Positions 1 through 64,000 of a stretch of DNA of 64,000 bases are shown one piece after another. Each line of letters opens with the position of its first letter. Within the stretch, counting starts at the first letter, position 1. The DNA is taken from NCBI GenBank assembly GCA_015680685.1, contig MNCI01002798.1:134701-198700 (forward strand), given 5' to 3'. Source of the stretch: Gnetum montanum. Lineage: Eukaryota > Plantae > Gnetophyta. The translations under genes and the position numbers were made by a program. Under the pieces are notes generated by a model. It was not told where the DNA came from. It did not search any database and was given only the letters and a program-made list of their open reading frames with translations.

Positions 1-1086
1 CAGCCTCTTTGTCATGGTCCTGTGAGTTATGCATTTCATTTTTTGTTTTGTTTAAATTGTTTAGCTAGTGGTTTAGATAGTATCATCCTTGGCAAGTAAT
101 TTTGGGATTTTTAGATTGCTCTTACTGTTCTTGTTGCCCGATAGAAATTTCTATTAAAATTTTGCCATAGAAGCGCTTGTGTTTAAAAGCCTTAAGAGCA
201 TTTTAGTAGTAAATTTCATTATTGTGCAACGTGTGGGAACTGCTATTGGGATTGTTGTAAGAGAGCCTCTGTTTGTAGTCACGCCGTTGAACAATTCAGT
301 AGTCGAGAGGGTTCAGAAAATCTTTGGTATTTTGATGGGACCAGAATAGCTTCTTTTTATCTTTAAAGTGAATTCTCGTGGTATTTCAATCAGAAATTGT
401 CAAGTCTTTTAAAGGTTCTGTTTGAATGCAATCGTTGACATCTATTATCTAGTCAAAATGGAGTCTCGTACGTGGTAGTTTACGCAGCAATTTTTGGTAG
501 CATAATAGGATTGTCTTGAAGATATTGCTTGTTTGAGCCTTGGAAGTTTGAACAATTCGTAGATATTGAATTTGGGATAGCTTTATTGCGAAGTGTTTAC
601 TCGTGTCATTTTACCTTGTTGAAATATTTGAGGTCTACACAAATCTGCTTTCTTTTCTTTTCTGCTTATTTCCATCGAATCTTGCTCTTTTTCTAGTTTT
701 CTTCTGGAACTATCTCTTTCTCTGGGGAAAATTAGGAGTAGATTCCGGAGTTGTGCTCAAATGTTTTTGCAAAATTTTATTTGTTACAAGTAGGTATTAT
801 AAGGACTGCGTAGACTAGGCAGTTGAACAAAATAGGAAATTTTCAAGAACTCACAGTACTTGGCAAAGTTGGCTGAATCTCTTTAAAGTAAGTCATTTGT
901 AGTTCACACACAACGCAATTGTCACATTTTACACAACCACACGCCGCAACAGCACACACACATACTCACATTAACTACTGAGTTTATTTGGAGGTATCTG
1001 GGCCTTGGTGTTGTTAGAGACTAGCAGGCACCTAAATCCTATTCGAGGACACTCGTTGGCGGTCGTGTCCCAAACAGTCGCCAACA
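1..1086 (+). mobile_element. 3' part of an LTR of an unrelated, CpG-richer retroelement inserted into the 5' LTR of element A
   Basis: Ends ...CAGTCGCCAACA at 1086. Similarity to A's 3' LTR (cacattaggataataag, ~30018) starts abruptly at 1087 (cacgttaggataataag). Non-coding; the left end is outside the window. Confidence 0.55.
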
Positions 1087-1387
1087 CACGTTAGGATAAT
1101 AAGTTACTAGATTAGTTGATTAGCTAGATAATTAATTGTTAAACCTTTATTTAATCATCTAGACATTAGGGTAAAAATATATTGAAAATAATTATAAAAA
1201 TATACATCATATGCCTTAACCATATGTACTAATAAAACACAAGTGTGAGTTAGAAAAACAATGGCATTGCAACTCCATGATTCACTATTGGGCCACTTTG
1301 ATAACTAAGTCTATAGAATCTGACCAGATCGCTAGTGAATACTTATGATTCATATGGTTGGGTGTAGGGGATACTTACTACTCATCA
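1087..1387 (+). repeat. 5' LTR of element A (3' ~300 bp only)
   Basis: Aligns with ~30018-30331 and ends in ...CTCATCA just before the PBS. Confidence 0.85.
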
Positions 1388-1388
1388 C

Positions 1389-1406
1389 TAACACCATTGC
1401 CGGGAA
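1389..1406 (+). promoter_or_regulatory. Primer-binding site, tRNA-Asp type (degenerate)
   Basis: taacaccattgccgggaa resembles the Athila PBS TGGCGCCGTTGCCGGGGA. Confidence 0.75.
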
Positions 1407-1535
1407 CTTAGTTTAGATAAGTGGGCAAGAAATTATTGACTAGTGAATTCATACAAAAGCATTGTGAAGAGAACATAACAAAATATCTTTCATAATAATA
1501 ATAATATCCTAAGGTGTACTACATCTATTTTTGAA

Positions 1536-4500
1536 ATGGTTTCTGCTCATAGAAAAGAATCTCCACCTCATGATGATAAAGATAATAGACAATAGAAGAG
1601 GATACAAAGGACCACTAGTAAGAAGCCTTAACAATTGAAAGTTTTCTACGTCCATTTGGATTCCTAATATCTAGACTTCAATTTCATTCTTCATTAAGAT
1701 GAATAGCTACAATGGAGAAATATGGAGAGTAGAATTGTGTTACCTTTAGATTGATAAGTTCTTTCCATGCCCATGACTCAACTCATGAGGTTGGATATTG
1801 AAATAGTTGGCCTTGAGTACAAAAGCATGGAGCAAGTCTCTATGGACTACCAACCTACAAAAGATTAGCTTTGGAAAGATAAATGCATGGAAGTCCATTA
1901 TGAAGCCTCGAAAGGTAAGAAAATCCTAACATCATTATTCCTATAGTTGCATAAAGAGGACAATTTATTTTTTGGCCACTCTTAATACATAGGTTCTCCT
2001 CCTTTCTTTGAGAATAACACCTTTCTCGAATGGTTGTAATCAACCTTGGAGAACATTCATGATGGAAAGATAGGGTTCAAAGGCCAAGAAGCCTCAAAGA
2101 TAAGACTCCTAGTTATTCATCTAAGAATAATGAGAATGAAAAGAAGAATGAAATAGATAAAAAGAAGGATTAGGATGAGAGTTGAAGAAGAAGAGCTAGA
2201 AGGCACAATTCTCATATTCCTTCATCTTCATCCTCCTCATCATCAAAATATGATAGGGAGAGCTATGACAAAGACAAAGACACAGGTACTCAGGATTATG
2301 ATGGAGATGATTGGAGGTTTTCTTCATGATGATAGGGCCCAAAATGGAAGTTAACAAAGAGAGGAGCAAGAACATCGCTGAGAAACGAGGCATAGTAGAA
2401 ATCCCCATAGGAGGCATGGTCATCATAGGGATGACCATGGATATAATGATAATGATGAACCATTATTGGCCACTAGATACATGCTAAAATTTTCAAAAGT
2501 AGTTTAAGTTCCTACTAGGCATCATAAGGATAGCAAGATTAAACGGATAGATATCAACAATATCCCCAAGTTTGAGGGGGATATAATGTAGATACATAGC
2601 ATCATATACAAGATTTCCATGATGCCTGTGCTTTACAAAACATTTAAAATGACTAGCCAAAGTTGACATTATTCCCAATGAAACTTATATAAGAAATAAA
2701 AAGTTGGTATCGATCCATGGAATCGGAATCCATTTGCCGATGGAGTACAATGTTAGAACTATTTAATGAAAAATACCAAATGTGATCCCAAGTGTTCAAC
2801 CTAAGGAAGGAAATTTAAGGATGGAAACAAAAGAATCATGAGTCCTTGGATGTAGCCTTGGGTAGGTACTACTCTTTAATGCACTAATGCCCAGGCCACA
2901 AATTCTCTTAAAGGAAACGACTTTTCCATATTATATATGGGCTCCATAATAAGACAAGATAAACTCTTGGGATCTATGCCCAAGAGAGACTTTTTGAGAT
3001 GAGAGTCCATTAAATCTAAATGCTAATAGAAAAAGTGGCCAAAGAATAAGGGGAGTTAAAGAAATGCAAGAATGTAGAGGAATACAACAAAGATTCCTCC
3101 ATTTACAAGAGGGAGATATGTTTTTATGATATAGAGGAGGAAACATCATAGATGAAGTGGTGCAAAGGAAGACCTTGTTGATACAAAAATGTTTCTTTAA
3201 AATATTAGCTAAGGTGGATAAAATGTAAGACTCATTAGTTGAGAAGTTTCAAACTACTTTGGAAATAGTAGAGGAAAAGGTAGAAAAGGGAAGCAGTAAA
3301 AGAGATAAGAGGAGAAAAAGAGATACAAATAAGAGGTATCAACAGTAGAAAGATAAGGTTGCAATGATCAATAAGGTTGCAGATTCTAGATTTGATGATG
3401 ATGGATGTGATATTTGTTAATACAAACATCCCAAGGGATGTTGTCTTATGATGTTACATGTATAAGAATTTGGGGTGTATGCCTTGAATCCAAAATTTGC
3501 AAAAGGCAACCACCAAGGAGGTTGCCTTATCCTCAAGGTAATCCAAGGTAATAGTTCCATCAAACATAATATTATCCAAGTAGAGTGTCATCTTAACCTT
3601 AAGATTAATATCAAAAATAGCAAAACCCATAGTAATGGATAGTATTATGTCCACTTGGACATTATGTCTTGTAGTATGTATCTCCTCATGGTTATGCAAG
3701 TCATAATCCTTCAATTATCACTACTACCCTTTAGAATATCATTGAACTCATACTCAATGACCTAATCCTCCCTCTACTTATCCTCCTCCCTATTCATCAC
3801 CAAACTCTACATAATTAAATACCACTCCTCTACCACGTACGTTACCTATGTATGGGAAATTCCACTATAGATAAAGTAAAGAAATGTAATGATGATTGTT
3901 AACGTGTTGCCAGATAACCATTTGAGTGGCTCTAAATCTAAATCTTAAAAGAGGGCTTTTTTCAGGACCAATAGTCCACCAAAATCCTCAAAGACACTTG
4001 AAGCTGCTAACGCTATATCCACCACTTCTAAAATCACCCTTGAGTCTTCTTTAAACCAAATGTCCTTTAATGTGCATACCATCATGTTGACCCATGTGAT
4101 TATTGATTAAATCAAGGCTAGCCACCTTCCTAGGAAATGATATAATCCTAGGAGTTCCCTTATCTATTTTTAGATCACTAGGAATGATACATGTAAGGCT
4201 CTATTAGGCTCAGGTTCTAGAGTAAATTTAACCTCACATGAATGTATAAGACTTAGAACCTAGCTCCATTAAAGAAGTGCAACATCAGACTAGAGCTTGC
4301 TGATCAGTCCATCACTATTTCCTTAAGATTAGTGAAGGACATTGTGACCACCATTTATTGGTGGTCTTATACTATAAACTTCCTAGTGATCCATGTGTAT
4401 AATTGCAAGGGGAACTTCCTTATTATCATGAAAAGAAATTGGCTCAACACAATTAATGCCAAGATGGGGTTCAAGACCTTTCCTTGAAAATCTCTAAGGT

Positions 4501-7500
4501 AAATGAATTTGATAAAATAGAGAAGAAGCAAGTTCCATGCATTGCATATAGTAACATAGGGTGTCATTGCATACAAAAGATATAGGCTATACAAAGTATA
4601 TCCATTAAAGCATGCCATAAATGTGTTGAGGTGTCTATTGTTCAAAAGTGCCTATATATAGTAACCACAAAATAGAAAGGTGCCTAGTGGATAATAGCAA
4701 ATAGTGGGACAAACTTCAAAATATGCATGAAACCGATAGAAAGTCTCAAAAGTGATTACATTAAATACATGGATGAAATAGAGCAAATCCACAACCAACT
4801 CTCACATGCATGGATTGAGATAGATTGAGGACAGTTGGATAGTTCAAATTAGTTCAAGTAGGAGCCCCTTAAACTAAAAACCTTACTAGGTAATCTAGAA
4901 TATTCTTATCTTAAGAATAGGATGCCAATGAACATAAATTCCCATCTTGCTTAAGCACAAAAGAAGTTGGTGAAAATGGTTGAAAAATGGCCAATACCCT
5001 TTGGCTAGTTATATCATAAACTAATAAGAATAGATCCAAGAATATGCTAGCATCAAATCTACATAGACTCCTCTATCAAACCAAGAAGAAAACCATAGAG
5101 GAGGTTGAATCATAAGCTTAAGCAAGTTGTAAAAGATGAAATTAAACAACTACTTAAGGTGGGAATCATTTATCATATTGCAAATAGTGGGTGAGTTAGC
5201 TCACTAATCATTGTACCAAATAAAGGTGGTAAATGGATGGTATGTATAGACTATAGGCTATTGAATATGACAACTTTTAAGAATCATTTCCCATGACCAT
5301 TTCTAGACCAATTATTGAATACTATTGTAGGACATGGATACGACAATTTTTTGGATGGTTATAGTGGCTATAACCAAATATAGATAGCACTAGAGGACTA
5401 GGTAAAAACTACCTTCCCAAGTTCTTAGGGAACTTTTGCATACAAAAAGATGCCCTTTGGCTTATATAATGCTCCTGCTACTTTCCAATGCGTCGTGCTT
5501 AGGATTTTCTAGTAGCAAATTGGTAGTGGTATGAAGGTATTCATGAATGAATTCTCTACATATTGTACCACCTTTTAGTAGGCCTTAGATCATCTTGAGC
5601 AAGTGTTGAAATGTTGCATGAAGATAAATTTAAAACTTAATTGGTAGAAAAGCCATTTGATGATCCAAGAAGGTATAGTCTTAGGATAATAGATCTTAGA
5701 AAAAGGGATTAAGATGGACTTGGAGAAAGCACGAGTCATTCAAAGTATTACTAAAGAACCTAAAATAGTTAAAGATGTGAGTTCATTCCTTGGACACATT
5801 GGTTACTAATCAGTGATTCATTGAGAACTTCACCAAAATCACTAAGCCACTCATGGAACTAACTAAGAAGGAGGCACCCTTTGAGTCAACTAAGGAATGT
5901 GAGCATGCATTCTAGAAATTTAGACAAAAGCTTGTAGAAAATATTATTTTGCATGCTCCAAATTGTTCCAAACCTTTTCACATCATGACGAATGGATGCA
6001 ATTATGCATTGGGAGTAGTGCTCACATAATTGGATGATCAAAAATGTCCATACTATATTCATTGTATGAGAAGAAATATTGCTGGTACATAATTAAATTA
6101 TACTACCACTGAGAAGAAGCTTATGGCGATAGTATAATCCTTGAAAAAATTTAGGCACTTTGTGCTTAGAAGTAAAATTTTTATACACACAGATCACAAT
6201 GCTATCTGCTTCATGATGAACAAGTTAGTGGTGAGTCCTTGTGTCATACGGCAACTTGTGATTTTGTAACAGTTCAATTTTATGATGGTGGATAGGAAGG
6301 AAACTAAGAATGTGGTTGTCGATCACTTATCTTAGTTGTAATGGGATGGCAAAGAGGATGATGAGTCTATATCTGATCAACTCCCAAATGAAATTCTCTT
6401 TGCTAAATCCCTTGATATTCAGACTTCTAGGGGCACCAGATAGTATGATGATTTCCTCTCCTATCTTCTCACTTAGGAGACATCACAAGAATGGGATAAC
6501 AAGATGAAACAATAGTTTCTTTACCAAGCCAAACATTACATGAAAATTCAAGGTAACCTTTACAACGTTTATCTTGATGGCTTGGTGCAGTGATGCATAT
6601 CTGATGCTGATTAATTATGAATCATCTAGGATGCTCATGAAGGTCCTTGTAGGGACCATTATGTACGAAAGAGGACAATCATATAGATGCTCATGGTAGG
6701 GTATTTCTAGCCAAAAATCTTTAGGGACATCCACTATTTTACCATTCATGTGAATGGTTCTAGAGAGACAAAGGAATGATAACTTGAATGGAAGGGCCTC
6801 AATAATGGATCCAACCACTAGTGTCCTTTGACCTTTGGGGCGTTGACTTCATGGAAGCCATGACTTCCATGTCCAATGAGAAGGCATACATTGTAGCTAT
6901 TAATTATTGCACTAAGTGAACTAAAATTATAACCATCATTGATTGTTCATGTGCCACTATAGCATGATTTGTCCAACAAAATATGATAAATAGGTTTGGT
7001 ATGTTAAGAGCAATTATTTTCAATAATGGGACTCATTTTACATAGGCCACTTTTTAAAAACTAATGCAATTCCTTGGGATGTAGCATAAACTCATAACTT
7101 TTTATCACTCCCAAGGTAATGGTTAAGATGAAGTTACTAATATAGAGAGAACTTGAATAGTAACATGTATAATTAGTAAAGATAAAAAGGATTGGAACAT
7201 GAAACTTAATGATGTTCTATGGGCTTATCAATCCATATGGAAACTTCCTATAGGGTACTCTCCTTATGATTTGATGTATGAAAAATTACCTAAACTTCCA
7301 ATCCAAGTTGAGCTTTGTACACTTTCAACTACTTTAGAGCTTGACCTTAGTCTTAATTTAGCACACCAAGAACACCTCATGACATTGAATGTGCGAGATG
7401 AAAGCTGATAAGTAGCTATAACCACGAATGAAGTGTACAAGGCACATGCCAAACAATATCATGATGCATGGATAAGAAGAGTTAAGTTTCCACTTGGTGA

Positions 7501-7720
7501 TAAGGTCTTTTATTGGAGTCCCATGCATGCATCTCAATGTACTAAGTTGTAAACATTATGAGAAGGGCCTTATATCATTTATACAAATTTTCCTTTTAGT
7601 GCCATGATCATTTACCATTCTTCATACCTAGAAACATGGCTGCTAGTCAACATACAATAAGTGAAACATTTCCTTGAACCAAGAGTAACTAGTAGCACTA
7701 ATACCTCAACGTCCATCTAA
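1536..7720 (+). pseudogene. gag-pol: gag-pol pseudogene of element A (many stops and frameshifts)
   Basis: Gag core ~2455-2900 (IPKFEG..FHDACALQ..LFP); protease ~4190 (KALL[D]SGS.VNL); RT ~5000-5750 (DYRLLN, LDGYSGYNQI, MPFGL.NAPATF, FMNEF); RNase H ~5950-6300; integrase ~6600-7450 (WGVDFM, NGTHF, LNDVLWAY); GPY motif ~7565. Confidence 0.92.
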
Positions 7721-10700
7721 GCATACTCTATTTTTTGAATCTCTCCCTCTCAACATAGTCATGGAGAGATGGTCATCTGTGTTAACACCTTGTGAGAACT
7801 AATCCATTTTTTACCTTTTTTTATATCATTCTTCATATGTTTTTATTTTTTGATTAGTTTATCAATTATTTTTTTATAGTTTTTTATTTTTTATCTTATT
7901 TTTCCATATTTATATTATTTTATAGGAATATTTGACTTGGCCAATATTGTTATTAATACTAGAAGTTAAAGAATGTAGCTATTAATGTTATGGTTGATTT
8001 GCTAAATGGCCAAATTTTTATCTTTGGATTATGGCCTCTATTAGGAAGTTGTTAATTTTCTCATGGTAGCATGAATTGTGACTATGACATTCATTCATTT
8101 TATCTATTCTATAGAGGCTCTGCATTTTGGGAGCATGAGATGCTTCCAAAATATAAGTAAAAGTAACCAATGATCATGCTACCCAACAAACTCCAAATGG
8201 ACCAAGAAGGAATGGAAAAGGATGTGACCTCAAGGGGACTTATCATTTTCTCATTGTAGATTCTTTCTTGCATTTTATGATTCTTTTCCATTGGTATATC
8301 ATCACTCCTTTTGCTGATCATTAAAGAAAGCATGTCTTTGTATGTTGTGGTTCTTCTAAAAAAAATAACAAAGAACACGAGAATTTAAAGCACATCCCAT
8401 AGAAAAAATAAAAGGCTACAAGTAATAGTTATGGGACTAGAAAAAATATTACCTATGCTTGGAGACACTCCTATAATTAAGGTTCTTTCTATCTTCCTTC
8501 TTCTCTTAGAGTGGAAGTTGTTTTCCGCAATTTTCAGGAACTCTTGAAGATCAAAGAAGTAGGATTTGATAATGTAAAATCACTAAAAGTAAAATGGACT
8601 TGGTCTTGATTGAGGATGGAATGGTATAGGATCATATTAATGACACACTTTACAAGGACTTCATGTGAACATGACCTAGATATAGATCTCTTATCATTCT
8701 CTTTCTACCATAATTCTTAATCCACAACATATCAACCCATTGCCTCATATCATGGTTACTTGATGCATTTTTTTGAGGATCCTATAATCCTATGAAATTT
8801 ACTTCATTAGATATAAGTTTTAACTTGAAATGACCATAAATCATACTTAGTGCCTATGGACTCCTTTGGAATGAGGACATGCAAGGGCTTTAAGGCCATA
8901 CACCTGCTCTAGGAAGGACCCACTTACATTCTCTTTAGTCTTCCTTAAGATAAAATTCCTATCCATAAGCCATTTGCACGATTAGTCCCATAAAATTGCA
9001 TTCAAATATCTATATTTTCTTAATTTGGACATTTTACATTCATCCAAATGTATTCAAATCCTTTTTGAAGCCTACACCATCCTATTCTATGTTGCCATCA
9101 TTTTTGAATTCCATTGGGCTATTTTTTCATCCTAGAACTCATAAAAAATTCCTATTTTTCTTATGTGAAAAATTTCTATGAACAATTGCATTGACACATC
9201 TTCATCAATGTAGTGGGATGAGCTGATGTAACCTAGTCAACATGTTACAAAAATAGTATAAATATGCATAATACTTAGCCATTTATGCATCATTTTTGAA
9301 AGAAGAAAGAGAAGTTTTTGTCATTTTTCAAAGCCCATAAATCTTCTGAGTGCCCTAACTTTCAAAACACTTACTCGATTTCATCTATTTTTCTATCCTC
9401 ATGCTACTAGAGGTAAGCTCAATGTTGTGGGGTTAACAAACCTTTGATTTCTTGCAGAAAAGTTTTCAAACATTTTTTGACTACCCATGTTAACCTATGA
9501 AAATAATATTAAGATTAACTACCATGAAGGGTTAAGACCATCCCAAAAACTCTTATAGCTAACAAATAAAATAATATTAAAATAACTCAACTTACCAAGA
9601 TCACAAACTAGCCATTAAAATGAACAACTCTTAACACCCAAGATACAACATAACTCAATCTAATAGGAAAGATATCACAATAAATAATGGTTATAAAGTA
9701 AAAGCTAATCATGGGGTATGTTTGTGATCATAATTGACACTAAATAAAGGACCATAGGCAAGAGGGACTTGGTAGCCCAGGGAGGAGCAACTGAGAGGAG
9801 GAAGGAACTAGCAGCAGTAGCGAAAACAACCCCAAAAACAAGCATGAAAAGTAAGTTATTCCACTAGACCCCTTCAAGAGGAGCCTAAAGTAGAATTTGT
9901 TCACTATATTTCCACTATTGAAATAAGCTAATCTAGGGAAGATGAGGTTCTTAGGGCAAGGCCTAGACTAGAGGTTACTTTGATGAAGGCCTACTTGAAA
10001 ATGATAAGGATTAAGGAGGTCTAAAGTTCCATGATTCAAGAGTTGAACTTTAGATCCTTCTTGGAGTTGGCCCTAAAAGAAGTTTGTACACAACTTTAGG
10101 GGTATTCCATGTGGTCCATTATTTCCAATAGTATAAAATGATACATAGGGAAGACTTACCTTTCAAAAAAATTGACAAGGAGATGTGTTGATTAAAATTA
10201 GGGACATCATCACCTTCTACTTGGTTGATGCCATTGTAGAGGTCATTAGGGGTAAAACTAGTAAAGATCTAAATCTAGGTGGATTCAAAAGTAAAGAAAG
10301 AATGAGTTTAGTGGTTCTATGGAGTAGATCGTAAGGAGTACAGTGCTCTCACCAAGGTGGAGAGAGCATACTTTAAAATTGCAACTTATCACCTTAACCC
10401 AATGGTGAGGCCTAGCAAAGTGACTGCTTTCTCTACATGAGCATGCATTGCTTTGAGCAGAAAATTTCTAGTCAATGTTTCCAACTTATTTTCCTAGAAA
10501 TAGAAAAATGTTTCAAGGAAAATGACAAGGGATGAAGACCGTCCTCTTTCAATGCCTGATCCAAAAAATTTGCAAAAGGGGAGGCATAGCTCACTACATT
10601 AATGATATGGTATACCAACCTCTTGCTACATCATGGTAGGAAATGATGAAGGATAAGCCAATAGCTAAGTTGCAAGAAGAGGAGTAGCCACCACCATCAC

Positions 10701-11997
10701 CTACAACTTTAGAGACTACAGCAAAGGCACTTGTAGCTACCAAATAGCTAAGAAAAATTTAGGAGCTAAAGTTGTAGCTATAGTAACAATAGAGCTATAT
10801 AGGTGGTGGAGAACCATTTGTCTATCATTCAGCCATGAGCCACTTGAATGAGGTTGCAAGGTTCATCAACTAGCTAGATAGTGAGACTATCCCACTATTC
10901 TTAGCTCAAAGGAGCCATGAGTCCACAAGGCCTAATCTAAGTGCCCAAGAGGTCACAATATGCATCCCTAGATAAACATTTCTTGAAATCTTAAAAAATG
11001 CCACAACCTTCTTAATAGTGTCGGAGGAAGATGAGGGTGAAACTATCTTTGTCATACAATAAAAAGGCCAGGAGATCACGGTGGAGGTGATGCTTGATAA
11101 GATTGTTGAAGCTCTAAATGCTTTTGTGGCAGCAGTACTTGATATTACCACAATGATAGCCATCCATGCATCCATAGGAGTAGGGAGTCATCAAATGAGT
11201 GCTATCCAACATAAGGAAGTATTGGAAAGATTAGTTAGAACTAGAAAACTACTTCTAAAGATCTTTGATCTTCTAGATGAGATCACTATAAACTAGTCAT
11301 AGTTGCTCGAGATAAGAGGCAAATTAATTATCATCAACACATGACTAGAGAAGGCCACCACATCCAATTGGTAGTTTATTGTGGAAGTTGTTGAGCTACA
11401 TGCCTATCTTTCTAACCCTACAATTCTCAAGCTTGAGCTTATCAAACATAAATCTTTCCAATAGATTCTACAAAGACTTAAGGAGGCTTAGAATGAAAAA
11501 GAGACCACGATCTTCAATGCATCCTTGTCAAAATCTATGGCTTTTAGCACTGACAAAGAATTATTGCAAGTTTTGAAGGAGAACTTGCTCTTCAGAAAGA
11601 AAAATTTTCATCTACATAACATTGAGCAAGAAAAGGATCAAATGGTCAAATTAATACACTAGTAGTAGGATTAGCTCACCAAAATGAATCTAAAGATAAG
11701 GAGATTAGCAGCAAATAATCATAATCTCTCAATGGAGAAAGTTCATTCCCTTTGCCAAAAGGCTACAATTGAGGTAGCCACTTGGAAAACTGAAGCACTA
11801 AAATTTAAGCATGTAAAAAATCATTACAAGAACTAGGTTAGGATCATCACAAAATTTAATAGGAAGGAGATTCAATTGGGAAAGGAAAAAAATAAATGAG
11901 ACCCTCTAACAACTCGAACAAAGAGATGATGTATAATAGTCCAGTTTTATGGATTGAATGTATTCAACAAGGCATGAATCCATCTGAAAGAGTTGCA

Positions 11998-12985
11998 TGT
12001 TGACTTGTTGGTATGTCAAAACCTTAGAAACAATGGAGAATGTAGAAATGTGCTTATAGTCTTGTAGGACCAAGAAATAACATGTTAAGATAAGATTTCA
12101 AAAAGAGAGCTAAACTAAAATGAGAGCTACATTGAGATGTCAAAATGAGAGTTGGGATGATGAGATGAGAACTAGGATGCATATAGACTCTACGAGCCAA
12201 ATGAAGATATTTTGGGGACTACCAAGATGTTGAAATGCTAGAGCCATGATCCAAAATTCAAAGTGGGATTGTAGAGTAAATGTATCCAATTGACAATGGA
12301 CATCTACCTCCTAAGATAAACGTCTACATTTCTAGGTAGGCGTCTCTTATAACTTGAGGTTTATTAAAGATAGACAAATCAACTTCAAATATGATGTCTA
12401 AGCTATCCATTTCATATTTTTTGCACAAATTCCAAGGATTTTTTTGAAACTCAAAGGGTATAAGACAAAGTGAAATTCTTAGAAAATGAGCAACTATTGT
12501 TCATTGAAAAATCTATCCTTCGCTACTCAAAGAGAATTGGATTTTGTTCTTCATTTGAATGTATTTTTTGTAGAGAGCTTCATTACAAGGAATTTGTAAA
12601 TCAAGTTACATTCGTTAATATTTTTCTTTCTTTCTTTGTAGCCCTATAGGGTTGATGTGCTTCTTGCAAGAAAGCACCTTCGTTGAGCTTGTTAGAACCT
12701 TGAAGGGTTGAATGGTTTTGTAGCAACAAAACACTCCAGTGTAAAGCTCATGTTAGTATTTGTCTTGCAAGAAAACACTTTGAGTGGAGCTAAAATCTTG
12801 TAAAGGTTTCCTTGAAACCACATTTTTCTAAGGAACAAAGTCTAGAGGTGTGCAAGGATACCACCATTTAAGTGTAGAGGTGCCTAAGTTGGGAAACTAG
12901 GTAAAAATTATGTGTGATTTTTTGTTGTCTTGGTCATTTTAATTGAGAAACTTATTCAACTCCCATTTTAAGTTCTCTATCCTCA
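11998..12985 (+). repeat. 5' LTR of the copia element
   Basis: TG...CA ends; colinear with 27594-28625. Confidence 0.92.
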
Positions 12986-12987
12986 AG

Positions 12988-12999
12988 TGGTATCAGAGC
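12988..12999 (+). promoter_or_regulatory. Primer-binding site, tRNA-iMet
   Basis: TGGTATCAGAGC, 2 nt after the LTR end. Confidence 0.95.
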
Positions 13000-13041
13000 T
13001 TTGTACTCTCAAGTTTGTGCTTCACCTCTTAAGAGTGAACA

Positions 13042-14250
13042 ATGGAAGGGACATCCTACACCAAGCCGCTAATTTTCAATGTAATTGACTTCATGTATTG
13101 GAAAGTAAGAATGCAAGGATTCTTCCAATCCATGGAATTCAAAGTTTGGGAGTCTATTCTGAAAGGTTATGCACCATCCATTGACAACAACAAATCAACT
13201 AGTAAGCTAAGAAGCAAATGGATGCAAGATGAAAGAGATAAGTTCATGTTTGATTCTAAGGCAAAGAATTATCTTTGTTGTGCTTTGAGAAAATCTAAAT
13301 TTAATAAAGTAGTTGGATGTAAGATTGCTAAAGAAATTTGGAAAACATTAGAAGCAACCTATGAAGGTACATTAGTTGTAAAATAATTAAAACTTCTAGT
13401 GTTGCAAAGTGAATATGAAAAATTGAAAATGAGGGAAGCAGAAAAGGTTAAGGAATACTTCTCTAGGAAAAACTATCTTATTGTAGAAATTAGAGGTACC
13501 GGTAAGGTTCTATCCAAAAGTGTGTTATCATAAAGATGATAAGAACCTTGCAATTCAAATTTAGAACTAAGGTAACAATCATGAAGGAAATTAGAGACTT
13601 TTTAGTGTTGAAATTTGAAGAGCTTCAAAGTGCACTTATTGCATATGATATGAATCTCATTAGTGAAGATGCAATTAAAGAAAAGCCTGTCACCCTCAAA
13701 TATTCATCAAAGGATTAGGAGACACTTGATCAAGAAGCTAATAGTGACGATGAATTAGCCCTCCTATCAAGGAGAGTTCAAGGAATACTAGCTAGAAAAG
13801 GCATAAGCTTTAATCAACTAAGCTCAAATCAGTCTAGCACCAAAGATAAAGAATCTATAAAATGTTGGGTTTATGGTGGAAGAGGCCTTGTGGTCTCCAG
13901 ATGTTCTAGTGTTGGCAAGTTTTAAAATAGAGATTAATCCAAAGCTGAGTCCAAAAAGAACAACTTCTACACTAATTGGGATGATGATCAAAGTGAAGAA
14001 GAGGTAGATGATGCTACAAAGGACTCACATCTCATATGCATGGCCCTCACAAATGGATATTCTATAAAATTGATTGATGAATGTAAAGGTAAAATTGATG
14101 AAAGGTATAATAAATTATGGGAAGAAATTATTACTCTATATTATCTACTTAAAGAGAAAAATAAAAATTTACATAGAAAAATATTTGAACTTTATACTTT
14201 ATGCTCTACTTTGAAAAATAAACTCCTAGATGTAAAAGCTAAGGTTTGAT
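13042..14250 (+). pseudogene. gag: Copia gag pseudogene (DUF4219/UBN2-type N-terminus, degenerate zinc knuckle, coiled coil)
   Basis: MEGTSYTKPLIFN..F.YWKVRM..F...VW..ILKG; AKEIWKTLEATYEGT; knuckle remnant KCWVYGGRGLVVSRC at ~13860. Confidence 0.88.
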
Positions 14251-16390
14251 TACTAACCCACTTGGATGAGAAGAAGTGTAGGGATACATAAGATGTAATG
14301 AGTTAAAATGAGGAAAAGTATTAAATTAGCACAAAAACAACAATCAAGAGGAGGTCTCCAAAAAGAAGGCTTGTATAAGTTCAATATCATCTAAAAGAAG
14401 AAACAAGACTAGGTTTGATAATCCTATCCAAATTAAAGATACTATATATTTTTGTTGTAGAGTATGTGGACATGAACAAGGGTATTATCATCCATATATA
14501 GAGAAAAATAGTGTGACTACTTGTCCTTGTCAAGAGAATTCTAGTAAGTGTATCTTGTAGGGTACAAAAGCATGAAGAACAGATGAGAAATAGAAAGGGA
14601 TAGTCTCTGATGAAATTAAGGGATCAAGAACTATAACTATTAGAAATTATGAGTCCTTGCACTTTGAAGAACATGAACATGACAAAGAAGGAATCTCAAA
14701 TGAGTTTTAGGATACATACAAAAGTTTTGATGAAAGAAAAGGAAATTTGTATGGTAAGGAGGCACTCTATGATTGGAGACCTCATCTCAAACTCTATTAA
14801 TCATGTTCATGCTAGAAAGCAAGAAAGGTAAGTGATGGTAAGTATTTATTCCTTTGCTTGCTAGACATACTGTAGATTAGTTTTTGTTTATAAATATTAG
14901 TAAATAGGAAATTCTTTGGATAGATGCTCTTTGGGTTCTTTGGCCACCAAAGAAAATATTACTTGATCTTCCAAGGTGTTGAGCTACAACATATGACTAA
15001 CAAAAGTTAATGTATATTAATGAAAAATGTCTCCAAGGTAAGGTTTGGTAAGTATTCATCATTTTCTAATATTGAGACATTTGAATACCCATGATGTACC
15101 TTTTATTATTGTTATATAATGGATTGGAAAGTTTTTTATGAATATTGAAAAATCTATGTTTATGTCCTTAATGAGTTCTTGACCAAAATTCTTGAACTTT
15201 TCAGGAAATCTTTCATTTAAAAGAGAATTATTGTTACTACTAATATCCTATGATATTTATCATCTAATAGAGATACTACTAATGAGAGACTTTAAAATTC
15301 AAAAGTCTTCATACTTGATCTTAATGTAACTTTACAAATTTATTAGTGAGATTCAAAAATTTATCTCTACAAAGGTAAGTGACTCAGGTATGATTGATCA
15401 GCCAATGGATACATTACATAAGTTAAAGATTGTTGGTGCTTCTATGAAAGAAATTCCTTGCCAGAAAATAGCTTGAAGATCCTAAAATGCTTAACAGGAG
15501 ATTACCACTCTTTCTACAAAAGATGATTCAAGAAGATAAGAAATATATGTAGGGGAAGCATCAGTGCAGGGGGAGTCTTTGAAGATTCTCCTAGAACATA
15601 TTATTAATGATACAATCCCCTAATCTATAGCACCCTTATAAGGAAACAAGAAAGGAAGAGTATATTCATACCATTATCTGGTAAGTTTATAAAGGTAAAC
15701 GAGTAAACCATTTTTAGGGCAAGATTTAGAATCTTTACTTGAAAATGATCTTTGTTGGCACAAGCTCTTGAACTCTACAAGGTTTTATCAATTTTATTTT
15801 TAAGCACTGTGTTAAGAAATTAATGATACACGTTTAAATTTTTATATGCTTAGACTGTATCATTTTGAGTATCCTATATGATGTATCTAAGGTTCTTATT
15901 ACAAATATGAGTTGTTAAGTACTCACCTAAGGGATCTCAAACACTTTAAATGACATATTAAAGCTAGTAAAGGTATTCATGCTCTCTTTTAATATTGATA
16001 TTTTCTCTCAACATGGTTATCTGAAATTGGTTTATGAACCTTTTGGTAAGGATATGATTGATTATTGTTGATCTTTAACATTTAGCATGATAAGTTATGT
16101 TCTTTGACCTTCATGTGAGATTTGATATATTTCTCAATAATTGATTGTGCATATATTTACTCCCCTTGGCATGGATTTTCTATATCTATTGAATGTGGAA
16201 TATAAATTAAGAAAGGCTTAAAGAGCTTTTGAATAGTATTAGTAATAGATGAAGGCTTTATGATGTGTCCTGATTTTTATCTTTTACAGTCTTCATGCAT
16301 ATTTATCTAGCTCCTTTTAGCATGGATGGTTATGCTGCTTTGATCATTTTGAAATCTAAGCCCTTCAAATGGAAGAGTATCTTACATAGT

Positions 16391-17295
16391 TGATGAGCGG
16401 CTAGGTACCCCTACGCCCAACCATACGAATCATGGATGTTCACATGCAACTTGGTTGAATTCCATAGACTGTAAGCACTTTTCATATACCATAGCCTAAC
16501 CAAAAAAACCCTTTGTTAGAATGGTCATTGTCTTCCCAACCTCACTTGTGATGTTCTAGTGGCAATAGTTAAGTGAGATTGAGGCAACTAATTTTTATGT
16601 CTTTTTACTTTATCTTTTAGCGTCTAACTAAGGTATGGAAAGCAAGGAATGAAATACTATATAATGTATAATTATCCTAATCTATATCTTTAACTATTCC
16701 TAGCATAAGTATCCGATCCCATCTTCCATGCACGTCCCAAGCATCCCCTAACCACTACTGGGCTACCAGACGTTAAGCATCACTGGGCTACCAAGTGTTT
16801 GGTTTACATTCGAGATGGTTGTACTTATGGTATTTATGAACTATAAAGGATCAATAACGATTAAAGTGATAATAACATAAACTCAATGAATGATTAAAAC
16901 ATATAAATATTAAACTAGAAATGCATAGAAATGGATAAGTCCAATTACTATAAGGAATGCTTGAAAAGCTCGTCTTTATTATCATTCACGCCAATGGGCT
17001 TAGGTACATCAATGCTCGAATAAAGATCTAGACATATTTCTTACACCTACTATGGGCACTTGGAGAATATTCTAACTCTCGTGGAAACAAACTGCAATAG
17101 CTTTGCTACAATTAACAAAAAGGTAAATAAGTGTGGTGGGAGCCCACTTATTTATAGGTCAAAAAAGGTGTCACGTAAACGGGGCCATGTCAATGCATGG
17201 GAGGATGCGTCAATGGGGCTATGTCGACACGACCACGTATACGAGGTCCTGTATACATGGCCTAGTAGATGCAGTGATCAACAAACACTTCATCA
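16391..17295 (-). repeat. 3' LTR of element B (905 bp)
   Basis: TGATGAGCGG...CACTTCATCA; colinear with 26072-26980, with differences mostly transitions. Confidence 0.95.
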
Positions 17296-17533
17296 TACCC
17301 CCACGATTGAGTAAAAAATTATCCTCAAGTTCCTCTTACAATTTGGAAGGTATGGACTTTTATTTACAACACATGATTTGACACGTGACACACATACACA
17401 CATGATGCTCCAAGTGCTCGAGTATACAGAGAAGGAAAAATTACAAAAATGGTGGTGTTCAAAGAAAAAATTGAACACCTTGCCAGTCTTGGATTCTCTG
17501 CTGTGTAGAAAGATGCAAAATCATTGGAGAAGA

Positions 17534-20379
17534 TCACACCGTCCCTGGTGGCAGTAGTGCCAACAATCCTTGACTAGCCTCTGGCCCATGTGGTGGTGAG
17601 AGCATGAATGGTAGTTGCCCCACAGTAGCAGGAACTTGTGGAGGCAATCGGAAAGCCTCCAAGAGGGCACACATCTTTTCTTCCTTACTTCTAGGATTGT
17701 TCACTGTCCAAGTAGCTTCACCAGTGTGTGCTGGAATAGGAACCTCCCAAGGGCATGGTAGCGTAGGGAAGTGTTCTGAAGCTAGGCTGTGAACTATTTT
17801 CATTTGATGTCAAATGCTCGAATTGATGTTTGAAGCTACTGGTAGTCATTCATTCAATGGGCCAAGTTCTCTATGATTGCACGCTATCTTTCAAAACTCA
17901 TGCAGAGAACATCAAGTTCCGCATTTTTTTTTTCCAATTTCTACTTTGTTGCTTTGTGTGCTTGGAACTCGCCCTCTTATAAAGAATACGAGATAGCCAC
18001 TTATTTCTCCAAGTTAGACTACGGCCTCCCAGCTGTTAGCATAGCCAGGTTTGCGTAGCAAAGGTTGGCAAGCTCCATATACTCTATCATTTCTTCAATT
18101 TGTAGTTCCTTAAGGTAGATTTCAACTTGATTATAGGCATCCAACCCATCAAAGATAGGGTGCCATATCTCATCTCCTTTTTAAAGCTACTGGAGCACTT
18201 GGTTTATCTTAGCCTTGGAAACTTGAATATACTTCTCATTCACTTCTTTTTGTAATCCCACTTGGTCCCTGTAGTGATTTTTGACTTTTTCAAATTTCAA
18301 GGCCTTGTTCTTCCAAGCAGTGATTTCGATGGGAGATTTCTATCGCAAGGTTTAAACCTCCTCCATGGACAGATTTTAGTGCTTAGTAGCCAACCTTCTC
18401 ACATCAGCATTCATCCTGGCTAGCTGTTCCTACTGTTGGTGAATAAAATTTTTCATGTGCTCGTTTTCAGCACCAACATTACTTAGGTGATGAACCTCCA
18501 CAGTCAATCTAACATTATCCTAGTGAACCTCTATCAAGTCCTTATTTAAATGATATGCATGAGCATCTGTCAAGGACTTATCAAAGATCATTGACTCTTG
18601 GTCATCCTCAAGTATCAGCAGTTTGATCTGAAGCTATTGAAAAGCTTCGTCACGAGTGAGCTCATGGCTGAGGAGAGCTGGATTGACAAGTTAGGCTCTT
18701 AATTGAGCAACTTATAACACCAAGCATTGAAAGTTAGCTTGATTAGCTTCAAGTTACCCTTCCACGATAAGGCTTTTACCCCTTGCCGATAGCAGCTTCG
18801 AATGGATTGTAGTGATGTTGTCCGAAAGGTTAAAGACATCCAGAAGTGGTTTCTTGGTTCCCACCAGTGGGTCCAATAGTTTTTCATGTTGTGTTGCATC
18901 AATCTTGCTACGTGAAGTTCTAATGAATTCCTGTACATCTTGAAGTCCATGTATGTTTGGTGTAGCTGCCGCGAGAGCATTCAAAGTCGTAGTAATTATA
19001 TCAGCAACCACTTCGACCGCAGTCTCCTGTCCTTGGTGTTGCATCACCAGGACCGTCACCCCCTCACCATCTTCCAGGCATACCGAGAAGGTAGCAACAT
19101 TTCCTAAGATTTCAAGGAATAGCTGTTGAGTGGATATAGTTACCTCTCAGATGCCAGGATCTGTTCTTGTTGGTACTTGCGTTCGAGTGGCAAAGAACAT
19201 CGACCCTGCCCTTTCTAGAAAACTAATTGATTGAGCCACTTATTTGAAATGGCTCATGGTAGGGCAATGGACCAAAGGGTCTTCTTCTTCACCAATCCTT
19301 CTAGACTATTCTTGCTAGCTCAAGAGCGATTGTTGGATATCGTGGATGTGTTCAGTAATAGTTTGCGAACTCGACCTCATTGTTTGTGTAGGTGGTGAAG
19401 GCTATTTCTACTCTTCCTCAGCATGTGTAGTGGCAAGAGTCTTATCCTTCATCAGTTTCCTCCATGAGGCAATTGGGGCATGCTGAAGTGTATCATTAGC
19501 ATATCATGCTATCCCTGCTCGTTTGCATAACTTTCTGATTAGGCAAGAAAAGGGGAGAGCTTGTCTTCCATGTTCTCTTTCGATGAACCTCTTTTCAATT
19601 TCCAAGAATAACAACTGTGGAAGAATCATGGAAACTTTCCCACTTAGGGTGGCACACGAACGAGTGGAGAAGGCCATAATTTTGCTAGGTCTTATTTTTG
19701 GGTTTAGGTGATAAGATGCGATCTTTGAATACACCCTCTCCATGGTGGTTAGAGAGCCGAAATCCTTGTGGTCTACCCCATAGCACCACTTGATCCACTC
19801 CACTTTTATCTTAGGGTCTGCTTATTTTGGGATCTCTGCCACATATGCTCCAGTATCTAGCAACCCCAGAGCTTATGCTATTGCCTCTATAGTGTAAGAG
19901 ACATAGATGTCTTTGATCCTTACCCTGGACCCCAGTTGTCGATGTTTCCAAAAGAGATAGGTTTCTCCTATGCACCATTCACCACTGGTTGTGATGATCA
20001 GCCACATAGGGGAATTTTGCAATTGAAGTCTCATGTGTTCTGGTGCATTCTCGAGAAATGGTCCAAATTTTAGCTCTTGTAGGACCATCTGTTGCACTTC
20101 TCCCAGCTTGATAGCATCAAGACAGGCTTGGGTCAGGGTGACCTCAAGCCATGGTACTATTCCTAGGGTTTCATCCCCTTGTGATTGTCCACTGGGGATC
20201 ACCTCTTTGGGAATCTGATGGACAGATTACATATTAGGTTCTTCGCAGAGGGGGCTAGTTGCATGAGAGCCCTCTACATGCTCTGGTTGCTGCACACCTC
20301 ATCCCCTTTCTATTCATGGATGCTTCTCCTTCAGTTTTGATGGTCCTTTGTCCCTTGGATGCCTTGGTTTTGGTGCCAT
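17534..20379 (-). pseudogene. Extra ('env-like', ATHILA ORF-1/putative plant transposon protein-like) ORF of element B, about 950 codons, interrupted
   Basis: Starts MAPKTKASKG; ORF fragments 19873-20202, 19504-19803 (LPQLLFLEIEKR...LPFSCLIRKLCKRAG), 18754-19059 and 17534-17803; coiled-coil-like C-terminal half. Confidence 0.85.
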
Positions 20380-21734
20380 TTGCAATCAAACATAACCACC
20401 CATTAGGTTGTACATATGTAGCTCAAGATGGTCCTTATACACTTTCTTAGTTCGACTAAGTTATGTTGTTCACATGGGCATTCCATTAAATCCATCAAAG
20501 TGTTATTTCATTGGTTAAAGCAAAAAAAAAAATCAAGGGATAAGTTAAAGTTTAAGCTATTTTTTTGTTTCTTCCCCTTAGAGGTGTGATGTATTAGTTA
20601 ATTAATTAATTACACATAGGCTTCACCCCCAATGACTGAGAGCATACCTTTGAGTGCTTAATTGGGCTAGGATCGATTGATGCAGACGTGCGAGAGAACG
20701 TAGGTGCTTGGGAAGAAGTTAGGTAGAAAAAATGGCAAAATATCCCTCCAATTTGTGTGCAAAATGATGAAAAATCAAGCACAATGGGCATATATATAGG
20801 GATTGGGCATTGTGTCGATGGGGCCATGTATATGTGGCTGCGTAGACATAGGGGGCTACATATACGAGGCCCTGCATATGCAGGTGGTCACACCCATTGA
20901 CTAGCGTTGACCAGCCTAGAAAAAGCCCAAAAAAATAAATTGAAAATGAAAAATTGGGGCAGTTGAAGAGCGTAAGAGACTGGGAATGCAATCGAGGACA
21001 TGAGGAAGGTAAACCAGGCTAGAAAAAGAGTCAAACATAGGAAAAACGAACTCCATGGGGGAGAAATCGAGCGATGGGGGGCTTAACAAATGAGATCAAG
21101 AATATGCAAGTGGATCCTCCCCATAGTAGGCGATAGCCTTAATAGCCCTTGCATAGCCTTAACACTAGAGTCTGTGGGCTCCGAGATTAAGAAATGGTAA
21201 TCGAAAGTTAAGAAGACCATCCAAGTGAACCTGCCAAGGCATGAGAAGTCCATGGAAACCACGGTGAACTCTCAAAATGTAACACAGGTAGTGAGGTAAG
21301 TTACGGAGAGAAATGGATGAAGAGAAAGACGAGAGAATGGGAATTCCGATTATCAAGCACATGAAACTTGGTGTGCAATTATGGTTAAGTGACCTAGTAT
21401 GACCTTTTCTAGGTTCAAACCCAAAACCATCTACATATAGTGACATCTCAGCAACAGGAGAAACCCTGACCATTCCCCAAGTAGATAGGAATGCACCCAC
21501 AAAGAACCACCACTCCAAAAGATGTGAGAGGAAGGAAGTGAAATAGGACTAAGTTAGAGGGGACGAAGAAAGTCCCATAACTACTACTTGTGGCCTGTGA
21601 GAGGTAGTCTAAGGGGTGTGCTTTGAATTCGCTCATAGCAATGATTTTATTTTTTATTTTCTTGTGATTTCATGGGAACCACACCATGCAAAGACCCATG
21701 CTTCTTTGCATGCATTCGACCAAGGGATGTGCTT

Positions 21735-24700
21735 GGTTGTCGAGTGATTCCTTGGATGACCCTAATCTATTCAAGATCTACGCTAATCCCTATCTGCAAG
21801 ATACGATGCCCCAGCACAATGCCTTCTTGGACCATTAAATGGCTTTTCTACCAATTGAGCCATAGATTAGTGTCTACAAACCTTTTCAGAACTTGCTCAA
21901 GGTGGTCCAAGGCTTCCTCGAATGTGGTCCCATAGGTAGAGAAGTCATTCATGAAGACTTCTATCCCATTGCCAATTTTTTGCTAGAAGCTGCTGAGGAC
22001 AAGGCATTGGAATGTGGCAGGTGCATTACATAGGCCAAAAGGCATCTTCTTGTATGGAAAAGTCCCCCATGGACTTGTCAAAGTTGTTTTGGCCTGGTCC
22101 TCTGGTGTAATTTGAATTTGGTTATAGTCATTATAACCATCCAAAAAGCTGTAATAGTGGTGCCTTGCAATAGTATCCAACACTTGGTCCACAAATGGGA
22201 GTGGGAAGTGATCCTTGAAGGTAGCCATGTTGAGAAATCAGAAGTCTATATAGACCCACCATTTTTCACCTTTCTTTGACACAATAATAAGTGGGCTGAC
22301 CCATTCGCTAACGACAATAGAATAGATGAACCCCGCCTTTAGCAACTGCTCCATTTCATCTTTGATGACCTGCTTCAGTTTGGGGTTCAATCACCTTTGT
22401 GGTTGTCGCCGTGGCTTCATGGAGGGGTCAGTATAGATCCGATGTTGGTAGACCCTAGGATAAACTCTAGTTAACTCAGGATATGACCATGAAAATGCAG
22501 CATCCCATTTGTTTACCACCTTCAACAATTTTTTTTTTGTTCAGGAGCAAGGGTGGCATTGATAAATACTGGCTTCCCATTTTGCAAAAATGCATATTCT
22601 AAGTGGGCCGGTAAGGTCTTGAGCTCCAGGGACTCTTGTTTAAAGCTTTTAGGGATTTGCAGCTTTCCCTAATCATCATGGTTATCAAATGTGAAGACCT
22701 GTTGATGAACCTCTTCCATTTCATCCATGCTTTCTACGTAGGCTCGTACAAGCCCCTCTGATGGTTCCATGCACAATGCATTGCTAGCAGGATTAGCTAT
22801 CAGCTACTGGGAACCCTCTCGATTGGTGGCTACTACGTATAGGCACTGTTGAACTGACGATTCTTCGGTACATTGATTGCATGCTTGAATGGATATCCGC
22901 TTAGCATACCATAACTACTGCACACAGTTGCACCCTGAGTCATTGTATGCAATGCATGGAATGCACTTCTTCTCGATCTTTTCAAAATTATTTTTTATTG
23001 AAATTTCAAGGGAGAGATCTTGGAGTCCTAGTCTTGCATCCACCATGCTCAGCCAGGCTCTTCCCATTATGATAGGAAAGTTCCCCTTATAATTCTCCAC
23101 TCGGATGACAAGGAAATCAGTAGGATAAGACCACCCAAAAATGGTGGTCACAATGTCCTCCACCAATCCCAAGGGAATGGTGATGGATTGGTCTGGTAGC
23201 TCGAGCCAAATGTTGCTCTTTTTTAATGGGGGTAGGTTCTAGTTCTTGTACATGTCATGTGAAATCAAATTGACACTTGACCCCGAGTCCAAAAGAGCTT
23301 TACATGGCTCATTCCCTACCACCTGAAGATAGATGAGGGGGCTTCTTGGATTAGTTAATTTTCTAGGAAGATGCCTTGCCTTGATCTAGTCGGTCACACC
23401 ATGTGTGAGCATGATCATTTGTACATTGGAGGATAGTTGGTTTGAAGGCTACTCGAGTGGTGGAACAGTGGAGGTGGTTTGAAGTTTAGAGGCACAAGCC
23501 ATAGGTGGATGTGAGAGTGTGCCTACATTATTAGGCCAAAAGAAGGGACATTTCTATGGCTTGGCTTCTGGTCCACCCGGATGAGGAGTCGGTTGTAGGT
23601 TGATAGCCCTCATAGCATTACATTGCTGTGGCTATGGTGGAATTTCTCCCTGCATAGGTGGAGAAGGTGATAGCTGAGTGGGATGTTGCAGAGAAGGAAT
23701 GGTAGGAGAAGGTGATGGAGGATAGTAGAGATGTGGGCTTTCCCCCCTGGGTGATCAAGATTGAGGTTAAAAATATTTCGGGGGTGGTAATAACTTTTAA
23801 AGGCCGCATGACTGGAAGAGTTCTGTGGAGAGATCGGTTGTTGAATGTAGTACCCATAGGGATCTTTCTATTTGTAAGGGTACTGTTGCCTTGGAGGTGG
23901 CATCCCCCATGCTTATGGATGTTGCCATTTCTAGAAGTATTCATAAGGTTGTGGTGTTGCTCCACTATAATAATATCCTTGTTGTTGGTGGAACTGCCTT
24001 GGGTTGCCTTGTGGGTAAGGCAACCTTCGGGGTGTTTGCCTCTTCGCCAAGAGAGGATTCAATGCGTACACCCCAGACTCTTGAAGATGTGACACCATAG
24101 GAAAAAATCCCTTAGGATGTTCATATTGGCATATGCCAGATTCATCATCCTCCTTGATGTCAGAGTCTGCAACCTACTCTGCTACAACAACTTTGCCCTT
24201 ACCCTTATGTTGGGCACATTCAGCTTCCCTCTTCCTATGCTGATCACAATCATTACCTTATTCTTTGGACTCTTCTACAATTTTTAGCACACTTTGGAAT
24301 TTTTTGTTCAAAGAGTCCCACATCTTATCAACCTTTGCCAATATGTTAGATGCAAAATTTTGTAAGGGCAAGGTTTCTTGGTTCATCACTACTTCCAATG
24401 GTGATTCTTTCTCCTCTTCACAGAATTGGACCTCCCTCTTTTTGATGGAGGGATCTCGATTAAATTCCTTTGCACTCTCCTTCTTTCTGAGTTCCCCCTC
24501 TTCTTTGGCAACCTGCTCAATGAGGCATTGTAGTTGATGGGCCCTTAGTTCTGATAACCGTCCATGGGCGTACACACCAAGGATCTTTCACGTTTCAAAG
24601 CAGAGCCCATCAATGATATGGTGAAGCTGTGCTTGTTGAGAGTAGCCATGACCAGGGAACTAATGTAATAATGAATAGTACTTACTCATGGCTACGTCCA

Positions 24701-25905
24701 AGGGTTCATAATTCCCTTGCTTCTAGCCTTGTATTTGACATCTTAGATTCACCACTCTGGAGTACGTTTGATATTTGTCATTGAAAATATCAAGCATCGT
24801 ACTCCATCCTTTGATTGATTTTGGTTCCAAGGATCAGTACCAACTTTTTGCTTCCTTGATGAGTGTGCGAGGGAACAACTTCAACTTCTACCAATCATTG
24901 TCAATATTTTGTAGGGTGCAAGCATCATGGAATGCATATAGGTGAGTTTGTGGATCACAATTGCATCCCCCTTCAAATCTAAGGATGTTGTTCATGTTGA
25001 TACGCTTGATCCAGCTATCCTTCAAGTACCTACTAGGGATCTGAACTACCTCAAAAATATGGAGCATGCTTCGAGTACCCAACAATGGCTCATCCGAGTC
25101 ATAGTCCTGCTGAGGACCATGGTGTGTATGACGATTTCGACTACCCCTCCTTTCATGATAGTGAGCCTTGCGTGATTGGTCATGCATTTTCCCATGTTGG
25201 TCCCTTCGATCATCATGACCATCATCTATTGGCTCCTTTCTACCATGGTTATGATTAGAGTTTGAATTGGGTGATGGTAGAGGGGAGTAAGAGGATGGAG
25301 AAGAAGGAGAGGAATCACCACCACTCTGGTGTCGATCTCCCCCTCTACTATGATGATGACCTCAATCATCCTACCCATCCTTTCTTGAGCCATGACTTTT
25401 CTTACATGACCCTCCATCCCCTTGGGGATCTTGGTCACTTGGAGGCTTGTTTAGGATGATAGATTGAATGAACTACTACCCCATAGGAAGTTCAGCTGAA
25501 TGGAAATAATGAAAGATAGGTTCCCCCATCATCCTACAGCCCTTGCAAGAATAAGGGGTTACTAAATTGCTTCCCGTTCAGGTGTTCATATCGTTCTACC
25601 TACTGCTGGTCTTGTGCTCGTTGGACCTCAGTGGGATGATAGTCTCAGTAGTCATGGTCCTCCATGACGTACTCCACAACAAGGTCCTAGATGCCTAGTC
25701 TGGCAAGATTGTGGAATAGCATTCCAGGAGCCAATCGGTCAAGTGGTAGTATGATGTTGCCCTCCATGTCTTGCCATCGTAGATGCTCATCTTGATGTAG
25801 AATGAATGTGAAGTTAGGGACATATTCATCGGGATGCTTGTATACCACCCGACATTCTTGTGGCACCGATGGGTTGGATACATCTCACCTATGAGAAGAA
25901 GACAT
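21735..25905 (-). pseudogene. gag-pol: gag-protease-RT pseudogene of element B, truncated near the end of RT
   Basis: Starts MSSSHR; gag core 24600-25100; KALLDSGSSVNL at ~23270-23305; RT fragment 21983-22228 (DHFPLPFVDQVLD..LDGYNDYNQI..MPFGLCNAPATFQ); FMNDF at ~21950. Confidence 0.92.
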
Positions 25906-26052
25906 GTTGGATATTAGATGATGCATTTACTTGATGTACCCTACTTTTTACTTTAATTTTTCTAGCATGTGTAAATGTTACTATCCTAGGTCCATTCCAA
26001 TGACATGAATGATAATTTTGCTAAGGTTAGATGATGCATGTAAGACTAACAG

Positions 26053-26070
26053 TTCCCAGCAATGGCGCCA
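26053..26070 (-). promoter_or_regulatory. Primer-binding site, tRNA-Asp type
   Basis: Reverse complement TGGCGCCATTGCTGGGAA, 1 nt from the LTR. Confidence 0.9.
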
Positions 26071-26071
26071 A

Positions 26072-26980
26072 TGATGAGCGGCTAGGTACCCCTATGCCAA
26101 ACCATACGAATCACAAGTGTTCACATGCGACTCGATCGAATTTCATAGACTATAAGCACTTTTCATACACCAAACCCTAACTAGGAAAACCCTTTGTTAG
26201 AACACTCATGTTCTTCCCAACCTCACTTATGATGTTCCAATGGTGATGGTTAAGTGAGATTGAGACAACTGATTTTTATGGCTTTTTACTTTATCTTTTG
26301 GCATCTAATAAAGTAAGGAATGAAATACTATATAATCTATAATTATCCTAATCTATATCTTTAACTAATCCTAGTATAAGTATTTGATCCCATCTTCTGT
26401 GCACGTTCCAAGCATCCACTAACCACTACTAGGCTACTAGACGTTAAGCGTCGTTGGGCTACCAAGCATTGGGTTTACGTTCAAGATGGTCATACTTATG
26501 GTATTTACGAACTATAAAGGAGCAATAGTGATTAAAGGGGTAATAACATAAAATTAATGAATGATTAAAACATATAAATATTAAACTAGAAATGCATAGA
26601 AATGGCTAAGTCTAATTGCTACAAGGAATGCTTGAAAAGCTCATCTTTATTGCCGTTCACACCAATGGGCTTAGGTACATTAGCGTTCGAATAAAGATCT
26701 GAACACATTTCTTACACCTACTATGGGCACTTGAAAAATATTCTAACTCTCATAGAAACAAACTACAAGAGCTTCGCTACAATTGAAGAAAAGGTAAATA
26801 AGTGTGGTAGGAGCCCACTTATTTATAGGCTGAAAAAGGTGCCGCATAAATGGGGCCACATTGACGCATGGGAGGATGCGTCGATGGGGCCATGTATATG
26901 GGGCCATGTCGATGCGGCCGCATATACGAGGTCCCATATTCACGACCTAGTAGACGCAACGACCAACAAACACTTCATCA
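26072..26980 (-). repeat. 5' LTR of element B (909 bp)
   Basis: TG...CA ends; TATA box (CCTATAAATA on - strand) at 26820-26829. Confidence 0.95.
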
Positions 26981-27593
26981 ACAGTTATTTGAAATCATAA
27001 GATATGATGTTACTAATGACTTATTGGTTCAAAGATAGGTTACATGATCTTTAGTGCTTAGACTATGTATTCGACCTTTGGTTTTAAATACTATCGGATA
27101 TCAACTGAAAGGATTGAATTAATTGTACCTCATTAATTATCTAATCTTAACTTGATCTATGAACATATAAGGGACAACTCTTAATGGAATTTGGTTTTTG
27201 ATCATTAGGCCTATAAAAACTTTGTTGAAGGATTTGTACTCTTTAAGTGATATCCATCACATTTTCATCCTTTGTTAAATATTTATGTAGATACTATCTC
27301 AAGTTTATCTTATGGAAATTTATTGAGGATGTATGGGTGGGCCCTTATCATGTTCCTTGCCTTTTGGATGTTGTCTAAAAAGGGGAAGAGTTTTGTGATC
27401 AGTCATGTAAGCTATGTGGTATATGATGTTGCTCTTTCTATGATATATCTTTGGATAAAGGTTGTGATATGTTTAGTGCATTATGAAGATAGATTATATT
27501 TTTGATTTTATTGTTTATCATATAATATTATGTATATTATGGAATGTACTAACCCATTTTCTTAAGTTTTTGACATCACCAAAAGGGGAAGAT

Positions 27594-28625
27594 TGTTGAC
27601 CTTTTGGTATGTTAAAACCTTAGAAAAAATGGAGAATGTAGAAATATGCTTGTAGTCTTATAGGACCAAGAAAGAACATGTTGAGCTAACATGTGAAAAA
27701 GAGAGCTAAACTAAAATGAGAGCTACATTGAGATGTCAAAATACGAAATGGAATGATGAGATGAGAACTAGGATGCATATGGATTCTATAAGCCAAATGA
27801 AGATGTTCTAGGGACTGCCAAGATGCTAAAATTCTAGATCCATGATCCAAAATTCAAAGTGGTAAACATCTAAGTGTAGACATCTACATTTCCAGGTAGA
27901 CATCTCTCCTAAACTAAGGTTGATTAGTGATAGACATCTCAACTCTGAATTAGATGTCCAAGCTAGCCATTTCATAGTTGTTGTATGAATTCCAAGGAGT
28001 TTTTGGAAACTTAAAGGACATAAGACATAGTGAAATTCTTGGGAAATGGTCAAGTACTATTCATTGAAAATCTATCCTTAGCTACTAAAAGAGAATTAGG
28101 TTTTGCTCTCCATTGATTCATCATTTGAATGTATTGTATGTAGTAAGCTTCATTGGAAGGACTTTGTAAATAAAGTTATACTCCCTCCTTGATCTTTTTA
28201 TTTCTTTCTTTGTAGCCTTATGGGGTTGATGTGCTTCTTGTGGGAAGGCATCTTTATTAAGTTTATTAGGACCTTGAGGGGTTGAGTTGTTTTATAGCAA
28301 CAAAATGCTCTAGTATGAAGCTCATGTTTTATAATGTTGTGAGATCCTTTAAATCACATTTTGAGCTTGTTATGACCTTGTGGGGTTGAGTGTTTCTCTA
28401 GCAAGAAAACACTCTATGTGAAGCTTAAATCTTGTAAAGGTTGTGGTATCCTTGAAACCAAATTTTTTTAAGGAACAAAGTCTAGAGGTATGGAAGGATT
28501 CTATCCTTTGAGTTTGAAGGTATCCAAGTTGGGCAATCACATAAAATTTATGTGTAGTTTTTGGTTGCGTTGGTTGTTTTAATTGGAGAAATTATTCAAC
28601 CCCATTTCTAATTTCTCAAACCTCA
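27594..28625 (+). repeat. 3' LTR of the copia element
   Basis: Follows the PPT, matches 11998-12985 and is followed by TSD TTGCT. Confidence 0.92.
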
Positions 28626-29436
28626 TTGCTGATTGAAGAATGATGAATTTCATGGAACTTGCTAATCTTCGTTATATAAACTTGGAAATGATGAAAGCAA
28701 GGAGACCAAGGATTGAGTTGGAAAAGCAGATGGTTAGTTCCTACATTCTTTATGAAGCAGAATTCAAGCTCTAGAAAGAGAAAAAATAGAATTTGGAGAT
28801 AGCCAATATGGAGCTTGAAGTTCTTAGAAGAAGATTCACTAAGCAACAATCTATTACCGAGAACCTAGCTAGGTGGATGAATGACTAATAAGAACTATAG
28901 AACCTTGTGAGGATGTTCAGCATAGAATGTAAAACTTTTGAAACCTAGTTTGTCAATGTGAAGGAACTATTTCTTTCAATGCCCTACTAGTGGAACATTA
29001 CTACACTAGCCCCCATCAACAAAGCCCCTTGAACCATGTATGATCCACAAAGCAAAGAAGAAAAGATGAAAGTACTTTTGGATGCTTTTAAACTTTTGAT
29101 AGAATTAGTGGAAGAAACAATCCAACTCAACCTCCACCAACATCAGGATGGGACGAGGAATCATCAGAGCACAAGAACCTCCACTTCTAGACACTATTTG
29201 AGACTTAAACACATCTTCGGCTATCCTATAGGAACTTTTTGAATTTTTATAAAGTGTTCAATTGTGTCGTAATGGATACTCATTTTTGTAACAATGTACA
29301 ATCTAGCACTCAGAATTAGTTAAAGAGTTAGTTAGTTTACCTTTTAGTTAATAAATTTTATACCTTTTCATTTTGTAAGAAACTTGTTCCTAATCTTATT
29401 CACTTGAAGATGAATTTTCAGTGAGTCATCGAGGTA

Positions 29437-30331
29437 TCATGAGACATCAATAAGATAGGTTGCATTGATGCATGCCTATCAATGTAGCCTTGTTGACATA
29501 TCCCCATTGACACATGGTAGGATGCCTTGAGGTAGATATATCATTGCTAATGCAATTATTTCCTATATAAAGACATGCACCTTACACATTTATGATACTT
29601 TTCAATCATAGCCTTAGCTAAACTCTTGTAGTTTCTTTAGCCTAGAGTTAGAATATTTTCTCTTTGAGTGCCCTTAGTGTGGATTTAAGAGATTGTACAT
29701 AGTTTTATTCAAGTGCTTATGTACCTAAACACATTGGCATGACGACAATAAAATCATGATTTCCTACATCCATTGCATCACTTAGACTAGCTTAACTTTA
29801 CTTTTCTGTACATTACTTTAAAATTACCATTATTTCCCTTAATTTAGTAATTAAAGGAATTAATCATAAATACATGAGTGTGACTAGTTTGAGCATAATG
29901 TGTTAATGCTTGGTAATCCTGGCAATGGATATTTGGTACACCGAATAATAGCTACTCAGTAACCGAATAGTGTTAATACTACTTCGAGATGTGTACGATA
30001 AGTGGGGATGGTTACTCCACATTAGGATAATAAGTTATTAGATTAGTTGATTAGTTAGATAATTAATTGTTAAACCTCTATTCAATCTAGCTGTTAGGGT
30101 ACAAAGATATCAAACATAATTATAAAAATATACATAATATGCCTTGACCACACTTAACCATACATACTAATAAACACAAGTGTGAGTTAGGAAGACAATG
30201 ATGTTGCAACTACATGATTCACTATTTAGAAATATTGGCCTCTTGGGTAACTAAGTCTATGAAATTTAACTGAATCACTAGTGAGTGCTGGTGATTCATA
30301 TGATTGGGCATGGGATACCTACCGCTCATCA
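29437..30331 (+). repeat. 3' LTR of element A
   Basis: Follows a degenerate PPT homologous to B's; TATA at ~29564; ends CCGCTCATCA; 3' part matches 1087-1387. Confidence 0.85.
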
Positions 30332-30466
30332 AATATAAAGTAGAATTATCTAAAATATGCAAAGAACCATCAAAACAACTTATCAATTCCTATGTTAAGA
30401 AAGTAGCCTAAGTAAAAGGCTCACAACTAGCATGTTTCGAATCTAGCTATGCATAGGAATAAAGTT

Positions 30467-30637
30467 AAAGGATTATCACCTGAATCCACAATAGTCATCC
30501 CAAAAGGGAAGGTCTTGGGAGGATTAATGAATAAGAAAAAGCCCAATTGCTTGAATTGATGGTACCTAGGCTTGAACCAAGGTCTTTAACTTGAGAAATG
30601 ATCACCTTACTATTGTTAATAAGAGTACATAATGCCA
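30467..30637 (-). mobile_element. Degenerate tRNA-derived SINE (Au/Angio-SINE-like), boundaries approximate
   Basis: B box GGTTCAAGCC on the - strand; ~40-bp core shared with 31815-31855; 3' part CCTCCCAAGACC...ATCCTTT. Confidence 0.6.
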
Positions 30638-31710
30638 CTATCTGCATGAAGATAAAAATTTTAAAGTCAAAATATTTATATTTATTTTCTTGAGTTGATG
30701 AACATATGTAATCTATTTTTATCCTAATTCACCTTTATTTTGCATACATTTCTTACATTTTATTATGGGGAACGTATTCTCAAATTTCCCAAGTATGGCC
30801 CTAATCATTTCTTATAAATTGTAAGGCTATACATGAATGTAATGACCTATTTTACTACAACAAATCTCTTGTTATGAATTTTCTCCAAAAATTATACTAT
30901 GATTGTGCCTATTCATATTCCATAAAGCATTTATCTTCACCCCATCAATAATATCCACTGTTGCCAAACTAGTTCTTAATATCATTTTATTAATTCAAGT
31001 CAACCTTATCAATAACCATCTTTCCTATCCATCATTCAAACTCAACAAGTCTAGCATTTGATCTAGCATTTACATTACCACAGTTTGATTTCAATTTTGA
31101 GGCCCCATTCATGAGTGACATTGGCTACAACACTTTATTTCTAGAAATATAAATGCTTACTATTAACTCCCAAAACTTATATTACATTAAGAGGCATACA
31201 TTCAAGTTTCTTGCATGAAAAACTTTGGTTTTCCCTCTTATTTTGGTTTGTAATATTTTTTGGGTTTACTTCTTTCTTTCATATAAAATTTATCTATCTC
31301 TTTCTTCTAATAACATTTTGCCAAATATTTTATACATATTTTAATACAATAATTTTTAAAACATAATAATATGTTGTATGGATGAGTGATTTTATCAAAG
31401 TTCTTTTCTCTCTATCTATAGACATCACTAAAATTAACAAAATTAATAAGCTTAAGGCTTTTTCAAAAAAATATTTACTTAAATAATTAAATTAAAATAA
31501 ATTCCAAGTTACTTATCACATGTACATATATGCCCTCTTTAACATATTTCAATAATTTGAAATCATCTACTAAAGCCGTATGAATGCTAGTCACTATTAT
31601 ATCAAATAACATTTTTAAAATTTTCCAATATATTCAAAGAATCCTTTCCACTTTGATATGGCGTTACTATCAACCCTAAAAATAAGTAAATATATAAGAC
31701 TCTAAAATAA

Positions 31711-31877
31711 AAAAGGATCCTAACTCAGAGCCACAATGCTCCTTCTGCTAACTGAGGTCTTGGGAGGGTTGGTGAATGAGTGAAAGCCTAATCTCTTCAA
31801 GTGTCTATACCCAAGCTCAAACCCAGGTCTTCAACTTGAGAAATGATCACCTTACCATCATTCCAACCTAATGTCCC
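31711..31877 (-). mobile_element. tRNA-derived SINE (Au/Angio-SINE-like) with TSD
   Basis: A box-like TGGAATGATGGT and B box-like GGTTTGAGC; T-tail; TSD AAGACTCTAAAATAA (31696-31710) / AAGTCTCTAAAACAA (31878-31892). Confidence 0.72.
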
Positions 31878-32575
31878 AAGTCTCTAAAACAAATAAACAT
31901 TAAATAAAATAAAAATATTTCTATTAAAATGAATTTTATATATAACAATTTCTAATAATAAAAAAATTAAATAAGCATACCAATCACAAAACTTTGTATT
32001 GACATTTAAGTAATAATTTATCTAAGCAAATAAAATAAAATAAATTTTTTTTATTATCATCAACTAAAAAAAAAATATATACTACAATTGAAAAAACTTC
32101 TCTTGTAAGAACTTAGGAATTTTCTATTATAACCTTTTAAAACTTAATATATAATATATCATTACCAACTTTAAAGTGTAGTACACAAGGAACAAACCTC
32201 CATATATAACAAAGCATAGGTCCCTCATAATCAACTACTACTATGCTATTACTTTTCATATTTAACTACTCACACATGAAGGAAAATATCAACAATTGCT
32301 TTGTGGGTAACCTATGAAATGAAGGAAAAAGAAAAATCATTAACCCTCAAAACAATAACCATTTATTCCATAGAAATAGTTTTTTTTTTGAAATTCCTGA
32401 GGCAGACTTTTTGGTACTCACCTCCACATAAGAGGGCTAGATTAGGATCCTCTATCAATGACCTGGAAAATTAATACTAATGAACCTTTGTGAGAAATCT
32501 CTTATCCTTGTTGGCAAGCACAATGCAAACATTTTCGAAACTTTGGTTCGTCATTTTGCATCCTATGTTTTTTAT

Positions 32576-32924
32576 CCCAACCAAGGAAGATGCAAGTGGG
32601 TCCTCCCCATTGAAGGCTCATGACCTTGTTGCCCTTGCATATCCTCAAACCAAGGAGTCTGTGGGTCCTACGGTTGATTAATGGTTATGGAAAGTTAAGG
32701 ACCAAATCCTAAAAGAATCTACTGAAGAATTTTAACATATCAAGGAACTTAATTAGCCCAACCAAGGAAAATGCAAGTGGGTCCTCCCCATAGAAGGCTC
32801 ATGCCCTTGTTGCCCTTGCATATCCTCAGACCAAGGAGTCTGTGGGTCCTACGGTTGATTAATGGTTATGGAAAGTTAAGGATTAAATCCTAAAATAATC
32901 TACCATAGAATTTTAACATATCAA
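32576..32924. repeat. Tandem duplication: two 168-bp copies with a 181-bp period
   Basis: 32576-32743 vs 32757-32924, near-identical, 13-bp spacer. Confidence 0.95.
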
Positions 32925-34019
32925 ACTAAGACATTGAACAAGACATGAGAAATGATAGTGAGGGGAGTGATAGATTAGCATTAATATATGAGGAAGAGAA
33001 TGAAATGGAGTCCTGTATCATGCTCACATGAGGTACCTTGTGGATTTTGTGGTTAATATGATTTGAGAAGATCCATCCTTCATCCACATTAAAACCAAAC
33101 ACTGCTAGTGAGTTTTCATCGATGCTCTAAGATGAGTCCACTGCCTCAAGATACAAGAGTACTCCCATAGATCAATTAGCATTCCTAAAAGAGAAGAAAA
33201 GAGAAGTAGGAAGTGAGATGGGCCTTAGTTATAGGTGGCCTTTAAGCATAGGTCACATGTCTTTCTAGTACCATAACCAATGCTTGTAGCCTAGTATTTT
33301 ATCTAAGGGGTCTACTTTGTATTTGAATTATTATTATTTTTTGGTTTTATATTTTTATGATTTTTGGATGGAAACCACACCATGCAAAGACTTTAACTTC
33401 TTATTATTGGTCAACAGTAGAATGGTGAGAAATCCATGAGAACACTCATGCACCCAAGAGGATAAGTAAGTAAAAAGAGCATCAAATTCCCTTGAAGTCA
33501 CATCCTTTTCTATCCATTTAATCCTTCCCATGTTTGGAAACTACCAAGGTCACAAGTTTGTTAAAAGTCTCATTAAGGAAAGGATTGCATATTTCCAAAA
33601 TAAGAAACACCATAGAGTTTTATGGATGAGTGGATGACGTGGACTCACTACCTATTTCATAAAAAAGGAACCATGTCTAAGTTATCAACACCAAAATTTA
33701 AAGATAGAATCTAGACATTAGCAATTAAAAACATTTTATTACAAACCACCATTTGTAGATAGCTACAGTTGCACTTATTCCTAGTGGCAATAAAGGGAAG
33801 AAAACATACCATAAGAAAAAATAAAAGAAATCCAAACCAAATAAAGTAAAATATAGAAGAAAGTGTATAATGTTCAAGAAATAGAAAATATACTAAAAAT
33901 GGTGTAATACAAAAAGTTAAAAAAATTAGGGGCCACTTTAATTGATCAACATGTATGGCCATCTCCCCCATGACTGAGTTGAAAGGAGGAGATCCAAAAT
34001 ATTGAGTGTGCTTGTCCAT

Positions 34020-37000
34020 CTATTGAGATGCTCTAGTCACTAGCTCTTTTGGGCTCATGGAAAGGTTTGACTTATTGCATGTTGACCAAAAATTTCTTAT
34101 TTGGGCTTTCAGGTTTGTAAATTAACATGGACCTAGAAGAAAAGATTTCATAAATAACATAAGGCCCTTTCCACAATGTTTGAAACTCAGTTATTTGTGG
34201 TATGTGTGTGGGATTCTAATAGAGGGCCTTATCTCTTGATTGAAAGTTGACTTTCCTTATTCTAAGGTCATGGCATTGCTTGTTGAATGTCTTGTGCAAC
34301 TTGTTAGATGACAGGGCTACTAATCGGTTCTCATATAGTAAGTTGAGGTTCATTAGTCTTTTGTGCGTGTTAGACTTAGGTCAAGATCAAGGTCACAAGC
34401 TATTGAAAGTGTACAGAGCTTAGCTTGAATTGGAAGTGTTGGCAATTTTCCATACACAAGCTCATCGGGAGAGTAGCCAATAGGAAGTTTCCATGTTGAG
34501 TGGTAGGCCCAAAGGGCATCATTGAGTTTTGTGCTCCATCCCTTTCTATATTTACTAATAGTTGATGTTACTATCTTTGTTATTTCCCTATTTGTTATAT
34601 CTACTTGACCATTGGATGTGGGGTGGTAAGGTGTTGTTAATTTATGTTCAATCCCCAAGCGTTGCATGAGCTTTTGAAAGGTAGTGTCTATAAAAGTGAG
34701 TTCCATTATAAAAAATAAGTGCACATTATAACTAAACCTATTTACAACATTTTTTGTACAAACCAAACAACTGTAGAAGATGTGCAATTAGTGATAGCCA
34801 TAGCTTCTATCCATTTTGTATAATAGTTAATAACAACTATGATGTACACCTTTCCATGTGACATGGGTATGATGAGATCCATTAAGTCAATTTCCCAAAT
34901 GTTAAAGTGTTCTAGTGGTTGGACCCACTACATATAAGTAGTCATCCCACCATCACGTTGGTATCATTTACAAGAGTGGATGAATTGATGACTGTCCCTA
35001 AAAAGTGTTTGGTAGTGATACCTTGCCATGAGGATCTTAATGGCTATGTGTCTTGTGGCATAATGGCCCCCATAGGTGCCCTAATGTGCATCTTGGAGAA
35101 TGTGTAGTTGATTAGGATTAGGAACACACCAACGAACTAGGCCATCGATGTGCACCTTGTAAAGGTATCCATTGATCTTCATAAATTATTTTACCTAGTG
35201 AATAAATCGTCATTTCTTCCTATGTTTTCACTCTTGTGACATCTCCTGAGTGAGAAGATAGGCGAGAATGTCATCGTGCTAGTTAGGTCATTAGGCATTT
35301 TTTCAGTTATAACCCCAGTAAAGAGGAGTTCATTAGGAAACTAATTTGAAGGTGGACATTCCTTCTCTTTGTTGTCTCATTACAATTGAGATAAATGGTC
35401 AAAAATCACATTCTCGGTTCCCTTTTAGTCTATCATTGTAAGATCAAATCCCTACAAGATCACTAGCCACCATATGACACAAGGGCTCACCATTGGTTTG
35501 TTCATCAAGAATTGGATTGTACTATGGTATGTGTGCATAAACACCTTGTACCCAAGCACATAGTGCTTGAATTTTTTCAAGGTAAACATCACTATCATAA
35601 ATTCTTTCTCTATGATGGTGTAATTCAACTACACATCCACAATGCTTTTACTTGCATAGTGGATATAATAAAGATGTTTCTAATCATCCAGCTATGTGAA
35701 AATGACTCATAAGGAATAATTTGATGCATGTATCATGATATGGAAGGGTCAAGACCAATGAGGTGCTCATAGAATTAGATTTTCCACAAGATTTTACTTG
35801 AGATGTTGGAATGCATGTTGACATTCCTTGGTCTAGATAAACAAAGCATCCTTCTTTATCAACTCCAATAATGGTTTAGTGATCTTAGAGAAATTCTCAA
35901 TCAATCATTGGCAGTAGCAAGTGTATCAAGGGAATGAACTCACATCTTTAATTGTTTCTGGCTATTAGGTAATTTTTTGAATGACCCTTATTTTTTCAAG
36001 GTCCACCTTAATCCCTTTTTCTAAAATTCTATGCCCCAAGATAATTTCTTCCTAAATCATTAAGTGGCTTTTTTACTAGTTGAGCCTAAGGTTTGTCTCT
36101 ACATACCTTTTCAGTACTTCCTTAAGGTAGTCTAGGGTTTGACAAAATGTAGCCCCATAGGTGGAGAAGTCATCCATGAAGACTTCCACCTCGCTACCAA
36201 TCTATTGTTGGAACATGCTTAGGACAAGGCATTGGAATGTAGTAGGGGTAGTGCATAGGCCAAATGACATCTTTCTATATGTGAAAGTTCCTTAGAGACT
36301 TGCAAATGTTGTTTTAGCTTAATCCTCTAGTGTAATTTGAATTTGGTTATAGCCACTATAACCATCCAAAAAGCTATAGTAGCAATGCTTGGAAATGATG
36401 ATCAACACCTAGTCCATAAATAGTAATGGAAAATTATCTTTGTAAGTTGCCATGTTCAATAGCATGAAATTGATATAGACCCTTCATTTGTCATATTTCT
36501 TTGGCACTATCATAAATGGACTAACCCACTCGCTATTTGCAATGGGATAGATGAACCCTTCTTTGAGGAGTTGTTTAATATTTTCTTTGATAATCTACTT
36601 CAATTTGGGGTTCAACTACTATTGTGGTTGCCTCTTTGGCTTCATGAAGGGATGTATGTAAATGTGGTGCTGGAATATCCTAGGATCAATTCTAGTGAGT
36701 TTAGGATATGACCAAGAAAAGATTGTTGACCTTTTTTTGACCACCTCCAATAACTTCTTTTTCTGCACTGCACAGAAGCAAGGTTAGCATTGATAATAAC
36801 TGACTTTTCATTATTTAGAAAGATATATTCCATTATGGTTGGTAAATGTTTTAGCTCAAGGGGCTCCTATTTAAAACTTTCAAGGATCTCCAAATCTCCC
36901 CAATTGGTGTCATTAGGTTCATGATTAGAAATTTGGTGATGAACTTGCTTCGATTCATCAATGCCTTGAATGTAAGTACTCATCAGGCTCTTGGTTGGTT

Positions 37001-40000
37001 TCATGCATATTGTTGAGCTATTATCAGGATCAGTTGTCAACCACTAAGTTTCCTCTTATTTTGTAGCTATTACATATAGTCACCTTTGGATCTCAATCAC
37101 ATTAGCATAGTATCTTCATATTGTGATAGATGTGCTTTTTATGAACCATAATTTCTGCACATAATTACACCCTATGTTACTGTATGTGATGCATGGAACA
37201 TGCTTCCTCTCGATTTTAACAATTTTTTTTCCTTGGAAATTTCTAACAAGAGGTTTCTAATTTCCAATTGTGTATCCATGATGCTTAACTAAGCCTTTCC
37301 CATGATGTCCTCCTTGCAGTTATCAATATAAATTACTATGAAGTTAGTAGGATAGGATCACCCATAAATGGTGATCACAATGTCCTCCACCTATCCCAAA
37401 GAAACAATGATGAATTGGTTTGCTAACTTAAGATGAATGTTGCTCTTCTTAAGTGGTCACACTAGAACCTTAGTCCAGAAGAGCCTTGTAAGGCTCATTC
37501 TTAGCGATTTGCACATAAATGAGGGGACTTCCAAGATTAGATCTTTTCCTGGTACGGTGGCCAACCTTAATCTAATCCATGATAGCATGAGTCAACATCA
37601 CGGTATGCACTTTAGAAGGCATTTGGTTTGAAGGGTTCTCAAATAATGGAGTGGAGGATGAGGGAGAAGCAGCATCATCAATTATAGTTTTGTGTAAGGA
37701 CTTAGAAGGACTATTGGTTTGGAAGAAATTTTTTTTAAGGTTTGTTTTCCAAACCACTTGGCTAAGAAGTTGGCTATAAGTTTATAGCCCTTATGGCATT
37801 TCTTTGTTATGGGTAGGTAGAAATTTCACCTTACATGGAAGGAGCTAGTGGTAGTTGAGTTAAGGGCAAAGGTACAGGTGTAGAAGGATGAGGAGGATAG
37901 AATGGAAATGGGGATTTCCCTCTTGGAGATTGAGCTCTATAATATTCAAGAGGGTAGTAGTGGTGCTGAAATGATGTGTGACTGAATGAGTCATGCAGAG
38001 AAATTGGTTGCTAAGCATAGTACCCATATGGGTCTGGTTGCTAGTAAGGGTACTACTACCTTGGTGCTGGCATCCCCCACAGCTATCGGTTCTACCACTA
38101 CTGGTATTATTCATGAGGTTGGGGTGGAGCTCCACTTGGATAATAGACTTGTAATTAGTGGAATTTCTTGTAGTTACCTTGAGGATAAGGAAACTACTTG
38201 GGTGCTTGCCTTCTTGCTAATTTAGGATTCAGCATGTACACCCCAAACTCCTACAAGTGTGACACAATGGGGATCCATTTCGTAGGATGCTTATGATGGT
38301 AGATGTCACATCCACCATCATCATTTATTTCAAATTTCACAACCTCCTCTAGGGTAGTAGCTTTACCCTTACCCCTTTGTTGGGCATGTTCAGATTCTTT
38401 TATTCTCCTTTAGTCATGACAGGTACTTTGCTCTTTGGATGCTTTAGTAATTTTAAGGGTAGATTGGAATTTTTTCATCCAAATAATCTCACATTTTATC
38501 TACCTTAGCCAATATTTTAGAAACAAATTTTTGGATCAGCAAGGTTTTTCATTGCACCACTTAATCAAGTGGTGTCTCCTCCCGTTATCATAGAATCAAA
38601 CTTTCCTTTTTCTAATGCAAGGGTCTTAGTTGTACTCCTCTACACTTTTCTTTTTTCATAACTCATCTTCTTCTTTGGAAACTTGCTCAATGAGCCTTTG
38701 GATCTAGTGGGCTCTAAGTTCTGAAAGTCTTCCTTGGACATAAACCCCAAGAGTTCTGCTTGTTTCTATTTCAAGCCCATCTATGATATGACGGAGTTCC
38801 TCCCTTTGAGAAAAGCCATGACCTAGACACTTGTGCAATAAAGAGTAATATCTACCCATAGCCACATCCAAGGATTCATGTATTCCTTATCTCCACCCTT
38901 GGATCTTCTTCCTTAGATTAGACACTCAGGAGTATGTTTGATACTTGTTGTTGAAGAGTTCAAGCATTTTACTCCATTGTCTAATTGATTTCAATTCTAA
39001 GGACTGGTACTAGCTTTCAGCCTCCTTAATGAGTGTAATTGGGAACAACTTTAATTTTTTCCATTCTTTTTCCATGTTTTGCAAGGCATAGGCATCATGA
39101 AAAGCTTGAATATGATTATGTGAATTTGAGTTGTATCCTCCTTTGAACTTGGAGATGTTATTCATATCCAACCATTTGATTCTACTATCTTTCACATGCC
39201 TTGTTGGGATTCTCATAGCCTTTACAATATTCAACATGTTCCTTATTGCAAGCAAAGGCTCATCATAATCATGGCCTCTATGATGGCCATGATGCCTTTG
39301 ATGTCCTCTATTGTCCCTTCTTTTGTGATGGTGGGCCTTCCTTGATTGTCCACACCCTTGGTCTCTACTAGTCCAGTGGGCCCTATAATCATCTTTGTCC
39401 CATTAGTAACCTTTGTCATGGTCATGTCCTCTATAGCTTCAGTTGATGCTAGAGGAGGAAGAAGAGGATGTCAAAGGTGAAGAGCATGGTGGAGAGCTAG
39501 CACTAGCATTATGCCTACAATTTCATCTTCTTCAATCATGACGAAAATCATTATTGTGATGCTTATCCATGTTGCTACCTTCACTTCCACCTTTCAAGCC
39601 CCCATGATCATGGGACCTATTCTTACTCGAACCAAGATTGTTTACAGTGGATTGAAAGTTCTGGTTCAAGCCCACCTCATCAAAGCTAAAGGAAGGAGAG
39701 TTAGTGAATTGAGAATCCCTAGAGAAGGGATCTTCTCTATCTTTCTAGCCTAGTAGGAACAAGGGCTAATTGAATTGTTTCCCCTTTGATGCTTCATAAT
39801 GCATCTCTTATTGCTAATCTTTCTTGCATTGTGTCTCAGTGGGATGATAATCCCTATAGTTATGGTTTTGCATAATGTATTCAGCATTTAGCCCCTAGAT
39901 GCCCAACCTCATGAGAATTTGGAGTAGCATAGCAAGAATTGATCGATTAGGCAACAACATAATGTTGCCTTCCATGTTCCTCCATTGTAGTTGTTAATCT

Positions 40001-40160
40001 TGATGTAGGATGAAGGTGAAGTCTAGAACATACTCATAGGGATGAGTATATATCACTTTACATTGTTGGGGCACTACCTTATTTTACCTTTCATTCCTTT
40101 GTTGATTAGATGTATGCTCAAACATTGATGAAGAATTAGCCTTGTGAGAAGAAGATATTT
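34020..40160 (-). pseudogene. gag-pol: gag-pol pseudogene of element C
   Basis: Gag 39010-39255; KALLD at ~37480; FMDDF at ~36170; RNase H ~35400-35780; integrase 34353-34787 (TPYHPTSNGQ..NREI..LNDALWAY); WKGPY at ~34165. Confidence 0.9.
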
Positions 40161-40308
40161 TAGATTTGAAGAAAAAACTAGTATTCTTTTATTATTATTA
40201 TTATTTCTAATGATTGCAAATTTAAGATTTGTTATAATAATTTTGAATGATTTCACTAACTCCTAGGTAGCGCACATAGCTAACTAAAGTTCCTAATAAT
40301 GGTGCCAA

Positions 40309-41143
40309 TGATGAGTGGTAAGTATACCCTACTTCTAACCATATGAATTAGTAGTGTTCACTAAGAAATCTAGTTAAATTCCATAGACTTTAACTCTCTA
40401 GGTACATTGGGTCTAAGAAGTGAATCCAACAGATGTGATTGTTGCCTTCTTAGTTCCACTTGTGAAGTGCAAGTGTATGGTTAAGTTTAACTGAGGCATA
40501 TGATTTTTATCATTTTATATTTATTGCTTAAATGATCTAAGTGCTGAAAAATAAATTAATTAATGTTTAATTAATATAATAACTAACCAATGTTTAATTA
40601 ATCCTAACATAAGCATCTGTTCCCACTTTCTGTACACATCTTGAACACATTGTGATGCTACTGGGTTACCAAGCGTTAGTCTTTACTAAGATTACCAAGC
40701 ACTAAACATATCTCAAAGTGGTCGTATGTATGTATTTTAATTAATAACTAATTAATTAATTAATTAATTGCATGTGATAAAGTAAATTGCTCAAATAATA
40801 AATGCATTTAAAGTAAACATTAAGCTAATTCCAAATGCTACAAGGTTTGTGAAGAAAGCTTTTCTTTATTGCCAATCACACCAAGATGCTCAGGTACATC
40901 AATGTTCAAATAAAAAACTGTATACTTCTCACTTCTACTATAGGTACTTATAAAATATTCTAACTGTCAAATTAACAAAATGTAAGAGCTTTGCTAAGAG
41001 ACTAACTATGAAATTCCATAAATGTGATTGGTGATCATGTATTTAAAGTTAAAGATAAACACTACCTTAAGAGGGTCACGTTAATACATCAGATCATGCA
41101 TCGATGCAATCACATCAATGTAGCCCATGAATGTGACTCATCA
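40309..41143 (-). repeat. 5' LTR of element C
   Basis: TGATGAG...CTCATCA termini; adjacent degenerate Asp PBS. Confidence 0.85.
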
Positions 41144-41921
41144 CTTTGCTAATTTCATACTTTTCTAAAATGGTTGTTGCATATTTTATTTGATGAATTT
41201 TGATTCCCTTCTTATCTTGGTCAACTTGTATTTTAAGAAAATATGTTAGCTCCCCTAGGTCTTACATTTCAAATTCATTCTTCATATTTATCTTAAAGTC
41301 CTCTGTAAGTTCATCATTTGTGGTTGTGAATATGAGATCATCTACATAGAGAAATATTATTATAAAGTCCTTATATTATGTTTATAGTATAGTGTTAATT
41401 CGAACATGCAACATGAATATCCATTTTTTATAAGATAGTTACTGATTTTATGGAACTAAGATCTTGGAGCTTGTTTTAGTCCTTATAGGGCTTTATTCAA
41501 TTTGCATACTTTATCTTCCTTATCTTTGATGGTGTATCCTTCAAGTTGATAAACATAAAATTCTTTATTAATACTATCATTTAGGAAAACTAAGTTTATG
41601 TCCATTTGATGTAATTTGAGTTTGTGATGAGTATAAATTAAGAGAATGAGTTTGATGGTTTCGAATCTAGCTATTGGAGTAAAAATATCTTCATATTCTA
41701 TGTGCATCCTTTTGTTTAAATCCCCTTGCAACTAGTCTTATTTTATGTTTGATGACTTATCCTTTTTCATTAAATTTGGTATGTACAATCATTTACACTT
41801 AATTAACTTGTTTTCTTTTGGTTTGTCTACTAATTCTCATGCTTTTTTCATGATAGTTTTGTATTCTTTGTTCATAGCTTCTTTCCATGCATTTTTTCTG
41901 AAGGCTTCCTCTACATTCTTT

Positions 41922-41965
<44 letters not shown>

Positions 41966-44520
41966 AAGTATGCTATGTTGCCAATGGTAGTAGATCTAGT
42001 TGTTTTTCTCTAAAAGTTATTATTCAACATTAATTATTAAAGGTGATTTCTTTGTATTTATGGGTTAGGATTGTTTTGTACTTCTATTCTTTCATTTTTA
42101 ATTTTGAAAATATTTCATGCCAAATTTATTTTTCATGAAAAAAACATCTTTAGTAAGTGCCATTTTTTATTTGTGGGATCATAGCAAGTGTATCCACTTG
42201 TCTTGGTGTTATATTATAGAAAATGCATTTCTTTCCTCTATTCTCCAATTTATCTATGAATTAATTTAGAATTTTGACATAAAAATGATGTTCAAATATT
42301 CTTATGTGTTTTATATTTGAATTTTTATATAAAACATTTTATAGAGGGACTTGTATTTGTTGTTGTTGTTGATTACTCTATTGGTAATGTAGGTTGCTAC
42401 ATTCATGGTCATGCTCCAAAAATCATTAGAGATTTAAGCATTTTTAAGAAGACATCTCACCATGTCTTGCAAGATTCTGGTTTTTCCTTTTACAATGCCA
42501 TTTGATTGTGGACTATATCCACATATGGTTTGATGAAAAATGCTTTGATGTATACAAAAATATTTGAATTATTAATTGATGGTATCTCTTCCTCTATTTG
42601 ATCCAATGGCTTCGATGGATAGGCCCATAGTGTTTTTTATGACAATGTATAAGTCTTTGAATTTGATTAATGCCTTAGCCTTGCTCTTCATTTTATATGT
42701 CTAGGTATATCTTGAGAAATCATCGACAATAACAAGTGTATATTTGGATCCTTCTATTGAGGTAATAGACAAGGTCCAATATGGTCCATTTGGAGAAGAT
42801 CAAGAGGAATTTCTTTTCTCTACATAGTTATGTGAGGATTGTTCATTTGCTTTCCTTAAATGCATATTTTATATCTTTCATTGGAGGTATCTTTGATGTG
42901 AATCTCTATTACTTTCTTTAACTTTATTATGTTTTCTATTTTATTGTAAGAGGTATCTCAATCTTTTATGCCAAATTTTGGCATCTTCATTTTTTATTTG
43001 ATGCTTAAAATTGCTTTAACATGGATCTATGTGCATTTATTTTTCTAAAGTACTAACTTAAATGATGGTTTGGCTATTATCTTGGATGACGTTTCCTCTT
43101 AGATAAAAGTGACTACAATCTATGTAATAGATTTTTGTTGTTGTAGGCTTTTGTTCTAATGATTTCTTCTTTCTTTTGCTTTTTAGTAATGACACTAGTC
43201 ATCTTTGAAATTGATTTTGATTCCTTTCTTGGCCATTTGTCCTATTGAGATCAGAGGATTTAAGATATTTGGTACATTAAAGACATTAGTGATGGCTATA
43301 ACCTTGTTTTTTGGTAATTTAATAATACAGTTTCCAAGTCCTTCTATGTCAAGGTGGTTACCATCTCCTATTTTATGCTACAAATTCTTCTTAATTTTTA
43401 TTGAAGAAGATAAGACTTGTATGGTGTCATGTGATTTCAGCATCCATTGTCTATAATCCAAGAGTTTTTCTTAATTATTTTGCTAAAATTAAGAGCTTTG
43501 ATCTTACCTTCATGATCTTATTTATTTGATATCCTTTCTTCTTCATCATCTTTCTCTTGGAATTGAAGAGCATCAGGTTTAGAGTTCAACCAACATACTT
43601 CTATGGTGTGGCCTCTTCTATAAAAAATTTTATGTAGAGGAATTTGAACATTTCTATGTTCTTGTGACTTCCATCTTCCTCTTATGAAATCTTTACCTTT
43701 GTTATCTCTTTGTAAAGTCTTTGACTTGTTCTAATTGCTTTGGTCTTGAGAAGAATTTCTATTGAATCCTCTTCTTCCTCTTCTGGCTACGAAGACTTGT
43801 TCTTTATTAATTTTTTTTAGTTCTTAGACTTTCAAGTGTTTTGATATGAGTAACTAGATCATCCACAATGAGTTACTTGAATTCTTTATTTTGTAGAAAG
43901 TTCATAATTATGTTTTGATATCTAGGATCATTGTAATGAGTTGCCACAATTTTTTGTACTTTTGGTACTAAGTAAAGTGACATTCAAATTCATCAATGTT
44001 TTTTATGATAGTGTACATCCTTATAAAAAACTCTTCAATGTCTTCATATATTTTGATTTCTAATTTGTCAAATTGAATTTTGTACAATAGTCAATTTGTA
44101 TATTGATTTTTGGTGTTACCTGGATAATTTGAGCATAATATTTTTCATACTTCTTTAGTAGTCTTTAATAAGCATAATCTTCTAGATATTTTTTATTCAT
44201 TGAAAATAATGATCATTCTTCCATGTGAATCTTTTCTCTTCAAATTTTCTTCTTCTAGGAGTTCTAAAATTATAGGATTTTTCTTTGTCTTTATTTTCTT
44301 CTTTTAAGGTGACTTTGATAGGGGCTTTTGTAGGTTTTATCACATCCTATACTTCATTAACTTTCAGAAGTTCTTTCATCATTTCTTTTAGAGAACCAAA
44401 TCTTGGATCCCATTGAAGCTAATGGGATATTTAGCTATTTCCTTGTTGCAACTCATGGTGGCTAGCTTCAACACCAATTTTGTGAAAACCTTCTTCTTGA
44501 ATTGTTAACCTAGGTAGCTT
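41144..44520 (-). pseudogene. Old Ty1/copia gag-INT-RT remnant, cut within RT by element C
   Basis: RT motifs RLVARGF, FTPIARFETI, KLHQMD, CKLNKAL, YVDDL (~41340); integrase IVDDFSR (~42720); gag ~43600-44460. Confidence 0.85.
41925..41963 (+). repeat. Perfect (GA)19 microsatellite
   Basis: Seen directly. Confidence 0.98.
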
Positions 44521-44527
44521 TGACTAT

Positions 44528-44770
44528 TGATATTCTAGACATGATAATTCTTGAATATCTAAAATTTTGGACTATAAAAAAATTAGTTATTGAAATCTTG
44601 ATAATGCATGTAATATGCATTCCAAGCATCCCTTAGTGCTAGCTTGTAATATGCAAGAGTAATCCTAGATGATGCACCTTGCTCTCTGAAAGCATACGTT
44701 GCATATTAATAAAGCTGTGAGTTTTGTTAAGTAATTTGAGTGAGCTAAGTAAGAGTTTGGTATCAAAGCC
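44528..44770 (+). mobile_element. Possible short LTR plus Met-type PBS fragment of another element
   Basis: Starts TGAT, has AATAAA at ~44708, followed by TGGTATCAAAGCC at 44758-44770. No canonical CA end or partner LTR seen. Confidence 0.35.
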
Positions 44771-44959
44771 AAGTTCTAGCTAATTGTGTGGTGTTTTCAT
44801 GTACCCTTGGTCTTGTGCTTGTTGTTTTGCTATAGTTCTTGGAGTATCTTTGTGATGAATAAGTCAACAAATAATTTGATTGCTTAATAATTGATTTCAT
44901 AGATGGTTGCTTGATAATTTGATTTCATAGATGATTGATGAAAATGGATTGATAATTAA

Positions 44960-46905
44960 GAATGAAAACATTTTTTAAGTATGTTTTTTTTGGTTCTGAA
45001 TGTCTATTAAGCTCAAATTTTTTATAGCAATTCTTTTATTTTCTTCTTCAAATGCAATGATAGCCTTAGCATGGGCATACATTTGAGCATTTATAACTGA
45101 AGCATTCCACACTACATTATCTTTTTCTATCTCCATATATTTTTTCTTGGCCATCAATTAATCAATTTGTTCATTTCTAAATCGGGCCAACTAGTCTAGT
45201 ACAATGTGTCATGTAGGATCTTATCTATCATCTCTCAATTCAGCTAGTTCTTCTTGTAGTCTCTGCACTTTACTCTTCTTGTGTTTCATCTTAGTTTCTA
45301 CCATGACTAGCTTGCCTTTGCCAAATATTAATTCTAACTACAATGTAATGATATCACTAGGGATATTAAAAATATTCTACATAACCTATCATGTATGCAT
45401 CAATCTTTCCAACATGTCTTCATGTTCAACAAGGGATATAATTTCCTTTCTTCAGGTTCCATCTAATATCTCTACATCTATAGCTCTATAAATATCTATT
45501 GATGGCATGACAAAAACATTGAATGAATCTTTTATATGGTCATTTATTATTTTTTCTACTTGTACTACATCTTGGCATTGCATCACTACTATAATATCTT
45601 CTTCTCTAGTTTCTAACATCTTCAAGAATGATGTAGCATTCCCAAAAATTTATTGTACCCAATCATTAGTCTTTCTTGCCTACAAAGATATTTGAATACT
45701 AGTAGGTATTGTGGGCATTGTAGGTCTACTTGGATTATTCCTTACTCTATACATACTCAAGACTTCCATGTTGTACCAAGTTATTATTTTTGCTATCTAT
45801 TGTAAGTGACTCGTGAAAGGTTTGTAGTCTAGCTATGTTGGTGGAGCACTCTGTCCTACTCACTTTGCAATTGGGGTTGACCCACTAGGTCCTACCTATT
45901 TTGTGCATATAATTGGAATATTTACTATTGATGTTGATCCTATTGTAACTTTAGTGCCTACTAGTTTCTCTACTTTATCTTTCTTGGATGGCACTAACTT
46001 GGAGATTTTTGCATATAAGGCATTTTGAGCTTTTTGGAGGACATCATTAGTATAGCCAAAAATTCCAATTTGTGTACATAACTTCCTAATAATATGAGGG
46101 AATGGAAGAGTGGGTTTCCCTATCTTTCTCTCTTCAAACCTTCTTTGTATTTCCAAAAACAAGAAATGGACTATGTTAGCTTGGAATTTCCCAATTAATA
46201 TAGCACTTCCTCTAGCAACATAGGTGGAAATTTTGTTAAGTATTTTATTTGGGAAGATATGGTATGTTCAAATATTGAAATATATATTTTTTACAATGGA
46301 TAATGCATTATAGTATTTGTATGTAGTTCCATATGTCCTTTGAAACCATCAATTTCTCACATCTATGTCAAACTATGTGGAGATTTGAGTAATGTTGGCT
46401 CTAGAATTTGATATGTTTAATGCTCCTTTGATTACCTCAATTGAATGTGGCACTATCACTCCTTCAGTTTTCACTATTGCATCTTCTTATTATTTTTAAC
46501 AAAATTGATGAAATTACCCCAAATACAATTTACCATTACTTGAAATGATTAGATAGAGTGGTGAGGTTTGGAGTTGTTCATGGATCTTTGCAAATGCGAT
46601 CTCCATGAATGAACCAAAGTTAAGTTCCAATAGCATGGTGGACATGATGGAATTTTCCTAGATGGCCTATATACAATCATTGGAGAGTGTGTAGTGTTGT
46701 CCTTATTTTGGAGTAGGTGGTGCATTAACTTTTACCTATGTAGATTATATTGTTATAGGTGTAGGCTGATGGATTGGGCATGACTATGCCTCTTGCTTCA
46801 TTGGAGGAGTTTTTTTTGCACCTTATACTCTTCCTCTTCCTCTAAGCTTCTTTTCCCTTAGTCATGATGGTTCCCCCTAGCTTTGGGTATTCTCTTTGGT
46901 AGCAT
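44960..46905 (-). pseudogene. Extra ('env-like') ORF of element D, truncated
   Basis: ...TAATTATAG|ATG start (MLPKRIPK); LFLEIQRRFEERKIGKPTLPFPHIIRKLCTQIGI; coiled-coil-like fragment 44975-45157. Confidence 0.8.
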
Positions 46906-47511
46906 CTATAATTAGAAGAAAATTCAAGATTACCCAAAACCTCCAGAAACATACCTAATGATTCATAAACTTACATTGGATTTTGGGTTTTAATCAAATG
47001 TGTTAGATATAATCAATTTCATTTTTAATTTGGATTGAAAAGTTTGGAAAAGTTGTTAACTCAGAAAAAATCCATATTCAGAAAAAAACCTTGATTAAAC
47101 AATTCAACAATTGATTCAAAACAATTTTTAGCTTGAAAATCCATTACTATCCTTGATTTATTATTTAAAATTTATTCAAATGATCAATTAAAAAGAAATA
47201 TTAAGTTTATTGGCTACTGTTAGACCAAAATGTTATTATTTCTTATGGTTCTTACCCTTAATTGATCTTCTAAGTGTTAGAAAAATTTTATGCAATTCAA
47301 AAGAACTATGTGTAACAGTCTTCCCCACGACTAAGATGATCACTCCATGAGGAAAAGATTTAAAAAATGGCTCAAGATTAAGCATGTGGTGAAGAAGATA
47401 TGTAAATTTGAAGGTTCTCAAATAGAAAAACTTTATGATCTCTCGTTACATGAAATAATGGAAATGAAAAATTTTCTAATTGTTAGTGCATATATATAGA
47501 TTTTTATTAGT

Positions 47512-47580
47512 GTGATATCATAGATGTGACATTATTGATGGGATATTGTAGAGCCTACTTTATCACATCTATGATATCAC
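47512..47580. repeat. Perfect 18-bp inverted repeat with a 33-bp spacer
   Basis: GTGATATCATAGATGTGA (47512-47529) / TCACATCTATGATATCAC (47563-47580). Confidence 0.95.
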
Positions 47581-47963
47581 CTTTGAAATTTTTGATATTT
47601 TTGTGAAATTTGATTATAAAAAATTGAAGAAATGGATAGTGTGGAAGGTGTAAAGATTATCCAAATGGTTTTTGATCATAGATGATGTTTAGAATGTGAG
47701 AATTTAATGTCAAAAATATGTTAGCGAAGGAGTTTGGGTAAGGTAAGTCAACTAAGGTTTAGGAGATGATTTAATCAAAATTGCTAAACTTATGAGTAAG
47801 TATGAAGATGTAGGAAAATAATAATATTTGCCAAAGTATCTCAAAGGTACAAGATGATGTCAAATGTGTCATCAACTATGAAACACAAGACTTAGTCAAG
47901 TGGATCCTCCCCAAAGTAGACTCTTGCCCTTAATGCCCTTGTATAAGCACACCTAAAAGTGTC

Positions 47964-49750
47964 AGCGACAACAGCGACGGCAGCGACAGCAATGACGGTA
48001 GCGACGGCAGCGACGGCAATGACAGCAGCGACAGCAGAGACAACAACGACGGCCACGACGGTTGCGACTGCTACAATGGCTGCTACGGCCGCTACGGTCG
48101 TCACAGCAGCCACTATGGCGGCCGCTACGGATGCAACTATGGCTGTTGCAGACACGGCAGCGTCTATGGCGGCAGCAACCACGGTCGCGATTCAGGCGGC
48201 CACGACAGCTGACACCGTGACCCCCACGATTATGGCCATAGAGCTTCTTGGGACGGTTGCAATCACGGCCGCAGTAACCTCGGCGACCACTGCACCGCGC
48301 GGGGCCATCGAGGCTCACTCCCGTTCCAACCACACCTTGCACCTTTGCATCCGTAACCCCCCTACCGACGGCGTGCGCACCATGGAACGGAGCCTCATCG
48401 GTCGTTTCATCTCCCGGGGGAGCTGCCCCCAGCTCAACCTGATACGGCGCTGGGTTAAGGAGCAGTGGAAACTGGAGGGAGTTACCGTCCGGAGCCTCTC
48501 GGAGGATCTGCTCCTCTTCGTCCTCCCCTCCCTACAGGCCCATGACTCCGTCCTTCTCAGTAGATCTTGGTTCTATGGGGCCCGACATCTCACATTGACC
48601 CCTTGACGCCCCGGTGCCCATAGAGAACCCGATTTGTTCACCTGTGCCCCTGTTTGGATCCGGGTGGCCGGTATCCTGTGGGAGTTATGGAGCCTTGAGT
48701 TTCTACGGGAGGTGGTGGGACATTTCGGTGAGTTCATCACCTTCGACCGGGTCACGCGGTCACTGGACAGGTTGGGATATGCCCGCTTCTGTGTCTGGCA
48801 AAGCCTGGCCACGATCGACCTTGTCCGGGAGGTCGTCTTGGAACTTTCGGGGGGCGAGGAATCCCTCCAAGTTACCTACAAAAACCTAGATGGTGGGGAC
48901 CAGTCCATGCACAGCCCGACCCCCCGCATGGACCGGCCGGGGGGGGTGCAGCTACTGTGGTAAGCTGGGCCACCATGAGGTAGACTGTCATTTTTGCAAG
49001 GCCTGCTCAACTAACCCTGCCTGCCAGCTTTTCGAGGAGGGCAACTGGGTCACCATGGCCCGTAAGGGGTGACTATGGCCCCCACCCTACCAACCCCCCC
49101 ATGCCCACGCCCCCCCAAGGCCCCGCCCACCACCCCCCACCCCCACACAGTGCCTTCCTCCCACACTGCCCCCCCTACATTCCCAACCTCCCCCCACCCC
49201 AACTACACCCCCCTCCCCTCACTCTCCCATGACCCCCACTCCCAATCCAACCTCCCCCCCCTCGCCAGGGCACCTACCAATGACCCCCCGTGCCAAGACC
49301 ACCCCTCCCTCTTTCCCCCCCTCGTCCCCCCTGCACCCCCCCGCTCCCTCTCCCCCATCACCACTAGTCGCTCCCGCCCCCCCTCATGCCTTCCCACTAC
49401 TCCCCCACATTCCCTCTCCCTCGACACCATCTACGGGTCCCCCGTTAGGACACCTCATCGCTCCTAATCCTCGGCCCCTATCCCCCCACCCCAACCTCCC
49501 GAACCGCAACCAATGCTCCCCCCACTGGGGGAATGGGTCAACGTCGTTCGAAGGAGTACCCGGACTAGATAGTGCAATGCACCACCGTCCCCCGCTTAGG
49601 AGATTGGCTGCACCCCTATGGTCCGTGAGGGGGAGGGACGCCCAGGCCGCCCGACCGCGTCCCGCTCCAGAGGTCGACAAGCCCAGCGTCACATTGACTT
49701 GGGTCAACAACAGACATTACGGGAGTTCTACCAGCGCCACCCCTCTGGTT
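47964..49750 (+). pseudogene. ORF1: LINE ORF1 (Ala/Thr repeat, DUF4283/RRM-like domain, CCHC knuckle, Pro-rich tail)
   Basis: SLIGRF...W..QW..W.YGARHLTLTP*; PVWIRV..I.WELWS...L..G.F..RLGYAR; CSYCGKLGHHEVDC at ~48947-48990; one stop (48604) and a frameshift in a G run. Confidence 0.9.
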
Positions 49751-49754
49751 GCAC

Positions 49755-52700
49755 ATGAAGATTCTCAGTTGGAATTGCAGGGGGTAGGGTACCCCCTATA
49801 AACAAAATACCCTGCGCAATATTATCCGAGAGGAAAATTGTGACGTGGTCTGTCTTCAGGAAACCAAGCTGCAGGCTGCGGAATCCGGTCATCTCCAGTG
49901 GACGGACTGGACCACATACCTGCACCCCAGCTAGGGCCGGGCCGACGGCCTGGCCATTCTTGCACGATAGGCTTCTACTCTAGTGGATGCCTCCTTATGG
50001 ACCATCACGATCCACCTCCACGCCCATGGATTTTAGCTGACCAATTTCTATGGGGCGCAGGCGTGGGAGCTACAGCTCCAGGAGTTGAATCGGGTGGCCT
50101 TGCTGGTGCCGGACCATAGCTCTTAGGTGGTTGTCGATGACATCAATCAGCGTTTGTACCCCTGGGAGAAATCTGGGGGGGCCACCCCCCGGGTGCGCCT
50201 ACTTTCATGGAGTTCCTTGAGCGCTCGTCTCTTGTTGATTTGCCCATTGCGAACTACCGTTTTACCTGGAGTAACAGGCGGAAAGGGGCGCACCGGGTTC
50301 TCACCCGCATTGATCGTGTTTGTGTGAGTTCTGCTCTCCTCCTTAGCGCCGCCATCACCGTGGCCGGGCAAGAGCAGGCTGCTTCTGACCACTGCTCACT
50401 TGTGGTATCTATTGGCCCATCCCCGCCCCAGGCCCCACGCCCTTTTCGGTTCGAACCTTCATGGCTATCCAAGCCGTGGCTTTGCCCGCTGGTGGAAGAC
50501 ATCTGGGCCGATTACCAACCGGGTCGGATGGACCCTCGGACCTTCCTCAAAGAGGCTCTCCATCGGCTCAAGTGGGCCATCCGGGCCCTCCCGGTGGGGG
50601 AGAAGTTTTCGTTTCGGGCTAGCCACAAGTTGGTTCGGGCGTAGCTCAGATGCATCCTGACGCAACAAGAGAATGGGGAGGACCTGCACACGGAGGAGAT
50701 GCACCTCCTTCGCCAACTCCAGAGTCTCGACAGCGAGGAGGAGCTTTATTGGTGGTAGTGATCCCGGGTTAGATGGCTCCGCGAGGGGGACCGGCATACG
50801 AAATTCTTCTTCGCCATGGCAAAGACCCGGGGCGATACCCACATTCGTAGCATCCGTTCCCAGGCTAGGGTGGTGGTTGCTGATCCGCAGGGGATTGCCA
50901 ATGAGCTCTCAGACTACTGGGGGAGGATTTGGGCTAAGCACACCACCCGACCCATCTCCGTCCGTGTGGCGAAGGTGCTTACGGCTGCAGACAATCAACG
51001 CCTTCTGGCCCCCTTCTCCGAGGCCGAATTGACCACCACCATCAACAACATGCCAGGCGGTAAAGCGTCGGGTTCGGACGGCTGGTCTCTGGAGTTCTTC
51101 AAAGCTTTTTTGGACATTGTGGGCCCCAATCTCCTGGATGCTTTCAACGTCATGCTGCCCAGACGGCAAGTATGACGCGAAATCAATTGCTCGCGCATCA
51201 TCTACATCCCCAAGCAACTGAATGCACACCACCCAGAGCACTTTTGCCCTATTGGTGTGTGCAATATCCTCATCCGCATCTTCTCCAAACTTCTGGTCAA
51301 TCACCTAGGCCCCCTCCTGCCTAAGTTGATTAGCCTCAATCAGGTGGGCTTCGTCCAGGGTAGGACCCTCCAAGACCAGGTTCTTCTTATGCAGGAGGTC
51401 CTTCACTCCCTCCGTGCCACGGGGTTTCCGGGACTTTGTCTCAAGCTTGACATCACGAAGGCCTACGACACACTTAGCTGGGAGGCCCTTCGTGACATCA
51501 TGCATAGGAAAGGTTTTGACCCTGGATTTATCCAGCTATGTGTGCATCTCCAGTCCTCCGCCGAGTTCTCTTTTGACGTGGGGGGGCAGCTTTGGGGCTT
51601 CTCCTCCCCTGGTCGAGGTCTGAGGCAGGGTGACCCCCTGTCTTCTTTACTTTTCATCATTGCCATGGACCTCCTGCAATCCTACTGTCACGCCTCGGGG
51701 GGTGGAGGGCCTTGACATTGCGGGGGTGGCTTGCCGCGTTGAGCACTACGTGGACGATACCATGCTTCTTAGCAGGGCGGCGGTCCCGCAGGCCCGGTGT
51801 ATCAACCTGGCTCTGTCCAGATTGGCTGCCGAGTTAGGCTTAGAAATCAACCGCACCAAGTCGGCGGCGCACTTCATTAATGTGGACTCGTAGGTGCAGC
51901 ACCGGGTTACATAAACTCTGAACGTACAACCAGGGAAGAACACCGATACCTACCTGGGTATCCCGCTATTCTAGTGGGGGCAGAACAATTCTTGGACCCC
52001 CTCCTGGCCAAGCTTGAGCACCGCATCAATCACTGGGCAAACCGATTTATTACGCGTAAAGGCCGCCTCCTCATGGCCAATGGGATCCTTGCGGCCATCA
52101 CGTGCTTTGTGGTGGCGGTCGCCGTGCCCCCCGTGGCCATCATCCACCAGATCAATGCCTGGATCCGTGGTTTCCTGTGGCGGGGGGGCAAAGGGGGGAG
52201 CAAACTCTATCTTGTCAATTGGCATCGCGTGGCTCATCCTCGTACGGAGGGGGGGTTGGGGGTCACGATGTTCGAGGATGAGTGTGCGATGGGGCAACAA
52301 CGGTTGGTCTGTCGGCTCACTCGTGCTCGGGGGGAGTGTAGTCAGTGGGGCCGTATCGTTCACCGGAAGTACACACTCTGGATGTCTGGTTCGCATGTTT
52401 CGAGGCCTTGGATGACTCTCTGCCAGCACGTGCGATGGATGTTGAATCTGAACTAGATCCACCTCGAGCTACGTGCCCTTTTGACCCATAAATACCCCCT
52501 GAGGACGGTTGGATGGCGGTTTGGCGCGGGCGGCTCCCCGAGAAAGTAAAAATCTTTCTCTGGTTGCTCAAATCCGCCGCACTCCCCGTTCGTGTGTTCT
52601 TGCAGTAGAACAGCATCATGCAGGACCGCATGTGTCGGCGTTGTGGCCACGACCCCGAGACCCTCAACCACTTCATTTATGACTGGCGCACATGCAGAAG

Positions 52701-52825
52701 ATCCCCCCCCCCCGCGGCAATTTTACGGCGATTCCTGGTCGGCGCTTTTACTTTGGCACGCCTGGAAGGCGTGGAATCGCACGGTTTTTACTCAGGCGGC
52801 TACCCCCCAGCAACTTATCCAGTAG
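49755..52825 (+). pseudogene. ORF2: LINE ORF2: APE endonuclease, reverse transcriptase, zf-RVT
   Basis: MKILSWNCRG, CLQETK, FTWSN, RIDR, SDH, PFRFE, WLREGDR.TKFF, KASGSDG, LKLDITKAYD, GLRQGDPLS, HYVDD, YLGIP, EGGLG, CRRC..DPETLNH, WHAWKAWNRTVF. Confidence 0.95.
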
Positions 52826-54100
52826 ACTCACCGGGCGTGGTGTGAGATTGTGGCCGCTATGGGGCAGACGCCGACGTACGAGCCTGACTGCGTGGACTTC
52901 CAGGCGGATGAGGAGCTGTGGCAGATGGTTTGCCAATGCGGATGGGACGCCCTACTGCAGCAGCTGGTCGGGGACCCTGACCTACCTGACAACTCTTTCT
53001 TTACCAACTGGTGTGGCGATCAAACCTTCTTCCGAGGCCGTGTAATTCGCCTGACAGAGGCTGCTCTGGCCAACTACCTGGGGATCTCAACCGTTGGGGA
53101 GATCATCCTGCCAACCTCCCGTGGCCTCCATAACTCTACGACCTTTTTCGAGGGGTTTTCCCCGAGAACGTAGAGCCGTCAGGTCCCTCGGACGTCCCTT
53201 CCGTGCCTCTGGGCTCATACAACCGTCTTGGTCAAACGCTTCTTTGTGCAGTCAGGGAATGTGTCCAAACTCTAGGGGCTGCATTTCACCTTCCTGCGGT
53301 GCTTGAAGGAGGGCACCCAAGTAAACCTACCGCGTCTCTTCCTCGAGGCCCTCCGCCTTCAGTGGTGGGGTCATCGTTCGGGACTTATTTTGGCCCTGTG
53401 GAGGGGGGCAGGGGGCACCAGGCCCATCCTCTGCCCCCACTAGGGGCCGTTTCGCTGACCCCCCTGCTTCCCCCCCTTCCTCCACTCAACGACGATGGGC
53501 CGCTCTCCATCTTTCCTGGGGCTGCCGCTCCCACCGCAACCCTGCCCTCTCACCTGACCCCCCCTGCGCCCCCCCACATTGGGAGGCGCAGCTTCAATAG
53601 GCAGTTGCTGCGGCTCAGGAGGCCGTGCAACGGTCCTCGGAGAATCAGTGGACCGAGGCCCTGGCCAAGTGGCGCGCCGACCACGATGCCCAGCTTCAGG
53701 AACAAGCACAGCAGCTGAATAGGCAGCATACGCTCGCAATGGAGACCTTGCATGCCCAGCTCATGGATGAGCTTCGGGACCGGATCAGGGAGGAACTGCG
53801 CCAGGAGGAGGCGGATCGGCAGGCCTAGGAGGCGGCGGCTCGAGAGGAGTAGGAACGTCTGTAGGAGGAAGAGGTGCAACGGCAACAACAACTCGACCGG
53901 GCGCATCAACACAGCGTCCGCCAGTGGCTTAGGGGGGGGGGCGCTGCCCGTATAGCATCCTTGGAATTAGCTGTAAGAGCTCCTGGGGGGAGCTTAGACG
54001 ACACATCCGGTGCACCTCCGCTAGATTCCACCTGGATGCGAGGGATTCCTCGTCGGACCGGCATAGGCGTGAGGCTCTTTTGCAGGGGTTTCAACAGGCT
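52826..54100 (+). pseudogene. Extra LINE coding module (ORF2 C-terminal extension or ORF3): Athila extra-ORF-like domain, Pro-rich linker and coiled coil; right end approximate
   Basis: Same frame as the ORF2 end: GWDALL...FFTNW...FRGRVIRLTEAALANYLGI...VSKL*GLHFTFLRCLKEGTQVNLPRLFLEALR...SGLILALWRGAG, then a Q/E/R-rich helix (53580-53930). Confidence 0.7.
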
Positions 54101-55689
54101 GCTAACTTCGTGGACACAGAGGACCATCGTGCCACCCTGGACCTGCTCCATGAGTTGGAGTTGCCTCGGTGTGCCTATCACTAGCTGCCGACCCACCCCT
54201 ANGGCCGCCATGTTGGGGGTCGGCCGGGTTTTTTTTCTTGATCTTTTGTGGGTTTTTGGGGACCCCCCCTCTTCGGGGTGGGCCACCCCCACTTGTACTT
54301 GTATACTCGTGTACCATTCTTTCAGTAATACATTCCCAAACATTCTCTCAAAAAAAAAAGTGTCCATGGGCAATCAAGGAGTTGAAAGTAAATCATCATT
54401 CTCTTCCAAACACACATGTTAGTATTGTTCCAATAAAAAAATAACACTATATTATAAAATACCATCAAGTTGTAATTATATATAACCTTGAGGTGGAATG
54501 GTAGTAGTAGGGATTGTAGAAAATGGAACACGAGGCCTCTTACCATAAGCATAATGACTTCTATGTGTAATGCATGATTAAAGTGATTATTCGCCTATTC
54601 GTCCAAGATCCAAACCAAGTCCATGTCACTTACTAGTGATATCACATTGTATCATTCTAAAACTAATAATAGTAATACTATTAGAACTACAAGAAATATC
54701 ATTTCTTGGCAATGAAGAACAAGAAAGCAATTTATTAACTACATAGTTTATTTTGAAGAGGACTTGGCCATTAGATAAAGGAGTGTCTTTAGGCATAGGT
54801 AACATATCTTTCAAGCCTTGTAACCGATGTAAGTCTAAGAAACCTTCAAATTTCTAAGAAGTTACCTATCTTTAGGCATGGATAACATGTCTTTCTCGTG
54901 GAACCCCCAAAAAAATTTATTATGTATATTTATTATGTTATTACTATGTTAACCTTACAAGAGGACTACCTTCATGCATAGGTAACATATCTTTTTAGTG
55001 ACATGGTAAGGTAGCACTTATTTTAGAACATACTTCCATTTTTTATTAAAACTCAAGTAAATAATACAACTTAATAACATAATAAGATTCATAGTAGTAG
55101 CTTTAGAGAATCCAAAAATTCCCTTGATGTCACACCATTTTCATTCACTTCTTGTTCCTTACATTTTCATCTGAGCATAATGATCATAAGTTTATTTTAG
55201 TTGTATTGTGAAAAAAAATGTCATTATGTCCATGGTAAGAATCTCTTATTATTATAAATAAGTGGATGGATGATGTGGTCTCACTGTATATACAATCAAT
55301 CCTTTAATAATTTGATAACATAGGATGAAATTTTTATTCTTTCAACTACATCTTGCTTATTCCTTTACACTTTATTAGAAAAATCAACAAACACTATGTA
55401 CATGAAAAATAGTAAAATTATAAAAAGAATGAAAGATATGTAATGTATAAAGAACTTGGAAGATAATAAAAAATGAAGAAATAATAAGATATATGAAAAA
55501 TATGAAAGAATAGAAAAGATATTAAAGAATGTAGAAAAATGGTAAGAAAGTTAAGAAAAATCTAAGAAAATGTAAAAAGATTATTTGGTGCCTAAGTAGG
55601 AAAGATGACACCCCCATGACTATTATCTAAGGTAGAAATTTGGAAGATTGAATGGAAAGTTAGTGGTTTGGAATACATGGTAGATTTTC

Positions 55690-58600
55690 TTAAGGAAGAA
55701 AAGTAATAAAACAGTTTGACTTGTTGAATGTTAACAAGGATTAATTTTTATGGGTCAGTTGAGTGATATAATTGCATGGCACTTGATTGATATGTAACAT
55801 GGACTATATAGGATCCTTCTCATAAAATCTGAAACTTCATCCTTTGGATGACATGGTTTGGATTATAGTGAATACTCTATCTCTAGGCCTAATAAAAACT
55901 TTTCTATTCTTGGTGTCATGTTTGTGTTTAGAATTTTAGTGAATTTTATTATTCTTTGGTGTCATTTTTGTGTTTGGATTATAGTGAATTTTATTATTAT
56001 TTGAGCTACTAATCTATTTTAAAATAATAGATTAAGATTCATTAATCATTGTTTCTAGGGTAAGTCTAAGTCTAAATCAAGTGCACATACAATTGTAAGG
56101 GTATTTATCTTTACTTGGATTGGCAAGATATGTAATTTATCATATATTAGTTTATATGACGAATACCCTATATGAAGTTTCCAAGTAGATTGATATTCCC
56201 ATAGAGCATCATTGAGCTTAGTGCTCCAATCCTTTCTATATTTACTTATAGTTCTGGTTAATATTCATGTAATTTCTCTTTTAGTTACTTTAGCTTGATT
56301 ATTTTTTTGGGGATGATAAGGTATGTTTAGTTTGTGATTCATCCCAAGGTGTTGCGTTAATGTCTTAAATGTATCTTTAGTGAAATGAGTTCTATTATCC
56401 AATATTAGCATTTTGGGTACTCCAAATCTATTCATTAGATCTTGAAAGAATCTTGTTGCTATTGTGGCTATGCAATCTTTAACTGTGGCTTCTTCTACCT
56501 ATGTGATGCAATGATTTACAATCATAATAATAAGAATTTCTATTTGGCATTAGTGGGATTGATACCATAAAATCAATTTCCTAAATATTGAATGTTTCTA
56601 ATGGTTGTATTTATTGTTGTGGCCCTTCATTTCTGGTTATCAATCATCCATCCTTGTGATATTTTTCACAAAATTGTGCAAAATGATATGCATCTTTGAA
56701 TATGGTAGGTCATAAGTAGCCCACCATCATAATTTTTAGTGTTATTTTTCTTCATTCATAATGACAAACACATGGTTCTTCATGTGCATCTTGTACGACT
56801 CTTTGCTAATTTTTCTCTAGAACAAACCATCATATTAAACCATATGCACATATCTTATAAATATTTCCTTTAATCTCTATGTACTATTTTATCTTGTGAA
56901 GAAACTATTCTATCTATTTTTTATCCCATTTAGCAAGAAGTTCTTGTGTAGTTACATAAGTCATATAATTAGTAATCCATGACTTTGTTGCTAAATCTAT
57001 AATCATTTCTATCTTTGTGAATAAGTTATCATTGGGAAACTAATCTAAGAATGGTTCTTCATTATATTGAGAAACCCATCTTAGTCTTGATAGGTGATCA
57101 ACTACAACATTTTTAGTTTCTTTCCTATCAATGATTGTTATGTAAAATTCCTATAGTATAACAAGCCATCTTATCACTCTTAGACTAACTGCTAGTTTAT
57201 TTATTTAAAATTTAATTGCAATGTGGTCGATATGAATGTAGATTGAATATCCAAGCACATAATTTCTATATTTTTCAAGTGCATATACCACAACCATAAG
57301 CTTATTTTTTATAGTGGTATGGTTTAGTTGTACTTTTATTATGCTTCTATTAGTACAATGTATAAAATACAATCACTTTTCATCATCTAGTTGGGTTAAC
57401 ACTACTCCTAATGCATAGTTTCAAGCATCAATTATGATGTAAAAATGCCTAAATAAATCTATAGCTCTAAGGATTGGTGTCTCAATAAATTTCTATTTTA
57501 GACTCTCAAATACCTTTTCACATTATTTATACCACTGCAATGATGCATCTTTCTTTGTTAGTTCAACATGAGGCTTTGAAATCTTGGAAAAATTTTCATT
57601 AAATCTTTTATAATACTTTGTAAGATCATGGAATGATCAAACATTATTAACTATTTATTGTCTTTTGATAATGTTTTGAATGACTCTAATTTTCTTAGGA
57701 TCTACCTCTATTCCTTTGTAAGATACCTTGTGTCCTAGAACTATGTCATCTTGGATCATTGAGTGGCTTCTCTACTAATTAAGCCTTAACTTTGTCTCAA
57801 AACATTGTTTCAACAAGTACTCTAAGTGGTCCAAAGCTTATTTGAGGTTCATAAGTAGAAAAATCATCCATAAATACCTAAATTCCATTACCAATCTATT
57901 TTTGAAAGATGTTAAGAACATGGCTTAGAAATGTTTCTGGAGCATTACATAGGCCAAATGGAATTTGCCTATATGAAAATATTTTCAATAGGCTAGTGAA
58001 CATTATATTCTCTTAATTTTCATGTGTAATATGAATCTAGTTATAAATTCTATATCCATTCAAAAAGCTATGTAGAACTTGATCGAAAAATGACAAAGGA
58101 AAATTATCTTTGAATGTTGCCATGTTCAATAGTAAAAAATCTATACAAATCTTCCACTTTCTACCTTTCTTTGGCATAATAACCAATGGGATAATCCATT
58201 TACTATTTGAAATAGAATAGATGAATCCTACCTTTAATAGTTTCTATAATTCCTATTTAACAACTTCTTTGAGTTTTGGGTTTAGTTCTCATTAAGGTTA
58301 ATGATGTGATTTAATGATTGGATCAATGCAGATATGATGTTGATAGATTTGTAGATTAATGCTAGTGATTTTATCATAAGACCACATGAATGCAATTAGT
58401 CATTTATTTACCACTTCTAATATTTTTTTCTTCTATTATTTATCAAGATTTACATTTATAATTACTTACTTTTTCATATTAAGAAAAGCATACTCAAGTG
58501 CTTTTGGTTAGGCTTTTAGTTTTAGTAATTCTAGTTCATACTTACCTAGAATCTCTAATTTTCTTGCTTCAACATCCTCAACTTATTAAGACTTAGTGTA

Positions 58601-61600
58601 GAGAAGTTATTTTCATATCTATTCCATTTTATCCATCTCTTCTATGTAGGAACTTCCAATTTTCTCAATTGGTTTCATGCATATGTTTGATTCTTATTCT
58701 ACTTCATTAGTTAGTCATAGGATGCCTTCTTGCTTTATGGCTACTACATATGAACACTATTGTCTACACTTATTTTCAACACACCATTTACATGATGGGA
58801 TGATATCTTATCTTGTCGTCTCGAATTTCTGCATGTAATTTCTTCCATTATTACTATGTGTGATACATGGAACTCTACGTCTCTAAATAATTATGGCTTC
58901 ATCCTCCTTGTCGATTTTTAAGGCTAAGTCCCTAGTTTCTAACTTAGATCCATCTTGTTGGGCCATGCTCTTTTCATAATGATAGGAAATTTACCTTTAT
59001 TCTTCCCCACATGAATAACTAGAAAATTAGTAAGGATAAGAAAGCCACTTATGATAGTTACCATGCCTTCCACTTATCCAAGTGGAACAATAATAGACTA
59101 GTTAAATAGATCTACTTGAATATTACATTTTTTTAATAGAGGTAAATTCTAGGTCTTGTACATGTCTTAAGAGATGAGATTTACCCTTAACCCAAAATCT
59201 AGTAGAGCCTTACATGGCTTGTGTCTTTCTATTTGGAGATAGGTTAAAGGACTTCCTAGATCTGTTCACTTTTTGGGAAGTGCTTCTGCATTTATCCAAT
59301 GTGTTATCATTTATGTAAGCATGACATTTATTAGGTTCTTTTCTACTAAAATTGGAAGCATGGCTATTTTAAGGACTTAGTGTAGAAGAATTAGGATTAG
59401 ATGAGGTTCCTATCATTTGAACCTTTTTTGAACTTGTCCTAAAGAAAGGATGTTTCTTGGATCTTGGTTCAATTGTATTAGCAATGTCCTCTTGTGTAGT
59501 AACTACCCTGGTAGCACTCTTCTGGTGTGCTTGAGTTTGTAGTTCCTCTTGCATAACCAATGTTGGTACTAATGGTAAAGGATTTGGAGCTTAATAAGAT
59601 GGACCCACTGCTAGTTAAGACATGTAAGGTTGTAACTTCATGAGTGGGCTTGTAGGCCTATGGTATTTTGTTGGATAGTAGGAAGAAGATGCTTAAACAA
59701 GGATACTTCCAAGAGATAGAGGAAATTGTACATAGTATCCTTAAGAATTTGGTTGTTGATATGAATATTGTTGCCTTGATAGTGGCATCCCCCATGACTG
59801 TGGTGTTACCACTACTACTATTAATACTTCTATGGTTGAGAATAAACCCTATTTGAATGATATGATTATTGATAGGGAAACTTATAATTACCTTGTGAAT
59901 AAGATAATCATTTGGGCATTTGTTTTTTTATAAACTTTAGGTTAAGGACATATGCCTCAAACTCTTGTAACTAATCCATAATAGGATAACATCCTTTAGG
60001 ATGTTCATACTAGCACACTTTGCATCCACTATCATCTTTAGATCTTGAGTCCATAACTTCCTTGACTACAACAAATTTTCCTTTGCTTTTATGATTATCA
60101 TGTCCATTAAACTTTTTCTTGTTTTTTTCCGTTATTATTTCTATTGAATACTTGTTCAATTTTATCTTCTACCATATTCAACTCTAGGATAAATTTTTCA
60201 TCCATAAAGTTCCATATTTTTCTACCTTTGTTGCAATGTCATTTACTAATTTTTGAATAGGACAAGTTATTCACTAGATCACATCTTTTAATGTTTCTTC
60301 ATCTTGCATTTTACATACCCTTAGATCTCTTTTTCTAATGGATAGGTCTCTATTGTATGCTTCAACTGATTCCCTTTTACTTAGCTCTCCTTTTTCTTTT
60401 ATTACTTGATCTAGTATCCTATGAATTTGATAAGCTATCATCTTTGATATTCTACCTTGGGCATATACTCCAAGGGTCTCTCTAGTTTCTTCCTTAACCC
60501 ATTGATGATGTGTCGTAGTTGTTCCCTTTGAGAAAAATCATGACTTGGGAATCTATGTAACAATGAATTGTATCTATCCATTGGTGAATGAAAGGATTCA
60601 TGTGTTCTTTTTTCCATCTTTAGATTTATATTCTTAAGTTTGATAGTTTGAAAAAAGTTTAATATTTGTTATTAAAGAGTTCTAGAATGGTACTTTATCA
60701 TTAGATTGATTCTAGTTCTAAGGATTTGTATTAGCTCTCTATTTTGTTAATGAGTATTTTGGGAAATAACTTTAACTTTCATCAACTATTTTATATATTC
60801 TATAAGGCATAAGCATCATGGAAGGCTTATAGGTGATGTTTTGGATTTCCATTATATTCTCCTTCAAATCATGGAATATAAGTCATGTCAAGTCACTTGA
60901 TGCAACTATCTCTAAGATGCCTAGTAGGTATGTACACTACTTCCCTTATGTTAATCAAATTTTAAGTGATGAGTAGGGGTTCTTCATAGTCATTAGGTTC
61001 ATATGCTCTATTATAGTGGTGATCCCTTCGATGCTCATGATGTTCTCTTCTCTCATGCCTAATTTCTCTTTCTCTTTCTTTTTCATTATATTTTGCTTCT
61101 TTAGGATGTCTTCTTCTATTGGCATGTCCTTTATGATTCCTTCTTTGTTCCTTATCATCATCCCTTGGTCTTCCTTCTCTCCTATTACAATGTGTAAACA
61201 AGTGTGATAAAGTGGATGGAGAAGTTGAAGAATGATTCTGGCTAGTTTTTCTTCTATGATTCTTTGATTCATCTCTTCTAGATCTATCAAAGGTTTTAGG
61301 ACATAAATTTCCCTTAAGTTTTGAGTCTACCTCATCTCTTTCTAGAATTTCTATAAGAGCTAAATGTAACTTTGTCTTCATAAGATCTTTGCTGCATATC
61401 ATTGGTGTTTGAGAATTGAATCTATGAGTCTAGTTAGACATTTTAGCTTTATATGGCTCATCTTCTTTCCCATTAAAGATGATCACCTATGGTGCTTTCT
61501 TTCCTTGTTATTGATCATATCTTGCTATCATAATAGCATCCCTTATTTCCTAAGCATCTATTGGGTGACATGGCCTAGTCATATTTTTGATAACTTGGTA

Positions 61601-61750
61601 CCATTCTTGTATGTGACCAAGACCTAATCTCAGGGGGGCTTGAAGCATCAATGGTGTTGAACATTCTACTAACAAGATAATGTTGTCCTATAAATCTCTT
61701 CATCTAAGTTGTTCATCTTGGTGGAAAATAAATGTGAATTCAAGATAATA
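55690..61750 (-). pseudogene. gag-pol: gag-pol pseudogene of element D
   Basis: Gag ~60500-61000; KALLD at ~59200; FMDDF at ~57865; RNase H ~57100-57480; integrase ~55900-56900; EGSY at ~55815. Confidence 0.85.
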
Positions 61751-62021
61751 ATAATCAATATGGACATATGAGATTCGTATTTACATCAATGCACTCTAAT
61801 CTTTTTTATTATAATCTCTATCATTAGTTTTGTTAAGATTAATAACAAGTAGAGATTCCACTTTTAATATGGATGCCATTTTAATTTGGTTGATGCTTAA
61901 GTGTATGTATTTTAAAAAATTATTTTAAGAATGAAAGATAGGCTTGGTAATACCTGATACAATGAACTATGTAAGATTAACTAGCTAGTAAACATTGATA
62001 CATCCTTGACAATCGCACCAA

Positions 62022-62679
62022 TGATGAGTGATGAAGAATTTCAAAACTCAACCATACAAGTCACAAGTATATATGCATGACTAGATTATAATTTATGGAT
62101 GAACAATGTAATTATACTAGTGAGTTAATAATAAGTTCATGATCGTTGTCTCCCCACTTACACTTAGTGAGGTGGAAAATGTATGGCTTACCTATTAGTA
62201 TAGCATATGATAAAATGATGTTGGTTGTATTTAATTATGCTAAAAGTAAACATAATTGACCTAAGTATAATGAAAATATAAAACTATTCTATTCTAATGA
62301 CAATCAATATCCATTTCTAGTTTTTCATACATGTCCTAGGCTAATGTAATTGTTACTAGGACTACCAAGTAACTTGACTACTAAGTGAAACAAGCAAAGT
62401 CACTACTTGATTACCAAAAATTGTACTGTATGCTTGAAACTGGTCATACTCATTTCACCTTACTAATAAACATTGGAATATTAGATGATGTAGGAAATGT
62501 AAATGACATAGTAAAAGTAAATGTATTCTATGTGATATTATCCAATAATAAAGAATAACCTTGATCTTTAATGTCATTCATGTATTATGTCCATGAATAA
62601 TCCACTTGAATAATGATGTCATACAATTGTAATTCATGACATTGCAAGCATTCACAACTAACTCTAACTCTATGGAAAC
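62022..62679 (-). repeat. 5' LTR of element D (partial, interrupted by element E)
   Basis: Starts TGATGAG next to a degenerate PBS; similar to the other Athila LTRs here; breaks at 62680. Confidence 0.75.
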
Positions 62680-64000
62680 TGATGAGTCATGAATTTATCA
62701 AGTCCTAATGTCAGATACCCAATATTAGAGCCCTGATATTGGATACCCAATGTTGAAGCCAAGAAATGATGTTGGATATTTTATGTTGTCTCCTCTGTGC
62801 ATGCCTATAAATACATCACTTTGGTGCACAATTGGGACACATAAACATAATAGAAGAAGATAGTTTTAGTTCTTGGTTTTTGATAGTCTTTCGTAGAGTC
62901 TTGTTATTCCCAGTGCATGCTTGTAGTGTGATGTTTATAATCATATGGCACACTTGTTCGAGTGTGACATACTTGGACATGTTACATGACTAGAAATAAA
63001 GATTGAGGTTGCTTCCATCATTGCTGCATTCACTTATATTTATTATTGCTTTATTTATTTATTTAATGGTCTAATTATTTATTATTTTATTTATTTAACT
63101 TTCAATTTATTGTTATTTACTATTCTTATCATTAAGTGGAATGCAAATTTCTTAATCACAAGCATTTAAGTATAAGTACTTGGTAATCCAGTAGTGTATC
63201 TTTTGGCACATCCAATGACATATACTTGGCAATCCCAGAGGTAGTCTCACAAAGTCCAAGGCATGCACGAATGATTAAGAGTAGATACTCATCACACATA
63301 GGCTAGTTTAGATCTTATTTTCCATTGTTCATTAGCTTAGTTAGTTTATCTCTTTATTGTCATTAGGAGTAAGGTAGAATTAGACAACATCATATGCCTC
63401 ACTTTGGACTAAACCATATGTGAGAAAGCTACCACTAGTCTAAGCGAGAAGACAACAAACTATGATTAGAGCATAATGATCTAGATACCACAACTAGTGC
63501 CATCCATGAAATTCAATCGGATCATGCGTGAACACTTGTGATTCATATGGTTGAGTGTGGGAGTACCTCGTCACTCATCATTGACACTGTTGCTAGGGAT
63601 GATGCTAGTTATCTAGATTAATTATATTATACACGATTTCTATAAAGGTATTAATGATATATCTTTCTGAAAAATATTAACTCACATACATCATAAACCA
63701 ACAACAATGTCTCTCTCACATAGAAGTGACAATGCACTATATAGTGAATGCATTCATTGGAGAAATAATGAGATATATGATGAGGAAGATTGGAGTGACC
63801 AGCTTTATATAGGAGTTTCTTATGTTCATGACCACCCTAATAACACTCATAGACTACATTCACCTAAGATAGACAATCTTGGAGGAGATGATGTAAGCCC
63901 TAAACTAGGGGATGCCTCAAGGCCTAAGACCTCCCTGAAACCAAGAAATGATAAATTAAGGGACTCTAGGGAACATCATAGAAGCTATGGTAATTCTTGT
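62680..64000 (+). mobile_element. Element E: 5' end of another Athila-type element (LTR 62680-63580, PBS 63582-63599, start of gag ORF)
   Basis: TGATGAG...CTCATCA 901-bp LTR; TATA CCTATAAATA at ~62804; PBS TGACACTGTTGCTAGGGA; ORF start MSLSHR at ~63707. Confidence 0.85.

Follow-up and report, generated by a model that had tools for sequence, protein, structure and literature searches.

The ORF2 of plant L1 elements ends soon after its zf-RVT domain or runs into an RNase H, and to our knowledge it has been unsettled for over twenty years what the 'env-like' extra ORFs of plant Ty3/gypsy elements do. Extra ORFs are described as common in plant LTR elements and as having no known function (PMC7264820, PMC11728184, PMC12844716), and the ORF(+) of sunflower Athila 14 is reported to contain PF20167 together with a predicted nuclear signal (PMC11728184). 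For LINEs, a captured module is described from insect R1/TRAS elements, where a viral SF1 helicase at the C-terminus of ORF2 has been proposed to counter silencing (PMC4686597). DUF4283 is presented as the dominant ORF1 domain in plants (PMC5203782).

Here, we describe an L1-clade LINE from Gnetum montanum, found in a stretch of 64,000 nucleotides (hereafter the window, meaning the whole stretch that was analysed). It has the same ORF1 (DUF4283 and zinc knuckle), ORF2 domains, target-site duplication, and poly(A) tail as other plant L1-clade LINEs, but it differs from them in that zf-RVT is followed by ~1.3 kb of additional coding sequence, without an RNase H hit, and in a 5' array of 9-base units. 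The extra sequence encodes a module whose globular domain is homologous to the one that opens the 3' extra ORFs of Athila-type Ty3/gypsy elements (PF20167, related to PF03078, ATHILA ORF-1), where it is likewise followed by a linker and a coil. In our case, however, the domain is borne by a non-LTR element. The insect R1/TRAS LINEs resemble it in having a foreign C-terminal module with a proposed role against silencing, although kingdom, LINE clade, domain, and donor are all different. We found no plant LINE with such a module in the open-access literature, a scope that leaves subscription journals and Repbase aside. The features of the element are the following:

47955-47963 (+): 5' copy of the 9-base target-site duplication, identical to 54356-54364
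47964-54355 (+): full-length decayed L1-clade LINE, ~60% GC, seated in a high-copy AT-rich repeat
47963-48215 (+): tandem 9-base units rich in CG/CHG at the 5' end, likely 5' UTR
48427-48994 (+): ORF1 with DUF4283 and a (frameshifted) zinc knuckle, then a Pro-rich stretch (PF14111, zf-CCHC)
49797-50009 (+): N-terminal part of the ORF2 apurinic-type endonuclease (PF03372, E 5.6e-07)
51236-51962 (+): ORF2 reverse transcriptase with a frameshift near 51697 (PF00078)
52507-52789 (+): zf-RVT and W..WKAWNRTVF motif (PF13966, E 1e-10; translation)
52823-52825 (+): TAG between ORF2 and module, either the ORF2 stop or a decayed Gln codon
52859-53410 (+): globular accessory domain related to PF20167/Transposase_32, fold predicted as VANC-like, two premature TAGs (53171, 53273)
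53411-53579 (+): Pro-rich linker with at least one frameshift inside, frame uncertain (three-frame translation, homopolymer runs)
53580-53930 (+): predicted coiled coil, Q/A/E/R/L-rich, in a frame other than that of the domain, four premature TAGs (composition)
53939-54184 (+): C-terminal tail of ~80 residues with C-x9-C-x8-H-x2-C spacing, possible zinc site
54350-54364 (+): poly(A) tail that merges into the 3' target-site duplication

Judged by its sequence, the element is a full-length, decayed plant L1. It has the poly(A) tail and target-site duplication of an L1-clade LINE, and PF03372, PF00078, PF13966, and PF14111 all exceed their Pfam cut-offs in it (ORF1 DUF4283 with E 6.5e-21, next to zf-CCHC with E 0.031; the reverse transcriptase with E 6.2e-17 and E 3.7e-04). 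At the reverse transcriptase frameshift near 51697, an indel is seen in contigs of other copies. After zf-RVT there is no RNase H, and over the 233 residues 3' of it no Pfam family is matched at E up to 10. The GC-rich island (~0.6 GC) has the extent of the LINE and is edged by the 9-base duplications, and contigs of all four runs examined skip from 47956 to 54358; these contigs come from other copies of the surrounding repeat, in which the site is empty. CpG observed/expected lies at 0.54-1.14 in the LINE versus ~0.3 in the neighbouring gypsy elements and 0.1 in the flanks; the youth of the element explains this equally well, so it lends no support to anti-silencing. Contigs from other copies cover the C-rich, Pro-coding end of ORF1 (49066-49530) poorly, and this segment is likely hypervariable or hard to assemble. 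Elsewhere in the window, a short GC-rich imperfect palindrome (26877-26958) lies within AT-rich surroundings.

The 5' array has a period of 9, with 9.8 copies and 75% matches at 47963-48050, and decays further on. Its CpG observed/expected is 1.14, and contigs cover it in other copies. Although open in one frame into ORF1, the array is likely a 5' UTR, since its ATGs look like deaminated ACG.

An earlier note, made from the sequence alone, had already recognized zf-RVT and the W..WKAWNRTVF motif followed by an in-frame continuation past the TAG at 52823, and a low-complexity linker leading into a coiled coil. We find the same anatomy, with a Q/E/A/R-rich helical segment at the place of the coil, and all seven TAGs that it listed (52823, 53171, 53273, 53598, 53826, 53850, and 53862) are in place. 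The ORF2 frame, however, continues past 52823 for 205 codons (52826-53440, with two further TAGs) and not for the about 400 claimed, as the coil with TAGs 53598, 53826, 53850, and 53862 lies in another frame. There must therefore be at least one frameshift at ~53400-53580, where G and C runs occur. In each run, 12-23 contigs from other copies differ by 2 bases in the G run at 53932. This difference brings the tail (81 codons) back into the ORF2 frame up to TAG 54182, so that coding extends beyond position 54100, where it had been thought to end. Counted from ATG 52859, the module comprises about 440 codons. It looks coding because its GC by codon position (0.59/0.46/0.71 in the continuation vs 0.60/0.44/0.67 in the main ORF2 segment) is ORF2-like and because the in-frame stops in domain and coil are all TAG (6/6), which is also the commonest stop in the ORF2 core (9/13). 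The module shares the high GC of the LINE, as had been remarked before, and is not a recent transduction from its neighbours.

The coil reaches a crude heptad score of 0.81. In the tail, the C-x9-C-x8-H-x2-C spacing falls at 53942-54010; it may resemble a SINA/TRAF-like zinc finger, but Pfam gave no match for the tail and hits in the protein-cluster atlas were all under 0.9.

How the protein is made can be read in two ways, and we lean towards the C-terminus of ORF2p. The spacer of 11 codons keeps the ORF2 frame and holds no other stop, and among codons of the ORF2 core that read CAG or TAG, 26% are TAG through decay, which puts the chance that at least one of the four such codons at the junction decayed at ~0.7. 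One ORF2 stop among the differences listed reads Gln in other copies. A separate ORF3 starting at ATG 52859 fits as well and has close to even odds, since the N-terminal Met-Gly of the family (92% Met, 87% Gly) aligns exactly with this ATG; the nearest homologue (P0006), labelled a complete ORF, starts at the matching position. Programmed read-through was rejected, as the bases 3' of the TAG do not fit CARYYA, which we take to be the read-through context motif.

That the module is a family-wide part of the LINE is solid. Its words are present in eight runs of three studies, and in the four runs that were mapped (four organism labels; 12,722-22,246 contigs each on element and flanks), the summed depth of the module relative to ORF2 was 1.15, 1.08, 1.09, and 0.69. 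Such contig depths are rough, and coverage immediately 5' of the junction (bin 52551-52781) is low throughout the four runs. Among the contigs listed there is none that bridges 52823, the site does not figure in the 40 of 951 difference rows listed, and the 24 of 4837 loose ends listed all lie away from the junction. A one-off transduction is excluded, and the module is likely colinear with the LINE in most copies. Two non-synonymous domain sites occur among the difference rows listed: at position 35, where the family has 93% K/R, nearly all other copies encode Arg, and at position 160, where it has 84% Phe, they encode Phe. Both point the way purifying selection predicts, although two sites are few.

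The origin of the domain emerges from its relatives. The domain itself has no Pfam hit, and an exhaustive phmmer search returned six hits: a Welwitschia transcript ORF (39% identity over 89 residues), two Ginkgo gene models, two other proteins, and one spurious fungal repeat protein (P0007), which was discarded as it does not score on the family profile. Profile searches extended the family to 76 proteins. On a profile of 57 domains, from which the LINE and Welwitschia rows were left out, residues 13-176 of the LINE protein (P0001) score 57.3 bits over positions 3-166, versus 2.5 bits for the best of 2000 shuffles; the profile members were gathered by LINE-seeded searches, but this bias cannot account for such a gap. 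PF20167 is matched by 24 of 42 members (best E 2.8e-06), all under cut-off: the best relative reaches 27.8 bits against a gathering cut-off of 45 bits, which the LINE domain, having no hit, does not approach. In the protein-cluster atlas, one member (P0011) falls among PF20167 clusters, whereas DUF1985 and PF10536 are absent from the Pfam hits of the 42 members at E up to 0.05. The LINE domain is thus homologous to PF20167 (Transposase_32) transitively, through its relatives.

At 11 of 80 homologous loci, a gypsy integrase on the same strand precedes the domain by 1.0-2.3 kb, so the kin are mainly 3' extra ORFs of Ty3/gypsy elements in the Athila arrangement. No reference hit was seen at 59, and the remainder have gypsy or copia hits otherwise arranged. 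An L1 domain was found at none of the 80; because the search started from an LTR-type subfamily and mostly met short contigs, other LINEs may still carry the module. The LINE domain shares 15-26% identity with the LTR-borne rows, and in a tree of 65 rows it forms its own long-branched clade with the Welwitschia sequence (support 99/86). The simplest reading is an ancient capture within gymnosperms, with host lineage, donor, and direction all inferred. Word-indexed protein searches with the domain found nothing, which is weak evidence, and neither did scans of metagenome, viral, and prokaryote loci in which the domain or the related Welwitschia sequence was the query.

The earlier note had also seen in the domain a mirror of the window's own Athila ORFs, and this we could not reproduce. 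There is no tblastn hit, BLASTP gives E 0.97, scores on the family profile are negative, and hhalign yields 20.3 versus a maximum of 22.4 in 40 column-shuffled controls. The two window ORFs that were scanned have weak PF20167 hits (E 1.3e-04 and 7.6e-04), so that kinship to them would be indirect and weak, by way of PF20167 hits on both sides. What stands, then, is a LINE lineage with a domain of Transposase_32/Athila-ORF type plus a coiled coil, family-wide; what does not is a significant match to the Athila ORFs nearby. Three Athila-like extra ORFs occur in the window, at 17534-20379 (-), about 45900-46660 (-), and about 10007-10684 (+). The first two are 34% identical; a coil is predicted within the long C-terminal part of the first.

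The predicted fold of the domain gives a weak whole-domain match to VANC21 of VANDAL21 (PDB 9LNK; 11% identity), which together with the PMD proteins MAIN/MAIL1 is among the closest known systems. The resemblance is weak but unique, and suggestive: Foldseek returned nothing further from the PDB and viral sets, including a second look at six chains, and a single-sequence model (pLDDT 37.8) served as a control only. VANC21 also shares the coiled coil, and VANDAL21, like our LINE, has 9-base tandem units in a likely non-coding region. On the other hand, there is no sequence-profile link, VANDAL21 is a Mutator DNA transposon of eudicots and not a LINE, and the VANC21 motif is AT-rich whereas the LINE array is GC-rich.

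Our preferred reading, to which we assign a probability of about 40%, is that the module is probably an ancient acquisition, taken from the 3' extra ORF of a Ty3/gypsy element, and would act as an oligomeric DNA-binding anti-silencing factor with a VANC/PMD fold. The module, its presence across the family, and its kinship to gypsy-borne extra ORFs are observed. In the mechanism we infer, the globular domain would bind a short DNA motif and the coil would multimerise it on repeated motifs; a candidate target is the array of CG-rich 9-base units at the 5' end of the element itself, binding to which might keep the internal promoter open. The module would possibly help the LINE escape host silencing, and the anti-silencing or chromatin role proposed earlier is weakly favoured by the modelled match to VANC21, which also offers a concrete expectation: DNA binding and loss of methylation. 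A wider version seems rather doubtful, namely that the LINE encodes its own VANC-like, sequence-specific anti-silencing protein with a 5' tandem target array, and that the whole Athila/PF20167 'env-like' class is a DNA-binding anti-silencing module of VANC/PMD fold that moved among Mutator, Ty3/gypsy, and LINE. If the anti-silencing role holds, a plant with a very large genome would harbour a counter-defence encoded by a LINE, and the module would have passed between three TE classes.

Several other readings have to be weighed against this one. The module could, as the C-terminus of ORF2p, tether the protein to chromatin or DNA and so direct where the element inserts, for example into heterochromatic LTR repeats. 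The open spacer in the ORF2 frame and the readiness of ORF2 codons to decay to TAG agree with this, and the copy does sit in a high-copy repeat; yet a single insertion cannot speak to site preference, and the family-wide start at Met-Gly, with a complete ORF labelled from there, makes a tether doubtful. Uncharacterised LTR extra ORFs have been proposed to act on RNA or to serve as scaffolds, in RNP assembly or host-protein contacts; that this is what the module does is unlikely. Proteins with the Athila domain and VANC proteins are described as modelled coiled-coil pentamers with many host contacts (PMC13547354), and several basic columns differ in the LINE copy, but the sole structural neighbour found is a DNA-bound protein. 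Quite improbable is a passenger, i.e., an old 3' transduction amplified with the LINE and no longer functional: the whole LINE copy is decayed, but neutral DNA would have lost the ORF2-like codon-position GC and the family-type residues of other copies, and the domain is retained whole from its Met on, despite its distance from LTR-borne kin. A true env-like membrane or movement protein is hardly credible, for although the relatives sit at the env-like position of gypsy elements, the module has no transmembrane segment (highest 19-residue hydropathy 1.14), contrary to the label first given to it, and LINEs form no particle, so that retention of the module by one argues against an envelope role.

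Beyond the LINE, the family shows further arrangements. Besides the same domain, gypsy-type extra ORFs of 900-1040 residues (L005:3-3113, P0038, and P0039) contain Thr-Gln-Glu-Pro repeats, a CxxC motif, and two predicted coils; their large C-terminal domain has no Pfam hit and is also present in L022:2747-4177. At four loci (L008, L025, L027, and L068), gag or RT follows the domain on the same strand at a distance of 3.8-8 kb; the domain there is part of either a 5' extra ORF or a neighbouring element. Many annotated 'genes' of Ginkgo belong to this TE extra-ORF family, including one (P0009) that has the domain twice.
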